Positions 1-64,000 of a stretch of 64,000 bases of DNA are shown one piece after another. Position numbers and translations under genes: made by a program. Source of the stretch: Patescibacteria group bacterium. GTDB lineage: Bacteria; Patescibacteriota; Patescibacteriia; Magasanikbacterales; GWA2-37-8. Positions within the stretch are counted from its first letter, which is position 1. Each line of letters begins with the position of its first letter. Location of the stretch: NCBI GenBank assembly GCA_028688375.1, contig JAQTYG010000002.1, positions 3,841-67,840 on the forward strand. Reading direction: 5' to 3'. The notes under the pieces were generated by a model. That model worked only from the letters and a program-made list of their open reading frames with translations. It was not told where the DNA came from and searched no databases.

Positions 1-11
1 TACCCGGCGGC

Positions 12-344
12 ATGTTGGAGACGATAAAAAAGTCTAAGGCAAAAATTATTTATGTCGCGGGCAATGCCTATCGTTTGGACGGAGAAACCGGCCCGGAAAG
101 ATTGAGCGATTTTGTCTGGCAATTGGAGCAATATTTACCGCGTCAGGTTGCTTGCTTAATACACAATAATCATAAGCCCAAAGGGGCGGAAAAGAAATTT
201 TACAAAAAACGAAAATGGGGAATTTTTGACTTTGACCGTAAGTATTTAAAAAACCACAAAATAATAAGCACTGATTTGGAAAGAGCTGGCGGGGGATTGT
301 GTGATATAAAATTAGGAAAAGTTTTTAAAAAAATATTACTTTAA
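12..344 (+). CDS. hypothetical protein (ORF may continue upstream of window start)
   Basis: 110-aa ORF at window edge, no recognisable motif; next gene starts 5 nt after its stop (operon-like). Confidence 0.3.
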   Translation: MLETIKKSKAKIIYVAGNAYRLDGETGPERLSDFVWQLEQYLPRQVACLIHNNHKPKGAEKKFYKKRKWGIFDFDRKYLKNHKIISTDLERAGGGLCDIKLGKVFKKILL

Positions 345-349
345 AAAAT

Positions 350-1240
350 ATGCTTTGTCAGCGCATCAAAATGAAAAATCCCAATATTCTTGCCGTATGC
401 CCGGACGCTGAGTACGCGCTTCTGGATTCAGGCGACGGCGAAAAATTGGAACAGTACGGCGAATTTGTCTTATCTCGGCCTGACCCACAGGCGCTTTGGA
501 AAAAGAAACTATCGGAAAAAGAATGGGCCAAAGCCGATGCGGTATTTTTGCGCGATGGCAAATCCACAGAATGGAAAATAAAACCTGGTGTGCCAAAAAA
601 GTGGTCGGTAGAATTGCAGGGACTGAAATTTTGGGTTAAACCGACTTCTTTCAAACACACAGGTTTATTTCCCGAACAATCCAGCAACTGGTATTGGCTG
701 TCAGGCATCATTCAGGCCTCCAAGAGGCCGCTGGAAGTGCTTAATCTCTTTGGTTACACCGGAGGCGCAACGCTCGCCTGTGCTGCCACAGGGGCGAAGG
801 TTTGCCATGTTGACGGTTCCAAAGTTGCAGTTACATGGGCGCGGGAAAACGCGGAATTGAATAATTTGCAGGACAAGCCGATACGCTGGATAATTGATGA
901 CGTTGTCAAATTCATAAAACGGGAAATAAAACGCGGACATAAATACGATGGTATCATTATGGACCCGCCGGCTTTTGGCCATGGACCGACCGGAGAAATG
1001 TGGAAGATTGAAGAAAATTTTCTTGCTTTGCTGGATGATTGTAAAAAAATATTGTCCGACCAGCCGGTCTTCTTTTTGGTAAACGGCTATTCCTCCGGTT
1101 ATTCGGCCATTGCCTACGAAAATGCCTTGCGCGATTTGTTGGGGGAACACGGTGAGATGGAAAAAGGCGCTCTAACTATCCGCGAACGCGATACCGAGCG
1201 ACTTTTGCCCTGCGGGATTTTCGCGCGGTGGAAAGCATAA
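350..1240 (+). CDS. class I SAM-dependent rRNA methyltransferase (RlmI/RlmK-like)
   Basis: SAM-binding motif LNLFGYTGGATLACA and catalytic DPPAFG motif typical of RlmI-type methyltransferases; true start may be internal Met at nt 371 (MKNPNIL). Confidence 0.6.
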   Translation: MLCQRIKMKNPNILAVCPDAEYALLDSGDGEKLEQYGEFVLSRPDPQALWKKKLSEKEWAKADAVFLRDGKSTEWKIKPGVPKKWSVELQGLKFWVKPTSFKHTGLFPEQSSNWYWLSGIIQASKRPLEVLNLFGYTGGATLACAATGAKVCHVDGSKVAVTWARENAELNNLQDKPIRWIIDDVVKFIKREIKRGHKYDGIIMDPPAFGHGPTGEMWKIEENFLALLDDCKKILSDQPVFFLVNGYSSGYSAIAYENALRDLLGEHGEMEKGALTIRERDTERLLPCGIFARWKA

Positions 1241-1244
1241 TATT

Positions 1245-1715
1245 ATGAAAAAATTAATAATAATACGCGGTCCGCTTGGCGTTGGCAAATCAACTGTTTC
1301 AAAAATATTGTCTAAAAAAATACAGGCTGAATATATATCGCTGGATAAAGTTTTAGAAGATAATGATTTGGATAGCAAAGGCGGCATCCCTTTGGAAAAT
1401 TTCTTAAAGGCGAACGAAATTATTAGAGATTTAGGTGCTAAAAGTACGAAAACCGTCGTCCTTGATGGTTGTTTTTATTATCAGGAACAAATTGATGATT
1501 TGATGGCAAAATTTGATGGTGACGCGGCAATTTTTACGCTGATGAGCGGTGTTGAAACATGTATCCAGAGGGATTTAAAGAGAGAAAAAGTTTATGGAGA
1601 AGATGCGACAAGATTTGTATATGCGATTACTGCAAGGATTAGCTCTGGATATCAAATTGATAATAGTAATTTATCTGCTGAAAAAACGGTCGAAAAAATA
1701 ATGGAGAAATTGTGA
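1245..1715 (+). CDS. P-loop NTPase / kinase-like ATP-binding protein
   Basis: Walker A GPLGVGKST at N-terminus; 156 aa; family not resolvable by eye. Confidence 0.5.
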   Translation: MKKLIIIRGPLGVGKSTVSKILSKKIQAEYISLDKVLEDNDLDSKGGIPLENFLKANEIIRDLGAKSTKTVVLDGCFYYQEQIDDLMAKFDGDAAIFTLMSGVETCIQRDLKREKVYGEDATRFVYAITARISSGYQIDNSNLSAEKTVEKIMEKL

Positions 1716-1718
1716 TTT

Positions 1719-2366
1719 ATGCCTTTTAAAGTTCTCTACGAGGATAATCATCTAATTGCCGTCTTCAAGCCGGCCGGTGTTTTGGTACAAGGCGATAAAA
1801 CCGAAGACCCGTGTTTAATGGACGACGTAAAAAAATATCTTAAAGAAAAATATAAAAAATCCGGTAATGTATTTTTGGGGTTGTTGCACCGGCTGGACCG
1901 TCCGGTTTCAGGGATTGTGCTGTTTGCAAAAACCAGTAAAGGCGCGTCAAGATTGTCCGAACAAATTAGAAATCATGAATTTAAAAAAGAATATCAGGCG
2001 CTGGTTGAGGGCGCGCTAAAAGAAAAAAAAGCGGTTCTGAAGAATTATCTTTTGCACGACGAAAAAACCAACAAGGCAAAAATTCTTGATAAAAAAATCG
2101 GCGAAGCGCAACTGGCGGAATTGTCCTATGAAGTAATGGAAACTCGCGGCAAAAATTTTTTGCTCAAAATTGATCTGAAAACCGGACGGCACCATCAGAT
2201 TCGCGCCCAGCTGGCCCATCTCGGCCATCCGATCGTCGGCGATATTAAATACGGCGCCCTGGCGCCGTATAAAGAAGGACAAATCGCCCTCTGTGCCAGC
2301 CGGGTTACTTTCCAAACCGCTACCGGAAAAGAAATGAAGAAAATAGAAGTCGAACCTACTTTTTAA
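1719..2366 (+). CDS. RluA-family pseudouridine synthase
   Basis: HRLDRPVSG catalytic-Asp motif (HRLDxxTSG-like) and overall RluA/RsuA layout. Confidence 0.8.
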   Translation: MPFKVLYEDNHLIAVFKPAGVLVQGDKTEDPCLMDDVKKYLKEKYKKSGNVFLGLLHRLDRPVSGIVLFAKTSKGASRLSEQIRNHEFKKEYQALVEGALKEKKAVLKNYLLHDEKTNKAKILDKKIGEAQLAELSYEVMETRGKNFLLKIDLKTGRHHQIRAQLAHLGHPIVGDIKYGALAPYKEGQIALCASRVTFQTATGKEMKKIEVEPTF

Positions 2367-3057
2367 GGTATCGTTGGCGTTTATTTTCCGGAAATTTTTC
2401 AATCGCGTACCGAAGCATGGTGCGCGGCATTTTTTTATAGCGCGGTTTTAGGTATTTTATCAAAACAGACACATTTTTTTTACCCACCTCGCGCAGCATC
2501 CAGCCGACGGCCTTGTGTATCAAATCGTGCGTATCCGTCAGTAATATGTCGGCGATCTTTAGGGTGTCATCAAATTTTTCGGCGCGGATGAAGGCCGCCG
2601 TCGCTATCATGGCAATCCGGCGCTCCCAAAGATTTTTGGAGCGCGCCAGTTTATATAGTATCTTCCGGTCGCGATTCAAAAGCCAAGCGCCGACGATGTT
2701 TGGCGCGGATAAATCAACTAAATCCCAGTTATTTATTTTTTTGGTATTTTTCAGATAAAATTTATGAATCGCGTTCCGCTGCTCCTGGCTGCCTTTGGTA
2801 TATTGCAAATTAAGTATTATTAGGCCGAGCAGGCGTAATTCATGATGGGGGTTGTTTATCAGTTTTTGGACATCGTTTAACGACAGAGACCGGTAATATT
2901 TTTTTGCCACCGATCTAGTCTGCGGCACCATTACACCTAAAAAAATATCACCCTCGCCGTATTGTCCTCGGCCGGTCTTAAAAAATCCCGCTAAAAGTTT
3001 GGCCTTTTTGGCGTTGGCGAGTTGTTTCATTTCTTTTTGGATTGCCATCATCGGCAT
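2356..3057 (-). CDS. DNA alkylation repair protein (AlkD/AlkC-like HEAT-repeat)
   Basis: 233 aa helical repeat protein with N-terminal AKKAKLLAGFFKTG...WDLVD pattern resembling DNA alkylation repair enzyme family. Confidence 0.5.
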   Translation of the reverse strand: MPMMAIQKEMKQLANAKKAKLLAGFFKTGRGQYGEGDIFLGVMVPQTRSVAKKYYRSLSLNDVQKLINNPHHELRLLGLIILNLQYTKGSQEQRNAIHKFYLKNTKKINNWDLVDLSAPNIVGAWLLNRDRKILYKLARSKNLWERRIAMIATAAFIRAEKFDDTLKIADILLTDTHDLIHKAVGWMLREVGKKNVSVLIKYLKPRYKKMPRTMLRYAIEKFPENKRQRYLKK

Positions 3058-3127
3058 ATTGATTTTTCTTTATATCCAGCGTAAAATTCTAAATTAGTAT
3101 AACCCCTATTCAAGTCTCCCGCAAGCT

Positions 3128-4399
3128 ATGATCCAAAAAATTGTTGACCTCCATATTCATTCCCGATATTCGCGGGCCTGCTCGCCCAATTTGGAATTAT
3201 CCCAAATCGCCTTGGCCTGTGAGAAAAAGGGGATAGACATTTGCGCCACCGGTGATTTTACGCATCCGATGTGGTTTGACCATATTAAAAACACGCTGGC
3301 TGAAGATACTGTCGGTCTGTATAAATTAAAAGATGCCAGCTCCAAGACCCGTTTTATCCTCTCCACTGAAATTTCCTGCATTTACAAGCACAAAGACGCC
3401 ACTCGCCGGCTCCATTTGGTGATTTTAGCCCCGAATATTGATGCTGTGGATAAGTTAATTCGAGCTTTAGAGGCTAAAGGCGCCAATTTGCGTTCCGACG
3501 GCCGGCCGATACTGGGCTTGTCAGGCAAGGCCGTTTTGCAGATGCTTTTAGACATAGACAAACGATTTACGCTTATCCCGGCTCATGCCTGGACCCCGTG
3601 GTTTTCGGTGTTTGGCTCGAAATCCGGCTACAATTCTCTGGAAGAATGTTTTGAAGAATTAACTCCGCATGTGCGGGCGATTGAAACCGGTCTGTCCAGC
3701 GACCCAACAATGAATCATCGTTTGAGTGCCTTGGATAATATTACTCTGGTTTCTAATTCCGACGCCCATGGCTTGGAAAATTTAGGACGTGAAGCCAATG
3801 TTCTGGCTTTTGATAACGCCAAAGAAATAACTTACGCGGAAATAAAAAGGATTATTGAATCGGGCGACCGAAAAAAGTTTTTATATACCATAGAATTTTA
3901 TCCGGAAGAGGGGAAATATCATTTTGACGGCCATTTACCCTGCGCAGTCTGTCTGGCGCCGGCCGAAACAAAAAAAGAAAAATATCTTTGTCCGAAGTGC
4001 AAGAAAAAAGTGACGGTCGGTGTTTTACACCGAGTGGACGATCTGGCTGACCGCGCAGAAAAAAATATTCCGGCGGAAAAATTCATCCCGCATCGCTACA
4101 TCATCCCGCTGAAAGAAATTATCGGCAAAGTGATGGGTGTGGGCGCCAAAAGTAAAAAAGTCGAAGCCATCTATTCTGATTTGATAAAAAATTTAGGCAG
4201 TGAATTTGAAATATTATTACATGCCGACATAAAAAAAATTGAAAAACTTGTTGACGACAAAGACATTGCTTTGGCTATCGGGAATATGCGAACGGGGAAA
4301 GTGCTGTTGAAGCCCGGCTATGACGGCCAATACGGCCAAGTGGAGGTTTTGCCCGAAGGTAAGCATAAAAAAGGCCAAAGCCGGCTGTTGCTGGAGTAA
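3128..4399 (+). CDS. endonuclease Q-like PHP-domain nuclease with C-terminal zinc ribbon
   Basis: N-terminal PHP motif DLHIHSRYSRACSP, C-terminal CxxC...CPKC zinc finger, 423 aa matching archaeal EndoQ size and architecture. Confidence 0.55.
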   Translation: MIQKIVDLHIHSRYSRACSPNLELSQIALACEKKGIDICATGDFTHPMWFDHIKNTLAEDTVGLYKLKDASSKTRFILSTEISCIYKHKDATRRLHLVILAPNIDAVDKLIRALEAKGANLRSDGRPILGLSGKAVLQMLLDIDKRFTLIPAHAWTPWFSVFGSKSGYNSLEECFEELTPHVRAIETGLSSDPTMNHRLSALDNITLVSNSDAHGLENLGREANVLAFDNAKEITYAEIKRIIESGDRKKFLYTIEFYPEEGKYHFDGHLPCAVCLAPAETKKEKYLCPKCKKKVTVGVLHRVDDLADRAEKNIPAEKFIPHRYIIPLKEIIGKVMGVGAKSKKVEAIYSDLIKNLGSEFEILLHADIKKIEKLVDDKDIALAIGNMRTGKVLLKPGYDGQYGQVEVLPEGKHKKGQSRLLLE

Positions 4400-4417
4400 A
4401 AAATATCACGAAAACAA

Positions 4418-4452
4418 AAATCCGCTCGCCAGTCGGCGAACGGATTTTTTAA
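4418..4452. terminator. bidirectional intrinsic terminator
   Basis: hairpin aaaaatccgctcgcc-agtc-ggcgaacggattttt with A-tract and T-tract flanks between convergent genes. Confidence 0.7.
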
Positions 4453-4460
4453 AACACAAA

Positions 4461-4532
4461 CTATCTGCGTTTCTTTGCTTTCTTGGCTTTCTTCTTCTTG
4501 GCGACTTTCTTCTTGGCTTTCTTTTTGGCCAT
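4461..4532 (-). CDS. 23-aa poly-Lys/Ala micro-protein (MAKKKAKKKVAKKKKAKKAKKRR)
   Basis: ATG preceded by strong SD (aaggagg, 7-nt spacing) on minus strand, TAG stop, immediately followed by terminator; not in ORF track because under 60 aa. Confidence 0.35.
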   Translation of the reverse strand: MAKKKAKKKVAKKKKAKKAKKRR

Positions 4533-4822
4533 ATTGGGCACCTCCTTTCAACCACGCTGAGAAGCGTGGCCTAAAGATGATTTTTTCTTACTCGCGATCG
4601 CGAGAAAAAATTTTTTTAAAGAGTTTATGCCAACAAGCATTGAGCACAAACTGCTTTCGACCTACCTATATTATAAAATGTTTCTTCGGAAAATGGAATA
4701 GCTAAGGGCAAAGTTATGCACAGTTATGCACAGGTGGTCAAAATATATAAATTTTACCATTTAAGTTGACGAACGCCGATTAATTTGTTTAAATACACGC
4801 ATATTAATGGTAATTTTAATAT

Positions 4823-5665
4823 ATGATTAATGAGAACCACGAGTCAGATGTCAGAAGAAACAAAGAGGTGGTGTTCGCTACCGAAGACGCCGATATCAAA
4901 GAGCTGTTGTCGCTCGGCGCGGCCGAGTATTTTAAGCGAGAATTTCCGGACCTTAAGCATGCTTTTTCCGAACAGCAAGCATGCGTTTGTTGCATGGATG
5001 AGGGTACGGCGCACAAAGACATAAACGGCGAATGGAAGTTGGCTTTGGCCGGTTCCGGCATTTTATACCCGGCGGCCAATGAGGCGGAGCGCCTGGAGAA
5101 GGTGGCAAAGATATTAATTGAACGCGGGGTGACGGACATCACCAGCCATAGCGGTTGCGGAGCGGCCGGTTTGGCCTATCGTCGTGATTTTCCTGACGCC
5201 GATACCCATGAGAATTTGGCGGAAAAAATTGAAGCGTACACCCGGGCGTGGGCGGATAAATTAGCGGAGAAGATTCATGATCTCGGACACGCGGCTGAAC
5301 GCACGCATATTATCGCCGAGGACATGGAACGACCGGTAGAGTTTCATAACGCGCGAGTGGTGTATTTTGACGGCGTCGGCGGATTTAATCCGAACAAAGA
5401 GATCGGCTTGCCGATGGGGTTTGTGATTGAACGCGCCTATCTGCCGGCGGAGTATACGGCCGAGGAATTAAAAGTGGCGGTGGACATCGCTTTCGGCCAT
5501 CACGGTTTTGGAAAATTATTTTATGCGGAATCGCCGTTTGTAATAATTGCGTTGGCGAAGAACGACGAACAGCTGAATAATTTAAAAGATGAAATTTCTT
5601 CCGCCTTAGCCGATAACGAAAATTTTGTTGGCGGGAAAATAAAAATTGATGGATTGATAGTGTAA
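4823..5665 (+). CDS. hypothetical protein
   Basis: 280-aa ORF with promoter-like TTGACG-17-TTAAAT upstream and hairpin terminator downstream; no recognisable family. Confidence 0.5.
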   Translation: MINENHESDVRRNKEVVFATEDADIKELLSLGAAEYFKREFPDLKHAFSEQQACVCCMDEGTAHKDINGEWKLALAGSGILYPAANEAERLEKVAKILIERGVTDITSHSGCGAAGLAYRRDFPDADTHENLAEKIEAYTRAWADKLAEKIHDLGHAAERTHIIAEDMERPVEFHNARVVYFDGVGGFNPNKEIGLPMGFVIERAYLPAEYTAEELKVAVDIAFGHHGFGKLFYAESPFVIIALAKNDEQLNNLKDEISSALADNENFVGGKIKIDGLIV

Positions 5666-5677
5666 AATTTTTGATTT

Positions 5678-5710
5678 AAATATAAAAATGACCGCGCGAG
5701 GCGGTCATTT
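5678..5710 (+). terminator. intrinsic terminator
   Basis: hairpin atgaccgcgcgaggcggtcat followed by ttttatatt. Confidence 0.6.
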
Positions 5711-5718
5711 TTATATTG

Positions 5719-5790
5719 TGCCCCCAGAGAGGATCGAACTCCCATCTTCAGGTTCGAAGCCTGATATTCTATCCATTGAACTATAGGGGC
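5719..5790 (-). tRNA. tRNA-Arg (anticodon TCG)
   Basis: reverse complement folds as cloverleaf: acceptor GCCCCTA/TGGGGGC, anticodon stem TCAGG/CCTGA, loop CTTCGAA, T-arm GGGAG-TTCGATC-CTCTC. Confidence 0.7.
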
Positions 5791-5836
5791 ATATAGCACA
5801 AAACAGTATAGCATAAAATGAAAGAAAAATCAAGAT

Positions 5837-6006
5837 GGGGTCGCCAGGGATTCTGCCTCGACTCGCTCGGTCTTCCGACCTCGCAGTCTGGCCACCGCCG
5901 TCGTCGCAGGGATTCGGAGTCGTCGCCTTCGGCTCCTCCCACGGGAACCTTCGGGTTTCCGTGTACCCTCCTCGGCAATGCGGGGAAATTTTTTCCCCGC
6001 CACCCC
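5837..6006 (-). ncRNA. GC-rich structured RNA, possibly SRP RNA (ffs); strand uncertain
   Basis: 170-nt 65% GC element between two tRNA genes with no ORF; minus-strand reading contains GUC-GGAA-GAC tetraloop hairpin flanked by GCGAG / CGAGCGAG...GAGGCAGAAU resembling SRP helix 8 (E. coli GGUCCGGAAGGAAGCAGCCAAGGCAGAUG); begins GGGG and ends CCCC. Confidence 0.35.
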
Positions 6007-6040
6007 TTTGTCCGAATCTCTGGCCAATCCAAAATAATAT

Positions 6041-6076
6041 AAAAAATGTCCCAGCTTCGCGGGACATTTTTTATAT
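6041..6076. terminator. bidirectional intrinsic terminator hairpin
   Basis: aaaaaatgtccc-agcttcgc-gggacatttttt, T-runs on both sides. Confidence 0.6.
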
Positions 6077-6079
6077 ATG

Positions 6080-6152
6080 TGGGCTGCCAGGGATTCGGAC
6101 CCTGGACCTTGTCCTTAAGAGGGACCTGCTCTACCAGCTGAGCTAGCAGCCC
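6080..6152 (-). tRNA. tRNA-Lys (anticodon CTT)
   Basis: reverse complement GGGCTGC...GCAGCCCA, D-arm GCTCAGCTGGTAGAGC, anticodon loop CTCTTAA, T-arm CAGGG-TCCGAAT-CCCTG. Confidence 0.75.
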
Positions 6153-6170
6153 GTGGTTGGTTGCGCATGA

Positions 6171-6288
6171 GTGAATCAAATGCCTGTTGAAGACAACCGC
6201 GGAGCGACGGCGACATAGCCGGAGTGAGCGTTAGGGCGACGAGCCCTCAGGCGAGGAGACCCGTGTCTGAAACGGGCATTTGATTCAC
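6171..6288. repeat. 118-nt element closed by an 18-bp inverted repeat (long hairpin) immediately 3' of rnc
   Basis: gtgaatcaaatgcctgtt (6171-6188) pairs with aacgggcatttgattcac (6271-6288), one G-U; GC-rich interior without ORF. Confidence 0.5.
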
Positions 6289-6298
6289 GAATAGTTGG

Positions 6299-7063
6299 TT
6301 ACAACGGATCGCCAGGATTTCTTTTTATAATATTAATCGTCGGTCCTTTCCAGCCTTTAGCTTGCACCCCCATTTCCGCCGCCTCGGTCTGCGCCTCCTG
6401 TTTGCTCATACCTTCGCCGGTGGCTACCAGTTCTTTGCCGATATACACGCCGACTTTAAATGTTTTGGCGTGGTCCGGGCCTTCTTCGCTCATCACTTTG
6501 TAAGTCGGAGTCACCCCGAGCAATTCCTGCGCCGATTCTTGAAATCGGCTCTTGGCATCCAAATATAATCCATTTTCTAAAATATACGGCAATTTCGGCA
6601 ACACCCATTCGGCAATAAATTTCTTCGCCGCCTCATAACCGCCGTCCAAATAAATCGCTCCGGTGACGGATTCCATGGTGTTGGCCATGATATAATCGCG
6701 GGCTTTGGTGCCGGCGTCTTTGGCTTCGCCGTGGCTCAAAAACAAATACGGTTCCATGCCGATTTCATAGGCGATGCTGGCTAGGGTTTTAGCATTCACC
6801 AGCGCCGCGCGCCAGTTGGTCAATTCGCCTTCGGGGTTGCCGTATTCATTAAAAAGAAATTCAGTCACTACCAATTCCACTACCGCGTCGCCCAAAAATT
6901 CCAGACGTTCGTTATGTCCCAGCGGAAAATCATGATGTTCATTTAAATAGGAGCGATGAACAAACGCTTGAATCAACAATTCCGGATTATTAAAAGTAAT
7001 GCCGATTTTTTTCTGCAAGGCATCAAAATCTTTTTCAATAACTTCCGGTCTGTCTGTGATCAT
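6299..7063 (-). CDS. rnc: ribonuclease III
   Basis: RNase III signature [11 protein letters not shown]-terminal dsRBD-like region. Confidence 0.9.
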
Positions 7064-7524
7064 ACATGTTTAGTTTCTTCCGGCTTTTTTTCCGGAGTAG
7101 CCGGCGCTTCCGGCGCCATGTTTTTATAAATCGCGCCTAACACGCCATTCACAAATTTACCGGATGAATGCCCGCCATAACTTTTGGCCAATTCAATCGC
7201 CTCGTTAATAGCAACTTTGGGCGGCACATCTTTGCTGAAAGCTAACTCAAAAATGCCCAGCCGCAGGATATTTCTATCCACCACGGTAATTTGGTCAATC
7301 GGCCAATCCGAAGCGTATTCAGTGATAATCTTGTCAATTTTTTTCAAATTGGCAACCACCCCGTTGATTAAACTGACCGCGAAATCTTTTTCCTGCAATC
7401 CGTCGCCGAATTCTTTGAGCGTATGCTCTAAAATTTCCGGCAAACGATTGGTGTCTTTTTCGCGGAAATCCCATTCAAACAAAGTTTGCATGGCGATGCT
7501 TCTCGCCAAATGGCGATTGGACAT
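7060..7524 (-). CDS. nusB: transcription antitermination factor NusB
   Basis: NusB-like helical protein ([14 protein letters not shown]...), 4-nt overlap with rnc start. Confidence 0.8.
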
Positions 7525-7571
7525 AGGCTAAAGATCAAGATTTAAACGAAAATTTACTGGGGAGAGGGGCC

Positions 7572-7784
7572 TTACTTTTTGCCTCTTTTAGCGGTGCGGG
7601 CCGTTTTACGGCTGACGCTCAGAACCTCACGTCCTTTATAGGTACCGCAAAATCCGCAAGCGCGATGCGGCCTGATCGGTTTTTCGCACTTGGGGCAAGA
7701 ATTAATGGTCGTAGCGGAGAGCGCGAAGTGCGCTGCACGGCGGCGTTTGTGTGACGAAGTCCGTCGATGGCCTGGTAAACCCAT
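7572..7784 (-). CDS. rpmF: 50S ribosomal protein L32
   Basis: zinc-ribbon CPKC...CGFCGTYKGREV and basic N-terminus typical of bL32. Confidence 0.75.
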   Translation of the reverse strand: MGLPGHRRTSSHKRRRAAHFALSATTINSCPKCEKPIRPHRACGFCGTYKGREVLSVSRKTARTAKRGKK

Positions 7785-7895
7785 ATATTTATTTTAATGA
7801 TTGATAAGTAAAATCGGCTGTAATTATACTATAAAATTAGCCTTTTGGCAAGAGAGGTTTTTTTGGCTAAAAATGGCGGCCGGGCAGAGGGGGGG

Positions 7896-7924
7896 TTGAC
7901 AAAAAGGTAAAAGTGTGCTATTAT
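7896..7924 (+). promoter_or_regulatory. sigma70-type promoter (TTGACA-17-TATTAT, extended -10 TG)
   Basis: ttgacaaaaaggtaaaagtgtgctattat; near-identical copy at 17287-17315. Confidence 0.6.
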
Positions 7925-8170
7925 ATTCAGTTAACAATTCAGACCGCCTGTTTCTGGAGAGAGTCGGGCGGACAAAAATGGCTTTAATTAGCCAAAGTTA
8001 TTGAAAAACTTCTCGTTTTACGGGGGTTTTCGCACCTTAAAATGGTTTTAGCGCTAAATAAAGGGTTGTCGTGTAGAGATAGTATCTGATTGATCTGTCT
8101 ATAGAAAAATAAATTAACACCAACCTTTTATTGAGCGCTAAACCCCCAACCAACCACCAAGGAGGAATCC

Positions 8171-8602
8171 ATGGCAAACGAGGATACCAACAAGTTCGCG
8201 TGCGTGGCTTGCGGTCGCCCCATCAACTCCGACGCGGCGAAGATCGCGGCGCGAATCCCGGCGCGCGACGTCATCGTCGCGAAGCTGGGGAGGGCCGACC
8301 TCACGGTCGCGGACCTCGGCAAGTTCGTCGTGTGCGGGGGCTGCGGCGTCATCGCCGACCGCAAGGGGGCCAAGACGGCCGCCTTCACGGCCGCGCTCGC
8401 CGCCGTCCGCATGGACGAGGAGGAGCGACGAGCCCTCGCGGCGGCGAGGCAGGAGGCGCAGGAGGCGGTGAAGTCGAGGATCGGCGACCTCTTCGGAGTC
8501 TCTATCGAGGAGACCGAGGAGGCCACGGTCACGACGATCACGCCGACGGCCGCGAGAAAGGTCAAGGAAGGGGGGCGGAAGAGGGTCCGCAAGGCCTCGT
8601 AG
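8171..8602 (+). CDS. GC-rich (about 68%) ORFan, putative zinc-ribbon protein
   Basis: strong SD ccaaggaggaatccATG; two CxxC pairs (CVAC, CGGC); Ala/Arg/Glu-rich; GC content far above flanking genes. Confidence 0.5.
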   Translation: MANEDTNKFACVACGRPINSDAAKIAARIPARDVIVAKLGRADLTVADLGKFVVCGGCGVIADRKGAKTAAFTAALAAVRMDEEERRALAAARQEAQEAVKSRIGDLFGVSIEETEEATVTTITPTAARKVKEGGRKRVRKAS

Positions 8603-9307
8603 GCCACCGCCGCAACTGTGTGAGTCGTTCTTTTTCTAGAAAGAGAGGTCTGAATGCACTGGCCCGCGCTGTAGGTAACAGATAAGCGAGTGCCGGCATG
8701 GCCCCAACGGATCCGTCATCCGTCCGGTAAAATGACGAAGGCGACGCCGAGCGCATCAGTAACTCGGCACCCCAATTGCGTTTCTGAAGCGAATCGTTTC
8801 GGAGACACAACAGCGGTTCACAGCGCGAACAAAGGAGGTTCAATTTGAGCTGATGAGAAAGCGACGCGCAGCAAAAAAAGCGCGATGGCAACAATCCAAA
8901 TTCTCACCTATCAGGTGAACCAAGGAGGGGAAACCTCCCCGGAAGCCGAACCTAAGCAAATTCGGCAGTTCGTTTTCGTCGCCCATCATCCGCGGCGCTA
9001 GTGAGGGGGTCCTGTGCGACCTCCATGCCTCGCCGAAGCTACGGCTTGCGGCTGAACAGGCAGTGCGCGGCGCGCGGATCTGGGGTGCGCCGACGGCGGG
9101 TGGACATCGGTTGTTCTCCCGCCCTCAACAATCACGGAAGTGAAGAAAGGAGAGGTGGACCGGATGAATGCATTCGGGTTTACCTAGAGTGGCATGGGCC
9201 ACGCCACCGGCCAAAAACCGGGATGCGCTGCGAGGTCGTCTCGTCTGACCCGCCCGGCGCGCGGCGAACTAACTAAATGCTCTTTCGAGGTAGTCGTTCG
9301 AGTTCGA

Positions 9308-9350
9308 GGCCGGTCACAACTGCGTGACCGGCCGCTTTTATTTATTTGGC
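9308..9350 (+). terminator. intrinsic terminator closing GC-rich island
   Basis: perfect hairpin ggccggtcac-aactgc-gtgaccggcc followed by gcttttatttattt. Confidence 0.75.
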
Positions 9351-9361
9351 AAAGATACACC

Positions 9362-9390
9362 TTGACATTTTTTAAAATTGTATATATAAT
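9362..9390 (+). promoter_or_regulatory. consensus sigma70 promoter (TTGACA-17-TATAAT)
   Basis: ttgacattttttaaaattgtatatataat, followed by SD agaggaggagggag and ATG at 9443. Confidence 0.65.
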
Positions 9391-9442
9391 GGTGTTTAAA
9401 AATTAAACCCGCTACGAGCGGAAAAAAGAGGAGGAGGGAGAA

Positions 9443-9715
9443 ATGCGTTCTTTGAAAAGGCTGGGTCGTTTCATCTTGGTTTGGGAATCGGCTTTAGCCG
9501 GCGTGGTCTTCCTGGCCATCGCCGTTACCGCGTTATTCGATCCTTCGCTCGTGAAAACGGTGGAATCGCTCGATTGCTTCATCAAGGCGAAAATCATCGC
9601 CGCCTATTGGTTGCCGTCCTGGAAAACGGATGAAATAATCGTTGCGGCGTCGTTTATTTCTGGCGCGTTCAACATGGCGATCGTCCTGGCCTCAGCTATT
9701 CGGACGCGCCGATGA
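9443..9715 (+). CDS. small membrane protein
   Basis: 90 aa, two predicted TM helices, strong SD; stop overlaps next start (ATGA). Confidence 0.5.
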   Translation: MRSLKRLGRFILVWESALAGVVFLAIAVTALFDPSLVKTVESLDCFIKAKIIAAYWLPSWKTDEIIVAASFISGAFNMAIVLASAIRTRR

Positions 9716-9990
9716 AAGGAGCCATCATGGCAGGCAAACTCAAAAGGATGTTCCTGATCACCCTTTCAGCTTTGGTCGCTGTTGGTGTCGCCACGACCCA
9801 ATCGGTGGTAGAGATCTTCTTGTTCCTCGTCGGCATCGGGTTGTGTATCGAGGCATTCAGCCAGCCCCCGTGGTTCTCTTGTTTTTACGTTTTCGTTGGC
9901 ATGTTGTCGCTGTATCTGTGCGGAAAGGTTTCCGGCGCCGATTTGTCCGGAACTTGGTGGCAGCGTTTCGTCCTCCCTCATCTGGAGTGA
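9712..9990 (+). CDS. small membrane protein
   Basis: 92 aa, hydrophobic segments, translationally coupled to upstream ORF. Confidence 0.5.
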   Translation: MKGAIMAGKLKRMFLITLSALVAVGVATTQSVVEIFLFLVGIGLCIEAFSQPPWFSCFYVFVGMLSLYLCGKVSGADLSGTWWQRFVLPHLE

Positions 9991-10084
9991 CGGGCGATGC
10001 CCCGTCTCGCGTTGCGCGCTCCTCTCCGGGGCGCGCCTTTGTTTTATTGCTAAAATTCATCAAATCGGCTAAGATTAAAGCAAT

Positions 10085-11101
10085 ATGTTGAAGATTGAAA
10101 CAAAATTTGAAATGAGCAACAGCTGGTTGAAGGAAAATGTCAGCCGGCCGCCTTTTTGCCAGTCGTTTGAATGGGAAGAAATATTGTCGCGTGAAGGCAA
10201 AGATGTTGAACGCTTGGCCGTATTTGATGACGAAAAACCCGTGGCTATGGCACTGGTGGAATATCATAAATTGCCGTTCGGCTGGCGGTATGCTTTTTGT
10301 CCGAAAGGACCAATTACAGCTCGCAGTTCACAGCCCACAGTTCACAAAATTTACGAAGTTCTGGCCGGTTATTTTAAGAATAAAAAATGTATATTCTTTC
10401 GTTTCGAACCGATGGCGAACTGGGAACTGGGAACTGAGAACTGTGAACTTCGCAAAACCGTCGACATTAATCCGCGGGCGACGATGATTTTAGATTTGCG
10501 GCGTACGCCGGATGAACTACTCGCCGGTATGCATCAAAAGACACGATACAACATTAACTTGGCGCAGAAAAAAGATTTACGGGTAAGCGATATTAAAGAT
10601 GCCGACCTGTTCATGACTTTAATGAAAGCCACCGGTCAGCGCGATAAATTTCGTCTGCACCAGGTTAAACATTATCATGAAATAATTTTTTCTCCGTTGG
10701 CGCACCAGTTAACTGTTTTTTACGGACCACGCCCGATTGCCACAGCGATCTTTGCCGGCTTTGGCGATACTTTCACTTACGTTTTTGGCGCGTCCGATTA
10801 TGACCACCGCTCGCTAATGGCGCCGTATTTAATTCAATGGGAGGGGATTAAAATGGGGCAAAGATACGGCTATAGATATTATGATTTTTTTGGCATAGCG
10901 CCACAAAAAGGAATAAAGAGTAAGGAACAAGGAATAAATGATTATGAATATGACGTAAAACACCAATATGCCGGGGTGACAAGGTTTAAGCAGGGGTTTG
11001 GCGGCGCGTACCATGAAGACCCGGGAACATTTGATTTGATTATTTCACCGTGGAAGTATAGAGTATATAATTGGTTGCGGAGGATAAGAAGAATGATTTA
11101 G
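10085..11101 (+). CDS. FemAB-family peptidoglycan interpeptide-bridge aminoacyltransferase
   Basis: 338 aa, FemAB-like C-terminal region (YGYRYYDFFGIAP), acyltransferase fold pattern; contains in-frame oligonucleotide repeats. Confidence 0.6.
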   Translation: MLKIETKFEMSNSWLKENVSRPPFCQSFEWEEILSREGKDVERLAVFDDEKPVAMALVEYHKLPFGWRYAFCPKGPITARSSQPTVHKIYEVLAGYFKNKKCIFFRFEPMANWELGTENCELRKTVDINPRATMILDLRRTPDELLAGMHQKTRYNINLAQKKDLRVSDIKDADLFMTLMKATGQRDKFRLHQVKHYHEIIFSPLAHQLTVFYGPRPIATAIFAGFGDTFTYVFGASDYDHRSLMAPYLIQWEGIKMGQRYGYRYYDFFGIAPQKGIKSKEQGINDYEYDVKHQYAGVTRFKQGFGGAYHEDPGTFDLIISPWKYRVYNWLRRIRRMI

Positions 11102-11172
11102 TCCTTGTAGTTTAATGGATAAAATACCTCCCTCCGAAGGAGGTGATGCGCGTTCGATTCGCGCCGAGGGCA
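11101..11172 (+). tRNA. tRNA-Arg (anticodon CCG)
   Basis: acceptor GTCCTTG/CGAGGGC (two G-U), anticodon stem CCTCC/GGAGG, loop CTCCGAA, T-arm GCGCG-TTCGATT-CGCGC; weak D-stem. Confidence 0.55.
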
Positions 11173-11186
11173 CATTTAATTTTTTT

Positions 11187-12236
11187 ATGGATAACATAGA
11201 TTTAAAGAAAATTTCCGAGTTGCTTGCTAACCAGACAGGCCACTCGGTTCAAATTGAAAAAATAGAAAAAGTCGGGAGTGGGTATCACTCCGACGGTTTT
11301 AAGTTGGTCGCTGCCGATGGGCGGTGTTATTTTTTGAAAAAAGTTAAATCGCATGACTTGGGTTTTGAATTACCCGAAAGAAAAATCATGTCGCTTTTAG
11401 TAAGCAACGGCATGTGTAATCGGGCGAACATCGGTTCTAAATGTTTGGGTGTAGTGCTGGGCAACGGCGATGAAGTAAAAATGCTCCCCGAAGTAAATGA
11501 GGCCACGGAAATTTATCACCTTCAAGAATACGAGCCGGAAGGGACAAGTTATTGGTCGTTACTGCAGGCCAGAAAAAACCGGGCCGCGATTGAGCCGGAA
11601 GATTTATCGGAATTGGAAAAAATTACCGACTACATCAGCGCGGTTCATCGCGTAAAACATCCGTCGTCAGACGCCGGTCAACTCAAGGCGGTTTACAACG
11701 ACAGTCTGCGCGCTGTGCTGACCAACCCGGAATTAGCCATTATGCTTTTGTCCGATTATACCGACAGCCATCCGCTCCTTCCGGCCGGCGAGCATGGCGC
11801 GTATGTGGGTCTGATGCTCAATTTAATGTACCAGTGGAAAGATCGGTCCGATCGTCTGACCGCTTTGCACGGCGATTTTTGGGGCGCCAATTTATTTGTC
11901 AGAAAAGACGGCAGTGTGTGGATGATCGATTACTCAAGAATTCCCTGGGGCGATCCGGGGATAGACATCGGCTGGTGGCTGGCGCAGTATATTTGGTTTT
12001 ATCATGCCACCGGCAATCAGTATTTCAAAACAATGGGTGATAAGTTTTTAGAACTTTATATCGCCAAAACGAACGACCAAGAAATCAAACAAACCGTCGC
12101 CTTGTCGCTTGGTTTGTTGAACATTATATTTTTGTCACCCAGGTTTTATCCCGATCTTGATTTGTCGGTCGGAAAAAGCTTTTTCGATAATATCGTGGCG
12201 ATACTTAAAAAAGGAACTTTTATATGGACAAAATAG
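11187..12236 (+). CDS. phosphotransferase-family kinase (APH/choline-kinase fold)
   Basis: catalytic HGDFWGANLFV and IDYSRIPWGDPGIDIG (Brenner and DxG motifs); start moved to MDNIDL because track ORF start overlaps the tRNA. Confidence 0.6.
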   Translation: MDNIDLKKISELLANQTGHSVQIEKIEKVGSGYHSDGFKLVAADGRCYFLKKVKSHDLGFELPERKIMSLLVSNGMCNRANIGSKCLGVVLGNGDEVKMLPEVNEATEIYHLQEYEPEGTSYWSLLQARKNRAAIEPEDLSELEKITDYISAVHRVKHPSSDAGQLKAVYNDSLRAVLTNPELAIMLLSDYTDSHPLLPAGEHGAYVGLMLNLMYQWKDRSDRLTALHGDFWGANLFVRKDGSVWMIDYSRIPWGDPGIDIGWWLAQYIWFYHATGNQYFKTMGDKFLELYIAKTNDQEIKQTVALSLGLLNIIFLSPRFYPDLDLSVGKSFFDNIVAILKKGTFIWTK

Positions 12237-13042
12237 CAAGACAGCCCAATCAAGATCCGTCGCTTCACGTCGATTTGTTTCGGCATGGGTCGGCGAAGTA
12301 TGAACAAGGAAAAACTACAGTAGAAGAGGCGGCCGATTTGACCGAAGCGGGCATCGCCGAAGTTAAAACCAGCGCGGAAGCTCTGGCGGAGCTTATATCG
12401 CCCGACGAAGAAGTGCAGATTTGGTCCTCGCCGATGGGACGAACCTTGCAGACGGCGAAAATAATTTCGGAGACGCTGGCGGCTAAAGGTGTTAATTTAC
12501 GCGGTGAGCGCCAAGCCGAGGGTGCCGGGATAAAAGTATTTGATCAGTTATCGGAAGTAAAGAATTTTTCTTGGTCGCTTTTTAGTCCGTTGGTTTATGG
12601 CGGAGAAGTGGAGTACGCCGGCCGGAAATTTGTGATTGACGCGGCGAAAACCAACCCGCAGAATTTGGGTCCGGCGCAGTATTACGCGAGCGACAACATC
12701 CATAATATTAGCGCGGAAGCAAAGGCGGGCTGGCCGGCGGAGTACGTGAAAGCCGTGGAAGATTTTGAGGATTTTATGTCTGTGACTAAACGGATTATGA
12801 AACCGTTGGTTCGATTGAAGGGCTTGAGCGACAAGCCCTATCGCGTGATTATCGTGACGCACGACGCTTTGCTCGGTTTTGTCGCTAATATTTTTTCCGG
12901 CGGGGAATCCGCCGGCGTTAATCCGGCGGAATTTATTAATTTGGAACGGAAAGACGGCCAACTGGTGGCCACCAAAGTCGGTCAGTTGGATCGGCCGGAG
13001 AGTAAAGACGTAATTGACGAGTTTAACCAACAACACCAATAA
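12224..13042 (+). CDS. histidine-phosphatase superfamily protein (phosphoglycerate-mutase-like)
   Basis: N-terminal LFRHGSAKYE (RHG catalytic motif) and C-terminal VTHDALL histidine motif. Confidence 0.6.
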   Translation: MDKIARQPNQDPSLHVDLFRHGSAKYEQGKTTVEEAADLTEAGIAEVKTSAEALAELISPDEEVQIWSSPMGRTLQTAKIISETLAAKGVNLRGERQAEGAGIKVFDQLSEVKNFSWSLFSPLVYGGEVEYAGRKFVIDAAKTNPQNLGPAQYYASDNIHNISAEAKAGWPAEYVKAVEDFEDFMSVTKRIMKPLVRLKGLSDKPYRVIIVTHDALLGFVANIFSGGESAGVNPAEFINLERKDGQLVATKVGQLDRPESKDVIDEFNQQHQ

Positions 13043-13475
13043 TGTTATGCCGGCCAAAAGCGGGAAATCAAAAGAAGGCCATTTGATGCACTATAGTTCG
13101 TCCGCGATTATAAAGCGCGACGGCAAGATTTTGATGATCGATCGGACGATCGCTCCCCTGGGTTTTGCTTGTCCGGCCGGACATCTTGAAGAGGGGGAAA
13201 CGCCGGACGAAGCTTTATATCGGGAAGTGGAAGAGGAAACCGGTTTGAAGATTAAAAAATGTAAATTTTTAATTGAGGAAGAAGTGGACGGCAATATTTG
13301 CAGCCGGGGTGTGGCCGTACATTATTGGTATGTTTATGAATGTGAATGCGCCGGCGAACCGAAACTTTTTCCGGCCGAAGAAAAATCCATCGGCTGGTAC
13401 ACGCCGGAGCAAATTAAAACTATGACGCTGGAACCGGTCTGGGATTATTGGTTGAAAAAGTTTAAAGTAATTTAA
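13014..13475 (+). CDS. NUDIX hydrolase
   Basis: Nudix box GHLEEGETPDEALYREVEEETGL. Confidence 0.8.
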   Translation: MTSLTNNTNNVMPAKSGKSKEGHLMHYSSSAIIKRDGKILMIDRTIAPLGFACPAGHLEEGETPDEALYREVEEETGLKIKKCKFLIEEEVDGNICSRGVAVHYWYVYECECAGEPKLFPAEEKSIGWYTPEQIKTMTLEPVWDYWLKKFKVI

Positions 13476-13483
13476 CGTAATAA

Positions 13484-13520
13484 AAAACGCTCCGGCCATT
13501 GACCGGAGCGTTTTTTAATT
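13484..13520. terminator. bidirectional intrinsic terminator
   Basis: aaaaaacgctccggcc-attg-accggagcgtttttt between convergent NUDIX and gyrA. Confidence 0.75.
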
Positions 13521-13521
13521 T

Positions 13522-16014
13522 TTAAGCCATCGCCGCTTCCAGATTTTCAATCAGTGTGACGCTGGCGACTTTGTCGCCGTCTTCTTTGAAGCGCATCAAG
13601 CGGACGCCCTGAGTGGCACGGCCGGAGACAGATACAGTTTTCAACGGTAAGCGGATCACCTGCCCTTTGGCGGACATCAGTAACAAATCGTATTTATCTT
13701 CTTTGGCGCCGTCCACTAAGCGGGCGTGAATCAGGTTGCCGGTTTTTTGCGTGATTTCCGCCGTCTTAATACCACTGCCACCGCGTCCTTGCACTTTGTA
13801 TTGCGCCAGGGGCGTGCGCTTGCCCACGCCGTTCTCGCCCACAGTCAAAAGTTCTAAGCTTTTGTTATTCGGGTCGACAATATCCATGGAAATCACCTCG
13901 TCTTTATCGTGCAGGCGCATCCCGCGCACGCCGGCCGCGTTTCGGCCCATCGGGCGCACGTCGCCTTCTTCAAAACGAATCGCCTGCCCCTTTAAAGTGA
14001 TAATGCTAATCTCATCGTGCCCGGTGGACGGTTTGACCCATTCCATGGAATCTTCGCCCTTGAGTTTCAAAGCAATTAAACCGCTCCGGCGGACGTTGGT
14101 AAAATCTTCCAGCGCGGTTTTTTTGATTAAGCCTTTTTTCGTCACCATCACCAGGTATTTTATTTCCGCCAAATTGCCCATGGTGAGTAGCGCCGTCACG
14201 TTTTCATTCGGCGCCAGTTGGAGGAAGTTTACCAGGGCTTGGCCTTTGGCCGTCCGGCTGCCCTGCGGGATATCATAAGCGAACAGTTGGAAGACCCGCC
14301 CGCGATTGGTGAAAAATAGCACGTTGTCGTGAGTGTTGGTCATTTGTAATTGGTCCACCGACTCTTCTTCCTTGGTCGTCGTGCCGATCACGCCTTTGCC
14401 CCCGCGCGATTGCTGGCGGAACGTGTCCGGTGGCAAGCGCTTCACATAGCCGTCGGTGGTGGTCATAATCATTGTTGTTTCGTTGGGCACCAAATCTTCC
14501 ACCGTAAATTCTTTGATACCGTGCGCCACGATTTGCGTTCGACGGGGTTGGCCGAATTTGGTTTTAATTTCTTCGGTTTCAGTTTTTACGATATGCAAAA
14601 TTTTCGCCTCGGACGCGAGGATCGCTTCCAATTCTTTCATCAGGGCTTTCTTTTCCTTCAATTCGTCCTCGATTTTTTGCCGTTCCAGGTTGGCCAGTTG
14701 TTGTAATTTCATTTCCAAAATCGCCGTGGTCTGCCGGTCGGTGAATTTGAAATGCTTCATCAAATTGATTTTGGCCTCGTCTTTGTCTTTGGATGCGCGG
14801 ATGGTTTTAATCACTTGCTCAATTTTGTCCAAAGCCATTTTCAAGCCGTCCAAAATGTGGGCGCGGTCTTTGGCTTTGGCTAAATCAAACTCGGTGCGCC
14901 GGCGGATAATCACTTGGCGGTGTTTGATAAATTCTTCCAGGATGGTTTTTAGATTCAAAATGCGCGGTTGAATGCCGTCCACCAGCGCCAGCATGTTGGA
15001 GTGAAAGGTAGTCTGCAATTCGGTCATCTTGAACAGCTGGTTCATTATTTTTTTCGGATAAGAATCCTTTTTCAAATCAATCACCATGCGCACGCCGTCC
15101 TTGTTGGATTCGTCGCGCATATCGCGAATGCCCTCAATCTTTTTTTCCTGCACCAGTTCGGCGATTTTTTCCAAGAGCGTCGCCTTGTTCACCTGATAAG
15201 GAACTTCGGAAATAATAATTTGGAAGTGCCCGGCTTTGGCTTCAAGAATTTCCGCTTTGGCGCGGACGACGATCCCGCCCTTGCCGGTGGCATACATGGC
15301 GGCGATATCTTTTTTGTTATAGATAATTCCGCCGGTCGGGAAATCCGGGCCTTTTACAATCTCCGACAGGTCTTCCACCGTGGACTTTGGTTTTTCGATG
15401 AGTAGCGCCACCCCGTCGCAAAGTTCGGTTAGGTTGTGCGGGGGGATGGAAGTGGACATGCCGACGGCGATGCCCATAGTGCCGTTCAATAGCAAGTTCG
15501 GCACTTTGGAGGGCAGGACGGCCGGTTCCTTGTGCGACCCGTCGTAGGTCGGAATAAAATTAACGGTATCTTTTTCAATATCCACCAGCATTTCTTCAGC
15601 CAGCGCGGCTAGACGAGCTTCAGTGTAGCGCATGGCGGCGGCGCTGTCGCCATCCATACTGCCGAAGTTGCCTTGGCCGTCCACGAAGACTTGGCGCATG
15701 GAAAAATCCTGGGCCATGCGGACCATGGAATCATAAATGGCGGCATCGCCGTGCGGGTGGTATTTGGCCATCACCTCGCCGACCACGTGCGCGGATTTGC
15801 GGTATTTGGCCGTGTGTTTCAGACCGACATCCCACATGGCGTACATAATGCGCCGGTGCACCGGTTTGAAGCCGTCGCGTACATCAGGCAGGGCGCGCGA
15901 AACTATCACGCTCATGGCGTATTCCAAATATGATTGTTTTACTTCTTCGGCAATCGGCGCGGCAATCAGTTTGCCGACGTTTTCCGTTCCGGGCAATGAC
16001 ATTTTATCTTGCAT
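13522..16014 (-). CDS. gyrA: DNA gyrase subunit A
   Basis: 830 aa, GyrA N-terminal catalytic region with AAMRYTEARL and C-terminal beta-pinwheel repeats. Confidence 0.95.
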   Translation of the reverse strand: MQDKMSLPGTENVGKLIAAPIAEEVKQSYLEYAMSVIVSRALPDVRDGFKPVHRRIMYAMWDVGLKHTAKYRKSAHVVGEVMAKYHPHGDAAIYDSMVRMAQDFSMRQVFVDGQGNFGSMDGDSAAAMRYTEARLAALAEEMLVDIEKDTVNFIPTYDGSHKEPAVLPSKVPNLLLNGTMGIAVGMSTSIPPHNLTELCDGVALLIEKPKSTVEDLSEIVKGPDFPTGGIIYNKKDIAAMYATGKGGIVVRAKAEILEAKAGHFQIIISEVPYQVNKATLLEKIAELVQEKKIEGIRDMRDESNKDGVRMVIDLKKDSYPKKIMNQLFKMTELQTTFHSNMLALVDGIQPRILNLKTILEEFIKHRQVIIRRRTEFDLAKAKDRAHILDGLKMALDKIEQVIKTIRASKDKDEAKINLMKHFKFTDRQTTAILEMKLQQLANLERQKIEDELKEKKALMKELEAILASEAKILHIVKTETEEIKTKFGQPRRTQIVAHGIKEFTVEDLVPNETTMIMTTTDGYVKRLPPDTFRQQSRGGKGVIGTTTKEEESVDQLQMTNTHDNVLFFTNRGRVFQLFAYDIPQGSRTAKGQALVNFLQLAPNENVTALLTMGNLAEIKYLVMVTKKGLIKKTALEDFTNVRRSGLIALKLKGEDSMEWVKPSTGHDEISIITLKGQAIRFEEGDVRPMGRNAAGVRGMRLHDKDEVISMDIVDPNNKSLELLTVGENGVGKRTPLAQYKVQGRGGSGIKTAEITQKTGNLIHARLVDGAKEDKYDLLLMSAKGQVIRLPLKTVSVSGRATQGVRLMRFKEDGDKVASVTLIENLEAAMA

Positions 16015-16035
16015 ATCAAATTTTTTTCAAAATTG

Positions 16036-16380
16036 TTAATTGGTGGAAGTGGCGGTGGCAGCGGCAGTTTTTTCGCTACTGCTGGCGGACAGCTGTTCCG
16101 CCAGTTTGGCCATTTTATCTTTCGCTTCTTTTTCAATGGCGCTTTTTTCCAGCGCCGTGTTTTTAGTCAAGGCCGTCGCCGCCTGCCAGTCATCTTTTAA
16201 GCCATCCAGCATTTGTTTTTCCGCGCTTTGCTTAAAGCTGAATACGGCTAACTGATTTTTGAAAGAAATAATCCAAAAAGAGGCTAATAACATCGCAACG
16301 ATGCCGACGGCGATCCACAAAATACGACGTTTACGCACGACAACCTCGATGTGTTTGTTGGTTTGTTCTCCTTCAGCCAT
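16036..16380 (-). CDS. membrane-anchored hypothetical protein
   Basis: 114 aa, single TM, coiled-coil-like Ala/Lys/Glu C-terminus. Confidence 0.4.
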   Translation of the reverse strand: MAEGEQTNKHIEVVVRKRRILWIAVGIVAMLLASFWIISFKNQLAVFSFKQSAEKQMLDGLKDDWQAATALTKNTALEKSAIEKEAKDKMAKLAEQLSASSSEKTAAATATSTN

Positions 16381-16381
16381 A

Positions 16382-17005
16382 CTAATAATTTTTTTCTAAG
16401 ATCATCAATTTCGTTTCTTCTTGTGGCAAATCTTTTTTCTTGATGATAAATTTTTTGTCGGTCGCTTCCGGCTTGAGGCCGAGGGTCTTGATAAAATCGC
16501 TCACCGGGTCGGCTTTCGGGTCGGTGTCGCATTGAAAAGCGATGGGAATGACAATGCGCGGTTCCAGCGCGGTGACCGTGGCGGCCGCGTCTTCGGCGGA
16601 AAGCGTTTTATTTTTTTCTCCGCCGACCGGGATGAATAATATATCCGGACTGCCGAGTTTGGCGATGGTTTCCGTGTTCATTTTTTTATTCAAGCGTCCG
16701 AGGTGAACGATGTTCAAACTTTCCGAACCGATTTTAAAAACTACGGTGTCGTCCGGTCCGGGCATGGCGTAAATCATGGTGTCTTTCACTTCACATTCGC
16801 CGGGGGTGTCAATCACAAATGGGCCTTGGCTAAGAGTAACGGCGTTGGTATCGCCGGCGGAAAACAGGGCCACCTGCGGGCTGAAGCTGCGCGGGAAGTC
16901 GCCTTTTTCCGGGCGATAAGGGTCGATTAAAATAACCACGTCCTCGTCTTTGAGATTTTTGGTTTGCAGTTTTACGCAGGTTTGTCCGAGCCAGTTTAAA
17001 TGCAT
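16382..17005 (-). CDS. MBL-fold metallo-hydrolase
   Basis: 207 aa, beta-lactamase-fold pattern (HLNWLGQTCVKL..., DTPG, HLGRL). Confidence 0.55.
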   Translation of the reverse strand: MHLNWLGQTCVKLQTKNLKDEDVVILIDPYRPEKGDFPRSFSPQVALFSAGDTNAVTLSQGPFVIDTPGECEVKDTMIYAMPGPDDTVVFKIGSESLNIVHLGRLNKKMNTETIAKLGSPDILFIPVGGEKNKTLSAEDAAATVTALEPRIVIPIAFQCDTDPKADPVSDFIKTLGLKPEATDKKFIIKKKDLPQEETKLMILEKNY

Positions 17006-17052
17006 ACGAAGCTAGTAAGTAATAAACTAATAAGCAGTAAGTAAATGTTTTT

Positions 17053-17160
17053 TGTCATTCCGAGCGAAGTCCCGCGGAGCGGGATGAAGTCGAGGAATCC
17101 CTTCGGCACCTTGTCATTCCCGCGAAGGCGGGAACCTGCCTGCCGGTAGGCAGGTCCAGT
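17053..17160. repeat. two tandem copies of small hairpin repeat family (GTCATYCYGAGCG...GGAATCCCTTCGGC / TTGTCATTCCCGCGAAGGCGGGAA)
   Basis: related copies at 30866-30893, 31400-31455, 33894-33920, 34059-34099. Confidence 0.6.
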
Positions 17161-17286
17161 CGATTTTTTATCATAAAACAACGACTATATTTTATCACTA
17201 TTTTACAGTGTTTTCAAGTCCAAAAAGGGGATAGTTTGGGGAAAATGGGGATATTCTTTTTCGCTAATATTAGCCAAGTTAAGGTA

Positions 17287-17315
17287 TTGACAAAAAGGCA
17301 AAAATGTGCTATACT
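17287..17315 (+). promoter_or_regulatory. sigma70 promoter, near-duplicate of 7896-7924
   Basis: ttgacaaaaaggcaaaaatgtgctatact. Confidence 0.6.
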
Positions 17316-17410
17316 ATATTATTCTTTTACAAACTCCAGTCCCGCATGGTGCGGGACGGAAAACCCGGCCGCGGGGAACAGCGGCAGAAAGAAAACAGGA
17401 GGAAAGGTCC

Positions 17411-18136
17411 ATGACAAACCATGGCACGGTCCCCCAGAATCAGTTCGAAGAGTTCCTGGCCGCCCTCATCGTGGCTCTACCGCAGATGACGCCGGAGCAG
17501 ATGCAGAAGTTCATCCGGCTCTCGACCAAGACCAAGAGGAAGAAGCTCCGTGAGCTCTTCGGCACGACCGACACCGAGGTTTGGCGCGAGGAGTGGACGA
17601 AGTTCTACCTCGAGGTCTTCAACCTCGCGGTGGACCTGACGAACGTCGTCCTGCCCACCGAGGTGGAGGAGTTCGCCTGGCTGACGGTTCTGGCCAAGGA
17701 GCTCGGCGACACGCCGCTCAACACGGCCATGGTCGCTGCCAGGAAGCTCTTCAAGGGCAAGGTCTGGCAGTACTACGACGACCTGGACAAGGATGTCACC
17801 GTCAACGACCGCGACCTGAAGAACGGCTCCTACGCCATCCGCATCCGGGCCAGGGTGGAGGCCGACGAGGAGAACAAGGGCCTCTCGGCCAACCAGATCG
17901 CCGAGCGTAAGCTCGTGACGATGACGCTCCTGGAGCGCATCGTGCTGGAGCTGTTCTACTTCTGGAAGACCGGGAAGCACCTGGACATCCAGAACGTGAC
18001 GCTCTGCAGCGGCTCGCGCAGCTCGGATGGCCGCGTCCCGCGCTGCGACTTGTTTGGCGCTGGCCACTTCTTCGTCGACGACTGCCGCCCCGGCTGCGCC
18101 CGCGTCTACTTGCGGGCTCGTGTCGCAGTTTTGTAA
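17411..18136 (+). CDS. DGR target protein (GC-rich, about 64% GC), variable region at C-terminus
   Basis: SD aggaggaaagg then ATG at 17411; last about 42 codons form the VR copy of the TR/VR pair. Confidence 0.6.
   Translation: MTNHGTVPQNQFEEFLAALIVALPQMTPEQMQKFIRLSTKTKRKKLRELFGTTDTEVWREEWTKFYLEVFNLAVDLTNVVLPTEVEEFAWLTVLAKELGDTPLNTAMVAARKLFKGKVWQYYDDLDKDVTVNDRDLKNGSYAIRIRARVEADEENKGLSANQIAERKLVTMTLLERIVLELFYFWKTGKHLDIQNVTLCSGSRSSDGRVPRCDLFGAGHFFVDDCRPGCARVYLRARVAVL
18008..18131 (+). repeat. DGR variable repeat (VR)
   Basis: about 124-bp imperfect direct repeat of 18405-18528; differences concentrated where the other copy has adenine. Confidence 0.7.
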
Positions 18137-18169
18137 CTCGTTCCTTTAACTCTTATCTCACCGGTTCGT

Positions 18170-18215
18170 TCTCTCGCCCGTTTGTGTGTCTTGCACAGAC
18201 GGGCGTTTTCTTTTA
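18170..18215 (+). terminator. hairpin/terminator downstream of VR
   Basis: gcccgtttgtgtgtcttgcacagacgggc followed by gttttctttt. Confidence 0.55.
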
Positions 18216-18404
18216 AAATACTTTTGGCTAATACAACCAATCTCACGCGATGAGGTAATGGTTTGCCACAAATTGAAACTGCTTAATCGATTTTAGAGAG
18301 TATTCGTGAAATGTCGCGATGGCTCCAAACAACGCCTGCTTCGCGGGTCAACGCAGATAATTTTGTTAAAGATTATCGGTGATTTTTGATGAAATCGGTT
18401 AATA

Positions 18405-18528
18405 AGCGGCTCGCGCAACTCGGATGGCGACGTCCCGCGCTGCGACTTGGGTGGCGATGGCCACTTCCACGTCTACGGCTGCAGCCCCGACAACGCCAAC
18501 GACAACTTGCGGGCTCGTGTCGAAGTTT
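18405..18528 (+). repeat. DGR template repeat (TR)
   Basis: adenine-rich copy (AAC codons gac aac gcc aac gac aac in target frame); followed by hairpin aaaaaggagcttg-cgt-caagctcctttt. Confidence 0.7.
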
Positions 18529-18544
18529 CAAAAAGGAGCTTGCG

Positions 18545-18826
18545 TCAAGCTCCTTTTGTTTCCAAGTATCTTATCCAGCCGCTTGCCATTTTGGAAATTT
18601 CTACCAACTGGTTTTCAATATCCAGATATTTATTCGTGTTGATTATATCCAGTTCATTTTCCAGCCGAATCAGCCGCTTTAATATTTCTATTTCAATTTT
18701 TATTTTTCGCAAAATCGGAATTTTTGTCGCGCCGCCGAGCAGGGCGGCTTCAATGGAAAAGCCGAGAATGTCCAGGCCAAACTGTTCTATTTTCAAATGC
18801 AATCCGTGTCTGTCTTTTTTCGGCAC
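18545..18826 (-). CDS. Avd-like four-helix-bundle protein (accessory variability determinant / 23S rRNA IVS-protein family), opposite strand
   Basis: C-terminal RLENELDIINTNKYLDIENQLVEISKMASGWIRYL matches the NELETQL...KMLNGLIRSL signature; only 93 aa. Confidence 0.45.
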   Translation of the reverse strand: MPKKDRHGLHLKIEQFGLDILGFSIEAALLGGATKIPILRKIKIEIEILKRLIRLENELDIINTNKYLDIENQLVEISKMASGWIRYLETKGA

Positions 18827-18878
18827 GTTTTTGCCGAGGACATAAATATTCCTGTATAACTCCGTTATCTTATGAACA

Positions 18879-19898
18879 ATGGGGATAGAAATTGCGTCGG
18901 GGGGGGGGTTGCTTGATTGTATCGGCCATAATTTTTTTGATAAAATTATTTCTTTTGGTAATTTATTTCGTGCCTGGCGCGAATTTAAACGCGGGAAGAC
19001 GGGTAAAAACGACGTCAGAAAATTTTATTATTCATTGGAAGATAATTTATTTGAGTTGCGACGTGATTTATTAGAGCACCGCTACCAACCGGACAAGTAT
19101 GGCTTTTTCTATGTCCGCGACCCTAAATTGCGGCCGATTCACAAGGCCTCGGTCCGCGACCGGGTTTTGTTTCAAGCCGTGTTCCGTTTATTGTATCATA
19201 TTTTTGACCGGCATTTTATTTTTGATTCATATTCTTGCCGATTCGGCAAAGGCACGCATGCCGGCGTGTGGCGTTTGGAGCAATTCGTCCGACGGGCGAG
19301 CGCGAATTATTCAAGGCCGGTATTTGCCCTAAAGTGCGATGTGCAAAAATTCTTTTATAGCATTGACCATGATATTTTATTTGATTTGTTAAGGCGAAAG
19401 GTTGGCGACCCCAACACGCTATGGTTGATTGACAAAATAATAGACAGTTTTGAAATTGAACCGGGCAAGGGTCTGCCTCTCGGCAACGTAACCAGCCAGT
19501 TGTTTGCTAATATTTATTTGAATGAATTGGATCAATGGGTGAAACATGTTTTGCGGCGAAAATATTATTTGCGGTATTGCGATGATTTTGTGATTTTGGG
19601 GGATAGTGTCGCTGATTTACGAGCGTTGATTGAACCGGTTAATGATTTTTTAAAAGAAAAATTAAAATTGAACTTGCATCCGCGGAAAGTGGAAATCAGA
19701 AAATTATCGCAGGGGATTGATTTTCTGGGATATGTTGTTTTGTCCCGTCATATTGTACTGCGAACGAAAACAAAAAAGAGAATGTTTAGAAAGGTGGCAA
19801 ATTGTCCGTCAAGCCAGTCGTTGCAGTCGTATTTGGGAATGTTGAAACACGGCAATAATTTCAATCTGTATAATAAGATAAAGCGTTTATTTGGTTAA
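18879..19898 (+). CDS. DGR-type reverse transcriptase
   Basis: RT motif C RYCDDFVILG (YxDD) and DGR-diagnostic LGNVTSQLFANIYLNELD; 339 aa. Confidence 0.85.
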   Translation: MGIEIASGGGLLDCIGHNFFDKIISFGNLFRAWREFKRGKTGKNDVRKFYYSLEDNLFELRRDLLEHRYQPDKYGFFYVRDPKLRPIHKASVRDRVLFQAVFRLLYHIFDRHFIFDSYSCRFGKGTHAGVWRLEQFVRRASANYSRPVFALKCDVQKFFYSIDHDILFDLLRRKVGDPNTLWLIDKIIDSFEIEPGKGLPLGNVTSQLFANIYLNELDQWVKHVLRRKYYLRYCDDFVILGDSVADLRALIEPVNDFLKEKLKLNLHPRKVEIRKLSQGIDFLGYVVLSRHIVLRTKTKKRMFRKVANCPSSQSLQSYLGMLKHGNNFNLYNKIKRLFG

Positions 19899-19907
19899 AT
19901 GGGCCTA

Positions 19908-19936
19908 TTGACAATAAACTCACAATAGGTTATACT
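19908..19936 (+). promoter_or_regulatory. sigma70 promoter for rpsA (TTGACA-17-TATACT)
   Basis: ttgacaataaactcacaataggttatact; 130-nt structured leader precedes rpsA. Confidence 0.55.
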
Positions 19937-20069
19937 GTTTTCACAATCAGTTAATCAAATCCGGCCCGATTTAGTGGCTGGACCCATGAAGTGCCGCGTG
20001 CGAAGTCGCGAAAGCGACGAAGCTATACGCGGTTACCCAAATGGATAAGCGATTCTTTTTTGTTTTTAT

Positions 20070-21263
20070 ATGTCAGACAACACACAGGACTTCAAGAAGC
20101 TGCTCGAAGAGCATCTGATGAATTTTCCCAAGGTCAACGATATCGTTAAAGGCAAAGTGATTTCTGTGGACAAAGGGGAAATCCGTATTGACGTGGAAAA
20201 TTTAACCACGGCGATTGTGCGCGGGCGCGAAATGTTTTCCGAATCGCGCGAATACGCCGGCCTTAAACCGGGCGACGAAGTGGAAGGCACGGTCATTGAT
20301 TTAGAAAATGAAAACGGTGAAATGGAACTCTCGTTCCGCATTGCCGGTATGCAGAGGGTTTGGGACAATGCCAGAAAGTGGATGTCGCAAGGTTTGACCC
20401 TCAAAGCCAAAATCCTTTCCGCCAACAAAGGCGGTTTGATGATGCAGGTGGGCCCGTTGGCCGGTTTTATGCCGGTCTCGCAACTCAACCCGGATCATTA
20501 TCCGCGAGTGGCCGGTGGCGACAAGAACCGCATTTTGGAAAAATTACTAGAAATGGTCGGCCAGGAGTTTGAAGTGAAAGCGATTGACGTGGATGAGAAA
20601 GAAGAAAAATTAATCGTCTCGGAAAAAGCGGTTTGGGAAGACGCCCAAAAAGCCGTGCTTGAGGCCTACAAAGTGGGCGACATCGTGGAAGGCGAAGTTA
20701 GCGCCATTACTTCCTTCGGCGTGTTCCTGCGCTTCGGCGAGGGGCTGGAGGGCTTGGTGCATATTTCCGAAATCGCCTGGCAGAGAATTGACCACCCGAA
20801 AGATTTGCTCAAAGTGGGCGACAAAGTCCGCGCGCAAATTATTCAGCTGGATCACTCCAAAATTTATCTGTCCATCAAACGATTGGTGGATGACCCGTGG
20901 AAAAAAGTGAAAGATAAATACAAGGTGGGGGAGACGGTGAAAGGCAAAATTTTGAAAGTGGAACCGTTCGGCCTGATGGTCAGCCTGGACAAAGAAATCC
21001 ACGGCCTGGCACACATCTCCGAATTGTCCGACGAGCCGATTGCCAACATTCATGACAAATTCAAAATTGGCGACACTCTGGACTTTGCCGTGGTCTCGCT
21101 CGAGCCGGCCGAACACCGTTTGGGCCTGCGCGTGGCCGGAGTAAAAGGCAAGGCCGCGCGAAAGGCCACCGCCACCGCCACCGCAGAAGCGGGGCAGGCA
21201 GAAGCGGGGCAGGTTGAAGAGAAAAAGGAAGAAACGGTAGCGGAAGAGAAAAAAGAAGAGTAA
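20070..21263 (+). CDS. rpsA: 30S ribosomal protein S1
   Basis: four S1 domains, Lys/Glu-rich tail; tail contains ATATAEAGQAEAGQ segment shared with ORF 23675-23977. Confidence 0.85.
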   Translation: MSDNTQDFKKLLEEHLMNFPKVNDIVKGKVISVDKGEIRIDVENLTTAIVRGREMFSESREYAGLKPGDEVEGTVIDLENENGEMELSFRIAGMQRVWDNARKWMSQGLTLKAKILSANKGGLMMQVGPLAGFMPVSQLNPDHYPRVAGGDKNRILEKLLEMVGQEFEVKAIDVDEKEEKLIVSEKAVWEDAQKAVLEAYKVGDIVEGEVSAITSFGVFLRFGEGLEGLVHISEIAWQRIDHPKDLLKVGDKVRAQIIQLDHSKIYLSIKRLVDDPWKKVKDKYKVGETVKGKILKVEPFGLMVSLDKEIHGLAHISELSDEPIANIHDKFKIGDTLDFAVVSLEPAEHRLGLRVAGVKGKAARKATATATAEAGQAEAGQVEEKKEETVAEEKKEE

Positions 21264-21267
21264 TTAA

Positions 21268-21305
21268 AACAAAAATCCAGCCACCTGTGTGGCTGGATTT
21301 TTGTT
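21268..21305 (+). terminator. intrinsic terminator
   Basis: aaaaatccagccacc-tgtg-tggctggatttttgtttt. Confidence 0.75.
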
Positions 21306-21340
21306 TTGTTATCCCGCCCGGTTTTGGCGCTCAAAAACTA

Positions 21341-21369
21341 TTGACAGGCCCGCCGGAATGTGCTATAAG
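21341..21369 (+). promoter_or_regulatory. sigma70 promoter with extended -10 (TTGACA-17-TGcTATAAG)
   Basis: ttgacaggcccgccggaatgtgctataag. Confidence 0.5.
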
Positions 21370-21482
21370 TTGTGTTATAATTGAGGCGTTATTTTTTAAA
21401 TAACAAATCGTCGCTCATTTTATAACTGGGGAAAAGAAAAAGCGAAATCGCCTAAGAGGCGAATTGATAAAAAGGAGAAGAA

Positions 21483-22127
21483 ATGGTGAATAAAAGAAAA
21501 TCGAAATTTCTGGACGCCTCCATTGCTTCGGGCGAAATGTGGAAGATAATTATGGAAGCCGTCATCGCTGAGGGCGGTGGCGACGAACACATCCTGCGGA
21601 TCAAGGAGGACCCGAGCTTGGTTGAGAGATTGGCTAGGGAAATCGTTGGTGTCGACAACAACATCATCGATGCGCTCCGCGTCATGTGCGATTACCGCGT
21701 CCTGACACACGCCGAGCTCAAGTCCGCTTTTGACTTCGTCAATGATATTTATATCCAGGCCGAGTTCAAGGCGATTGACGTTTGCGCGTCTGTTAGTCGC
21801 GAGTGCGGGCTGATCGAAGTCAAATATCTGTGTCTTGGCCGTAAAGCCAGCACCGCCGATGTCCTCGACGAAATGGAGAAAAAAAATCTGCGTCCGTTGA
21901 TTTACGAGGAGGGCGTTGCTTTAGCCAAGGAATGTCCGGATGAGCAGAGAAAGTCCGAGATCGCGATTCTCGGCTCTGTTTGCAAGGACCCCAGCGGAGA
22001 AAGCAACGTAATGGTCCTGCGCGGGAACAACGATGGACGTGATCTGACCGCGCGCTGGGTCAAGAACCGTTGGCGTAGCAGCTGTCGCTTCCCCGCCACC
22101 AGCAAGACCGTGGCCAAGACCGCCTAA
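21483..22127 (+). CDS. hypothetical protein (moderately GC-rich ORFan)
   Basis: 214 aa, SD aaaggagaag, own promoter; no recognisable family. Confidence 0.45.
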   Translation: MVNKRKSKFLDASIASGEMWKIIMEAVIAEGGGDEHILRIKEDPSLVERLAREIVGVDNNIIDALRVMCDYRVLTHAELKSAFDFVNDIYIQAEFKAIDVCASVSRECGLIEVKYLCLGRKASTADVLDEMEKKNLRPLIYEEGVALAKECPDEQRKSEIAILGSVCKDPSGESNVMVLRGNNDGRDLTARWVKNRWRSSCRFPATSKTVAKTA

Positions 22128-22265
22128 GCGGCCTCGCCCCTCTGCCTGTCGGCCCCCCGGGGCTCTCGTTCGTTTCATACTACGGTGTGAACAGCGAGAG
22201 TCCTTTTTTTATCTCGGCTTTGCGCAATATGAAATAAACCTGCTACTATATCCGTATTAACATAT

Positions 22266-22823
22266 ATGGAACAAGAACGGGCACAACTTGTCTCCGATGA
22301 GGATTTGGCCATAAAATCACTGGCCAACGGCGAATTGTTCGCCGAATTGATGCGCCGGTTTGAAGGGCGCCTGCTTTTGTATATTTGTCGCATTTCCGGT
22401 TTTGTGACTGAAGACGCGGAAGACGTGTTGCAGAAAGTGTTTATTAAGGCCTACTTTAATTTGCGCGATTTTGATCGAGGACTGAAGTTTTCTTCCTGGA
22501 TTTACCGCATCGCCAGAAATGAAACCATCAGCGAATGGCGCCGGCGCAAAGCCCGGCCGAGCGTTTATTTGAATGACGAAGATTGGCAAAAAATACAAAG
22601 CGAGTCAGATTTGTTTGAAAATGTTCACCGTAATTTTGATAAAGAAAAAATTTCGGCCGCGCTGGAACAGCTGGACGAAAAATATCGCCAGGCGATTGTT
22701 CTGTATTTTTTTGAACAGAGAAGCTACGAAGAAATCGGCGACATTATTCAAAAGCCGGTTAGCACGGTCGGCACGCTAATCAGCCGGGCGAAAAAACAAC
22801 TAAAAAATATTTTAATTAAATAA
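22266..22823 (+). CDS. ECF-type RNA polymerase sigma factor
   Basis: sigma70 region 2 (FIKAYFNLRDFD...SWIYRIARN) and region 4 HTH (YRQAIVLYFFEQRSYEEIGDIIQKPVSTVGTLISRAKKQLK). Confidence 0.8.
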   Translation: MEQERAQLVSDEDLAIKSLANGELFAELMRRFEGRLLLYICRISGFVTEDAEDVLQKVFIKAYFNLRDFDRGLKFSSWIYRIARNETISEWRRRKARPSVYLNDEDWQKIQSESDLFENVHRNFDKEKISAALEQLDEKYRQAIVLYFFEQRSYEEIGDIIQKPVSTVGTLISRAKKQLKNILIK

Positions 22824-22824
22824 T

Positions 22825-23613
22825 ATGTCCCCAGAAGTCAGCCAGAAAGTTTTGGCCCAAATTCAACACGATAAAATTGAGCCGGTCGGCAAGTGGCGTT
22901 TTGTTTGGCGCCGCCTGTTGTTTTGGTTGTTGGCCGGAGTAGCCGTGGTGTTAGGCGGGTTGTCAGCCGGCACGGCTTATTTCATGCAAGCCAATCAGGA
23001 TTGGGATATCTGGCCCAGATTAACCGACAGTTTTATTACCTTTTTTCTTTTGGTTCTACCGTATTTTTGGATTATTTTATTTGGTATTTTTGTCGTGCTG
23101 GTATATTTAAATTTGCGTCACACCAAATACGGCTATCGTTGGCATTTTTGGCTGATTGCCGGCGGTTATGTTGTTATCACCGCCGTATTGGGCGCGATAT
23201 TTTACCAAGCGGGTTTAGCCGGTAAGATTGAAACTGTTTTGGGCGAGGCTTTGCCTCTTTATCATCATGTTAATTATGGCAGTGGTATTTGGGCCAAGCC
23301 GGAAAGCGGGCTGTTGTCAGGCAGGGTGGTGAGCGTATCTGGCACGGTGTTTATTTTAGAAGATTTAGACGGACAAAAGTGGACGATAGCCAGCGCCGGG
23401 GCAGTCAATATAGATTTAATCGCGCCGGAGGCGCGGCTAAAGATCGTCGGAGAAAAAGCGGAGGCCGGAATTTTTAGGGCCAATGAAATTCGCTCGTGGT
23501 GCGGTTGTGGCGGTTGTTCCGCTGGCCCGTCCGCTGGGGATAGCTGCGCGGGCGGCGCCATCTGCGAGGGCGCGAGTGGCTGTCAGCATGCCGGTTGTTC
23601 AATGATGAAATAA
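22825..23613 (+). CDS. membrane protein, putative anti-sigma factor, Cys/Gly-rich C-terminus
   Basis: start 2 nt after sigma stop; several TM helices; C-terminal CGCGGCSAGPSAGDSCAGGAICEGASGCQHAGC. Confidence 0.45.
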   Translation: MSPEVSQKVLAQIQHDKIEPVGKWRFVWRRLLFWLLAGVAVVLGGLSAGTAYFMQANQDWDIWPRLTDSFITFFLLVLPYFWIILFGIFVVLVYLNLRHTKYGYRWHFWLIAGGYVVITAVLGAIFYQAGLAGKIETVLGEALPLYHHVNYGSGIWAKPESGLLSGRVVSVSGTVFILEDLDGQKWTIASAGAVNIDLIAPEARLKIVGEKAEAGIFRANEIRSWCGCGGCSAGPSAGDSCAGGAICEGASGCQHAGCSMMK

Positions 23614-23674
23614 TTTTTATCGAGCTTGCGTATTAGATTATGAGAGCGCTCGATTAATTCTTTAACCATAAACT

Positions 23675-23977
23675 ATGAAACCATTTTGGTTTATAGGCGG
23701 GATGGCGGTAGCGGCCATTTTGCTCGTCGGTGTCGGCATTGCCGTCGCCGCTACGGGCAATCCGGCGCGCCCACTGGCCATCGCGCCGGTGACGACGGAA
23801 GTAAAAACAGCCTCCGGTTGCGGCTGTAGCATGGGAGCTGCCGGCGCCACTGCCACCGCAGAAGCGGGGCAAGCAAATGCGGGGCAAGGCGGTTGCGGCG
23901 CGGCCGGATGCACCGCCGGGTGCAGCGAATGCCAAGGCAAGTGCGGTGGCGGTTGCAGCGGTGGTTGCGGCAAGTAA
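23675..23977 (+). CDS. small membrane-anchored Cys/Gly-rich protein
   Basis: 100 aa, N-terminal TM, C-terminal GCGCS...GGCGAAGCTAGCSECQGKCGGGCSGGCGK; shares 43-nt segment with rpsA tail. Confidence 0.5.
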   Translation: MKPFWFIGGMAVAAILLVGVGIAVAATGNPARPLAIAPVTTEVKTASGCGCSMGAAGATATAEAGQANAGQGGCGAAGCTAGCSECQGKCGGGCSGGCGK

Positions 23978-23979
23978 GT

Positions 23980-24022
23980 AATTAAAAATCCCTCCGATTT
24001 TTTACATCGGAGGGATTTTTTT
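23980..24022. terminator. bidirectional intrinsic terminator
   Basis: aaaaatccctccgat-tttttac-atcggagggattttttt. Confidence 0.75.
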
Positions 24023-24240
24023 ATATTTGCCATTTTCTTACGGCGCTGGAAGTATCGCTGTCGCTCTCGGGTGTTTGGTTTTTCTCCGGCGGCCCATATG
24101 GGTCATCATAGGTTGGTATGGTCGCGCGCTCGCCTTCTTGATTTTGTTTTTTTCTTTCCTTCTCCATTTTTTCTCTGATTACAAGGTCTATCGGTACGTC
24201 TCGGTGATCAAAATCTTTTTTTGGAGCCATATAATTTAAA

Positions 24241-24711
24241 TTATTTTATTTCCGTAATCGCCATCAGCCAGCGCCAGACGATTTTTTCATTTTTCTTGCC
24301 GACAAAATGAAACCAGACTTCGTTGAAAAACTCCTTTTTTAATTTATGAATCGCTCGGTTTTCTTCCGGGTTACATAAATAGATGTGCGTTTTATCCAGG
24401 CCGACGACAACCGAATAATGGTCGGAATATTCGCTGAACCAACCGATAATGACCGGCAAATGTTTTTTATTAACCCAGTAATCCAAATCTTTGTCAGTGG
24501 CGGCGGTTTTTACGGATACCTTTGCTCCCAACTGTTTAGCCGTCTTAACCAAATCTTCGTGCTCGGCGCCGTATTTTGCCGAGGCTTTACAGTGGCGAAT
24601 TAATTTGTTTATTTTTTCGTCTTTGCCGAAAAAGGATAACAAAATTTTGAGCGAGTACGGACCGCACATGCCCGGCGTTTGTCTAAAATGTTTTACTTTG
24701 AGCAATTTCAT
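24241..24711 (-). CDS. standalone C39-like cysteine peptidase domain protein
   Basis: N-terminal Q...CGPYSLKILLSFFG (C39 Gln/Cys motif), mid-region LGAKVSV, later HYSVVVGLDKTHIYLCNP (His region). Confidence 0.55.
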   Translation of the reverse strand: MKLLKVKHFRQTPGMCGPYSLKILLSFFGKDEKINKLIRHCKASAKYGAEHEDLVKTAKQLGAKVSVKTAATDKDLDYWVNKKHLPVIIGWFSEYSDHYSVVVGLDKTHIYLCNPEENRAIHKLKKEFFNEVWFHFVGKKNEKIVWRWLMAITEIK

Positions 24712-24721
24712 ACCTTATATT

Positions 24722-25288
24722 TTAGTCCTTTAAATATTCGGCCACGCCGTCCTTGCGTCTGGCTTGTTTTTCTCTGGCGCTGGCAAAATCATGCGCGTCG
24801 TTATAACTCAGGCCTTTTTTCATTAAATTTAACTCATAAAGTTCGTGAATTAAAACATATTTTCGTTCCTTTGTCAACATGGCGTCATCCAACCAAATTT
24901 CGTTTTTCGGGACATATTTATATACCAGCCAATGCCCGCCAAAGACAAAATTAAAATCCAGATGTTGGCGCACCAAACGACCGGAGACCAAGTAAATTTT
25001 TACGGCGCCGCGCTGGGATAATAATTTTAGGCGGATTTTTTTCAGATCAATTTTTTTCATTCCACTCAGAAGAATTTTTTTAGCTCGGGCATAGCCGTAT
25101 TTTTTCATTAGCTTTCGTTTTTTTAAAAAAACGGCCGACATTATTTTTTTTTCTTTCAAAAAACCACGGTCAAACCAAATTTCGCCTTTGGGGATGAAGG
25201 GCATGGACAGGCGGTCTTCTATATTGCAAAAATCAATATCAACGGTGTTGCGGATTTTCCAGCCGTCGACGATTTTGAGTTTAGGCAT
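24722..25288 (-). CDS. hypothetical protein with internal duplication
   Basis: repeated P-K-(G/N)-EIW-(F/L)-D motif; possible HELYE metal site; unknown family. Confidence 0.4.
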   Translation of the reverse strand: MPKLKIVDGWKIRNTVDIDFCNIEDRLSMPFIPKGEIWFDRGFLKEKKIMSAVFLKKRKLMKKYGYARAKKILLSGMKKIDLKKIRLKLLSQRGAVKIYLVSGRLVRQHLDFNFVFGGHWLVYKYVPKNEIWLDDAMLTKERKYVLIHELYELNLMKKGLSYNDAHDFASAREKQARRKDGVAEYLKD

Positions 25289-25390
25289 AAATAATATGGA
25301 TAAGCCGCTAAAATGGGCTTCGGTCTTGATATTTTTCGTATTTTAGCATAGAATATTGATAATTACCACTATTTAAATGATAACTATTAT

Positions 25391-27214
25391 ATGAAGGACT
25401 TTTTGAAGAATTTTCTCATCGTGTTCTGCGCCCTGCTGATTATCGCCGGTGTCTTGAGTTTTTTTAAGAGCGATCCAGCCAAAGAGCCGGAAATTATCGG
25501 CGTGGCTAAAATGGCGGAAGAGATCAACGCCGGCGCGGTAAAGAAGATTACCGTGGAAGGTGATCTGTTGAAAGTGGACCTCAAAGATGCCGCCGCCAAA
25601 GCGCAGGAAGTAAAAAAAGAACCGACGGAATCATTCGGTGATATTATGAAAAATTACGGCGTAACCGATGAGGCGAGAAAAGCGTTGGAAGTGGAAGTAA
25701 AAAATGAAAGTTCGTGGAAGTTTTGGGCGGCCAATATTATTCCGGCGCTTTTGCCGTTAATTATCATTATCGTTTTCTTTTATTTCATGAGTCGGGGGGT
25801 GCAGGGGATGAACAATAAGGCGATGGGCTTCGGGCAAAGCAACCCGCGCCAGGCCGGCCCGAATGAAAAAGACCAAAAAACATTCGCCAACGTCGCCGGC
25901 GCGACCGAGGCCAAGGTGGAGCTGGAAGAAGTGGTGGAATTTTTGAAAACGCCGAAAAAATTTGCCGATATGGGGGCGAAAATTCCCAAAGGCGTACTGC
26001 TGATGGGCGCGCCGGGCACAGGCAAGACCCTGTTAGCCAAGGCCGTGGCCGGTGAAGCCGGTGTGCCGTTTTTCCACATGTCCGGTTCGGAATTTGTGGA
26101 AATGTTTGTCGGTGTCGGCGCTTCGCGCGTGCGCGATTTGTTCGGTAAAGCGAAAAAGGCCGCCCCGGCCATAGTCTTCATTGATGAGATTGACGCGGTG
26201 GGACGCCGGCGCGGCGCCGGTTTGGGCGGTGGACATGACGAACGCGAGCAAACCCTTAACCAGATCCTGGTGGAAATGGATGGCTTTGAACCGAATATTG
26301 GCGTGATTGTCATTGCCGCCACTAATCGGCCAGACGTGTTAGATCCAGCCCTGCTTCGCCCGGGGCGTTTTGATCGCCGGGTGGTGTTGGATTTGCCGGA
26401 TATTAAAGATAGAGAAGAAATTTTGGCCATCCACGCCGCTGGGAAACCGCTGGCCGAAGAAGTGTCTATCAGGAAAATCGCCGAACGCACTCCGGGTTTT
26501 TCCGGAGCTGATTTGGAAAATCTTTTGAATGAGGCGGCGATTCTTACCGTACGCCGCGGTATGAAAAAAGTCGGCGAAGAAGAAATTTTGGAAAGCATTG
26601 AAAAAGTTTTGCTCGGTCCGGAACGCAAGAGCCGGGTGATTACGGAGAAAGAAAAGAAAATGACGGCTTATCATGAGGCCGGGCATGCCATTGTCGGACA
26701 TTTGTTGCCGAATTGTGATCCGGTGCGTAAGGTTTCCATCATCTCGCGCGGTCAGGCCGGCGGTTATACTTTGAAAATGCCGACCGAGGACAAACACTAT
26801 CACACCCTGGCGGATTTCAAAGATGAACTGGCCATGGCCCTCGGCGGATACGCCGCCGAGATAATGATTTTCGGCGCCGAAGCGATTTCCACCGGCCCAT
26901 CCAATGATTTATTGAACGCCACCAAAATGGCGCGCGATATGGTAACACGTTATGGTATGAGCAAGCTTGGCCCGCGCACTTTTGGCGCGCATGAAGAACT
27001 GATTTTCCTCGGCCGGGAAATACATGAACAGCAGGATTACAGCGACAACACCGCTGAGGCGATTGATAAGGAAGTCAGCGCGATTATCGGCGGGGCTTTG
27101 AAAAAAGCCGAGGACACGCTGAAAGACAACCAGGACAAATTGGAAAAGATGGTGGCGCGTTTGATGGAAAAAGAAACCATCGAGCAGGATGAGATACGAG
27201 AAATTATGTCATAA
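25391..27214 (+). CDS. ftsH: ATP-dependent zinc metalloprotease FtsH
   Basis: AAA Walker [19 protein letters not shown], second region of homology, [10 protein letters not shown] zinc site, N-terminal TM. Confidence 0.95.
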
Positions 27215-27332
27215 ATAAAGCCCCCGACGTCCGCCTTGCTTGCCCGCCCTGGGCGGGGGCGGAGTCGGGGTCCCGACCCCGACCTTGCGTCGGGGCGTCG
27301 GGAGGGATAATGGGATAATTTATTTATTCGTT

Positions 27333-29672
27333 TTGCATATGCGCGAAAATTTTGGCGCGATATCTAGCGGAAGAGAAATGTTTTTCGCACGAAAAGCCGA
27401 GCATGACAGCGTGAAAGAAACGGAGAGAATAAAAGAAATAGTATTGGACTATTGTTCTGACACAGGTATTTTGCGAGAAGAGAAAGGCCGGCGTATTTGG
27501 GACATCGCGGCCTTCAAGGATATTGATTTTAGGCATGCTGGTGCGAAAGAAGAAGTGCCGGTCAATAAACATGATTTCTTCCGGGCACTATGCACAGAGT
27601 CGGGCGTTTCTTTGGCGGATTATCAGTCGGCCGAAAAGAATGAGAAATTGAAAGATCGGCCGATTTTTTATTATCCCAGCAGTATCGACGATGCGATGTC
27701 GCCAAAGAAAATAGCGGCGAACGAGAGTTATATTGGTTATTGGGATTTAGGAACGGTCGTCAAGGATTGGTCCGTTCCGGTGGAACTTCCGTCAGGAGAA
27801 AATGTCGGACTAAATGAGTTGTTTATAACCAAAATGATTTTTGGCAAATTACACGGGCGCCGTGATGAAAAGGGCAATCTAATAGTAGATGACCCGGAAA
27901 CTAGCGAACCGGTGAAGTTTACTGCAAAAATATTTGACAGGAACTTTGGCGGCGTAGGGAAAAGAGGAGAAGGAGGAAATACCAGCTTTTCAACTCCAAT
28001 CGGATATTTGCAGAAAAATGCTCCACATATAATGGAAAGTGGCCTGTTGTTGTCGAGCGACTTTCGTTCATTAAGTGAGAAAAGCGGTAATATCTATCGG
28101 CATCGTTATTCGGTTGCGGCCAACGGCATCGCCTATATCGGCGGCGCAAAATATAGTCTTGGCGCAGATTTCGACAGTCGCAGACAACCTGAAAAACGAG
28201 GCGCTTATTTTGTTGTCGAGCTTGGGAAAGGTCTAGCGGGTATTATTGAAAAGAGTAGGGGAGGGTATGAATCCGTAACCCATGTATTTAAATTGAAAAA
28301 CGAAGAAGAAATCGAAAAAATTCGTGCCAACAGTGGCGAGAAGAAAAAACGTGGTGACGTGGTTTTTAAAAAAAATGACATAGAAATTTTGCCATATGGG
28401 AAGGCCGATTCGAATCGTCGTTTTAGCGGCGAATCAGGAAAGGAATATAGCAAACGCATGCGTTTGCTGGAGAACTGTGAGAGTACGGAAAAAATAGTCA
28501 ATGATATCTCTCTTAATACCGGCATCAGCGCGCATCGCGACTTGTCATGGCACGAACAAGAATGGCTGGCCGCTTCCGCCGGAAATATTGAAGGCATGAG
28601 CGGTGAAATCATAGCGCAGGCCAAGAAATTTGGCATTGATTTTCTGAGGTCTTTTTTATCGTGCGAATTTGGTATGGATTCAGGCAGAGCGATTATTGAT
28701 ATCGCCAAAAAGATTCCACCGGAAGTGTCAAAGAAATTATTTTACAAATATGGCGAATTTGTAAACGCGGCTGAAGAGGCAGCAGAAGATCTGGAAAATC
28801 AGTATGGAGTGGCGCTGACGGAAGTACAAAAAAATAGGATAATGGAAAAAATGTTGCGCCGCGGTCGTGACCTGTTGCTTAATTACGCCTCGAGAGCCGA
28901 AGCGGGAACACATGGACAAACTGCACAAGCAGAGGCGTTGCAAATGCTCAATGACCTGGAAAGAGTTCGGTCGGATATGGTATTATTCTCTGCCGTATTT
29001 AAGGAAGCCAATATTCCGTTAGAACAAATGAAAGATACGGAAGTCTCGTCTGTGAACGCGCGGTACATGAATAGGCCGGATAAAAAGCGAATGATGGAAT
29101 TAGCGGAAATGAATTATGGCAAAAGCCGAGTCGGTCAAGAAATCGTAAAGCCGTCGCTCGCCAAGGCGATGGAAGACCGAACCAATACATTCTATCTGCT
29201 TAAAAAAGACGACGAAGTAATAGGCGGATTTCGCATTCAAGACGCAAAGGATAAATATTATTTTGGTTCATTCAACATGGACCCGAATGCCAAGGCGAGC
29301 GGCCTAGGCAATGCCATGCTGGAAAAAGTTATTGCGGATTTGTCGCGAAAAAAACCGGTGGAAGCCGTCGCAGAAGCGGAAAAACCGGTCATTTCTTATT
29401 ATGTAAACAAATTGGGTTTCAGAATAGCTGAATTTTTACCGGATATGGCCGGCACAGGAGTGGACGGATTTAAAATAGTAAAGGACGGACAAAAAATTGA
29501 AGAGATTGAATCAAAAAAATATACGGATAAAAATAAGTTTATCCGCGACGTGCAGAAAAATATCGCCAACGGCGGGATTATCGTCGGTTATCGATATGAT
29601 GAGAAAGCCAAAGTATACGAAGTGAGTTATGGCAGAGTAAAAGAGCCGGTCCAAAAGCGCATGGCAGCCTAA
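27333..29672 (+). CDS. large hypothetical protein with C-terminal GNAT-like acetyltransferase domain
   Basis: track ORF 27240 start lies in GC-rich hairpins; likely start MRENFG at 27333; C-terminal FRIQDA...GLGNAMLEKVIADL...YYVNKLGFRIAEF resembles GNAT motifs A/B. Confidence 0.45.
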   Translation: MHMRENFGAISSGREMFFARKAEHDSVKETERIKEIVLDYCSDTGILREEKGRRIWDIAAFKDIDFRHAGAKEEVPVNKHDFFRALCTESGVSLADYQSAEKNEKLKDRPIFYYPSSIDDAMSPKKIAANESYIGYWDLGTVVKDWSVPVELPSGENVGLNELFITKMIFGKLHGRRDEKGNLIVDDPETSEPVKFTAKIFDRNFGGVGKRGEGGNTSFSTPIGYLQKNAPHIMESGLLLSSDFRSLSEKSGNIYRHRYSVAANGIAYIGGAKYSLGADFDSRRQPEKRGAYFVVELGKGLAGIIEKSRGGYESVTHVFKLKNEEEIEKIRANSGEKKKRGDVVFKKNDIEILPYGKADSNRRFSGESGKEYSKRMRLLENCESTEKIVNDISLNTGISAHRDLSWHEQEWLAASAGNIEGMSGEIIAQAKKFGIDFLRSFLSCEFGMDSGRAIIDIAKKIPPEVSKKLFYKYGEFVNAAEEAAEDLENQYGVALTEVQKNRIMEKMLRRGRDLLLNYASRAEAGTHGQTAQAEALQMLNDLERVRSDMVLFSAVFKEANIPLEQMKDTEVSSVNARYMNRPDKKRMMELAEMNYGKSRVGQEIVKPSLAKAMEDRTNTFYLLKKDDEVIGGFRIQDAKDKYYFGSFNMDPNAKASGLGNAMLEKVIADLSRKKPVEAVAEAEKPVISYYVNKLGFRIAEFLPDMAGTGVDGFKIVKDGQKIEEIESKKYTDKNKFIRDVQKNIANGGIIVGYRYDEKAKVYEVSYGRVKEPVQKRMAA

Positions 29673-30475
29673 GTTGTTGCGCTCATATCATACATACTTT
29701 TCGGTTTCAGTTCGTTCGGAAATTTCGTTGTTGCCCACAAATACTCAAATAAACTGCGAAACATTTCATAAATAATTTTATCTTCGATTATCACCCCGAT
29801 GAGGGATTTACTGGATAGAGTGGTAAAAGAAATTTTGCCGGCGTATATTTGCAGAAGAGTGGAAGAAAAACTTATCGGGGCGGCGGTCAAAAATTTAAAC
29901 TTGGTCAGCTCGGAATCATAGTCGGTAGTCATGTTGCGGTTAAAAGCGGAATCATTTGAAATGATCCGCTTTATTATTTTTTTTGCTTTTCTTTCTTTCA
30001 AATACAGATCGTTTAATTTGCTGAATTCATGAATAGTAAACTCAACGTCGCCCATGGTCAGAACCTCGCCTGTCTGCGCCAGAGTATCCCACCATACTTT
30101 TTTGATACCGTCTTCGCCTTCAAAAAACCGCACACCCGGCCGGCCGGCGGCGAGGTTGAAAGAGGAAAGGAGGTTGGGCAAAACGCCGTCAATGGCGTTT
30201 TTAGCCGAAAGAGCCGCCTGTTCGCGCTCTTCCACAAAGTCGCGCAGTTTATTGGGGTGGCTGGCAATAAAGCCGGCCACTTTGCCCTCTGGTTCGTTCT
30301 TTTGGACCAGCCCCTTGGCCTCCAAGTCGGCCAATACCTTGTATGCCAAACTACGCTTTAGGCCTGATTCAGCCGCTATTTGAGTGGCTTTTTGCTCGCC
30401 TTTTTGCAATAAAAGCTCATAGATTAGCGCTTCTTTGGCCGAAAGGCCGGTTTGAGTGAGAATGTTTTCGTACAT
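29669..30475 (-). CDS. TrmB-family transcriptional regulator
   Basis: N-terminal winged HTH LSAKEALIYELLLQKGEQKATQIAAESGLKRSLAYKVLADLEAKGLV; 268 aa. Confidence 0.6.
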   Translation of the reverse strand: MYENILTQTGLSAKEALIYELLLQKGEQKATQIAAESGLKRSLAYKVLADLEAKGLVQKNEPEGKVAGFIASHPNKLRDFVEEREQAALSAKNAIDGVLPNLLSSFNLAAGRPGVRFFEGEDGIKKVWWDTLAQTGEVLTMGDVEFTIHEFSKLNDLYLKERKAKKIIKRIISNDSAFNRNMTTDYDSELTKFKFLTAAPISFSSTLLQIYAGKISFTTLSSKSLIGVIIEDKIIYEMFRSLFEYLWATTKFPNELKPKSMYDMSATT

Positions 30476-30639
30476 AAGATAGTTAATTGGTTGATTAGTT
30501 TATCGGTTTATTAATTATATAATAACACACTTTAGCTATTTTGTCAAGAGCGATTGACAAAAATATACAGAAAGTTAGCTAAAATTTTGCTTTAATTAAC
30601 CTAAAATTCATAAAAAATGAGCATATTTGTTCTATAATC

Positions 30640-30668
30640 TTGACATTTCTATCTAGATATGGTATACT
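30640..30668 (+). promoter_or_regulatory. consensus-like sigma70 promoter (TTGACA-17-TATACT)
   Basis: ttgacatttctatctagatatggtatact. Confidence 0.55.
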
Positions 30669-30674
30669 GTATTC

Positions 30675-30990
30675 ATCAAGATCGAAAAAGGACTTGATGC
30701 AATCGCACCTTACAGAAGACGGCTGATGACAGAACTCGCTTCAGGAGAGAAGAAGCGGGCGGACACAAAGCCGGATTCACTAAACGGGACGGCGACGGTT
30801 TGCCTCTGGATAGCGGAGAGATATAGATAGAGGCGAAACGTTGCTCCCTGTGGAGTGAAAAAAGTTGTCATTCTGAGCGAAGCGAAGAATCTTTACAATA
30901 TATACGATTACCGTTGGAGAGAGCGGTGGCCAATTTACAAGAATAACAAGAGTTCTCTCCATTTAAAGAGAACTCTTTTTGTTTCGGTAA
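30675..30990 (+). ncRNA. candidate about 310-nt non-coding transcript (promoter to intrinsic terminator), function unknown
   Basis: no credible ORF; ends at hairpin aagagttctct-ccattta-aagagaactctt followed by tttgttt (30945-30990); contains one copy of the hairpin repeat family. Confidence 0.25.
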
Positions 30991-31554
30991 AGGAGAGACG
31001 GGAAAACGGCCTATCAATAACAAATAGTAATTGTGGCCAAACATTTACCCTCTCCTTTACCGGAGTAAAATCCGGTTCGTTCATTGGTTCTTTATAACAT
31101 GATTTCATATTGCCAGTTGAGACAGGAGAGAAATCTCCATCGGCGACATGAAATATGTCTGACTTACTTTTTACCTATTATATAGGTGGAAAGATCGGAT
31201 GCGGTTGATGGGCAGATTTGCGGGAACGCGAACTGTTCCACCGGCATCCGACTACTCGCTTGTCAGAGCGCGTAGTACCGAGTGCAACCCGTCCTAATAC
31301 TTCGCAAGAAGAATTGGGACAGGGACAATCGGCGCTACAGAGAGAGTGGCGACGAAGTACTTTGACAATTTACTTTCAGAAGACAGCAACAGGCCGCTGT
31401 GTCATCCTGAGCGGATCCGCCGACAAGCGGAGAAGTCGAAGGATCCCTTCGGCGCAATCGTTGTTGGTGTTTTTTGAAGGCGCCATCACAAGGTGTGATG
31501 GCGCAAAAACAACAAACCCCGGCGCCGTGGGTGAAACGGGCGAGTGAGGGAAAA

Positions 31555-32742
31555 ATGAAAGTTGTCGTGTGCGGACCGCCGCACAGCGGCAAGTCCGTGT
31601 TTCTCACGGGTCTCGTCGGTCAGTTGGACCGACGGGACTACTACCTTTTTCGGGCCTGCCCGGATGGCGAAGGGAGCTGGACGTATGCCCATGAGGGCAA
31701 CGCGGCTCTCCGCCGCAAGGGCGGGTTCACCACGGAATTCGTGGAGTGGTGCGTCCGCACTCTCCACAACAACAACATGGCTCCCTGTGTCCTGGTGGAT
31801 GTGGGGGGACGAATGACGGCCGAGAACCGGCGGATCATGGCGGAGTGCGACTTCGCTATCATCCTCGCCGGCGATCCGGCCGCCATCGGCGAGTGGCGGA
31901 ACTTCTGCTCCGAGTGTGGCTTGGCAGTAATCGCCGAGCTGCATTCGGACTACCGCGGCCGAAAGGACGTGGTCGAATGTGAGAGTCCGGTGGTGCGCGG
32001 CAGCGTGCATCACCTCGAACGGGGGGAAGACGTCACGAGTCGGCCCGCGATAGAAGCGGTGGGTCGCCTCATTAACCGGCTGCTCGACGAGCAGCGCAGG
32101 GAGAGGGAGAAAAAAATGGACAATATCGTGAACGCCATCACCGTCCTGATCGCCGAGCTGGCCGTGGCCCTCGGCAAGCAGAAGGTCAAGAAGACCTTGC
32201 CGAACGGCAAGGTCATCGAGACCATCGAATGGCTGGGCGAGGACCTCCGGTCCTTGTCCCGGCTCCTGCACTCCAAGTCGGCGGAGTACGCCGGCAAGGA
32301 CGTGAGGATCGACGGGGGAGCTCCGGGCTTCCTCGTTGCCGCCCTGGTGCACGAGTTGCACCCGGCGGACGTGTCGGTGAACTCACCGGATGGGTTCATT
32401 CCCATCCGGTGCCAGTCGCCCGAAGGCGACGGGCGCGGGGATAACCTGCGGTTCCGCGTCGAGGACCGGGGCGATTTCACCCTGGTTACCGCGGAGCAGC
32501 AGGATCCGTCCCGCCCCCTCGACCCGGCCAAGCTGGGCGAGATTGCCCCACCCGACGTGCCGATGGGGACCATCGTGGTCCTCAACGGCAGGATGCCCCA
32601 CTGGCTTTTGGCCAGTCTGGGCATGAGCTACCACGGCCGGACCAAGGCCGTGGCGGCCAACCAGCCGGGGCTGGGGGCGACGGTGTTCATGACCCACTCG
32701 GCTTCGGTCGAGTTGGGCTCGATGATCACGGTTGCGCTCTAG
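31555..32742 (+). CDS. GC-rich (about 66%) P-loop NTPase-domain protein, unknown family
   Basis: ATG after SD gagggaaaaATG; Walker A VVCGPPHSGKSV at residues 4-15; about 395 aa; preceded by about 350-nt structured leader. Confidence 0.5.
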   Translation: MKVVVCGPPHSGKSVFLTGLVGQLDRRDYYLFRACPDGEGSWTYAHEGNAALRRKGGFTTEFVEWCVRTLHNNNMAPCVLVDVGGRMTAENRRIMAECDFAIILAGDPAAIGEWRNFCSECGLAVIAELHSDYRGRKDVVECESPVVRGSVHHLERGEDVTSRPAIEAVGRLINRLLDEQRREREKKMDNIVNAITVLIAELAVALGKQKVKKTLPNGKVIETIEWLGEDLRSLSRLLHSKSAEYAGKDVRIDGGAPGFLVAALVHELHPADVSVNSPDGFIPIRCQSPEGDGRGDNLRFRVEDRGDFTLVTAEQQDPSRPLDPAKLGEIAPPDVPMGTIVVLNGRMPHWLLASLGMSYHGRTKAVAANQPGLGATVFMTHSASVELGSMITVAL

Positions 32743-32966
32743 GCGATACGAAAAAAATCTCACACCCGTGAGTTGCGGCAAATCCTAACCGCGTAAAACG
32801 ACAGGTCGACTCGCATCCGTAACTGCGCGCCAGTCCGAGTAAGGCGTGAATCTCGGAAACACTCGGAGGCCGACATCGCACATGTCGGCCCTCCAATTAC
32901 CGCACCAAATGCTTTGGCGCGGTTGAGGAGAAAACAAACGGGTCAAAGTGACCCAAAGGAGAGGCA

Positions 32967-33773
32967 ATGGAAAACAATATCAACAGCGACACTACCACCA
33001 ACTCCGACAACGACCGCGACATCGTCGCGGAAGCCGCCGAGCGGTACGCCGAAGGGCGCCAGCAAGCCATCGAGGTCTGCCGCGTCGTGGCGGAGGCGGC
33101 GAGGGTCCGGCGCGTTAAGGATGACGTGCCGGAATGCGTCGCGGGCGCTGCCCGCGACTTCCTGGCGAAGGCGACGGCGCCGGCCCGACACGAGTCCCGT
33201 GTCGCGGCCACCGTCGCGTGCGCGCGCGCATGGATTCGCGCCTTCGGGCGCGAGTCCATTGAGGAGTACGAGGACATCTGCGTCCTCATTCTCCTCATCG
33301 CCGACCTGTTCGGGGTCGGCGGTCCGAACGGGTTGGGTGGCGCCACCAGGCGCCACCCGGCTTTCACCGCCCTTGGAAAGGGGCGGTGGCAGGCCAGTGA
33401 CGGCAGCGCCTACCGCGCCGCCGTCGTCGGCGCCGCGGCCGAGCTTTTCAACAAGCTCGGCTCCGTCGTCGTCGACGCCGAGGGGTCCATCAGGACCCAC
33501 TCGGCGGTGATCGACAGCGACTGGGCGGTGGAGGCCATCGGCGAGCCCGAGTTCGCCGAGGCGTTCTTGCGCCACCTCCTGCTCGTCCTCGCCGGTCCAG
33601 AGAAAATCTGGAGCGTGTTCGACACGGGCAACTGGTGGGGGATTGAGCTCCCCCAGGGCGAGGACCGGCGCACGGCCATCGCGGCCGTTTCCGCCTCATT
33701 CAACGACGCGCATCGCATGATGTGCGTCGGAAAGGAGGATGTTACCGTGCCGGCCGACGAGACCGGCTGGTAG
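32967..33773 (+). CDS. GC-rich (about 67%) hypothetical protein
   Basis: 268 aa, SD aaaggagaggcaATG, Ala/Arg/Glu-rich, no recognisable motif. Confidence 0.45.
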   Translation: MENNINSDTTTNSDNDRDIVAEAAERYAEGRQQAIEVCRVVAEAARVRRVKDDVPECVAGAARDFLAKATAPARHESRVAATVACARAWIRAFGRESIEEYEDICVLILLIADLFGVGGPNGLGGATRRHPAFTALGKGRWQASDGSAYRAAVVGAAAELFNKLGSVVVDAEGSIRTHSAVIDSDWAVEAIGEPEFAEAFLRHLLLVLAGPEKIWSVFDTGNWWGIELPQGEDRRTAIAAVSASFNDAHRMMCVGKEDVTVPADETGW

Positions 33774-33893
33774 ACAACACACGCGCACCGTAACTGTGCT
33801 AAACACAACCCGAGTTGAACGTTACGGGTTCAGCTTTATCACTCGGACGGGCGAATTGCACATTCGCCCCTCCAATTACCATAATATTATTCT

Positions 33894-34099
33894 GGATTCC
33901 CGCCTACGCGGGAATGACAAAATAAAACTATGGTTGAGGAGGAAAACCCGGAAGATTTCCATTCAAAGGAATCTCTCCTCCCGCGAAACGGGAATCGAAA
34001 GGGTTTAATCTGAAATTAAAAAACCCCGGCGTAAAGCCGAGGTTTTTTAATTTATTATTGCCGAAGGGATCCTTCCCCGCCCAAGGCGGGTCAGGATGA
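33894..34099. repeat. cluster of hairpin-repeat-family copies downstream of GC island
   Basis: ggattcccgcctacgcgggaatgacaa (33894-33920) and gccgaagggatccttccccgcccaaggcgggtcaggatgac (34059-34099), inverse orientation relative to 17053-17160 copies. Confidence 0.55.
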
Positions 34100-34197
34100 C
34101 CCCCCACCACTTTTAATTTCTAACACGCTAATAAATAAAGCCCTGTTATCTAACAGGGCTTTTTGTGAACTGAGCTTGTTGCAAAAGTGGTGGGGGG

Positions 34198-35346
34198 TCA
34201 CTTTTCGCTTCTCACTATTATTTTCAGTTTATCCGGCACGCCCGGCGCTTTGCTCACCCAGCTTGGGGTGAATTTGATATTCATGCCGGTGACATGGGGG
34301 AGAGAAACAATATATCGTTCGATTTCACCTTTTTCTTTGTTTAAAAAGTTTTCTTTGTTTAATAATGGCGCATCCGGCGCTAAAGTGACGAAGGCCTCGG
34401 CCGCCACCGCCAACTGGGCGCTCTGATTGGTAAAATCAGTGGCCGCCAAAGTGATTTTCGGGTTATCGCCCACCGAAAGAATTTTTTCCGACGCCGCGTC
34501 AACGCTACCGGCGATTTCTTTGTTTATAATATCGGCCAAATCTTTTTTATTATATCTGATCAAAGTCAGGGTGCTGGTGCCGGACAGGGAAAATTCCGCC
34601 ACTTCGTCGCCGACTTCGTGCGAAGGCGCGATGCCGGTGTCTCCGACCCCGATAATCACCTGGTCATATTGGCTACCGGCGACCGGGAAGGCGCTCAAGT
34701 AGGCCTGTTTTATTTTTTCGGAAAAATCAGTTTGGGCGGATTTAATGTCGTTTTCGGTTACGGCCCCGACTTTACCCGAACCGCCGGACATTGGTTTGGT
34801 ACTTTCGGCGTAGATTACTTTTTGTTTTTCCGTGTTCAAACCGGGGATGGTAAATTTGCTCGGGCCGATGTCGCCGCCCAATCCGGATTGATCGGCGTAA
34901 ACCGCTGCCGTGATTTGTCCATTGGCTGGAATGATAACGCGGTCGGATAGCCGGAACAAAACCCCTTCTGGTGTAAGAAAGCGGGTGGTTTTAACCAAGG
35001 TTTGGCTTTCGTTGGTGGTGTTATAGATAACCAACTCGCCTTTGGCCACGCCCTCAACCAGTTTAGTGCCGGTGGGGAAGTATTTTTCCGTCCAATAAAA
35101 TTTAGTGGTGGTGACTAGCGCCGGCAAAGATTTTTCGCCATTTTTTCGCGCCTCAGCGGTGATAATGATATTAACCGTTTCCGCGTCTTCCTTGGCGATA
35201 ATGGTAATCTCCGTTTTCTTGAACATGGTGAAAATTACCACGCCGAGCAGGACTACGGTAATAAACAAAAACGAGAGCGCGATCGTGCGATAAACGCGCA
35301 CCGAGGGTTCCGCCGGCAGGCGAGTTTGTAAACGATGAGCGATCAT
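34198..35346 (-). CDS. membrane-anchored hypothetical protein (downstream of pilB)
   Basis: 382 aa, N-terminal TM helix, beta-rich extracytoplasmic region. Confidence 0.45.
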   Translation of the reverse strand: MIAHRLQTRLPAEPSVRVYRTIALSFLFITVVLLGVVIFTMFKKTEITIIAKEDAETVNIIITAEARKNGEKSLPALVTTTKFYWTEKYFPTGTKLVEGVAKGELVIYNTTNESQTLVKTTRFLTPEGVLFRLSDRVIIPANGQITAAVYADQSGLGGDIGPSKFTIPGLNTEKQKVIYAESTKPMSGGSGKVGAVTENDIKSAQTDFSEKIKQAYLSAFPVAGSQYDQVIIGVGDTGIAPSHEVGDEVAEFSLSGTSTLTLIRYNKKDLADIINKEIAGSVDAASEKILSVGDNPKITLAATDFTNQSAQLAVAAEAFVTLAPDAPLLNKENFLNKEKGEIERYIVSLPHVTGMNIKFTPSWVSKAPGVPDKLKIIVRSEK

Positions 35347-35449
35347 AAATAGAAAACAGTAAATAGTAAATAGAAAACAGAAAATTGCGAATTATACGGT
35401 GCCTGTTTTCTGCTTTCCGTTTTCTGTTTACTTATATTATTATATCACA

Positions 35450-37165
35450 TTATTCCGCTACCTCGAACACCTCATCAACACTGGTTAATTTATCCAGCGC
35501 CTTGAGCATGCCGTCCTGTACCATGGTGACCATGCCATTTTTTACGGCGATTTCCTGGATAGTATATTCGGAGACTTGTCCGCTCAAAATATTCGTTTCA
35601 ATTTCTTTGTTCATGGTGAAAATTTCGTAAATACCGACGCGTCCCTTATAGCCCAAACCACTGCATTTCGGGCAGCCTTTGCCGGCGTAAAAATGCAGAT
35701 CGTTGAAATTAACATTCTTTTTTTCCGCCTCCGGCAAATCATTTAAAATTTTCATCACTCGTTCCATTTTTTCCGCGTCCAATTTAACCTCTTCTTTACA
35801 AGATTCGCAGATGCGGCGAACGAGACGCTGGCCGATAATGGCGTTCAGCGCCGGCGCCAGCAAGAACGGCTTTACTCCCATGGAAAGAAAACGAGGCAGG
35901 GCGCCGGAAGCCGAGTTGGTATGGATGGTAGATAACATCAGGTGGCCGGTGAGAGCCGCTTGAATGGCGATTTCCGCTGTTTCCAGGTCGCGGATTTCGC
36001 CGACCATACAAATATCCGGGTCTTGGCGCAGAATTGAACGCAAGCCCTTGGCGAACGTATAGTCTCGGCTGGCGTCAACCTGGCTTTGGTTGATGCCTTC
36101 CATTTTAATTTCCACCGGATCTTCCAAAGTAATAATTTTTACGCCCGGTTTATTCAAGGTGCGCAAAATCGCATACATGGTGGTGGTTTTACCGGAACCG
36201 GTCGGACCGGTGGTGATAATCATGCCGTTGGGGCGCTCCACTTCATGGCGCAGGCGCTCGTAGGCTTCGCCACGCAGGCCCAAATCGTCGTAAGTCACGC
36301 CTTTGGAGCCACTGTGCAAGATGCGCATCACCACGCTCTCGCCATAGGTGGTCGGCATGGTGGAAACGCGGACATCGATGGAGCTGGAAGCCAGTTTCAG
36401 AGTGACACGGCCATCCTGGGGCTTGTCGGTCACGTTAATCTTTAAACCGGCCAGCAGTTTAATGCGCGAAATAAATCTTTTCCAATCTTCTTTGGGCAGG
36501 TCGGCCACATCGTGTAGCACGCCGTCAATGCGATAGCGAACGGCGATGCCTTTTTCTTCGGCCTCCACGTGGATATCGGAAGAGTTTGTTTTCAAGGCCG
36601 CCGCGATCATCAGCGTTAAGATATCGGTGATGGACACGTTTTTGAATTGTTCGGCCAGGGTTTGTAAATTGGCGATGCTTTCCTGAAATTTGTTTAATTC
36701 CTCGTCAGTGATGTTGATGTCTTTGGAAATCGGTTTAATGATCGGCAGAGTGGCGTAAAGTTTAAAAACCGTTTCTAAACTGTTGGCCGAGATGATATAT
36801 AATTGTGGTTTGACGTGGTGACGTTCGCCGAGTTGATAAGCATACTCATTGACTGCTTCATCCACCTCTAAAACCGCCAGTCGCATATCATCCGGAGTGA
36901 AATAGAAACACACGATTTTTTTCTCGCGCGCTTCGGCTTCCGGGATGATTTTGAGCGATTCGGCCGAGACCGGAAATCCGACCATGTTGATGTAGGGCAA
37001 ATTTAGTCCGGCCGCTTTGGCGGCGGTTTCTTCTTCTTTGGCTTTCAAATCAAGATCGTGCATTTTTTGGTCGAACTTTTCCTGTGTCGTCGGCGCGTTG
37101 GAAGTTTTTTTAACCGCCCCGCCTGGTTTTTTGACTAAGTCACTGATTGTGGGGAAGTCGGACAT
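35450..37165 (-). CDS. pilB: type IV pilus / type II secretion assembly ATPase (PilB/GspE family)
   Basis: Walker A TGPTGSGKTTT, Asp box, His box, C-terminal CxxC tetracysteine (CPKCSGLGYKGR). Confidence 0.9.
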   Translation of the reverse strand: MSDFPTISDLVKKPGGAVKKTSNAPTTQEKFDQKMHDLDLKAKEEETAAKAAGLNLPYINMVGFPVSAESLKIIPEAEAREKKIVCFYFTPDDMRLAVLEVDEAVNEYAYQLGERHHVKPQLYIISANSLETVFKLYATLPIIKPISKDINITDEELNKFQESIANLQTLAEQFKNVSITDILTLMIAAALKTNSSDIHVEAEEKGIAVRYRIDGVLHDVADLPKEDWKRFISRIKLLAGLKINVTDKPQDGRVTLKLASSSIDVRVSTMPTTYGESVVMRILHSGSKGVTYDDLGLRGEAYERLRHEVERPNGMIITTGPTGSGKTTTMYAILRTLNKPGVKIITLEDPVEIKMEGINQSQVDASRDYTFAKGLRSILRQDPDICMVGEIRDLETAEIAIQAALTGHLMLSTIHTNSASGALPRFLSMGVKPFLLAPALNAIIGQRLVRRICESCKEEVKLDAEKMERVMKILNDLPEAEKKNVNFNDLHFYAGKGCPKCSGLGYKGRVGIYEIFTMNKEIETNILSGQVSEYTIQEIAVKNGMVTMVQDGMLKALDKLTSVDEVFEVAE

Positions 37166-37169
37166 AGAT

Positions 37170-38153
37170 TTATCTATTAAAAAATTTTCCGACGTGATGG
37201 ATAATACGGCTGACGATACCCTCGTGGTGCATCTTCATGAATAAATACATCCAGACGCTGGTATAGAAAGTATTATAGAGCGCGCCGAACAAGGCGATGA
37301 TGAACAGCAGAACAACCATGCCAAAAATCGCGCCGAATAGGGCCAAGGCGGCGTTGCCGACCGCGCCGGCAAACATCCAGATAAACAGCGCCGGTAAAAA
37401 CGCGAAGGAGAAAATCACGGCAAAGAACATGATTAACAACATGTCCAAAAGGGTCAACACCAAACTGATTTCCAAGGAAACCAATAAATGTTCATGGAAG
37501 AGCTCCCAGCCTTTTTTATAGGCGGAAGTGAGCGATTTTCCGTCGATAACCGTGTAGCCGGAGGCGAAAATAGAAACCGCCGAAATAACCCAGCCCAAGA
37601 ACACGGCAAAAATCAGCATGATGGTGTCCAAGATAAAACTCCATTGGCTGATATCTGACGGCAAGACATACCAGATAATACCGAAGACCAAACCAATCAG
37701 TCCCAAGGCGATTTTCCGTAAAACTTCTATGGTTAATATTTTCCAAAAATATTTTAATCCCGAGTTCCAGATTTTTCCCAGCTTGGGGATGGCTTTATTT
37801 TTGTAATAATCGGCGGTGGCGATTAACAGGGCGGCTTTAGCGGTGACAGAAATAAAGATAACCGCGACTGCCACAATTAACATGATGCCGACAAGCCAGA
37901 TCAACCCGATAATCACGGATACGTCGGGATGGGGGATGGTAGGCAAGTATAATCGCGCGAACCAGGCGCCGCGGGCGTTCGTGCTCATCGTCACCATTAA
38001 TTGGGCGAGAAAGTTACCCATGCCGAAAGAACCGGCGAACAAAACCGACAACAGCCCCAGTAGCCAAAGTGAAGTATTCTTAAAAACCAATTGCCAGGCC
38101 TCTTTTAACGCTTGGCGATAGGTGGGTTCGTGCATAAAATTAACGGTTAACAA
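37170..38153 (-). CDS. polytopic membrane protein, unknown function
   Basis: 327 aa, about 7 hydrophobic helices. Confidence 0.45.
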   Translation of the reverse strand: MLTVNFMHEPTYRQALKEAWQLVFKNTSLWLLGLLSVLFAGSFGMGNFLAQLMVTMSTNARGAWFARLYLPTIPHPDVSVIIGLIWLVGIMLIVAVAVIFISVTAKAALLIATADYYKNKAIPKLGKIWNSGLKYFWKILTIEVLRKIALGLIGLVFGIIWYVLPSDISQWSFILDTIMLIFAVFLGWVISAVSIFASGYTVIDGKSLTSAYKKGWELFHEHLLVSLEISLVLTLLDMLLIMFFAVIFSFAFLPALFIWMFAGAVGNAALALFGAIFGMVVLLFIIALFGALYNTFYTSVWMYLFMKMHHEGIVSRIIHHVGKFFNR

Positions 38154-38274
38154 TGATAAATGCTACCGCTATTATTATACCACAAAATCGCGGTTTTTTG
38201 CACCAACCCCTTGCCCGCATTATTCCTCTGTGATATATTTCCCTTACTAAAAACTATCTTTTGTCACTTATCCT

Positions 38275-40056
38275 ATGATTAATCTTGAAACCATGCGCCA
38301 TTCCTGCGCCCATTTGGTGGCCGCGGCGGCGCAAGAGTTATACCCCGAAGCCAAATTTGGTGTCGGGCCCACGGTGGAAAACGGCTTTTATTATGATATT
38401 GATTTCGGCGAGCCGATTACCGAAGAAGACCTGGGCCGGATCGAGGCCAGAGCCAAAGGCCTGATCAAGAAAGGGGTTGATTTTACCAAAGAAGAAATGG
38501 ATATAGACGAGGCGATAAAAATGTTCAAAAAAATGGGACAGGTATATAAGGCGGAACTGTTGAACGATTTGAAAACCAAAGGCACGACTAAAGTGGGCGA
38601 GGACGCCGAAGCGGAATTATCCGGTGACACTGTAACGATTTATCGCACCGGTGAATTCGTGGATTTATGCCGGGGTCCGCACTTAAAATCCACCAAAGAT
38701 ATCGGTGTTTTCAAATTAACCAAATTAGCCGGCGCTTACTGGCGGGGGAAAAGCGAAAATCCGCAGCTGCAACGCATTTATGGCGTCTGTTTTGCCAAAC
38801 AAAAAGAGTTGGATGAATATTTGGCCATGCTGGCCGAAGCGGAAAAACGCGACCACCGAAAAATCGGCGCGGAGCAGGATTTATTTTTCATTGACGACCT
38901 GGTCGGCAAAGGTTTGGTGATGTGGCAACCAAATGGCACGATAATTAGAAACGAAGTGGAAAAATTGGTGGTGGAAAAAGAAAGAGCCGCCGGCTACGTT
39001 CGGGTGGCCACGCCACACATGGCTAAAGAAGAGTTATTTTTGACTTCCGGCCACCTGCCTTACTATAAAGATAGCATGTATCCGCCGATGGTGATGGACG
39101 ACGGCACTTATTATATGAAAGCGATGAATTGCCCGCATCACCATTTGATTTATCGCCACAATTTGCGCAGCTATCGCGAATTGCCGTTGCGCTTGGCCGA
39201 ATATGGCACTTGTTATCGCAACGAATTATCCGGTACGTTAGCCGGGCTGTTGCGTGTGCGCGGCTTGACCATGAACGACGCGCATATTTATTGCCGCAAA
39301 GACCAGATCAAACAGGAATTTAAAGGCGTGCTGGATTTAACCGTCGGATATTATAAAATTTTCGGATTTCAAGATTATTGGTTCCGTTTGTCCAAGTGGA
39401 GCCCGAAGCATTTGGATAAATATGTTAATGAGCCGGCTAATTGGGAATACGCGGAAAGTGTTATCCGCGAAGTGCTGAAAGAAGCGGGAGTAAAGTTTGT
39501 GGAAGTGGATGACGAGGCCTCGTTTTACGGCCCGAAGGTGGATATCCAGTTTAAATCCGTGATCGGCCGTGAAGAATCGCTATCCACTATTCAATTGGAT
39601 TTCGTCGCCAAGAAAAGATTTGATCTGAACTATACCGATGATACCGGTAAAGAAAACAATGAGATTTTTGTTATTCATCGCGCGCCGCTTTCCACGCATG
39701 AAAGATTTTTGGCGTTTTTGATTGAGCACTACGCCGGCATCTGGCCGGTGTGGCTGGCGCCGGTCCAGGTGCGCTTTGTGTCCGTTTCTGAAAACCACGC
39801 GGAGGGAGCGCGAAAATTGCGTGATGAATTTTTTAACGCCGGCATTCGCGCCGACATTGATACGGCTGACGAAACCTTAGGCAATCGCGTGCGTAAAGCG
39901 GTTGGCGCTAAAATTCCGTATATCGTGGTCGTGGGCGATAAAGAATTGTCGGGCGAGGATTGGATGATTCGCGTGCGCGGACAAGAGAAGCAGGAGAAAA
40001 TGAGCCAAGCGGAATTTATGGCGCGGTTGGACAAAGAGATCGCAGAAAGAATATAA
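38275..40056 (+). CDS. thrS: threonine--tRNA ligase
   Basis: class II aaRS motifs, ThrRS zinc site CPHHHLIYRH, HRAPLSTHERF, C-terminal anticodon-binding domain. Confidence 0.9.
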   Translation: MINLETMRHSCAHLVAAAAQELYPEAKFGVGPTVENGFYYDIDFGEPITEEDLGRIEARAKGLIKKGVDFTKEEMDIDEAIKMFKKMGQVYKAELLNDLKTKGTTKVGEDAEAELSGDTVTIYRTGEFVDLCRGPHLKSTKDIGVFKLTKLAGAYWRGKSENPQLQRIYGVCFAKQKELDEYLAMLAEAEKRDHRKIGAEQDLFFIDDLVGKGLVMWQPNGTIIRNEVEKLVVEKERAAGYVRVATPHMAKEELFLTSGHLPYYKDSMYPPMVMDDGTYYMKAMNCPHHHLIYRHNLRSYRELPLRLAEYGTCYRNELSGTLAGLLRVRGLTMNDAHIYCRKDQIKQEFKGVLDLTVGYYKIFGFQDYWFRLSKWSPKHLDKYVNEPANWEYAESVIREVLKEAGVKFVEVDDEASFYGPKVDIQFKSVIGREESLSTIQLDFVAKKRFDLNYTDDTGKENNEIFVIHRAPLSTHERFLAFLIEHYAGIWPVWLAPVQVRFVSVSENHAEGARKLRDEFFNAGIRADIDTADETLGNRVRKAVGAKIPYIVVVGDKELSGEDWMIRVRGQEKQEKMSQAEFMARLDKEIAERI

Positions 40057-40059
40057 AAA

Positions 40060-40100
40060 TTCCCCAAAACAAAATCTCCCCATAATGGGGAGATTTTTAT
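40060..40100. terminator. bidirectional intrinsic terminator
   Basis: aaaatctcccc-ataat-ggggagatttttattt. Confidence 0.7.
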
Positions 40101-40108
40101 TTGGAAAT

Positions 40109-40366
40109 TTAGGCGGCTCTTTTTTTGAGAAGTGTTTCGATGGCGGCGGCCTCTTTGGGGTTTTTCCCACGCCAGATATTCAATTCAGCTTCTCTGGCTT
40201 CTTCCGGAAGCTGAAGAAGGAAATTCATCGCTTTTTCGATATCTTCGTCAGAGACCCAAGAGTCCTTTTCTAACGGGTCATCAACCATTCTTGTCGCTTC
40301 CGCTTTTTGGGCGGCGGCTCTATTTTCCACATAGGGATTAACCGGTATTTTTTCTCCGTTGGTCAT
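40109..40366 (-). CDS. small hypothetical protein
   Basis: 85 aa acidic ORF. Confidence 0.35.
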   Translation of the reverse strand: MTNGEKIPVNPYVENRAAAQKAEATRMVDDPLEKDSWVSDEDIEKAMNFLLQLPEEAREAELNIWRGKNPKEAAAIETLLKKRAA

Positions 40367-40453
40367 ATGTTTGGTATTTAAGACTAATTTTTAGCTTAAT
40401 TTAGCCAAATTACCCTTATAGTATAGCACAATTTGAGGGTTTTGTCAAGACTA

Positions 40454-40482
40454 TTGACATTTTTCGCTTTTTCTGCTATTGT
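40454..40482 (+). promoter_or_regulatory. sigma70-like promoter (TTGACA-17-TATTGT)
   Basis: ttgacatttttcgctttttctgctattgt upstream of SD gggaggaaaacATG. Confidence 0.4.
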
Positions 40483-40519
40483 ATATAGTTCGCAGTTCAT
40501 TTTGTGAAGGGAGGAAAAC

Positions 40520-40993
40520 ATGTCTAGCCAAAATTTCTCGGCTGCGCGACAGCCGTTAAAAGCTGACGGCGATTCCGAAATCGATGACGGCAAATTGGTT
40601 CTGCTCGGCACGCGCCAAGAGGCCATCAGAACCATCAAACTGCTACACCCAGTTTACTGGTCGTGGCAGGAAAGGGAACTGACCATTGAATTCGAGATCC
40701 CGCCGGTTTGCCAGCCGTTCTCCGCTCCGGAGAGGCGTGGCCAGAAGCTGTTTCGGTGGGTCAACAACATCGTGGCTGGCGCCCACTTTTGGACCATTGT
40801 GGACGTCAAGGAGGCGTGGAGTTCGAGAGGAATGCTCATGGTTGTTTTCGAGGTTTGCGAATGGCCGGAGCATTTCACCGAAGAGTACTACCGCTCCGCT
40901 CGGCGCGACACCATCCCGCCCCCCGCTCCGCCGCCCGAGATGGACGCTCCACCCGCCACGGGATCGCCTCTGGAATACTTTTTCAAGAGGTGA
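40520..40993 (+). CDS. hypothetical protein (GC-elevated ORFan, Pro-rich C-terminus)
   Basis: 157 aa, own promoter/SD/terminator. Confidence 0.45.
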   Translation: MSSQNFSAARQPLKADGDSEIDDGKLVLLGTRQEAIRTIKLLHPVYWSWQERELTIEFEIPPVCQPFSAPERRGQKLFRWVNNIVAGAHFWTIVDVKEAWSSRGMLMVVFEVCEWPEHFTEEYYRSARRDTIPPPAPPPEMDAPPATGSPLEYFFKR

Positions 40994-41011
40994 GGCAAGA
41001 CATGGCTACGC

Positions 41012-41050
41012 GACGCCGGCCCAAAGTTTGGGCCGGCGTTTTCTTTTTCG
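41012..41050 (+). terminator. intrinsic terminator
   Basis: cgccggcccaaa-gttt-gggccggcgttttctttttc. Confidence 0.7.
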
Positions 41051-41110
41051 TGGGCATCTTGCCAAGCGTTGAAAATGGAGATAGAATATGTTTTCGCGGT
41101 AGATTAAATA

Positions 41111-42429
41111 TGAGTAAGAAATTTTTTATTTTAACCCTCGGCTGTCAGATGAATAAAAACGATTCCGAACGGATCGCCGGTCTTTTGTCGTCTTTGGGTT
41201 TTACCGCGGTTGATAAACCGGAAGCGGGGGACGTACTGATCTTAAACACTTGTAGCGTCCGCCAAGCGGCCGAAGACAGGGTTTGCGGCTTAGTGTTGAA
41301 TTGGCAAGAGTTGCGTCGAACTAATCCCGATTTAATTATTGCCGTGACCGGCTGTCTGCCCGGCCGGGATAAAGACGGCCGTTTGCGCCGTAAGATTCCC
41401 GGGGTTGATTTGTGGTTCGGCATTGATGAATTACCGCGTTTGCCGGTTTGGTTGAAAGAATTAAATTCGGCTCCGGCGGAAAAAGATTATTTGGCCATCG
41501 CGCCATTGCGCCAGTCGCCGGCGCAGGCCTTTGTCACTATTCAAACCGGTTGTAATAATTTCTGCACTTATTGCGTGGTGCCGTCTGCTCGCGGGCGTGA
41601 ACGCAATCGGCCGGTGAAAGATATTTTAGCCGAGACGCGCGCTTTCGCGGTTGGGGGTGGATTGGAGATTACTTTGCTCGGGCAAACCGTGAATCATTAT
41701 CTCGCGCCGGATCCGGAAAGTTTTTGTAAAAATAATCCGTTTAAAGAGCGCGATGATTTTTCCGCTTTGCTCTGGGAATTAAATCAAATCGCCGGAATCA
41801 GACGTATTCATTTTACCGCGCCGGATCCGCAGTATATTAACGACGCGCAAATTGAAGCGTTGAAATTGTCTAAACAAATGAATTATATTCATTTGCCGGC
41901 GCAGAGCGGGGATAATGAAATTTTGCGAAAAATGAATCGGAAATATACGCGCGAGCAATACGTTGAAGCGATTAAGAAAATTCGCGCCGCCCGGCCGGAC
42001 ATCGCCATCGGCGCCGATTTGATCGTCGGTTTTTGCGGCGAGACGGCCGAACAATTTAAAAACACGCTGGATTTATACCAAGAATGCGATTTGGATATTT
42101 CCTATAACGCGATGTACTCGGAGCGTTCCGGTACGCCGGCAGCCCGGGCGTTTAAAGATGACGTGCCACGCGCGATAAAAAAACAGCGCTGGGACGAACT
42201 GCAAGAGCTGATGGAAAAACAAGCGCTGAGAAAAAATCAAAAGTATGTGGGGCAAACGGTGGAAGTGCTGGTGGAGAATTGTGAAGCCGGTTTGTGTTCG
42301 GGCAATTCTCGCGAGATGAAATTCACGCAATTTTTGGGTACGCCTGATTTGGTCGACCAGATTATTAATGTTAAAATATTTGAAGCCAAGGAGTGGGTGT
42401 TGAAGGGTGAAAATCCCAAATTTCAATGA
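41111..42429 (+). CDS. miaB: tRNA-i6A37 methylthiotransferase MiaB
   Basis: N-terminal MTTase cysteine motif LGCQMNKNDSE, radical-SAM CNNFCTYC, TRAM domain; start at MSKKFF not track ORF 40708. Confidence 0.9.
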
Positions 42430-42560
42430 CCAAATAAGATATAGCCAAAATTCCAAACCCCAAAATCAAACAATTAAATCGGGTTATAATTTGGGATTTA
42501 GAATTTATTTGGGTTTTGGGAATTGGGAATTGAGATTTTGTAAAGTTGATTGGAAATTTG
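42410..42560. repeat. intergenic repeat family 2 (CCAAA/TTTGGG-rich, tcaatgaccaaataa core)
   Basis: second copy at 57790-57990 shares caatgaccaaataa, ttccaaaccccaa, tttgggatttgg. Confidence 0.5.
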
Positions 42561-42586
42561 TTTTTTTATTTATACTTTGATTTTTA

Positions 42587-43525
42587 TTGAGTATGTCTAA
42601 TTTGCCGAAGATTATTGGCATAGTTGGTCCGACCGCGTCCGGTAAAACGGCGTTGAGTTTGGCTTTGGCAAAGACATATAACGGCGAAATTGTGAACGCT
42701 GATTCACGGCAGGTATATAAAGGAATGGATATCGGAACGGCGAAAGTGATGGATGACGGAAAGCAGAAAACAGAAAACAGAAAACAGAGCGAGTACATTG
42801 TTGGGGGCATCGCGCACCACCTGATTGACATTGTAAATCCGGACGAGGAATTTACTTTGGCGCATTACAAGAAGTTGGCTTTCGAGGCGATTGATGATAT
42901 TTTAAAACGCGGTAAATTGCCGATTATTGTCGGCGGTACCGGTTTATACGTTTGGGCGATTGTTGATAACCTGGATATTCCGGCGGTGGCGCCGAATTTG
43001 GAATTGCGGGCGGAACTGGAGAAAAAAAGTTTGCCGGAATTGGCGCTGATGTTGAAAAAGGCGGACTCATCATCAGCAGAAAAAATTGATTTGAAAAATC
43101 CGCGCCGGGTATTGCGCGCTTTGGAAATAGCGCTATCCTCCGAAGGATTATCCGCCGGAAAACAAAAGAAATTTGCGCCGAAGTACGATGCTTTGCAAAT
43201 CGGCTTAAGTGTGGAACGCGAGGAGCTAATTCGCCGGATAAATAATCGCGTGGACGATCAAATTAAGGACGGGCTACTGGAGGAAGTGGCGGTTTTGGCG
43301 AAAAAATATCCCTGGACGTTGCCGGCCATGAGCGGTATTGGCTATCGGCAGGTCGGGTATTATCTGCGCGGTGAAATATCGCTCGGTGAAGCCGGGGAAG
43401 AAATAAAAAAGGCCACACGCCAATATGCCAAGCGTCAGATGACGTGGTTCAAGCGCGATAAAAGAATTAAGTGGGTGGAGGAAACACCAGCAGCCGAAGA
43501 ATTAGTAAAAGAATTTATCAAATAA
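42587..43525 (+). CDS. miaA: tRNA dimethylallyltransferase MiaA
   Basis: P-loop GPTASGKT, HHLIDI motif; carries in-frame GAAAACA-repeat insertion (KQKTENRKQSEY). Confidence 0.9.
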   Translation: MSMSNLPKIIGIVGPTASGKTALSLALAKTYNGEIVNADSRQVYKGMDIGTAKVMDDGKQKTENRKQSEYIVGGIAHHLIDIVNPDEEFTLAHYKKLAFEAIDDILKRGKLPIIVGGTGLYVWAIVDNLDIPAVAPNLELRAELEKKSLPELALMLKKADSSSAEKIDLKNPRRVLRALEIALSSEGLSAGKQKKFAPKYDALQIGLSVEREELIRRINNRVDDQIKDGLLEEVAVLAKKYPWTLPAMSGIGYRQVGYYLRGEISLGEAGEEIKKATRQYAKRQMTWFKRDKRIKWVEETPAAEELVKEFIK

Positions 43526-43526
43526 A

Positions 43527-43562
43527 AAACCGTCAGCCCAAGGCCGGCGGTTTTTTATTTTA
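43527..43562. terminator. probable bidirectional terminator
   Basis: aaaaaaccgtcagcccaaggccggcggtttttt between convergent genes. Confidence 0.5.
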
Positions 43563-43565
43563 TTT

Positions 43566-45464
43566 TTATTCTGTCTTCAACGGCGTCTCATCGCCCATAA
43601 ATTCAATCGTTTGTCCGGTCACCGTGTCCTCGGCTTTAACGCGGACTTTGGAAATTAGCGCGCTTTGCGTGGGATTTTTTTTGTTTATGGTGATGGTGAA
43701 GGGCAGGGCTAAAATGTCCACGCTTTCCGGCATTTCCGCTATTGTCCAAGTAATTTTTTGGGTGTCAGCGTCGTAAACGACAGCGCCGGCCGGAGTGGGC
43801 GAGACCGAGGTAAAGCCGACATCGCCGAAAAGCGTCGCGGAAAGTTCCAGGTTTTTGAGCGGATGGAAATTATTGGTGACAATCCAATTAATTTCCCGCG
43901 TTTCCAAACCGTTTTCCATCGCCGCCGTATCGCGTGATTCAAAAGCCAGATCGGAATTAAGAGTGATGACAATCGGATTGCCGGATAGAATTCTTTGTTG
44001 GCCGGTTTTATCTTTATAGACCACCTCGGTCAAGGCTTCTATCTTGAATTCGGTAAGGCCGGACAAATCAAAAACGCGCGCGTCTTTGACCGGCAGGCGC
44101 AAATCGATGGTTATTTCATCGTTCGGTTTTATTTCCGTCAAAGCCGGCAAATGGCTGCTCGTCCAGACGATTTGTCCGCGACGCATCGTGTCGCTGATCT
44201 GTTCACCCGTAACATCGCCGTCGAGTTTATCGTCCAACTCCGCCCAATTAAGGGCGCTTTGTTTTTTTAATGCCGGAGAATTTAGCGCCAGTTTAATTGA
44301 CGCGTTTTTCATTGTGTCTCTAGAGGTGTTTTTCAGATAAAGGGTCATGTTCAAAACATCTCCGGGTTGACTGCCCAAATCGGTCATGGTGCCGTTGATG
44401 GCTAAACTGAAAGTTAAACTGTTTTTGAGCAGGTCAGTGCTTAAGCCGGCCGCGCCAATGGAGTAAAGTCGGCCGTTCGGTCCGAAAGGCAGGCGGACAT
44501 CAGCGCTAATTTGCGCCACGGCGCTGTCTTCAAAGTTGACGCCGACCTCGCTGTATTTGCCGGAAATTTTGAAAATTATTTCCGGAGTGGAAGTGGCGCG
44601 AGCAATCACCCAGGTGCTATCTTTGCCGATCGCCGGAGTGGAAGAAGAGATATAAAAATTTGTCGGGAAGGTGGGCGCGACGATTAATTTGTTTGGCTGC
44701 CAATCCCCGTCATTTTTTAGCGTAAAAATATATTCGGCGCTATCGCCGATAGCCACTTTATCCGGACCGGAAATACCGATGGAAAAAGGCGAGACGGTAA
44801 TTTTTGTTTCCAGAGTGGCATTGGCCTGCATTTCCGAATTAAAATTTTCCGGCTGGTAATTGACAAAAATTCTCCAAGAATTTTTTTGGTCCAGCGCGCC
44901 GAAATTGGTGCCGGTAATTTTGATTTCGCCGTCGGCGTTCGGCGCGATGTCGCCGATGTTCCACTGGGTGTGTCCGGCATTAGACGCCGGTTTGTCGCTG
45001 TTCAAGAAAACAAAACTTTCCGGATAATTAACCGTCAGAACGGCGTTTTTTAACGTAATTTTTTGCCGATTGGTATAAGTAATGGTGTAGGTAGTGGTGG
45101 CGGCGATGTTTAGATCGGTCGGACCGGTAATGCGCAAAGTCAGCTCTTTTCCGTTCACCCCCGTGCGATTGGGGAGATAAAAGAAACCGGCCCAAGCCGC
45201 CGCGGCCATTAAAGCCAGCACGAAGAGTCCGGTAAAAAAATTACGCGCCGCCGGATGGCGTTTTTTAATTTTGATTTCTCTCATATTTGGCATTTTTCCA
45301 TTGTCCTCATAAATCGATTCCAATTCGCGGTCAATGCGCATCTTTTTGCTTTTGCCGATTCGGTCATCCCAGTGCGATTCAATTTTTTTTCGCCGGATTA
45401 TTTTTTTGCGCTTAGGTTTTTCCTCGCCGATTTCGTGAGAGACAAATTTTGTTTCTTCCGCCAT
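43566..45464 (-). CDS. large membrane-anchored extracellular protein, unknown function
   Basis: 632 aa, basic N-terminus, single TM (FFTGLFVLALMAAAAWAGFFYL), beta-rich repeats. Confidence 0.45.
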   Translation of the reverse strand: MAEETKFVSHEIGEEKPKRKKIIRRKKIESHWDDRIGKSKKMRIDRELESIYEDNGKMPNMREIKIKKRHPAARNFFTGLFVLALMAAAAWAGFFYLPNRTGVNGKELTLRITGPTDLNIAATTTYTITYTNRQKITLKNAVLTVNYPESFVFLNSDKPASNAGHTQWNIGDIAPNADGEIKITGTNFGALDQKNSWRIFVNYQPENFNSEMQANATLETKITVSPFSIGISGPDKVAIGDSAEYIFTLKNDGDWQPNKLIVAPTFPTNFYISSSTPAIGKDSTWVIARATSTPEIIFKISGKYSEVGVNFEDSAVAQISADVRLPFGPNGRLYSIGAAGLSTDLLKNSLTFSLAINGTMTDLGSQPGDVLNMTLYLKNTSRDTMKNASIKLALNSPALKKQSALNWAELDDKLDGDVTGEQISDTMRRGQIVWTSSHLPALTEIKPNDEITIDLRLPVKDARVFDLSGLTEFKIEALTEVVYKDKTGQQRILSGNPIVITLNSDLAFESRDTAAMENGLETREINWIVTNNFHPLKNLELSATLFGDVGFTSVSPTPAGAVVYDADTQKITWTIAEMPESVDILALPFTITINKKNPTQSALISKVRVKAEDTVTGQTIEFMGDETPLKTE

Positions 45465-45519
45465 ACAATTTTTGGAAAAGAAAAAATTCAGGGGATTGAA
45501 TTTTTTGATTAAAAAGTAA

Positions 45520-47979
45520 TTAATTTTTTTCTTTTTTCATCACTAAACTCCAAACCGTATCACCGGTCAGATCATGCGCGCCGATACCGGCGCCGTTAGA
45601 AGCCAGCGTCATTTCCGCGCCTTCGTTCCAGCTGGGGTGCCACAACGCCGGGTAGATGATCTGGCTTTCGAACGATGACTCTTGCCCTGATTGGCGCTGG
45701 GCGATTAATTGAAAACGGGAAGTTTGGTAGTCCTCCTTCACCAGTTCGTTAAAAATATTTTTTTCCGTCGGCGCGGTAGGCGCGAAAACTTTGCCGGGCA
45801 GGCGGTAGGTGAATTGTATTTGGCGCGTTTCTCCCGGCTCCAGAATCAGCCAATTGCCGAAAACGGTTTTGCCGAATTCTTCGGTCAAGCGCGTGCCGGT
45901 GCGCTCGTCAAAACCGATTTCTTTTTCCATTTGATTTAGCCAAACATCTTTTGTGGTCCATGAATCCGGCGCGCGAAATTTGCGTTCATCAGGCCAAACA
46001 AAACCCCCGGCGCTAATCAGTTCGCTACCGAGAGGCGTATAAACGCGGATGTAATCAATATTGGTTTGGCCATAAAGTTTTTCTCCGGGCGTGCCGGCGT
46101 GTGAACGGGTGATTACCACTGTATCAATCACACTGCCGTCATCTTGCACGATGGCCTGATGGCTGATCGTTTGTTTTATTTCAGCGTCGGATTTTTGCCC
46201 TTGGATGTTGGCGTTCACCACCATTAAATAATCTTGGTTGGCGGTGGTCGGCAAGAGCTGTCCGCTCCAACCGAAAGATTTTACGGTTTCTTCCGAGTCG
46301 GTATCGGTGAAATAAGCTTGGATTTCTTTTTGTTCCAATGATTCCGACAGGTTAACCAACAGCGGCATGATTTGCTCCGGAGTGACTCCGTCGAGATAAC
46401 TTAAAAATTGCGGCGCCAGATCGGAGAGGATTTGTTTTGGTTTGTTCGCTTCTTTTTCCGGGCCTTCTTCCACCACTTTTTGTATGGTGGCGACGGCATT
46501 ATCGGCGGCAAGAGTCAGCCCTCTTTTTTCGTCTATAATCGGTCCGAAGACAGCCAACAAACGTTCCAGCACGCTGGCGTTGACGGCGATCACGCCATCG
46601 GCGGTGATTTGCCGAGAGTGGCGGTAGAACCAGAGCATTTTTTCGGCGCTGGCCGGGAAGTCCGGGAACCAGTTGGCGTCTTGGAATTCCCAGCGCTTAT
46701 TTGACAATAACAAGGGAGCGGGCGGTTCCACGAATTGATCCAGCTGACCCTGCAAATCATAGGCTCCGCCGGCCGGAATTTCCATGTGAACTATTTTCCC
46801 GTCTTTGATATCCAGCAGGGCGAAACTGCCGAGGAAGCCGCCGGTCGGGCGGATTTCGTGGGGGTTTTGGAAGACCACCAAATAACGACGCAGGCCCTTT
46901 CCGCCGAATATTTCTTCCACCGCGGTGCCCAGGTCGGACAGATTTTTTAGGTCGTTCAGCAAGGCGGTGAAAAGAATTTTAAAATCTTTAAACGAGGCCT
47001 GATATTCCACGGGGAGAATGCCGGCGTTTACCGCGCTCAAATCGGCCAGCGCCGCTTCATAGTTAGGTGTGGCGGCGCGAAGATGCTCGGTAATTATTTT
47101 AATTCGCGCGGTCAAGGTAGTGGACGCATTTTTTTGACTGGCGCCCAGGCCTTTGATCAGATAAGTATTGCCCAAAGCGATTTTTTGTCCGGCGGTAATT
47201 AGTTTTTGTCGGCCCTGCACTTCTTTGGAAACGATGGGGACGGTGGAAACGATTTTCTGCAACAATCGGTGATTGTTATTCATCGTGTTAACCGCGTTGT
47301 TAAATTTCCCCAGCGCGTTAACCACGGAATTTTCCGCTCCGGGGATGTCGGCTTGCATAATTGCGGCCGTTGACTCCTGCAGAGCCATAAAGCCCTCGGT
47401 GCCGTTGGCGGCGATTTGTCCGGTGGTGTTTTTTAAACTTTGGTAATAGGAGCTGGCCTTGAAAGGAATGACTAAAATCAAAACGACTAACGCCGTGCGC
47501 CAGGCGATTTGTTGCCAGAAAATCGGCTGATTTTTTATTTTTTTTTCTTTTGTTTTGGTCGCGGCCTTGGTTTCAACCTCAAGCACGCTTTCTTTTTTTA
47601 CCGGCGGGGTTTCTTTAATCAGAGTTTCCAACGCGATCGGTTCCTCCACCGCCGGCTCTTCCACAAGCGGTTCGGTCGCGGCCTCTGCCGGCGGCGCGGA
47701 TTTTTGCTGGTGGTAAGAGTGATAATAAGTAGAATTCTTGGTCGGCGCCGAAGTTTCTATTTTGTGCCAAAACTCGCCCGTCGGTTTTTTTAGATTAATC
47801 AGGTACGGCGAATGTTCCGGCGCGCTGTTTTCATGGATGATGAATTTTATCGGTTGGATAGCGGGGGAGGCGGTCTTGAGCGAACTAAAAAATTCCGGAC
47901 AACGGGATTTATTATGTCCGGGTTTTTTGCAGACAGAACAGACGCGAAGTTGAGGCTTTTTTTCGTCGCGTGGCATCAA
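45520..47979 (-). CDS. large membrane-anchored protein with N-terminal CCHC zinc-knuckle-like motif
   Basis: CSVCKKPGHNKSRCPE at residues 14-29, Pro/Glu-rich linker, TM, about 600-aa extracytoplasmic domain. Confidence 0.45.
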   Translation of the reverse strand: MMPRDEKKPQLRVCSVCKKPGHNKSRCPEFFSSLKTASPAIQPIKFIIHENSAPEHSPYLINLKKPTGEFWHKIETSAPTKNSTYYHSYHQQKSAPPAEAATEPLVEEPAVEEPIALETLIKETPPVKKESVLEVETKAATKTKEKKIKNQPIFWQQIAWRTALVVLILVIPFKASSYYQSLKNTTGQIAANGTEGFMALQESTAAIMQADIPGAENSVVNALGKFNNAVNTMNNNHRLLQKIVSTVPIVSKEVQGRQKLITAGQKIALGNTYLIKGLGASQKNASTTLTARIKIITEHLRAATPNYEAALADLSAVNAGILPVEYQASFKDFKILFTALLNDLKNLSDLGTAVEEIFGGKGLRRYLVVFQNPHEIRPTGGFLGSFALLDIKDGKIVHMEIPAGGAYDLQGQLDQFVEPPAPLLLSNKRWEFQDANWFPDFPASAEKMLWFYRHSRQITADGVIAVNASVLERLLAVFGPIIDEKRGLTLAADNAVATIQKVVEEGPEKEANKPKQILSDLAPQFLSYLDGVTPEQIMPLLVNLSESLEQKEIQAYFTDTDSEETVKSFGWSGQLLPTTANQDYLMVVNANIQGQKSDAEIKQTISHQAIVQDDGSVIDTVVITRSHAGTPGEKLYGQTNIDYIRVYTPLGSELISAGGFVWPDERKFRAPDSWTTKDVWLNQMEKEIGFDERTGTRLTEEFGKTVFGNWLILEPGETRQIQFTYRLPGKVFAPTAPTEKNIFNELVKEDYQTSRFQLIAQRQSGQESSFESQIIYPALWHPSWNEGAEMTLASNGAGIGAHDLTGDTVWSLVMKKEKN

Positions 47980-48005
47980 GGTAAATTAGAGTTTTATTTA
48001 CCTTA

Positions 48006-49184
48006 TTATATCACACTATGATAAACCTCTAAAGTCTGGCGAGCGGTAGTTATCCACGAGTAGTTGTGGATAAGTTGAACACTTTTTTGCGTCAATGATT
48101 CCCGTAGTTTTTGGTCGGTTAAACCGCGCCAAATGGCAGTGGCCATGGCGTCGGGGTTACGCGGGTCGAAATAGATGACCGCGTCTTTGAGGATCTCCGG
48201 CAGGCAGGTGGCGGTGGAAGACGCGACGGGCAGGTCGTATTGCATCGCTTCCAACGGCGGTAGGCCGAAACCCTCGTAGAGTGAAGGAAAAATATAGAGC
48301 GAGGCGTTTTGATAAAGCACCGGCAGGTTTTCATCAGGGATATAGCCGGTAAAAATAATGTTGTCATTCCCGCGGACGCTTTGTTCTAGCCGGTCGTAAA
48401 AATAATTTTTTCGTCCGGCGAGTACCAATTGGTAATTATTTCCATGTTGAGCACAAAAAATATCCCACGCCTTAATCAGCCCTTCCAGATTTTTGTGCGG
48501 ATAAGCGACACCGACGTACAAAATATACGGTTTCGTGATTCTGTATTTATCCGCAAGGTCATTTCTGATTTCTGATTTCTGATTTCTGATTTCCGTCAGT
48601 GGTGTCGCTGCCAAATAGATAACTGAAATTTTATCGGGAGATACGTTGAAATTTTTAATAATATCCTGTCGGGTGTATTCACTTGGCGTGATAATCTGTT
48701 CGGATTTTTTAATGGCATGTTTTAATACGAGGCGATAGGCGATATTTTTGAAAAAATATGCCACCGGCCCCAAAGTACTAGCGGCGCGAGTGGGGTAGTG
48801 AAGCAGAAGTAAATCATGAATTGTCACGACAAATGGTTGGTTATAAAAAATCGGAATATTCCAATGTGGGAAGTGCATTAAATCTATTTTTTCTTTTTTA
48901 ATTATTTTTGCCAGTAAAAATTGTTCGCGCCAGCCATACCAGGGGATATCGGCGAGTATTTTTTTTATTTTTGGCGTTTCTTCCACCAAATCCCAATTTT
49001 CTTTACGCAAAAAAACCACGAACCCGTCGTCGTTATTTTCATGTTTTTCCGCCGTAGGCGGATCCGCCTTTGGCGGAAAGGCTTCAATGATTTCTTGTGT
49101 ATATCGTCCGATGCCACCCTGTTTCGGGCCGAGCATACGGGCATCAATGCCGATGATCATAGGATTTTTACTAAATTTAGCCAT
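48006..49184 (-). CDS. glycosyltransferase family 4
   Basis: EGFGLPPLEAMQYDLPV (GT4 E-x7-E region). Confidence 0.8.
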   Translation of the reverse strand: MAKFSKNPMIIGIDARMLGPKQGGIGRYTQEIIEAFPPKADPPTAEKHENNDDGFVVFLRKENWDLVEETPKIKKILADIPWYGWREQFLLAKIIKKEKIDLMHFPHWNIPIFYNQPFVVTIHDLLLLHYPTRAASTLGPVAYFFKNIAYRLVLKHAIKKSEQIITPSEYTRQDIIKNFNVSPDKISVIYLAATPLTEIRNQKSEIRNDLADKYRITKPYILYVGVAYPHKNLEGLIKAWDIFCAQHGNNYQLVLAGRKNYFYDRLEQSVRGNDNIIFTGYIPDENLPVLYQNASLYIFPSLYEGFGLPPLEAMQYDLPVASSTATCLPEILKDAVIYFDPRNPDAMATAIWRGLTDQKLRESLTQKSVQLIHNYSWITTARQTLEVYHSVI

Positions 49185-50275
49185 TCTGTCGCTGCTTTTT
49201 CCCAGGTGAATTTGGCCGCCTGTTCACGGCCTTTTTGGGCATGCCAATCGCGTAGAGCCGGCCTAGTTAATAGTTCGTTTATGGCTAAAGCCAGTTGGTC
49301 GGGCCGGGTCGGATCAATCAAATAGGCCGCGGAATCGGCGATTTCCGGTAGAGAAGAGCGGTTGGAGGTGATAACCGGCGTACCGGCCGACATGGCCTCT
49401 AAAACCGGGAAACCGAAACCTTCATACAAGCTGGGATAAATAAATATTTCAGCCGTGCTATAAAGTGTCGGTTTGTCTTCGGGCGCAACAAAGCCGATAA
49501 ATTTAATCTGGTCGGCCAATTTTGAATTTTTTGCTCGGCTAAAAATTTCCGCGTTCTTCCAGCCCGACGCGCCGGCGATGACGAGCGGAATTTTTCCTTC
49601 TGTTTTTTCAAATGCCTCAATCAAGCCGATAATATTTTTTCGCGGCTCAATCGTCCCCAAAAATAAAATAAACTTTTCCGGCAGATTATATTTTTTCTGG
49701 AGGTCGGTATCTGCGAACTGAGAACTGTGAACTGAGAACTGTCGCACCCCCGGATAAATCACTTTAATTTTTTCCGGCGCGAGGTGGTAATAATCGATCA
49801 GGTCTCGCCGAGTGTTGGCCGAGGGCGTGATAATTACGTCAGCGCGTCGGCACTGCGCTTCGGGCGCGACAATTTTATGCCACCAAAATTGTTTTGGCGT
49901 GGAAAATTCCGGGAAAAATTTGTACGATAGGTCGTGCACGGTGAGAATATTTTTTACTTTTTTTGTCAGCGCGGTAAAATTTAAATTTGGCGAAAACCAC
50001 ACCTCGCAGGGGCAAACTTTATCCAGTCGCGGCCGGCCGAACAGGCGCATGGCGCCATTGTATATTTTATTCGGATAGCGCTGAGCGATTATTTTTACAT
50101 GGGGGAAATTCCACGATGGAATATTTTGCGCCACCTCGGTCCAAGAATTGTAAAATAAAAAATATTGATTGGTGGTATCAATATTAAAAATGGCGTTGAG
50201 CAGTTCAAAAGTGTATTCACCCACGCCGGTGCGCGGCGCGGTCATGAGCGGGCGAATATCAATGCCGATACGCAT
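49157..50275 (-). CDS. glycosyltransferase family 4
   Basis: EGFGFPVLEAMSAGTPVI. Confidence 0.8.
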   Translation of the reverse strand: MRIGIDIRPLMTAPRTGVGEYTFELLNAIFNIDTTNQYFLFYNSWTEVAQNIPSWNFPHVKIIAQRYPNKIYNGAMRLFGRPRLDKVCPCEVWFSPNLNFTALTKKVKNILTVHDLSYKFFPEFSTPKQFWWHKIVAPEAQCRRADVIITPSANTRRDLIDYYHLAPEKIKVIYPGVRQFSVHSSQFADTDLQKKYNLPEKFILFLGTIEPRKNIIGLIEAFEKTEGKIPLVIAGASGWKNAEIFSRAKNSKLADQIKFIGFVAPEDKPTLYSTAEIFIYPSLYEGFGFPVLEAMSAGTPVITSNRSSLPEIADSAAYLIDPTRPDQLALAINELLTRPALRDWHAQKGREQAAKFTWEKAATEWLNLVKIL

Positions 50276-50281
50276 AAAATT

Positions 50282-51403
50282 TTAGTTTATCAGCGCCGGC
50301 TGGGTCATTTTTTTTCTAAAATCTTCCCAATGATCGCCGACGACTCGTTTAATTTTTTCTTGGAAAATTACGGTATCAAATTGCCGCGCGTGTTCGCGAA
50401 TGCGGGCGCTGTCCCAATGGGAAAAATTAAAATTGAGTAAAGTGTCCAATAGTGCTTCCCAGGTTTGTTGGTAAAAAAATACGCCGGTCACGCCCGGGAC
50501 AATCGTTTCCGTGGCCCCGCCATCGGCAAAAGCCATCACCGGCCGGCCGCTGGCCATTGATTCCACGGCGGTCAGGCCGAAATCCTCGGTTTGCGGGTTG
50601 ATAAAAGCCCGCGCCCGGCTCATTAATTCTTTTTTCTCTTCTTCGGAAATTTGGCCGAGAAACCGGATGTTATTTTTGGCGTGTTTTTTCAGGCGCGGCA
50701 GCTCCGGCCCGTCGCCGAATATTTTTAGCGGCCAGCCCAGGCGGTTAAAAGCCGACACCACGATGTCCAGGCGTTTGTAAGGCACCAATCTGCCTCCGGC
50801 CAAATAGTAATCGCCCACATCGGCGCTGATTTTAAATTGGTCCGCTTCTATCGGCGGATTGATCACTTCGCTCGGCCGGCGATAATATTTTTCTATCCGT
50901 CGGGATACGGTGCGGGAATTGGCGATGAAATGATCCACGCGGTCGGCGCTCATTTTGTCCCACAGGCGCAAGCGGTGGAGCAGATTGGACAAAAATATTT
51001 TTACCAATCGTCCGCTGTTTAAGTCGGAAACATAATCCAGTGAATCGGCCCAGAGGTAGCGAGGCGGAGTATGACAGTAGGAAATATGCAGAGTGCCGGG
51101 CGAGGTAATCACGCCTTTGGCAAAGGCGCTGGTGGAAGAAAGCACCACGTCAAAATCGCGCAAATCATGGCGTTCGGTGGCCGCCGGCATCCAGGGCAAG
51201 TACCACTGAAAGGCCGAACGGACAAACGGCATTTTAGCCAGAAAAGATTCTTTAATTTTTTCCCGGTCAAAATAATTTATTTTTTTTCGGTCGTGAAATA
51301 AAACAAAAATTGGCGCCTCCGGCCAAATTTCGTGGAGGGCTTTTAACACTCGCTCCGCCCCTCCGTCTTGCGAGAGATAATCGTGGACTAAGGCGATGCG
51401 CAT
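50282..51403 (-). CDS. glycosyltransferase family 4
   Basis: EDFGLTAVESMASGRPVM. Confidence 0.8.
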   Translation of the reverse strand: MRIALVHDYLSQDGGAERVLKALHEIWPEAPIFVLFHDRKKINYFDREKIKESFLAKMPFVRSAFQWYLPWMPAATERHDLRDFDVVLSSTSAFAKGVITSPGTLHISYCHTPPRYLWADSLDYVSDLNSGRLVKIFLSNLLHRLRLWDKMSADRVDHFIANSRTVSRRIEKYYRRPSEVINPPIEADQFKISADVGDYYLAGGRLVPYKRLDIVVSAFNRLGWPLKIFGDGPELPRLKKHAKNNIRFLGQISEEEKKELMSRARAFINPQTEDFGLTAVESMASGRPVMAFADGGATETIVPGVTGVFFYQQTWEALLDTLLNFNFSHWDSARIREHARQFDTVIFQEKIKRVVGDHWEDFRKKMTQPALIN

Positions 51404-51405
51404 AT

Positions 51406-52824
51406 TTACCAGGCCCCTTTGCGTCTTAAAACAACAAAAGGCGTCTTTATCAGTATGATAAGGTCAATCAACAGGCTCCAATTTTCAATGTAGAAAGCGT
51501 CCAGTTTTACTTCATCGTCAAAACTTAAATCGCTTCGTCCGGAGATTTGCGCCAAACCGGTGACACCCGGTTTGATCGCTAGAACAATTTTGTGGCGCTG
51601 TTCGTATTTATCCACTTCGCGCGGTTGGTGCGGACGCGGTCCGACCAAACTCATTTGGCCGATAAAGACATTCCAAAATTGCGGCAGTTCGTCCACGCTC
51701 CAGCGCCGGATGAACCGGCCGAACGGCGTGACGCGCGGGTCGTTGGCAATTTTATAAACCGGCCCTTCTTTGACGCTCTTCTCGGCGATTAATTGCGCTT
51801 CTTTTTTCAGAGCGGCTTGACCGGAGGCGCCGAATTGCGGGCCGGTGCAATCTTTTTGCCACATGGAACGGAATTTCAAGGCGAAGAATTTTTTTCCATC
51901 GGCGCCGACGCGTTCATTTTTATAGAATACCGGCCGGCCGGTTTCAATCAAAATAATTATGGCGGTGATTAAATAAACGGGCGAGAAAATTATTAGCAAA
52001 ATTAAACTGCCGATAAAATCAAACAAACGTTTGAAAATTCTGCCCCAGCCGGTCAGGCGAGTGCGGCGCAGTTCAATAATCGGCACGCCGGCGACCGTAT
52101 CAATGGTGATATTGGTGGAGATGGTGGCAAATAAGTCGGCCGAGTATTTGAAAGCGATATTATTGTCGTTGGCAAAATCAATCGCCGACAACGCTTCTTC
52201 CTCGTTAGCTTTCGGGTCGGTAAAAATTATTTCATCCGGTTTTATTTTTAAAATTTGCGCGGCGGTATTGGCGTCAAAATGGGCGAAGTTGCCGGCCAGT
52301 TTAAAACCGAGGTGCGGGCGATTGGTGAGAGTTTGTTTAATTGATTCGGCGATGGCTTGCGTGCCGATGATTACGGTGCGGCGCAGGCCGACATTAAAAC
52401 GATAGAGCAGGCGTTTTAAGCCGAGGACTAAAAGCCGGCCGAGTAAAACATAGAGAATGGCAAAAATCCAGCCGGCCAGCACGAGAAAACGCGAATCAAA
52501 TTTTTGCAAGGTGAAAAAAACATAGATGGTAATGCCGGCAAACCCGGTGGAGCAGGCCAGGATAACACGCGAAAAATCGCGCGCCATTTTTCGCGGCGGA
52601 TAGATGCTGTATAAGCCGGCCAAAGCAAAAATAATAATCCAGGCCGCGGCGACCAGAAAAACTACCGGCCAATATTTTTCCCAAGGAATGTTAAATAAAA
52701 CAGGCCGAATTGATTTAACATATTCGGTAAAGCGCAGGGCGTAGGCGGTAAAGCCGGCCAGCATAATGGCGCAGAAATCAATCGGCACCTGCACCACGGC
52801 GAAAGTGAGTTCAAATTTTTTCAT
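51406..52824 (-). CDS. polyprenyl-phosphate hexose-1-phosphate transferase (bacterial sugar transferase, WbaP/EpsE-like)
   Basis: N-terminal TM bundle; C-terminal RPVFYKNERVG...KFRSM...GPRP catalytic region. Confidence 0.8.
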   Translation of the reverse strand: MKKFELTFAVVQVPIDFCAIMLAGFTAYALRFTEYVKSIRPVLFNIPWEKYWPVVFLVAAAWIIIFALAGLYSIYPPRKMARDFSRVILACSTGFAGITIYVFFTLQKFDSRFLVLAGWIFAILYVLLGRLLVLGLKRLLYRFNVGLRRTVIIGTQAIAESIKQTLTNRPHLGFKLAGNFAHFDANTAAQILKIKPDEIIFTDPKANEEEALSAIDFANDNNIAFKYSADLFATISTNITIDTVAGVPIIELRRTRLTGWGRIFKRLFDFIGSLILLIIFSPVYLITAIIILIETGRPVFYKNERVGADGKKFFALKFRSMWQKDCTGPQFGASGQAALKKEAQLIAEKSVKEGPVYKIANDPRVTPFGRFIRRWSVDELPQFWNVFIGQMSLVGPRPHQPREVDKYEQRHKIVLAIKPGVTGLAQISGRSDLSFDDEVKLDAFYIENWSLLIDLIILIKTPFVVLRRKGAW

Positions 52825-52931
52825 ACACAGCTGAAGAATTGGTTAGGTAATACCGATATTTTACGCCTTTTTTTTGACCGAGTCAAACCGTATAGGCCTT
52901 GCCCGGCAGAGGCCGAAGGCATTCTGCCGGG

Positions 52932-52960
52932 TTGACAAAACGCTCAAGATATGCTATATT
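52932..52960 (+). promoter_or_regulatory. sigma70 promoter for RNase P RNA (TTGACA-17-TATATT)
   Basis: ttgacaaaacgctcaagatatgctatatt. Confidence 0.6.
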
Positions 52961-52967
52961 AATACGG

Positions 52968-53368
52968 TTCATTAAAAGCAATCGCCGTGTATTTATACAT
53001 GGAGGAAAGTCCGAACACGCCCTTAGCGCAAGCTGAGGAGCAGGGTAGCGGGTAACGCCCGTCGTCCGCCTTCGGGTGGGCAGAGGTGCGAGCAGAGACG
53101 TTTTTGGCTGAAAAGCCAAAGAGAGCAAACCCCAAGTTTGTGTTAAATCATAAATGAGCTTAGCTTCAATCAAGGGGATAAAAGATTGAAGGTGAAACGG
53201 CAAAATCCTTACCTGCGTGCAAGAGCAGAGTCCGTCCCGCAAAATGCGGGGCGAGATAAAAAGTTCGCTCGCTTGATCGCGTAGAGTAATTTACGCGACA
53301 GAGAAATGATTGCTCTCCGTCCGCCAGCTGGCGGACTGGAGTACAAAATTCGGCTTATTATAATGAAC
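52968..53368 (+). ncRNA. rnpB: RNase P RNA (bacterial type A)
   Basis: GGAGGAAAGUCCGAACAC (P4 5' strand), GGUGAAACGG, ACAAAAUUCGGCUUA (P4 3' strand), P1 pairing gttcatt/aatgaac. Confidence 0.8.
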
Positions 53369-53371
53369 AAA

Positions 53372-53402
53372 AAACTCGCCCCGTAAGGGGCGAGTTTTTA
53401 AT
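53372..53402 (+). terminator. intrinsic terminator
   Basis: aaaactcgcccc-gtaa-ggggcgagttttt. Confidence 0.75.
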
Positions 53403-53412
53403 ATAGAAATGT

Positions 53413-55203
53413 TTATACTTCTATAACAACCGGCAACACCATCGGTCGTTTCTCTGTTTTTGTGAACAAAAATTGTCCGACATAATCCCGAATCTTGTTT
53501 TTGATGTTGTTGGTGTCGGCCCAGGAGAGCGGGTCGGAATCCTGCACCAGTTTTTTCACCCGATGGCGCAAGTCCTCAATCAGCTCTTTATTTTCTTTCA
53601 AGAAAACAAAGCCGCGGGAAATAATATCCGGGTTTTGCACCAGCTGTCCGGTTTTGGCGTTGACCGTGGCAATCACCACAATCATGCCATCCTCGGCCAA
53701 CAGTTGGCGATCGCGCAAGACCACATTGGTTTCGTCGGAGACACCCAGGCCGTCGACAAAGACATAGTCGGACGGAATCTTATTTGGCGTCAGCACGCCT
53801 TTGCCGTGCGAAAATTCCATCACCTGGCCGTTGTCGGCGATGAAAATATTTTCTTTGGGGAAGCCGAGCGATTCCACTGTCTTGGCGTTGTAATGCAAAA
53901 GATAATGGTTGCCTTCAATCGGAATAAAATATTTCGGATTGAGCAGGCGCACCATCAGCTTCACATCATCGGCCTTGGCGTGACCGCCGGCGTGCACGTC
54001 CATCATTTGTGAATGAATCACTTCGGCGTCTTTGCGGAAGAGCGTATCTTTCAGACGTTGCACCGTGCGTTCGTTGCCCGGAACAACGGAAGAAGAAAAC
54101 ACCACCGTGTCGCCTTTGGTCAGACGAATGGTGCGGTGTTCACCGTTGGCGATGCGCATCAACGAAGCATTTTTTTCGCCCTGCGCGCCGGTACAGACAA
54201 TCACCACTTTGTTATCCGGATAATCGTGAATGCGTTTCAAATCAATCAAAGTCTTCGGACTGAATTTCATGTAACCCAGTTCTTTGGCAATTTCCACGTT
54301 GCTTTTCATGGAGAACCCGTCGAGGGCGACAATCTTACCCTGCTTTTCCGAGATTTCAATGATCTGTTTAATACGCGAGAGTAGGGAAGCGAAAGTGCCG
54401 ATGATAATCCGGCCCGGCGCTTTGGCGATTATTTCTTCAATGGTGACGCCGATTTCCGATTCGGACATCTGGTGGCCTGGCTGTGAGGCGTTGGTGGAGT
54501 CGGAGAGCAGAGCCAGCACCCCTTGGGAGCCGATTTGGGCGATGCGCTGCAGGTCGGCAGGCGCTTCGCCGGCCGGCTGATAATCAAATTTCCAGTCGCC
54601 GGTATGGATGACGACTCCTTCCGGAGTACGAATTACCACCCCCATGGAATCGGGGATGTTATGATTGAGGTGGAAAAATTCCAGCTCAAAATGTCCGAGT
54701 CGCAGTTTCTCATTCAGATTGATGTTGACTGTGTTGACCGGACGCTTGAAATCTTCCTGGCGTTTTTTGATGATGGCGTTGGTCAACGGCAGGCCGTAAA
54801 TCGGAGGAAAGCCCAATTCGGGAATGAGGTGGGGGATACCGCCAATATGGTCGTAGTGCGCGTGAGTGATAATCACCCCGCGAATGTTTTTTTCTTTGCC
54901 CTTGAGATAGGACATGTTCGGGATGATGTAATCAATACCCGGCATGTCTTCTTCGGGAAACTGCAGACCCATGTCAATCAAAATGATGTCGCCATCATAT
55001 TCAAGCAGAGTGCAGTTACGGCCGACCTCTTCCAAACCGCCGATGACGGCGATTTTCAGTTTGAGGTCTTCTCCGCGAAAACGCGAAAAAGACGGGCGCG
55101 CTGTCGGCACGCTGGTGTGAGTATCTCGCCGGCGCGTTTCATACGCCCGGCGATGCCGGCCTCCGCCGGATTTGTTATTTGGTCGTGAGATCATAGATAA
55201 CAA
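53413..55203 (-). CDS. rnj: ribonuclease J
   Basis: MBL motif ITHAHYDHIGG, beta-CASP domain, 596 aa with Arg-rich N-terminal extension. Confidence 0.9.
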   Translation of the reverse strand: MLSMISRPNNKSGGGRHRRAYETRRRDTHTSVPTARPSFSRFRGEDLKLKIAVIGGLEEVGRNCTLLEYDGDIILIDMGLQFPEEDMPGIDYIIPNMSYLKGKEKNIRGVIITHAHYDHIGGIPHLIPELGFPPIYGLPLTNAIIKKRQEDFKRPVNTVNINLNEKLRLGHFELEFFHLNHNIPDSMGVVIRTPEGVVIHTGDWKFDYQPAGEAPADLQRIAQIGSQGVLALLSDSTNASQPGHQMSESEIGVTIEEIIAKAPGRIIIGTFASLLSRIKQIIEISEKQGKIVALDGFSMKSNVEIAKELGYMKFSPKTLIDLKRIHDYPDNKVVIVCTGAQGEKNASLMRIANGEHRTIRLTKGDTVVFSSSVVPGNERTVQRLKDTLFRKDAEVIHSQMMDVHAGGHAKADDVKLMVRLLNPKYFIPIEGNHYLLHYNAKTVESLGFPKENIFIADNGQVMEFSHGKGVLTPNKIPSDYVFVDGLGVSDETNVVLRDRQLLAEDGMIVVIATVNAKTGQLVQNPDIISRGFVFLKENKELIEDLRHRVKKLVQDSDPLSWADTNNIKNKIRDYVGQFLFTKTEKRPMVLPVVIEV

Positions 55204-55323
55204 TTAACAATAAGCAATTAACAATAAGCAAATTGTTTAAAATAAATTTAGATGAATTAAAGAGAAGTAAAATTCCGTTTCGACAAACAGAATTAAGAAG
55301 TTGCGCTAGCGCGCAATAATTTT

Positions 55324-55407
55324 GGTGCGGACGGAGGGACTCGAACCCTCAAGGCCGAAGCCATACGCTTCTGAGACGTACGCGTATACCAGTTCCGCCA
55401 CGTCCGC
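55324..55407 (-). tRNA. tRNA-Leu (anticodon CAG), CCA encoded
   Basis: acceptor GCGGACG/CGTCCGC, anticodon loop CTCAGAA, long variable arm TGGCTTCGGCC, T-arm GAGGG-TTCGAGT-CCCTC, 3' ACCA. Confidence 0.7.
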
Positions 55408-55560
55408 ATGATAGATACGAAATACGAAAGATACGAAAGTACGAAAACAATTTACGTACGAAAGTACGAATTGTACGAAAGTACGAAAACGATTTTTTGG
55501 TTCGTATTTTCGTACCTTTCGTAGTTCGTACGTTCTGTAGTTCGTACGTTTTTTAGTTCG
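55405..55560. repeat. intergenic array of direct and inverted GTACGAAAGTACGAA repeats
   Basis: cgaaagtacgaa units 55420-55500 and reverse complements ttcgtacctttcgtagttcgtacg 55500-55560. Confidence 0.6.
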
Positions 55561-55571
55561 TTACGTTCTTA

Positions 55572-57509
55572 TTACCTCCACCCCCATTTTGTTTTTATAT
55601 ACCACTGATCCAGCCCGTTGAAGCGGTCGGGTGGAGAAAAAATTCTGTTTACTTCCACGCCTTTTACGTCCCGGTCAATCAGATAGTTGTAAGTCGGGCT
55701 GTATAAGAATATCGCCGGTATTTCTTTGATTAAAGTATCTTGAAATTCATGGTAAATTTTTTCTCGGCTTTTCACGTCATTGGTCACCCGCGCTTCTTCC
55801 AACATTTTGTCGGCATTGCGGTTGGAAAACATGGCCAGGTTCAGTCCCGGGTAATCGGTTTGCGAGGAATGCCAAAACGGATAGGGATCCGGGTCGTCGC
55901 CTAAAATTTCGCCGTACAAAAGGATTTCGTAATTCCTGTCTTTGAGCGCTTCCCGGCTAACTTGTTTGCCGGCGATGGCCTGAATGCTGGTGGGGATGCC
56001 GATCGCGCGCCATAATCGAGCGATGGTCTCGGCCGCTTGGCGGTATTCCGGCGTGTCCGCCGTGGTAATAGTCAAAGTCAGCAAGTTGCCTTTTTTATCC
56101 TGGCGATAAAATGTTTGGTCCGGGCGCATATCGTTGCGAATTGAGCCTTCCACTTCGGCGGTCAACTCAGCCAGCAGGGTGGTAGAATTCGTCTCGTATT
56201 CCGGCAGGTTTTTTATTTCCTCAGTTCGCGCCTTTAACGTAGCGGCGCGTTGCGCGTTAAAATATTCTTCCGGAGTGACGCGCGTCCAATTTTTATCCAA
56301 AAGTTTGTTGGCTTCGTCCGGATTGAATTCATTTTTTTTGATATCCGGATAATAACCGGTGAACCCGGCTAAGATCGGCGCTTCGATTACTTCACCGCGT
56401 CCGCCCAGCGCTTCATCCACCACGGTTTTTTTGTTGATCGCCTGGCTCAAAGCCAAACGCACGTCGCTATCTTTAAGGGCGGCTTGTTCGCCTTGATTAA
56501 AAAACAAAGCGGTATATTGCGGGATGTGAAGAGTGTAGTTGACTAAATTTTTGCCGGCGTATTTTTCTTCCAAGTCGCGCGGAAGAAAGCCAATCGCCAT
56601 TACTTCCTTGGCGTGCAAATCCTCGGCCGCTTGGGCGTAGTCCTGGTAAAATTTAAAAGTGATATTTTTAATGTACGGTATTTGGCCGAAATATTTTTCG
56701 TTTTTGGTTAAAATATATGTTTGGATGGCGGCGTCGTTTTTAATTAACTTGGAAAACGTCCAGGCGCCGGAAGTAATTTGTGGTTGTAAATTTTCTTTGG
56801 CTAAGCGTAAATTGTTGTTGGGAATTTCCACGAAAATATGTTCGGGGATAATGCCAACAGTCAATGAACTTAAAAATGGCGCGTAGGGTTCTTTGAGAGT
56901 GAAGCTCACTTCAAAGTCGCCGACCCGGGTCAAAGTGACACCCTGGAAAGACGGGTAAAGCGGGCTGTTAGTTTCCGGATTTTGGATAGTTTCAAAAGTA
57001 AAGACCACATCGTCGGCGTCGATTTTTTCTCCATCGGTCCAAACGGCGTCTTCACGGAGTTTAATGGTATAAACTTTGCGGTCGTCGCTGATGGTATAGG
57101 CAGCGGCCAATTCCGGCACCAACTTTTGCGACGGGCTATAGCCGAATAAACCGGCGTAAAGCAAGGGAGAAATGTCAGCGTCCACGTCATTAGCCGGCGC
57201 GAAGATCGGGTTGATTAGTTTCGGCTGGCCGACCAGCGCCTCAATAAATTCACCACCCGGTTTGGGCAAAGTGGTGTGGTGTTTGGAAAAAACCACGCCG
57301 CCCCAGGAAATTAAGGTGATAATAATGACCGCAATGGCGCCGTTGATGGCGATTTTTTCTTTTTTGTCCAAAAAACGACCGAGGTAGCGCAATTGCGCGA
57401 AGCTCGGCCAGAGCCGGCGGTGAAGATTGAACATCATTTTTTTGTCCGAATCATGAACCAACGGCTTCGGCTCATTTTTTAATGGCCTAAATAATCTATG
57501 CCAATTCAT
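55572..57509 (-). CDS. ABC transporter substrate-binding protein, family 5 (peptide/nickel)
   Basis: SBP_bac_5 architecture; start set to MNWHRL to avoid overlap with secG; N-terminal TM anchor. Confidence 0.75.
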   Translation of the reverse strand: MNWHRLFRPLKNEPKPLVHDSDKKMMFNLHRRLWPSFAQLRYLGRFLDKKEKIAINGAIAVIIITLISWGGVVFSKHHTTLPKPGGEFIEALVGQPKLINPIFAPANDVDADISPLLYAGLFGYSPSQKLVPELAAAYTISDDRKVYTIKLREDAVWTDGEKIDADDVVFTFETIQNPETNSPLYPSFQGVTLTRVGDFEVSFTLKEPYAPFLSSLTVGIIPEHIFVEIPNNNLRLAKENLQPQITSGAWTFSKLIKNDAAIQTYILTKNEKYFGQIPYIKNITFKFYQDYAQAAEDLHAKEVMAIGFLPRDLEEKYAGKNLVNYTLHIPQYTALFFNQGEQAALKDSDVRLALSQAINKKTVVDEALGGRGEVIEAPILAGFTGYYPDIKKNEFNPDEANKLLDKNWTRVTPEEYFNAQRAATLKARTEEIKNLPEYETNSTTLLAELTAEVEGSIRNDMRPDQTFYRQDKKGNLLTLTITTADTPEYRQAAETIARLWRAIGIPTSIQAIAGKQVSREALKDRNYEILLYGEILGDDPDPYPFWHSSQTDYPGLNLAMFSNRNADKMLEEARVTNDVKSREKIYHEFQDTLIKEIPAIFLYSPTYNYLIDRDVKGVEVNRIFSPPDRFNGLDQWYIKTKWGWR

Positions 57510-57537
57510 GGTGTGTTTTTTACCGAGAAGACCGTCT

Positions 57538-57756
57538 TTAGAGGAAAAGACGGAGCAAAGAGAGTCCGAAGAAAATAATGGCGACCACAATGGTCACGTA
57601 AAAAAGTATTTTATCAACGCCTCTCTTGGTGCTGTAGACATTAGAAGAACCGCCGAAAGCAGCGCCCAGACCCGAGCCCTTCTGTTGCAATAAAATCGCT
57701 AAAACCAGCACAATAGAGACGATAAATTGGATAATATTTAGGATGAAATCTTGCAT
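57538..57756 (-). CDS. secG: preprotein translocase subunit SecG
   Basis: 72 aa, two TM segments with LLQQKGSGLGAAFGGSS motif. Confidence 0.75.
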   Translation of the reverse strand: MQDFILNIIQFIVSIVLVLAILLQQKGSGLGAAFGGSSNVYSTKRGVDKILFYVTIVVAIIFFGLSLLRLFL

Positions 57757-58043
57757 ACCGAAAAATTAAAATCAAGTAGAAACATTATACCATATTAGGT
57801 GATAAATGTCAAATATCCAATATCCAATTTCCAATAAATTCCCAAGCCAGTCGAAAACCCCAAACTCCAATGTTCAATGACCAAATAAATTCCAAACCCC
57901 AATTTAATGATTGCCACCGGATTGGGCGTTAGAACTTGGGGTTTATTTGGGATTTGGCGATTGGTCATTGGGATTTCGCAAATTGTCCGTCTTGTTTTCT
58001 TGTGCTATACTTAACAAGAAGAAGTTTTTGATATTTTTTTATT

Positions 58044-58793
58044 ATGGCGCCAGCTTACGTCAAAATTCATTGGTTTAAAACCTGGTGGGGGATTACCATC
58101 ATTGCTTTTTTATGTTTTTTAATCGCCGCGGCCTTGGCTTTTACGGCGCTTATTTTTAATTATTGGAAAACGATTAAATCCGGGCAGGGCGCGCTTTTGC
58201 AACAAAAATTCGGCGCGCAGTACGGCCAGGCCCAAACCGAGGATCCGGCGGTGGTGCTGGCGCGTAAAGAATTGGAGACTGCCGATGACCCTTATTTAGG
58301 CAACGCGACCGCCGATACGGTTATCGTGGAATTCAGTGACTTTAAATGTCCGATTTGCAAGGCGGAAGCGCCGGTTTTACAGCAACTGGCCGGCAAGTAT
58401 GGTTATAAAATAAAAATAATTGTTCGTGATTTCGCCATGGAGTCGGTGCATACCGGCGCGTCGCGCTTGGCCGAGGTGGCTTCTTGCGCCAACGAGCAAG
58501 GCGGTTATTGGCTGTTCTCTGATTATTTTTTCGCCAATCAGGATAGTTTGGGCGCGGATTTTAACAGCGCGGCGGTGGATCGGCTGGTGGATGAATACGG
58601 TTTGGACAAAAGCAAAATGCGGAATTGTTTGGAGACCGGCCGGGGCCGGATTGAAGCGAGCAAGGACTATACCGACGGTTATAAAAACGGTGTCAGCCGA
58701 GGCACGCCGACTTTTTTCGTGAACGGACACAAGCTGGAAGGTTTTGTTTCGTTGGAAACTTGGGAAAAAGTATTTAAAGAGGCGGGGATTTAA
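58044..58793 (+). CDS. DsbA-family thiol:disulfide oxidoreductase (membrane-anchored)
   Basis: thioredoxin active site FKCPICKAEAP, N-terminal TM. Confidence 0.75.
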   Translation: MAPAYVKIHWFKTWWGITIIAFLCFLIAAALAFTALIFNYWKTIKSGQGALLQQKFGAQYGQAQTEDPAVVLARKELETADDPYLGNATADTVIVEFSDFKCPICKAEAPVLQQLAGKYGYKIKIIVRDFAMESVHTGASRLAEVASCANEQGGYWLFSDYFFANQDSLGADFNSAAVDRLVDEYGLDKSKMRNCLETGRGRIEASKDYTDGYKNGVSRGTPTFFVNGHKLEGFVSLETWEKVFKEAGI

Positions 58794-58810
58794 AAATAAT
58801 TGAGGCGGTT

Positions 58811-60244
58811 ATGTCTAAAAAAATAATTATCATTTTTTTTCTGGCCATATCGGTTTTTTGGCCGACCATTGTTTTTGGCCAAGCCCAGACCTCCGCTACG
58901 AATCCGCTCTGTTGGACCAAAGAGCTTTGCAAGCAAGAGCGAGACAAGTATGGCGTCTCCGGCGCAGACAGTGGCTGGGTCCAAGAAGAACCATGCCTCG
59001 GTGATTGGGGGAAGTGTTTGCCGGGCGCCGTGACAAAAGCGGAGGTTTCTTTCGGTGGTAGCAGCCAGTTTACCGATATCGGTCAATATATTAAGACCAT
59101 CTATAATTATTCCTTGGTGATTATCGGTATATTAGCCACAGTGATAATTATTATTTCCGGCGCTCAATGGATAACTTCGGCCGGCAACACCGAAACTATC
59201 AGCAGCGCAAAAAAGAAAATTACCGGAGCGGTGATCGGTTTGGTTATTGCTTATATGTCTTATAATATTTTGAACAGTATCAATCCGGCTACGGTAAATT
59301 TGCGCTTGCCGCAGGTTTGGCTATTACGCAGTGTTCCTTTGCCACCCAAGTGGTGCCAGGAAGTGCAGCTACAAGTCGCAGGAGCGTCCTTGCCGGATGC
59401 TTTTAAAGTAACTAAAGAATATGTAAAGTTTGCCAAAGACCAATATAACACCAATCTTTCTCCTGATGTACCATTTAAGCAGAGCGAAACACTGTGTGGA
59501 GTGCAGTTTGAGTCGCCGGCCGGCGGTTACTGTTTTGGCAGTGTTTGCGACGGCCTGTCGCCGAGCAGCAATGATGCGGATATCAAAAATAAAATTTGCG
59601 GCAAGGATTTTCCCTGCGCCTGTTATCCAAAAAAATCCAGCAGTGATATGTCCATCAATGTCTGTCAGCCGTCAAGTTTGGGTGGAACAATAAATATGAA
59701 TGGGAAAAATAAAATTGAGGATTGGTATGTTGACTATATAACATTGTACGCTCTGTGCCATGTCGGCGAACAATATTCTGTGCGGAGAGTCGATTATTCT
59801 GACCCGGATGAGGACAATGCGGATTATGGATTAACTGCTCACACTGATAATAATGCTGATTGCGCTTTTGCTCCTGGCTCCGGCGGCAGCCAAGGTGGCA
59901 CGCCTTTATTATCCGGATATTTTTTGGCGGTTGAAGTAAACGACGCCGGCTCTGTCATATCCCAAGATGATACCTGGGTTTTGGGGAAAAAATCATGCGG
60001 CAATGGCGGCAAACCAATAGTCGGGGCGAACATGGCGAGCTTCGCGCCCCTGGCAGACCCGTCTAATGCGAAAGAATATACGCTTACACTTGGCGTTATG
60101 GCGGAAATGATGGCCGGAGGCGATTTGTGGGGCGCTTCGGATTTAGCGAAAGGAGTTACCTGCGACATCGTTACGAACGTTCCCCCATACAATATCGGTC
60201 TAGAAAACTCAGACCTTAAAGACGGTGTTTTTTATCGCCCTTAG
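58811..60244 (+). CDS. secreted Cys-rich protein with TrbC/VirB2-pilin-like double-TM segment
   Basis: signal peptide; paired hydrophobic helices separated by a short polar loop (residues about 100-160); about 25 Cys in C-terminal 300 aa. Confidence 0.4.
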   Translation: MSKKIIIIFFLAISVFWPTIVFGQAQTSATNPLCWTKELCKQERDKYGVSGADSGWVQEEPCLGDWGKCLPGAVTKAEVSFGGSSQFTDIGQYIKTIYNYSLVIIGILATVIIIISGAQWITSAGNTETISSAKKKITGAVIGLVIAYMSYNILNSINPATVNLRLPQVWLLRSVPLPPKWCQEVQLQVAGASLPDAFKVTKEYVKFAKDQYNTNLSPDVPFKQSETLCGVQFESPAGGYCFGSVCDGLSPSSNDADIKNKICGKDFPCACYPKKSSSDMSINVCQPSSLGGTINMNGKNKIEDWYVDYITLYALCHVGEQYSVRRVDYSDPDEDNADYGLTAHTDNNADCAFAPGSGGSQGGTPLLSGYFLAVEVNDAGSVISQDDTWVLGKKSCGNGGKPIVGANMASFAPLADPSNAKEYTLTLGVMAEMMAGGDLWGASDLAKGVTCDIVTNVPPYNIGLENSDLKDGVFYRP

Positions 60245-60358
60245 AGCGTCGGCTCACCCGCGCTCTTGACGTATTGCCAGAATAGTGGTAGTATGAGTTG
60301 CCAAATATTTTTATTTTGATTTGGCCCGCTGTTTCAGCGGCAATACGGGTCATAATAT

Positions 60359-63160
60359 ATGCCGGAAAAAATCGTCATCAAGGGCGCTCGCGTGCACAAT
60401 TTAAAAAATGTTGATATTGATATCCCGAAGAATAAGTTTGTGGTGATTACCGGTTTGTCCGGTTCGGGAAAATCGTCTTTGGCGTTTGATACTATTTACG
60501 CCGAGGGCCAGCGCCGTTATGCCGAATCGCTGTCTTCCTATGCCCGCCAGTTTATGGAGGTGCGAGACAAGCCGGATATTGATTCCGTGGTGGGTTTGTC
60601 GCCGACCATCGCCATTGACCAGCGCGCTTCCACGCAAAATCCCCGTTCCACCGTCGGTACGGTGACGGAAGTTTACGATTATCTGCGTTTGCTTTTCGCC
60701 CGCGCCGGCGAACAATTTTGTCCGGATTGCGGCGTTAAGGTTAATGTTTTTACCGCCGGAGAAATCACGGAAAAAGTGCGACAACTCGCCAGAAAAAATG
60801 GCGAGCTTTTAATTTTATCGCCTTTGGTGCGCGACCAGAAAGTTGAAGCGAAAGCGTTGATTGAAGAAGTGGAACAATCCGGTTTGGATACGGTTTGGCT
60901 GGACGGCGACTTGATAAAAATAAACGAATTGGCGGATTTTGTTTTTGACCCGAAAAAAAGTTATCGCGTCGGTTTGTTAGTCGGAAAAATTGATGACGTC
61001 AAAAAACAAGACCCGAACAAAATGGTGGAGACGGCGATTGACTTGAGCAACGGCCTGGTGGATTTGGTGATTAAAAATAAATTGGAAACTTATTCCACTT
61101 TCGGCCTGTGTCCGAAATGCGGGGCGACCATGCCGGCGCCGGATATCCGTAATTTTTCTTTCAACAGTCCGCTGGGCGCCTGCCCGCGTTGTACCGGTCT
61201 CGGCATTACTATGGAAGTGGATACGGATTTGGTGATTCCCAATCGCCGTTTGACTTTGGCCGAAGGCGCCATTCAGCCCTGGACGCGCATCACCGGCAAT
61301 CAGACTTGGTATCAGAAAATTTTGTCCGCCCTCGCCAAACGGCATGGTTTTTCTATGGATACGCCGGCTGGTGATTTGTCCAAAAGCGCTTTAGAGATAA
61401 TTTTGCACGGCACCGGCCAGGAGCCTTATGATGTGGAGGGAAAGAAAGTTGTTTTTAACGGCGTGGTGGAAGACCTGCGGGCGCGCCACTTGGCCACCGA
61501 TTCCGATTATGTGCGCAAAGAAATTGAACAATACATGCGCGAGCAAGTTTGTTCGCTGTGTTTGGGTAAGCGGTTGAAAAAAGAATCTTTGGCGGTAAAA
61601 GTGAAAGAAAAAAATATTGCTGAAGTGTCGGCGATGAATATTGAAGAGAGCGTCGGATTTTTTAAAGATTTGAATGGCGCGAAAAATAAAGAAACCAGAA
61701 ACAGTTTGGTCATCGCGCCGATTGTAAAAGAAATCAATAGTCGTTTGAGCAATCTCACTTCGGTCGGGCTGGATTATCTAAGTTTGGATCGGTCGATGAA
61801 CACTTTATCCGGCGGCGAGGTGACCCGGGTGCGATTGTCCACTCAGTTGTCGTCCGGTTTGACCGGCGTGGTCTATATTTTGGACGAACCGTCGGTTGGT
61901 TTGCATCCGCGTGATATAAAAAAATTAATTGATACTTTGAAATATTTGCGCGACCTGGGCAATTCGGTGATTGTGGTGGAGCACGATGCCGCCGTGATGA
62001 ACGCCGCCGATTATATCATTGATGTCGGCCCGGGCGCCGGCGTTTATGGCGGTGAAATCGTGGCCAAGGGCACGCTGGCGGAGATTAAAAAATCAAAAAA
62101 TTCTTTGACCGGCGATTATTTGTCCGGCCGGACGAAAGTAAAACGCATCACGCCGAAAAAAATAAAAGAAACCGGCAAAAAAATCCGCATTGTCGGCGCC
62201 AGCGCGTTCAATCTGAAAAATATCACCGTTAATATTCCGCTCAGCAAATTGGTGTGCGTGACCGGCGTGTCCGGTTCGGGCAAGTCCACTTTGATCGTGG
62301 AAATTTTGAGCAAAGCCCTGTCTAAACATTTTTATCGCGCCAAGGAAGAACCGGGCGCTCACAAAAGCATTGAGGGTATCAACAATATTGATAAAGTAAT
62401 CGCCATTGACCAGTCGCCGATCGGACGCACCCCACGCTCCAATCCCGCCACTTATACCGGCGTGTTCACTTTGATTCGCGACCTGTTTTCTTCTCTGCCG
62501 GAAGCCAAAATGCGCCGCTACGACGCGGGTAAATTCAGCTTTAACGTCAAAGGCGGCGGCCGTTGCGAGGCCTGCGCCGGCGAGGGCTACGTTCGCATCC
62601 CGATGCAATTTTTGGCCGATGTGTTTGTTACCTGCAACGAGTGCGGCGGTTCGCGCTACAATCAGGAAGCGCTGGAGATCCATTATCAAGGGAAAAATAT
62701 TTCCGATATTTTGAACATGACAGTGGAAGAGGCCTATAAATTTTTTAGTTCCGACCGGCAGATCGCCCAAAAATTAAATGTTTTGCGCGATGTCGGTTTA
62801 AGTTATTTACAGCTCGGCCAGCCGGCCACCACTTTGTCCGGCGGTGAAGCTCAACGCATCAAATTGGCGACGGAGTTGTCGCGCGCTTCCACCGGCAAGA
62901 CGCTGTATATTTTAGACGAGCCGACCACGGGTTTGCATTTTGAAGATATTTCCCGTTTGCTCCAGGTGCTGGAGCAACTAGTGGAGAAGGGGAATACGGT
63001 GTTGATTATTGAACACAACATTGACGTGATAAAAAATTGCGATTGGGTAATTGAGCTTGGTCCGGATGGCGGTAAGCACGGGGGTGAATTAGTGGCCGAA
63101 GGGCCGGCCGACAAATTGATAAAGAATAAAAAATCTTGGACAGGAAAGTATTTGAAATAA
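60359..63160 (+). CDS. uvrA: excinuclease ABC subunit A
   Basis: two ABC ATPase modules ([24 protein letters not shown]), zinc fingers CPxCxG, 933 aa. Confidence 0.95.
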
Positions 63161-63164
63161 TTTA

Positions 63165-63208
63165 ATAATTAAAAAATCCGCCCCGCAAAATGTGGGACGG
63201 ATTTTTTA
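63165..63208. terminator. bidirectional intrinsic terminator
   Basis: aaaaaatccgccccgc-aaaatg-tgggacggattttttaattt. Confidence 0.7.
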
Positions 63209-63214
63209 ATTTGT

Positions 63215-63589
63215 TTATTTAGTTTCTTCCATTCTCCGTTTGAATTTCGGATCACGCAGGAAGTGCAATTTGGCGCGTCGAACGGCCAATTGTTTCACCA
63301 CTTCTATTTTGGCCACCACCGGAGATTGGAGCGGAAATATTTTTTCCACGCCGATCCCGTCGGAGATTTTTCTTACCGTGATGGTCGCGCCCGATTCTTT
63401 GCCGTGTTTGGCGGCGATAATCGTGCCTTCATAAATCTGAATACGCTCTTTTTCTTCACCCTTGGTATTCATTTCTTTGATTTTTTGATGGACTTTTACG
63501 ACCATGCCCGGCTTGTAGACAATGGATTGTGTTTCAGTCATATTTAAAAAGGAATAAGGAATAAAGAATAAGGAATAATTGAGTGTCAA
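63215..63589 (-). CDS. rplS: 50S ribosomal protein L19
   Basis: bL19-like (VHQKIKE...[14 protein letters not shown]...[21 protein letters not shown]). Confidence 0.8.
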
Positions 63590-63598
63590 TATATTAGC

Positions 63599-64000
63599 TT
63601 AATTTGGCTTTTGTGTCAAGGGTTTCCCCGCGGGTGCTTTTATAAATTTCTTTAGGATTTTAAGCGTTTTGTTCACCGCCAGCCCCATCCGGCCATCGGG
63701 GTTTACCACCGTATAATCATAATATTTTTGTTCTTTCATCTCCCGGCGGGCGTTTTTTATGCGTTTTTTTATCTCAATTTCAGTGATGGTCGGGTCGCGC
63801 CGGATGAAGCGTTTTTTAAGCACTCGGAGGCTGTCCGGCTTAATAAATATGCCCAACACTTGATGGGGCGGAAAAGCCCGGCGGTAAGAAAGGAGGCCGC
63901 GTTTTTCCAGATTGCCAATCAGATTTATGCCTTGAGCCAATTTTTTTTCAATTTGTTTTTTTATCGTGCCGTAATAAACATTGCGGTTGGGGATTCCAAT
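63599..64000 (-). CDS. gmk: guanylate kinase, C-terminal part (gene continues past window end)
   Basis: C-terminal gmk pattern EIKKRIKNARREMKEQKYYDYTVVN; reading frame stays open to nt 64000 (VYYGTIKKQIEKKLAQGINL), so MAQG is internal. Confidence 0.65.
   Translation of the reverse strand: MGIPNRNVYYGTIKKQIEKKLAQGINLIGNLEKRGLLSYRRAFPPHQVLGIFIKPDSLRVLKKRFIRRDPTITEIEIKKRIKNARREMKEQKYYDYTVVNPDGRMGLAVNKTLKILKKFIKAPAGKPLTQKPN

Follow-up and report, generated by a model that had tools for sequence, protein, structure and literature searches.

A GC-rich, hairpin-dense two-gene cassette headed by an AAA-Csx3 gene and divergent from a TrmB gene in a Patescibacteria contig

The two genes, their families and their transcription signals

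The DNA analyzed here (the window) is a 64-kb stretch of a ~98-kb contig from an incomplete Patescibacteria MAG. It contains two co-oriented genes, gene 1 and gene 2, at the coordinates given in an earlier note on this DNA made from the sequence (Table 1). The GC excess that the note ascribed to them was readily reproduced, with GC and GC3 values of 0.649 and 0.848 for gene 1 and of 0.684 and 0.877 for gene 2, compared to a GC content of 0.475 in the flanks and of 0.45-0.49 in the neighboring genes, whose GC3 is about 0.45-0.58. On the opposite strand, and divergent from the cassette, lies a gene for a TrmB-family regulator (trmB), which with its host-like GC content of 0.45 is a resident of the genome.

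Table 1. Features of the cassette and its surroundings, in coordinates of the 64-kb window
Feature	Position	Strand	Basis and remarks
TrmB-family transcriptional regulator gene (trmB)	29669-30475	-	Pfam TrmB HTH, E 4.3e-13
16-nt tandem repeat, TAGTTAATCGGTTGAT	30480-30517	.	2.4 copies (Tandem Repeats Finder), between trmB start and trmB promoter
trmB promoter, sigma-70-like, divergent	30519-30547	-	TTGACA-17-TATTAT, 11/12 matches, TG
Cassette promoter, sigma-70-like	30640-30668	+	TTGACA-17-TATACT, 11/12 matches, extended -10 TG
Leader of ~880 nt, densely folded	30676-31554	+	Folding z-scores
Hairpin-dense zone	30900-34200	+	8 of the 10 300-nt windows of the 64-kb window with z < -5
Gene 1	31555-32742	+	395 aa, start MKVVVCGPPHSGKSV, Shine-Dalgarno GAGGG
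P-loop NTPase domain, gene 1 residues 1-175	31555-32079	+	Walker A GPPHSGKS; invariant CPDGEG, VDVGG
Divergent second Csx3-like domain, gene 1 residues 188-292	32116-32430	+	HHalign against C-terminal domain
C-terminal Csx3 domain, gene 1 residues 297-395	32443-32739	+	AfCsx3 residue comparison
Hairpin repeat copy 1	32860-32901	+	CACTCGGA, stem CCGACAT/ATGTCGG, loop CGCAC, then CCTCCAATTACC; z -3.2
Gene 2	32967-33773	+	268 aa, Shine-Dalgarno AAGGAG
Hairpin repeat copy 2	33840-33880	+	Stem GGCGAAT/ATTCGCC, flanks and loop as copy 1; z -3.2
Bidirectional terminator-like hairpin, AAAAACCCCGGC...GCCGAGGTTTTTT	34013-34053	.	Inverted repeat I9, 18-nt arms, 94% complementary

Gene 1 is preceded by a spacer of 1,079 nt (30476-31554). 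The consensus promoter and the long structured leader that the earlier note described in this non-coding DNA are both present, with a transcription start predicted at ~30676 and the hairpin-dense zone starting just 3' of the promoter. The tandem repeat next to the trmB start is a candidate operator. The leader folds with z-scores of -6.0 (30676-30990) and -9.6 (30991-31560), and contains a terminator-like hairpin followed by a T run (30948-30977) and two copies of a host hairpin element (at 30867 and 31401), but no conserved ORF. When Rfam was searched with the whole window at the gathering threshold and with 30400-34300 at E <=1, no family was found in the leader or spacers, and the candidate small RNA of the earlier note thus matches no known small RNA. 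A BLASTN comparison of the leader and spacers with related loci found conservation only in the Csx3 coding sequence, and the leader had no match to HMMs of the small ORF families located in front of AAA-Csx3 in relatives (clusters 2, 21, 38 and 76). The transcript of the cassette likely ends at the bidirectional hairpin 3' of gene 2. A single transcript and its control by TrmB are predictions, for which the basis consists of consensus matches only.

Each of the two genes is followed by one copy of a ~41-nt direct repeat that folds into a hairpin, the first lying 118 nt 3' of the stop codon of gene 1, and the stems of the two copies differ by compensatory changes. In addition, a perfect 16-nt inverted pair joins 31438-31453 with 34060-34075.

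The earlier note regarded both genes as ORFans. By its sequence, gene 1 is instead a full-length member of the AAA-Csx3 family (cluster 67, C3a67), described by Shah et al. 2018 as a type III CRISPR accessory (PMC6546367). It matches the PADLOC profile PDLC01059 (AAA-Csx3) with an E value of 2.8e-56, residues 3-393 aligning with positions 7-379 of 382, and more than 750 homologues were found, over 100 of which are full-length and 40-72% identical to it. The Pfam and PADLOC searches that the note had proposed as a check thus placed gene 1 with Cas_csx3 and AAA-Csx3 and gave no match for gene 2; with PADLOC-DB 2.0, gene 1 matched only cas accessory models and no complete system was recognized.

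Gene 2 encodes a helical protein whose family has no name and shares the conserved motif LGKGRWQASDG, and it too has relatives, 523 at the cluster level in a profile search, with R74, R78, G137, R140, A143, D145 and G146 invariant. Where the context of these relatives could be read, they lie on phage contigs. No match to gene 2 was found in NCBIfam, in the PDB by sequence and profile searches, or by tblastn among INPHARED phages and PLSDB plasmids, and 65 members of the family searched against Pfam and PHROGs gave nothing consistent. A fold search with its AF2 model (pLDDT 76) returned no informative match (Foldseek against BFVD, E >=0.3). Among the loci compared, gene 2 stands beside an AAA-Csx3 gene only in this window, and in relatives its slot is occupied by unrelated small genes, helicases or MoxR-vWA pairs. 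Gene 2 is variable cargo, an interchangeable passenger with no conserved partnership with gene 1, and the idea of an ATPase and partner forming a conserved system was not borne out.

RNA structure and base composition

RNA hairpins on the sense strand tile the whole transcription unit (about 30.7-34.2 kb), both coding sequences included. The z-scores for folding in the cassette range from -4.6 to -11.2, near that of the RNase P RNA of the same genome, which was used for calibration (z -10.6). Per kb, the zone has 8.75 uninterrupted stems of at least 8 bp, and control genes (39 kb in total) have 1.51. Hairpins of 9-19 bp lie back to back within both coding sequences, and the translation initiation regions, where ribosomes bind, are left open. 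Against shuffles of synonymous codons, which preserve the protein sequence, codon usage and GC3, gene 1 had a z-score of -7.1 and gene 2 one of -8.2, compared to -1.9 to -3.0 for controls. On the basis of these shuffles and of GC-rich control contigs, we rejected an artefact of GC content or codon usage as the source of the hairpin signal.

Both strands fold well, with a mean z of -5.95 for the sense and -5.27 for the antisense strand, and the argument for the sense strand therefore rests mainly on loop statistics. Across 16 islands, GNRA and UNCG tetraloops numbered 99/467 on the sense strand versus 25/349 on the antisense strand, in folds for which the tetraloop bonuses of ViennaRNA partly favor such loops. 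A general purine bias of coding strands does not account for this asymmetry, since only 2/59 in the control genes were GNRA or UNCG. We also considered a single conserved structure within the Csx3 coding sequence and rejected it, as the RNAalifold consensus of 10 homologues was weak (-63 kcal/mol over 1283 columns, with a covariation term of -0.32) and showed no positional conservation.

Hairpin density is common to relatives in hosts of 30-63% GC. Within the AAA-Csx3 family, z-scores of about -3 or below are found only in GC-elevated genes; the clade of gene 1 is both GC-elevated and hairpin-dense, whereas the type III-linked Chloroflexi members are not.

A recent horizontal transfer from a GC-rich donor, either a bacterium or a phage, with the hairpins incidental to GC-rich coding of Ala, Arg and Gly, would explain the GC3 difference between the cassette and the neighboring genes. 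This explanation is also in keeping with the 64-67% GC of the phage-like contigs that carry gene 2 relatives, with the swapping of cargo between loci, and with the related modules found on one plasmid-like contig and on one IMG/VR viral contig. Nevertheless, we consider it unlikely. A phage contig of 65% GC that carries a gene 2 relative had a mean z of +0.19 and a minimum of only -2.3, and at L005 and L090 the relatives of gene 2 lack such structure. Synonymous-codon shuffling, which leaves GC3 as it was, costs 16-19% of the local folding energy. In every relative the foreign-looking GC goes together with dense hairpin tiling, and the hairpin density persists in hosts of 63% GC, where the islands are structured and the flanks have z-scores near 0 with no contrast in GC. 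Finally, the slot beside the TrmB gene is conserved in distant Patescibacteria, and the composition of its cargo has not drifted to that of the host. The foreign GC that the earlier note saw is therefore not plain donor composition.

The hairpin packing of the transcript has apparently been selected. Since the hairpin density withstands the synonymous-shuffle control and is shared across hosts of 30-63% GC, selection on RNA structure probably accounts for at least part of the high GC content. A GC3 of 0.85 in a genome of 47% GC would normally be taken as foreign, and here it probably reflects in part hairpin selection at synonymous sites, which calls for caution in the detection of genomic islands by composition. 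Should the tiling prove functional, whole bacterial operons would, unusually, carry structure of ribozyme strength along their length.

Extensive local folding across coding RNA is also a feature of the long-lived mRNAs of type I toxin-antitoxin systems such as hok, and of RNA phages and viruses, whose structure is ordered at the scale of the genome. The cassette differs from hok-type mRNAs and RNA phages in that its ribosome-binding regions are open, and no antisense RNA or toxin is evident in it. Unlike hok mRNAs and RNA phage genomes, it is an operon of several kb that consists of DNA and codes for ordinary proteins.

Domain anatomy and predicted activity of gene 1

The gene 1 protein begins with a MinD/ParA-like P-loop NTPase, after which come two Csx3 domains in tandem. 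The NTPase has a MinD/ParA/dethiobiotin-synthetase-like fold of the SIMIBI class, with MinD, ParA, dethiobiotin synthetase, the N-terminal domain of CTP synthase and GPN-loop GTPases as its nearest folds. An assignment to AAA+ was rejected on the basis of these SIMIBI-type neighbors and of a score of 18.6 for Pfam AAA_22, below the cut-off of 27. Identity to the MinD/ParA/BioD-type NTPases is only 11-14%, the partner domains of those proteins differ from those of gene 1, and gene 1 has a canonical Walker A motif, GxxxxGKS, whereas that of MinD and ParA is deviant.

The middle domain aligns with the C-terminal domain in HHalign with a probability of 88% and an E value of 3.1e-6. It contains a pair of histidines (H266 and H269, in the sequence HELHP) that align with H57 and H60 of AfCsx3 and are nearly invariant across the family, as well as an NSPDG motif. 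In the C-terminal domain G45, R46, W50, H60 and H80 of AfCsx3 are retained, and D69, R71 and H57 are replaced by Q, G and M, respectively. These substitutions are characteristic of the AAA-Csx3 family: of 113 members, all 113 have Q for D69, 111 have G for R71 and 101 have M for H57. In AfCsx3 the catalytic or essential residues are H57, H60, D69, R71 and H80; the D69A mutant is inactive and R71A is strongly impaired (PMC7371418).

Gene 1 resembles AAA-Csx3 C3a67 from end to end, with an N-terminal P-loop NTPase, a C-terminal Csx3 domain and shared invariant motifs. The Csx3-AAA proteins (cluster 35; cyanobacterial Csx3') have the same two kinds of domains in reversed order, and the NTPase part of gene 1 matches the PADLOC model for Csx3-AAA with an E value of 1.6e-54. 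A 2024 preprint termed the fused ATPase "of unknown function". In comparison to the Crn3/Csx3 protein of A. fulgidus (AF1864; PDB 3WZI, 6YUD; PMC7371418), gene 1 differs not only by the replaced residues but also in that its Csx3 domain shares one fusion protein with an NTPase and another Csx3-like domain.

With the ligand contacts kept and Asp69 and Arg71 missing, we infer that gene 1 is a sensor, with a cA4-like nucleotide or else an RNA tetranucleotide or tetraloop as its ligand, in which sensing is coupled to NTP hydrolysis, and we do not think that it is a plain ring nuclease. Because the middle domain keeps its histidine pair and NSPDG, the two Csx3 domains may nevertheless form a composite active site and hence have ring-nuclease activity.

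Gene 1 could be a working Crn3-type ring nuclease, acting as a cA4 off-switch for a distant type III system or as an anti-CRISPR of a mobile element. The Csx3 fold, evident from a match to Pfam Cas_csx3 (PF09620) above the gathering score, the conserved H60, H80, G45 and R46, and the extra histidine pair are in line with such a role. So are the Chloroflexi members of the family, the only relatives with type III neighbors, which adjoin Cas10/Cmr2 and RAMP genes, as well as one relative on a viral contig and one beside type IV cas genes. We regard this explanation as quite improbable, given that the two residues needed in AfCsx3 are replaced throughout the family and that the score against the NCBIfam Crn3/Csx3 equivalog TIGR02579 is 49.6 bits, under the cut-off of 55.4. 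No CRISPR array was found within the 64 kb, and no cas genes were found among the larger ORFs screened in the window, which are housekeeping genes, or at any Patescibacteria locus inspected. A ring nuclease would also leave the NTPase domain and the hairpins unexplained. A type III system or another cyclase could lie elsewhere in the genome, as the search covered the larger ORFs in 64 kb of a ~98-kb contig of an incomplete MAG. Gene 1 appears to work without a neighboring CRISPR-Cas system.

The TrmB slot and its cargo

AAA-Csx3 C3a67 was defined by its adjacency to type III-A/B cas genes, whereas here and at the inspected Patescibacteria loci its neighbor is TrmB. At least 13 other Patescibacteria loci also have a TrmB homologue upstream of AAA-Csx3 and on the opposite strand, a ~800-aa GNAT-like neighbor is conserved in 8 loci, and Patescibacteria make up about half of the species-level genomes in which AAA-Csx3 was found. 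The conservation of the neighborhood, which the earlier note had suggested examining, therefore holds for the TrmB slot and not for the pairing with gene 2. A conserved neighborhood without CRISPR in this widespread, CRISPR-named family suggests that a Csx3-type sensor serves a purpose other than CRISPR immunity. Our literature search returned nothing relevant on Csx3 or TrmB in Patescibacteria, or on structured GC-rich defense mRNAs.

Between loci, Csx3 identities of 30-66% are uncorrelated with those of the adjacent TrmB (25-43%), and because of this incongruence the cargo of the cassette appears to have been exchanged horizontally. The acquired accessory module proposed in the earlier note stands to this extent, with exchanged cargo and a gene 1 of a defense-related-looking, type III-associated family; its GC content, as discussed above, is not simply that of a donor. 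The repeat flanks mentioned there exist, but the hairpin elements at the flanks are members of a family that occurs throughout the host, with further copies at 17054 and 17113, and therefore mark no specific ends of the cassette.

The hairpins could instead serve a mobile element with a single-stranded stage, either ssDNA transfer or an RNA intermediate, and not the mRNA. Such an element would be consistent with the folding of both strands far beyond that of shuffles, with the sharp edges of the hairpin modules with similar genes in CPR chromosomes and in the plasmid-like and viral contigs, with the inverted hairpin elements at the flanks, and with a serine recombinase ~1 kb upstream in 7 loci. 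We judge it very unlikely. The island holds genes 1 and 2 only, with no integrase, transposase, relaxase, replication protein or reverse transcriptase, and the repeats around it are not specific ends of an element. Furthermore, the enrichment of stable RNA tetraloops is confined to the sense strand, the hairpin-dense zone coincides with the unit from promoter to terminator, and the flanking hairpins come from the host-wide family. An integron or att-flanked unit was likewise rejected, as an integrase is missing and the repeats either occur host-wide or, like the 41-nt direct repeats, lie around gene 2 alone. The chimeric joining of a GC-rich fragment into a Patescibacteria contig during assembly or binning, which would produce an abrupt change of composition inside a MAG contig, can practically be dismissed, because a TrmB gene followed by a GC-elevated AAA-Csx3 recurs in independent JGI, ENA, NCBI and Logan assemblies, identical proteins exist on other contigs, and the hairpin element at 31401 within the GC-rich segment is of the host type.

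The explanation we prefer, to which we give about an even chance, is that the cassette is cargo of a conserved accessory-gene slot divergent to the TrmB gene in many Patescibacteria, an AAA-Csx3 without CRISPR accompanied by a passenger, with a GC content tied to selection for hairpins. One transcript of ~3.4 kb would run from the cassette promoter to the terminator and include the 880-nt leader and both genes. Gene 1 would act as the NTP-hydrolyzing sensor described above, and gene 2 would ride along as a passenger from a family otherwise seen in phage genomes. Strong selection for local sense-strand hairpins, with ribosome-binding regions kept open, would have produced the GC excess; the hairpins would make a long-lived, nuclease-resistant and still translatable mRNA, and the property would move between genomes with the module. 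The membership of gene 1 in its family, its domains and substitutions, the synteny, the hairpin density and the sense-strand bias are observations on which this explanation draws; what it would add to them is a ligand, a part played by TrmB, transcription as one unit and a purpose for the hairpins.

Extending this explanation, it is possible, although rather doubtful, that the cassette is one example of transferable "armoured" operons, an undescribed class of modules of several kb that have AAA-Csx3 at their head, sit in a TrmB-controlled slot and give rise to transcripts selected for tetraloop-capped hairpins. Such modules would often include DEAH/HrpA-like helicases and MoxR-vWA pairs and would reside on Patescibacteria chromosomes and also on the plasmid-like and viral contigs. 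Nearly all of the sense transcript would be folded, with only the ribosome-binding sites open, and the foreign-looking GC would be a by-product of the structure. The RNA structure would then contribute to the working of the system, and could, for example, permit survival and translation during the destruction of single-stranded RNA. Alternatively, the hairpins and tetraloops might themselves be the ligand for the Csx3 domains and the helicases.

The AAA-Csx3 family itself was already known, and an AAA-Csx3 operon packed with hairpins is the unexpected part of these results. The TrmB regulator, together with the pair of divergent promoters, offers a tractable handle on the function of AAA-Csx3.

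Composition and folding of the cassette

Genes 1 and 2 are co-oriented ORFs lying where an earlier note had placed them, and the GC-rich composition it reported was confirmed: GC is 0.649 in gene 1 and 0.684 in gene 2 (GC3 0.848 and 0.877), against 0.475 in the distant flanks and 0.45-0.49 in adjoining genes, stepping up at ~31.2 kb of the window and back down at ~33.8 kb. The promoter-bearing non-coding DNA that it described ahead of the genes was also found, as a 1,079-nt spacer 5' of gene 1 without a credible ORF and with near-consensus promoters. Elevated GC was seen in every locus whose AAA-Csx3 gene (the family of gene 1) shares 41% identity or more with gene 1, with gene GC of 0.50-0.66, or 0.10-0.24 over the flanks, in hosts of ~0.33-0.49 GC. 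GC is raised too in a second AAA-Csx3 clade, linked to MoxR-vWA genes, and is host-like in the Saccharibacteria, Clostridia and Chloroflexi clades.

Table. Features of the cassette and its surroundings (window coordinates unless stated)
Feature	Position	Strand	Remarks
810-aa protein gene	27240-29672	+	C-terminal GNAT domain
TrmB-family gene	29669-30475	-	convergent with the 810-aa protein gene
Candidate promoter of neighbouring trmB	30547-30519	-	near-consensus match; divergent from + promoter
Candidate promoter of cassette	30640-30668	+	near-consensus match
Terminator-like hairpin in leader	30948-30977		consensus match
Gene 1	31555-32742	+	395 aa; Shine-Dalgarno present; N terminus MKVVVCGPPHSGKSV
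Gene 2	32967-33773	+	268 aa; Shine-Dalgarno present
13-bp stem, UUCG loop	33230-33259		in gene 2
Hairpin run	33335-33358, 33359-33395, 33399-33425, 33429-33470, 33476-33506		in gene 2
Bidirectional terminator-like hairpin	34013-34053		end of hairpin-dense zone
GTCATYC hairpin family	17054-17134, 30867-30890, 31401-31453, 33894-33918 (-), 34060-34105 (-)		also 5105-5131 of L001, a relative's locus

The entire 64 kb was scanned in 300-nt windows for folding-energy z-scores relative to dinucleotide shuffles, negative values meaning more folded (mean -1.29, sd 1.96). Ten windows had z < -5, and eight of these are contiguous at 30901-34200, where z runs from -4.6 to -11.2 with both coding sequences included; the flanks at 28801-30600 and 34201-36000 are near 0. 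The remaining two are a tRNA region and a window at 53101 (z -10.6), the latter explained by an RNase P RNA (RF00010) at 52966-53373 (+) that scored 91.1 bits (E 3e-28) against an Rfam gathering score of 100 and was missed by the default scan. Judged by z, the island is thus as structured as a ribozyme gene of the same genome.

The loci of relatives are likewise structured 5' of, inside and 3' of the AAA-Csx3 gene (z from 12-25 shuffles). GC-elevated AAA-Csx3 genes have an in-gene z of ~-3 or below, except at two relatives' loci, L008 (-0.8) and L015 (-2.1), and those with host-like GC are near 0. Plain transfer from a GC-rich donor is one rival to our reading. The GC excess goes with the lineage of the gene; a control phage contig of 65% GC that carries a gene 2 relative had a mean z of +0.19 and a minimum of -2.3; and in two Patescibacteria of 63% GC the island has no GC contrast and z is still -4 to -10, with flanks near 0. 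Shuffling of synonymous codons, with protein sequence, codon usage and GC3 held constant, gave gene 1 a z of -7.1 and gene 2 one of -8.2; three control genes scored between -1.9 and -3.0.

Hairpin-dense segments were also seen on two contigs of viral character. A 167-kb IMG/VR contig classed as viral (UViG_3300012009_000091; L100, 4800-10300) carries an AAA-Csx3 gene of 41% identity and a 573-aa ORF in a sharply bounded segment with z of -4 to -12 and flanks near 0. On a myovirus-like contig with a gene 2 relative (L091, 1501-2700), the two genes 3' of that relative are hairpin-dense (z -5.8 to -8.8); hairpin density is therefore not limited to AAA-Csx3 modules.

The products of genes 1 and 2

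Both genes had been labeled ORFans, a label that the searches removed. A word-indexed protein search returned 750 relatives of gene 1, more than 100 of them full-length at 40-72% identity, and the PADLOC AAA-Csx3 model (C3a67) matches it from one end to the other (residues 3-393, E 2.8e-56). Shah et al. defined the family, among type III accessory genes, as cluster 67 and proposed that the Csx3 domain exerts allosteric control over the ATPase (PMC6546367); a 2024 survey still assigned no function to the fused ATPase, and a search for a solved structure of a full-length member found none. Gene 1 adds a member to this known, uncharacterised family. Its AlphaFold model, built with 65 homologues, is confident (mean pLDDT 93.7). 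The N-terminal domain is a MinD/ParA-like (SIMIBI) P-loop NTPase, for which "AAA" is a misnomer; the Pfam Cas_csx3 hit spans residues 318-391 (E 1.5e-15), and by profile-profile comparison residues 188-292 make up another Csx3-like domain, a divergent one (88% probability, E 3.1e-6).

The C-terminal domain was compared with AfCsx3, the A. fulgidus Crn3 ring nuclease, which cleaves cA4 and whose numbering is used here. The ligand contacts G45, R46 and W50 are retained, plus H60 and H80. D69 is replaced by Q in 113 of 113 relatives, R71 by G in 111 of the 113 and H57 by M in 101; ring-nuclease activity of AfCsx3 is lost in D69A and strongly lowered in R71A (PMC7371418). Because of these substitutions, and because gene 1 scores 49.6 bits, below the NCBIfam Crn3/Csx3 equivalog cut-off of 55.4, we file it as an AAA-Csx3 member and do not count it among demonstrated Crn3 ring nucleases. 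That it might be a working ring nuclease or an anti-CRISPR is a rival reading; the middle domain keeps a nearly invariant histidine pair (H266 and H269 in gene 1 numbering), and a composite active site could conceivably draw on this domain. Gene 1 seems more likely to be a sensor, with a ligand that we infer.

An initial search for gene 2 relatives gave four, all weak. Profile searching of 1.84 billion representatives then gave 523 clusters at E <=1e-3 (232 at <=1e-10) with a common N-terminal core of ~110 residues, the invariant residues R74, R78, G137, R140, A143, D145 and G146, and the motif LGKGRWQASDG. Gene 2, which is identical to NCBI PHD72_01610, had no match in Pfam, NCBIfam, PADLOC or PHROG; its predicted model is helical (pLDDT 76), and a search for structural neighbours returned nothing informative. 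Relatives with readable context lie on contigs from phages or prophages (64-67% GC), one adjoining an integrase, an early-gene array and an endolysin and another near baseplate and sheath genes, and IMG/VR viral contigs contain eight more. No AAA-Csx3 gene adjoins the phage-contig relatives, and no other AAA-Csx3 locus contains a gene 2 relative. The suggestion of an ATPase with a partner is thus not upheld: since the two were not seen together at any other locus, gene 2 is variable cargo and no conserved companion of gene 1.

The TrmB-linked slot

The cassette lies among genes for FtsH, an 810-aa GNAT-domain protein, a TrmB-family regulator, PilB, ThrRS, GyrA, UvrA, RNase J and similar housekeeping functions. 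No CRISPR array was found within the 64-kb window, which comes from one contig of a Patescibacteria MAG, and no cas genes among the larger ORFs screened there; cas genes may still lie outside it in the genome. A scan of species-representative genomes gave 111 gene 1 relatives, from which 80 loci were kept, about half from Patescibacteria and the remainder mainly from uncultured Clostridia and Chloroflexi. Cas10/Cmr2 and RAMP genes occurred in Chloroflexi only. Patescibacteria loci with an oppositely oriented TrmB gene 0.3-4.4 kb upstream of AAA-Csx3 number at least 13, and 8 of these keep an ~800-aa GNAT-like homologue ahead of it, the same pair as in the window. The genes behind AAA-Csx3 differ, being small unknowns, DEAD/DEAH helicases, or a MoxR AAA+/vWA pair with an HrpA-like helicase, and identity to the window is uncorrelated between TrmB (25-43%) and Csx3 (30-66%). 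This result fits a conserved slot with exchangeable cargo.

Other settings of AAA-Csx3 were also seen. In Saccharibacteria (L025-L037 and others) the gene is ~33% identical to gene 1, of host-like GC and unstructured, and its conserved neighbourhood differs from the TrmB slot: a MYG1/UPF0160 exonuclease gene is next in 17 loci, an ~530-aa unknown gene comes after in 14 and an ~114-aa unknown gene before in 15. In six Patescibacteria loci (L057, L059, L061, L065, L069 and L072) a remoter AAA-Csx3-like gene leads a conserved set of an ~164-aa protein, a bpMoxR AAA+ and a vWA protein, several with an additional HrpA-like DEAH helicase of ~1,060-1,080 aa; another locus (L073) lacks the MoxR-vWA pair and combines the 164-aa protein with a helicase of 1,114 aa. 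All seven islands are GC-elevated and hairpin-dense. On a plasmid- or phage-like contig with ParB, SSB and PemK toxins (L009, 5244-11164), AAA-Csx3 lies just 3' of type IV Cas6, Csf1 and Csf3, so that its CRISPR link is to type IV, not type III.

Hairpins, transcript and repeats

By computation, as for all of the structure evidence here, the coding sequences are tiled by adjoining predicted local hairpins with stems of 9-19 bp and loops of 3-8 nt, and unbroken stems of at least 8 bp number 8.75 per kb in the island versus 1.51 in control genes. Both strands are well folded (mean z -5.95 sense, -5.27 antisense), a point in favour of another rival, a mobile single-stranded stage. Across 16 islands, 99 of 467 sense-strand tetraloops were GNRA or UNCG, compared with 25 of 349 antisense ones (2 of 59 in control genes); among the sense-strand loops GAAA occurred 30 times versus TTTC 5, and TTCG 17 versus CGAA fewer than 5. 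Because these sequences are strand-specific, they point to selection on sense RNA, with an effect size that is uncertain, as ViennaRNA gives a bonus for these loops. RNAalifold found no shared fold position among ten homologues (-63 kcal/mol over 1283 columns, covariation term -0.32); in these models foldedness, and no one particular fold, appears to be maintained. An assembly chimera is the last and least likely rival; TrmB genes followed by GC-elevated AAA-Csx3 genes recur across independent assemblies.

The hairpin-dense zone begins just past the + promoter and ends at the bidirectional terminator-like hairpin, which fits one sense transcript of ~3.4 kb bounded by consensus matches. Its leader (30676-31554) had no Rfam match and no conservation with relatives' leaders. 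The initiation regions are open (pairing probability 0.27 at the gene 1 start codon; mean 0.39 over -30 to +20 of gene 2). The cassette would be an accessory operon adjoining TrmB, whose role we infer; its lead gene would couple a Csx3-type sensor to a SIMIBI-type NTPase, working without CRISPR-Cas, gene 2 would be exchangeable cargo belonging to a family known otherwise from phage genomes, and selection for dense folding of the transcript would have pushed up GC3. We give this joint reading, the best supported one, an even chance. Since ribosome-binding sites stay open, the hairpins would more likely protect or stabilise a translatable mRNA than silence it. The searchable literature held no account of a CRISPR-independent TrmB-linked context in Patescibacteria, of tandem Csx3 domains with substituted catalytic residues, or of operon-wide hairpin tiling alongside GC excess; all three appear undescribed, the last being foremost.

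One hairpin motif is copied after each of the two genes; its loop, YGCAC, is conserved, as are the flanks CACTCGGA and CCTCCAATTACC, while the stems carry compensatory changes. It may serve in processing or stabilisation. The repeats that had been taken as flanks of the cassette mark no element end: the inverted 16-nt pair around it belongs to a wider hairpin family, with members at 17 kb and in a relative. Short hairpins beginning GTCATYC, ending in GGAATCC or GAAGGATCCCTTCGGC, recur between genes in this genome and a distant relative and have the look of a Patescibacteria repeat akin to REPs or MITEs.

Another GC-rich patch (8100-9400, 0.55-0.58 GC) follows a bL32-like gene (7572-7784, -) and contains a 143-aa ORF with paired Cys motifs (8171-8602, +) and overlapping antisense ORFs, then ~1 kb without a clear gene; folded in part (z -5.0 at 8686-8985), it may be another small atypical insertion. 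Dense tandem repeats of TACGAAA and TTCGTA units, with periods of 8-42, occupy 55413-55567 between tRNA-Leu (55323-55407) and a solute-binding protein gene.

Follow-up and report, generated by a model that had tools for sequence, protein, structure and literature searches.

The window, as the whole 64-kb stretch of DNA analysed here will be called, comes from a Patescibacteria MAG and contains a gene array next to a TrmB-type regulator (Table 1). The regulator adjoins the array on the left in every related locus, and its homologues lie beside the arrays of L064, L065, L078, L125, L128, L129, L130 and L131. The strong promoter reading into the array is found at an equivalent position in L064, L065, L078, L125, L128, L129 and L130. 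A leader or sRNA-like transcript with predicted boundaries follows, the sequence of which is kept in L129 and L130, and then a leader motif in which two hairpins flank a single-stranded stretch. The leader and the sRNA-like region have no match in Rfam.

Table 1. Features of the array and its surroundings in the window
Feature	Position	Strand	Remarks
TrmB-family wHTH regulator gene	29669..30475	-	Pfam PF01978, E = 4e-13; divergent from array
Strong sigma-70-type promoter	30640..30668	+	TTGACA-17-TATACT with extended TG; 11/12 consensus matches; reads into array
Conserved ~300-nt leader or sRNA-like transcript (putative)	30675..30985	+	terminator-like hairpin at end (30948-30977) and T-run
Leader motif	31251..31324	+	hairpin A 31251-31276; single-stranded GAGTGC 31280-31285; hairpin B 31288-31324
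Cassette gene 1, AAA ATPase fused to Csx3 ring-nuclease domain	31555..32742	+	64% GC
Element 1, upstream part (long form)	32751..32859	+	hairpin GAGTTGCGG...CCGC (32770-32792); hairpin with CCGTAACTG in loop (32817-32825); spacer
Element 1, core	32860..32935	+	box, hairpin 1, helix 2, A-rich tail AAAAC; repeat families D7, D10, D16
Copy 1 box CACTCGGA	32860-32867	+	
Copy 1 hairpin 1	32868-32890	+	GGCCGACAT 32868-32876; loop CGCAC 32877-32881; ATGTCGGCC 32882-32890
Copy 1 CTCCAATTACC	32891-32901	+	5' arm of helix 2; closes on GGTTGAGGAG 32921-32930
Copy 1 helix 2, outer stem	32891-32894 / 32927-32930	+	CTCC / GGAG; internal loop AATT / TGA
Copy 1 helix 2, inner stem	32899-32903 / 32919-32923	+	ACCGC / GCGGT
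5'-UTR module of ORF2 cassette	32936..32966	+	A-rich linker; small hairpin GGGTCAAAGTGACCC (32940-32954); Shine-Dalgarno AAAGGAGAGG
Cassette gene 2 (ORF2), 268-aa protein without family assignment	32967..33773	+	68% GC
Element 2 (short form)	33788..33947	+	CCGTAACTG 33788-33796; box, hairpin 1, helix 2, tail GAAAAC
Copy 2 box CACTCGGA	33840-33847	+	
Copy 2 hairpin 1	33849-33869	+	GGGCGAAT 33849-33856; loop TGCAC; ATTCGCCC 33862-33869
Copy 2 CTCCAATTACC	33870-33880	+	5' arm of helix 2; partner GGTTGAGGAG 33932-33941
Copy 2 helix 2, outer stem	33870-33873 / 33938-33941	+	CTCC / GGAG; internal loop AATT / TGA
Copy 2 helix 2, inner stem	33878-33883 / 33929-33934	+	ACCATA / TATGGT; REP-like insert (~33893-33918) in its loop
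Canonical bidirectional intrinsic terminator closing array	34013..34053	.	inverted repeat I10; A/T runs on both sides

The array carries two cassette genes. An earlier description of both as GC-rich ORFans, made from the letters alone, is wrong for the first, which matches AAA-Csx3 fusions (Pfam PF09620, E = 1.5e-15; PADLOC 'AAA-Csx3', E = 2.8e-56). The second, ORF2, has no recognised promoter of its own, and the lone weak promoter match (9/12) sits in the second copy of the element described below, downstream of the gene. Modules equivalent to the 5'-UTR of ORF2 (A-run, GNRA-like hairpin and AGAAAGGAGG) lie ahead of cassette genes in L064 and L125. The module in the window also scores as a terminator on the minus strand.

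Outside such arrays, Csx3 homologues (L066, L067) have ordinary terminators at their gene ends and no element. Csx3 also recurs with a DEAD helicase as a pair resembling an ordinary operon. The Csx3-AAA protein (searched in protein mode) and the element region have no match in phage and plasmid collections. The ORF2 homologues P0002 and P0005 lie in tightly packed phage-like contexts from which the element is absent, and they therefore give no evidence of cassette mobility.

Structure and conservation of the element

The two hairpins singled out by the sequence-only reading, one behind each cassette gene, are both found on the plus strand, with identical flanks, a shared loop core and 7-bp stems that are fully compensated. 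Several details of that reading have to be amended. The ACTCGGA of copy 2 starts at 33841 and not at 33842 (copy 1: 32861). The invariant core of the loop, given as GCACAT, is GCACA inside UGCAC(A). The proposed 41-nt unit is far too short, as the conserved unit also takes in an upstream box and a second helix. The two hairpins form the cores of a two-part structured element about 80-190 nt long. A box comes first, followed by hairpin 1, in which the stem varies and the loop is UGCAC(A). Helix 2 abuts hairpin 1; its 5' arm is rich in pyrimidines and its 3' arm in purines, and an A-rich tail comes last.

Within the window, exact CTCCAATTACC occurs at these two sites only, and GTAACTG, a part of the shared upstream box CCGTAACTG, is found on the plus strand at 32819 and 33790 only. 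By our arithmetic, the chance expectation for some 24 identical positions at fixed spacing to recur once in 128 kb of two-strand sequence is about 5e-10. Both regions fold more stably than their dinucleotide shuffles (z = -3.6 and -4.3). Generic structure scans are unspecific: a perfect hairpin followed by a downstream arm gave 102 matches on the plus strand and 88 on the minus strand, and minimum-free-energy folds with two abutting helices gave at least 180 and at least 160 matches in the window. Abutting helices are thus not evidence in themselves. A K-turn reading of the CCAAUU/UGAGG internal loop was discarded, as the consensus G-A at position 1b-1n is missing. A tRNA-like or RNase P reading was also considered; the elements gave no tRNA match. 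The genome has many REP-like repeats, one of which lies inside copy 2.

The analysis used an nhmmer profile of the 5' half, an arm-swap test and a pair count on five in-register copies; in the MAFFT alignment of window-type copies (A3), hairpin 1 is out of structural register between arrays. In the five copies all 35 of 35 cells pair, six of the seven pairs have changed on both sides, and none of 500 shuffles reaches the score. Native arms are far more stable than swapped ones. The outer stem of helix 2 covaries (CUCC/GGAG, UUCC/GGAA, UCCC/GGGA), and the inner stems all differ yet remain complementary (ACCGC/GCGGU, ACCAUA/UAUGGU, AGC/GCU, GGAUUU/AAGUCC). Across related genomes, the loop and flanks are about 88-91% identical as compared with about 70% for host genes, and the element is kept at about 90% in genomes whose neutral divergence is saturated. 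The earlier suggestion of a selected structure is supported, since orthologous and paralogous copies in related Patescibacteria keep their pairing through double-sided changes while the loop and flanks are conserved. G-U pairs number 50 on the sense strand and 26 on the other; this bias comes mainly from L064, L081 and L090, is reversed in both window copies, and may in part reflect strand composition.

The same architecture stands behind genes of syntenic arrays (TrmB, strong promoter, co-oriented genes) in about ten related contigs. One element per gene, in the sense orientation of the gene, is seen in the window, L064 (seven genes, seven elements), L125, L063, L078, L128, L129 and L131, and related upstream motifs are present in L064 (GAGYTGCGGAACTAAA) and L125. 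Array content varies between related genomes at the equivalent locus, and elements are closer to each other within an array than orthologous ones are between arrays. Since the contig pairs L125/L126, L127/L128 and L064/L094 are 100% identical, micro-evolution is not readable from them. An identical contig of 3 kb, L060, is carried by SRR22315507, one of the source samples.

When both strands of 949 kb were searched with the nhmmer profile of the 5' half, it found array copies only, all on the plus strand. The sequence-only reading had staked itself on further copies and on conservation in relatives; the 64-kb window holds no further copies, and conservation in related genomes is clear. The genome-wide motif search that it proposed returned, for CTCGGA-N16-34-CCTCCAATTACC over 596 Gb, 59 matches, of which on inspection only one, in L033, has the hairpin. 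Chance alone would give about 330 by our arithmetic for 18 fixed bases, more than were found, and this exact-pattern scan thus carries no information on the distribution of the element. The contig concerned, from Chthoniobacterales, contains an inverted pair of similar hairpins (CGGACGG...CCGTCCCTCCAAT). Neither window copy matches any Rfam 15 family at the gathering threshold or at E <= 10, including hammerhead, twister, pistol, hatchet and the RAGATH motifs, and in the related loci the sole matches were rRNA, tRNA and one hammerhead below threshold (L063). The structured element, which comes after each gene of these variable Patescibacteria arrays beside a TrmB-type regulator, is conserved and previously uncatalogued.

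The orthologous array of L129 has no ORF2 cassette and carries a single hybrid element, composed of the left side of copy 1 and the right side of copy 2. ORF2 is therefore an indel that ends at equivalent points of two elements. The upstream part of element 1 is 88% identical to L129, as compared with 33-42% for the adjacent proteins and about 70% for host DNA, and positions 33855-33919 are 91% identical to the end of the L129 array. An entire gene has thus been gained or lost precisely from one element copy to the next. The comparison supports the claim that the hairpins delimit cassettes.

The leader motif is orthologous in L064, L065, L129, L130 and L131. Its GAGUGCA is complementary to the (G)CACUC of the element box and to the UGCAC loop, and matched changes are seen: AAGUGC in the leaders of L130 and L131 goes with the box GCACUU, and AAAGAGUGC in the leader of L064 with GCACUCUUU. 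This complementarity spans only 6-9 nt in a handful of arrays and has exceptions, L128 being without a long leader and L125 having different boxes.

Possible roles of the element

The element is neither an intrinsic terminator nor a dispersed REP nor a canonical integron attC site. As had been noticed from the sequence, no U-tract follows either hairpin; hairpin 1 is succeeded by CTCCAATTACC and helix 2 by the A-rich tail. A terminator scan of the window lists neither copy, and the real intrinsic terminator stands at the array end. Transcriptional read-through between the cassette genes is required, because no U-tract follows the element, ORF2 has no recognised promoter and the terminator closes the array as a whole. 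Factor-dependent or partial terminators or insulators (attenuators), which would set the relative expression of successive genes and play no role in processing or recombination, are quite unlikely. The hairpins are stable, GC-rich and directly behind stop codons, helix 2 is followed by short U-runs in L064, and the position is that of intrinsic terminators after Csx3 genes in other phyla; but the copies of the window, L063, L125 and L078 have an A-rich tail in place of a U-tract, the host uses canonical terminators elsewhere as well as at the end of this array, and termination needs neither an invariant loop and flanks nor a second helix.

We tentatively prefer, at slightly less than even confidence, to regard the element as an intercistronic RNA module for recognition, processing or stability, the repeats of which are also the breakpoints of cassettes. 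In the polycistronic RNA it would act as a recognition module between cistrons. Its hairpins would protect the 3' end of each upstream cistron, cleavage or entry would take place in the A-rich single-stranded linker (32931-32939 and 33942-33950), and the small hairpin together with the Shine-Dalgarno sequence would protect the 5' end of the cistron that follows. Those single-stranded parts that are invariant (box CACUC, loop UGCACA and CYCCAAYU) may be read by a conserved trans factor, a candidate for which is the complementary GAGUGCA between the two hairpins of the array's own leader RNA. It is in this sense that we infer action at the RNA level, with processing and leader pairing. Because the same module is repeated after each gene, the repeats are proposed to be sites at which cassettes are gained and lost by recombination, as has been suggested for phage PeSLs.

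The element-bounded indel and the heterogeneous GC content of the cassettes would be explained at least as naturally by a dedicated recombination site. In an integron-like arrangement, the element would be analogous to attC, folded from single-stranded DNA; cassettes would be circles of an ORF plus its element, the recombinase would be encoded elsewhere, and the promoter and leader would stand in for Pc and attI. Such an arrangement agrees with the array layout, in which one strong promoter precedes co-oriented ORFs that lack recognised promoters themselves and carry a single element each on the 3' side, with the differing array content of relatives at the same locus, with the GC content (51-68% in cassettes, 34-46% in hosts) and with the hybrid element left by the ORF2 indel in L129, although homologous recombination alone can give an indel between 40-nt direct repeats. 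The greater similarity of elements within than between arrays recalls sedentary chromosomal integrons (PMC5027507). An attC site begins and ends with the conserved R-box sequences 5'-RYYYAAC-3' and 5'-GTTRRRY-3', in which the AAC/GTT triplet of the crossover is invariant (PMC5027507). The ends of the window copies, CCGTAAC ... GTTGAGG, are a faint echo of this, but homologous copies do not keep the triplet, with CTTGAGG or CCTGAGG in L125 and nothing comparable in L064 (GGTGGTC). The predicted and covarying structure is two abutting helices, not a single imperfect bottom-strand hairpin with extrahelical bases, the wobble pairs favour the top strand, and the recurrence of Csx3 with the DEAD helicase is operon-like. 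A Pc-like promoter is present beside the array. No integrase adjoins the array of the window or those of L063, L064 and L130, and none turned up in the flanks of L065, L078 and L131 as far as these were seen or tested; there is no tyrosine recombinase among the window proteins tested on both array sides or the called genes of L063, L064, L130 and L131. Only L125 has an Xer-like tyrosine recombinase, 3.3 kb away, and a Y1 transposase is present in L128. Since attC clusters that lack an integrase (CALINs) do exist, the absence of an integrase beside the array is not decisive. On balance, the integron-like explanation, although the main rival, is rather unlikely. Two further candidates were dropped: an attC-like L''/L' pairing of CGCGCCA (32826-32832) with TGGCGCG (32915-32921), which is confined to copy 1 and was taken as a coincidence, and the TrmB-like protein as a hidden recombinase, whose sole Pfam match is the N-terminal wHTH and in which no HKD-type motif is visible by eye.

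A bolder version, which we hold to be unlikely, would make the locus a Patescibacteria gene-capture platform analogous to integrons but with another site and enzyme, cassettes being inserted and excised at a fixed place beside TrmB without IntI. The hairpin-GAGUGCA-hairpin leader would then provide the partner for docking, similar to attI, or else act as a guide like a tracrRNA by pairing with each unit between cistrons. A cassette would in that case comprise an ORF and a folded site of two helices, with UGCACA in the loop and CYCCAAYU as the core. It is very improbable, finally, that the element is a selfish REP/MITE-like palindrome, possibly mobilised by Y1/RAYT, or an import with GC-rich foreign DNA, without function in the array. 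The REP-like repeats of the genome, including the one in copy 2, the Y1_Tnp gene (29.3 bits) beside TrmB in L128 and the inverted hairpins of L033 could be so explained, but the copies are confined to arrays in a single orientation, one per gene, the 5'-half profile matches nothing else in 949 kb on either strand, and the identity of about 90% is kept despite saturated divergence.

If the element is an RNA signal, as we prefer, then a new intercistronic motif has come to light that is widely conserved and has a candidate partner, complementary to it, in the leader. If it is a recombination site, the integron principle would have been invented a second time, independently. The predictions are processing sites, circular junctions of CTCCAATTACC with GCACCAAATGC or GCACCAAATGCTTTGG, and leader-to-box covariation. 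Patescibacteria (CPR) genomes are tiny, and little is known of the ways in which they obtain and express accessory and defence-type genes. The locus looks like a dedicated regulated platform, with its TrmB regulator, strong promoter, leader RNA and standardised unit of gene plus element; its content differs between relatives, and its noncoding module is better conserved than the neighbouring proteins. Under either reading, the element is a concrete sequence handle for finding such arrays.

Comparison with known systems

REP/BIME sequences are, like the element, GC-rich imperfect palindromes in intergenic positions downstream of genes, and a Y1_Tnp gene lies beside the L128 array. REPs are dispersed genome-wide, often as inverted pairs, whereas the elements are restricted to arrays, in one orientation and one per gene; the 64-kb window has two copies, both in the array.

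With attC the element shares a structured, oriented site 3' of each promoterless ORF, cassette boundaries and indel ends within the sites, a co-oriented array under one promoter, variable sequence with conserved pairing, likeness within arrays and a similar size (about 60-190 nt). An attC site has an unpaired central spacer and a variable terminal structure in one imperfect hairpin; the element has a long conserved upstream module, a conserved hairpin loop and a wobble bias to the top strand instead of the bottom strand.

For the leader motif only, the pairing of the tracrRNA anti-repeat with the CRISPR repeat is an analogy, in that a sequence adjacent to the array is complementary to a motif in every transcript unit. 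Here only 6-9 nt are complementary, the units are whole genes and not spacers, and there is no Cas9 or type II context.

The RNase III sites of the phage T7 early transcript and the REP stabilisers of E. coli operons are hairpins that process or stabilise mRNA between cistrons. The element resembles them in that stable sense-strand hairpins separate the cistrons of an operon that is read through, with A/U-rich single-stranded sequence behind them and a structured 5' end on the cistron that comes next. What they lack, in contrast to the element, are invariant loop and flank motifs common to distant genomes, a cassette logic of one copy per gene and a leader motif complementary to them.

Promoter-early stem-loops (PeSLs) of T4-type phages are composite motifs of a terminator-like stem-loop and an early promoter (PMC2839356, PMC4122927). 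The element copies share no promoter consensus (a weak 9/12 match in copy 2, none in copy 1), they have a second long helix, and they sit in a bacterial chromosome, at a locus linked to a TrmB regulator. In both systems, short conserved stem-loop repeats separate accessory ORFs, in hyperplastic regions in the case of PeSLs, and bound indels between close relatives, here L129 and the window. The dual role of PeSLs in expression and modular shuffling would be a further likeness to the element.

The element in the window

The cassette region is no assembly chimera, because an independent Logan assembly (L060) joins an identical cassette region to the host flank. The window comes from a Patescibacteria MAG; ORF2, the second array gene, shows no difference from NCBI locus PHD72_01610, which lies on a contig of 97.8 kb. 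No Rfam family matches the conserved ~300-nt transcript, which may represent an sRNA not described before; its conserved blocks, among them GATGACAGARCTYGCTT..GGAGAGA..AAGCGGGYRGACACAAA, also occur in the leaders of two related arrays, L129 and L130.

The two sequences described in the sequence-only reading are present, within one base of where it had placed them, and are spaced 980 nt apart. Both were also recovered as repeat families D7 and D10, and within the window the 11-mer CTCCAATTACC has exact matches at these two sites only. The compensatory stem changes it had noticed are real: 5 of the 7 inner pairs of hairpin 1 differ between the copies, and all are compensated. Both regions fold more stably than shuffles (z = -3.6 and -4.3). 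By our own arithmetic, a likeness of ~24 identical positions with fixed spacing should arise ~5e-10 times in a window of this kind, which excludes a chance origin.

The element extends beyond this core. A downstream sequence, GGTTGAGGAG(A/G)AAA, is common to both copies (repeat family D16). In copy 1, CTCC...ACCGC pairs with GCGGT...GGAG, and in copy 2, CTCC...ACCATA pairs with TATGGT...GGAG. The 3' flank, described earlier as conserved, is therefore the 5' arm of a second helix. In helix 2 the inner stem covaries between the window copies, and the two copies share the AATT/TGA internal loop and the outer CTCC/GGAG stem; a REP-like insert lies inside the helix 2 loop of copy 2. Upstream, both copies have CCGTAACTG within a small covarying hairpin loop, and GTAACTG occurs on the + strand of the window at 32819 and 33790 only. 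Copy 1 is followed by an A-rich linker, a small hairpin, a Shine-Dalgarno sequence and then ORF2. Cassette genes are preceded by a standard 5'-UTR module, made up of an A-run, a GNRA-like hairpin of small size and AGAAAGGAGG; this module scores as an intrinsic terminator when read on the minus strand. Since the array ends in a canonical intrinsic terminator, the elements are read through.

Features of the window and of compared contigs (window positions unless a contig is named)
Feature	Position	Description
TrmB-family regulator	29669-30475	left of array, divergently transcribed
Array promoter	30640-30668	near-consensus
Conserved ~300-nt transcript	30675-30985	directly after promoter; terminator-like hairpin at end, then structured leader
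Leader motif	31251-31324	GAGUGC(A) between two covarying hairpins
Hairpin-(G/A)AGUGC-hairpin	L064 ~5360-5450; L065 ~6380-6450	also in L129, L130 and L131 leaders
Gene 1	31555-32742	AAA-Csx3 fusion
Copy 1 box	32860-32867	CACTCGGA
Copy 1 hairpin 1	32868-32890	G-GCCGACAT / CGCAC loop / ATGTCGGC-C
Copy 1 3' flank	32891-32901	CTCCAATTACC
5'-UTR module	32936-32966; L064 6730-6766, 13185-13219, 14065-14099	
Gene 2 (ORF2)	32967-33773	without family assignment
Copy 2 box	33840-33847	CACTCGGA, then C
Copy 2 hairpin 1	33849-33869	GGGCGAAT / TGCAC loop / ATTCGCCC
Copy 2 3' flank	33870-33880	CTCCAATTACC
Array terminator	34013-34053	canonical, intrinsic; closes array
CPR-type REP-like palindromes	30866-30890, 31398-31453, 33893-33918, 34060-34110	flank and invade cassette region; gtcattctgagcgaagcgaagaatc; gtcatcctgagcgg...gaaggatccc; attcccgcctacgcgggaatgac
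16-nt perfect inverted repeat	31438-31453 / 34060-34075	brackets both cassettes
Second locus with the array promoter type	7897-9330	TTGACAAAAAGG...TGTGCTATTAT
ORF of second locus	8173-8603	66% GC; followed by ~700 nt GC-rich noncoding
Terminator of second locus	~9300-9340	canonical; ends noncoding stretch
Diversity-generating retroelement	17286-19898	strong promoter
Retroelement target gene	17412 (ATG) to 18136	GC-rich
Variable repeat	~18040-18110	3' end of target gene
Template repeat	~18410-18480	near-identical to variable repeat; differences mostly at template A positions
Reverse transcriptase	18879-19898	after template repeat; Pfam RVT_1, E = 2e-21
L033 hairpin pair	L033 4812-4888	inverted, between convergent genes; CGGACGG...CCGTCCCTCCAAT(T/C)(A/C)ACC
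Hammerhead type III-like sequence	L063 2152-2214	CTGATGAG...CGAAA with stems
Tandem repeat	L078 ~15900-16050	long, perfect, (GGCTAAA)n
Y1 transposase	L127 870-1163	IS200/RAYT type; adjoins TrmB gene; faint precomputed Y1_Tnp match only
Y1 transposase, IS200/RAYT type	L128 2-409	adjoins TrmB gene; Pfam Y1_Tnp, 29.3 bits
Split AAA and Csx3 genes	L129 225-1182 (minus strand)	189 aa and 98 aa

Two other loci of the window touch on these motifs. A further ACTCGGA, at 18418, belongs to the template repeat of the retroelement and has no relation to the element; in the second locus, CCGCAACTGTG directly after the stop resembles the CCGTAACTG box.

Related arrays

About ten contigs, found through Csx3-AAA and TrmB homologues, have the layout of the window, a TrmB gene on the minus strand and a promoter followed by co-oriented genes (L063, L064, L065, L078, L125, L128, L129, L130 and L131/L132). 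Their gene content varies: Csx3-AAA is common, a DEAD-box helicase recurs alongside it, and the L130 and L131 arrays are without Csx3. The cassettes have a higher GC content (51-68%) than the hosts (34-46%). Where intergenic regions were read, the genes are followed by a hairpin, a directly abutting longer helix, whose 5' arm is rich in pyrimidines and whose 3' arm is rich in purines, and an A-rich stretch; one of the two helices is absent from two spacers read, one in L078 and one in L129. In L064, seven genes are matched by seven elements (CGGGCGA-loop-TCGCCCG with GATCACCTTG...CAAGGTGGTC), L125 has at least six near the window type (GGAGGAG...CTCCTCC with TTCCAAYT...TGAGGGAA), and L063, L065, L078, L128, L129 and L131 have variants of their own. 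Elements of one array are closer to one another than to orthologous elements of other arrays, as judged by swapped-arm energies: hairpin 1 has -15.7 kcal/mol natively, -9.5 when arms are swapped within an array and -5.7 between arrays, and the outer arms of helix 2 have -10.1, -4.6 and -3.4 kcal/mol.

In L063, the hammerhead-like sequence lies 3' of hairpin 1 in the element that comes after Csx3; it is enclosed by a long-range pairing (TTAGGAGA/TCTCCTAA) and scores 25.7 bits against RF00008, below the gathering score of 48.5. The tandem repeat of L078 lies beyond the last + strand ORFs following Csx3 and upstream of two tRNA-like sequences. The array that the Y1 transposase gene of L128 and L127 adjoins is from Moraniibacteriota.

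GCACA is invariant in or at the hairpin-1 loop (10 sequences, 6 arrays). In five in-register copies all 35 of 35 cells of hairpin 1 pair and both partners have changed in 6 of the 7 pairs, with slid controls pairing at 23-37%. Their covariation score is 1.24 versus 0.30 for shuffles, reached by 0/500. These values are an illustration and no proof, because the copies were selected for forming hairpins. The outer stem of helix 2, CUCC/GGAG in the window, becomes UUCC/GGAA and UCCC/GGGA in L125 and the compared locus L090; no two inner stems are alike, and all are complementary.

L129 provides the strongest argument for constraint on the element. Relative to the window, its TrmB protein is 67% identical and its host DNA ~70%, and its AAA and Csx3, which are fused in the window and most homologues, have a protein identity of only 42% and 33%. 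Even so, the first 107 nt past the stop codon share 88% identity with window 32751-32857, and a stretch that runs from the hairpin loop through CCCTCCAATTACC and further shares 91% with 33855-33919. Its stem, ACAAAGAT/ATCTTTGT, adds a third variant, again with full compensation, while flanks and loop have not changed; the single-stranded parts are therefore constrained in sequence and the stem in pairing only.

ORF2 is absent from L129, and the left side of its single terminal element matches copy 1 (Csx3 3' UTR, CGGAGG) while the right side matches copy 2 (TGCAC loop, core, then A(C/T)AATATTATTCTGG...). The unit of 980 nt that separates equivalent points of the window copies was thus inserted in the window lineage or deleted in L129; in either case the breakpoints lie inside the elements.

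Possible function and known systems

Rfam searches at gathering and at permissive thresholds gave no family for the element, which was not found in the literature searched either. The element is a real, selected and array-specific structured family, of the kind of structured repeats that delimit gene cassettes.

We favour, tentatively, the reading that the element acts as an intercistronic module at the RNA level. The following observations argue for it: 1) the elements have the orientation of the genes and have to be read through; 2) they sit between the stop codon and a standardised unit of A-rich linker, 5' hairpin and Shine-Dalgarno sequence; 3) overall, G-U pairing speaks for the sense strand (50 vs 26), though not in the window copies; 4) in other lineages, Csx3 genes have plain terminators where these arrays have the element; 5) the single-stranded motifs are invariant, which implies a conserved reader that would recognise them. 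A candidate reader is the array's own leader motif, GAGUGC(A), which is complementary to the element box (G)CACUC and the loop UGCAC. The complementarity to the box changes in step across arrays: CCGAGUG with CACUCGG in the window and L129 (L129 box GUACUCGG, 6 bp), CCGAGUGC with GCAUUCGG and one G-U in L065, AAAGAGUGC with GCACUCUUU in L064, and AAGUGC with GCACUU in L130 and L131; it is absent from L128. A pairing of the leader with box and loop is suggestive rather than proven, being short and found in few arrays. As a repeated sequence, the module would also lend itself naturally to the gain and loss of cassettes through recombination.

A site-specific recombination site resembling attC would explain the one-per-gene rule, the GC mosaic, the homogeneity within arrays and the clean indel, but it lacks an enzyme and leaves the 5'-UTR module and the top-strand wobble bias unexplained; we consider it rather unlikely. 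Intrinsic terminators proper are rejected, as neither copy has a U-tract (in agreement with the earlier remark that these are not simple terminators) and the host uses canonical terminators elsewhere; that the elements serve as partial terminators or insulators is distinctly improbable. Least credible of all is a selfish REP or MITE, or imported sequence, for which the L033 hairpin pair and the Y1 transposase of L128 speak. The flanks of the L033 pair, from a Chthoniobacterales MAG, resemble the window element, and the pair may belong to a related family of REP-like sequences from a GC-rich phylum, or the likeness may be a coincidence. A dispersed REP is rejected, since a 5'-half profile matches array copies only, all in gene sense, in 949 kb of sequence that includes 59 unrelated genome loci.

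Among known systems, attC sites have a conserved AAC/GTT core and fold as a single bottom-strand hairpin with extrahelical bases, usually with IntI (PMC5027507), whereas the element has two helices. With this difference, and with an AAC/GTT core that is not conserved across homologous copies, a canonical attC is rejected; most loci have no integrase adjacent to the array. The promoter-early stem-loops (PeSLs) of T4-type phages are rejected in the strict sense, as the copies have no promoter in common (cf. PMC4122927), and for PeSLs recombination at the repeats has likewise been proposed.
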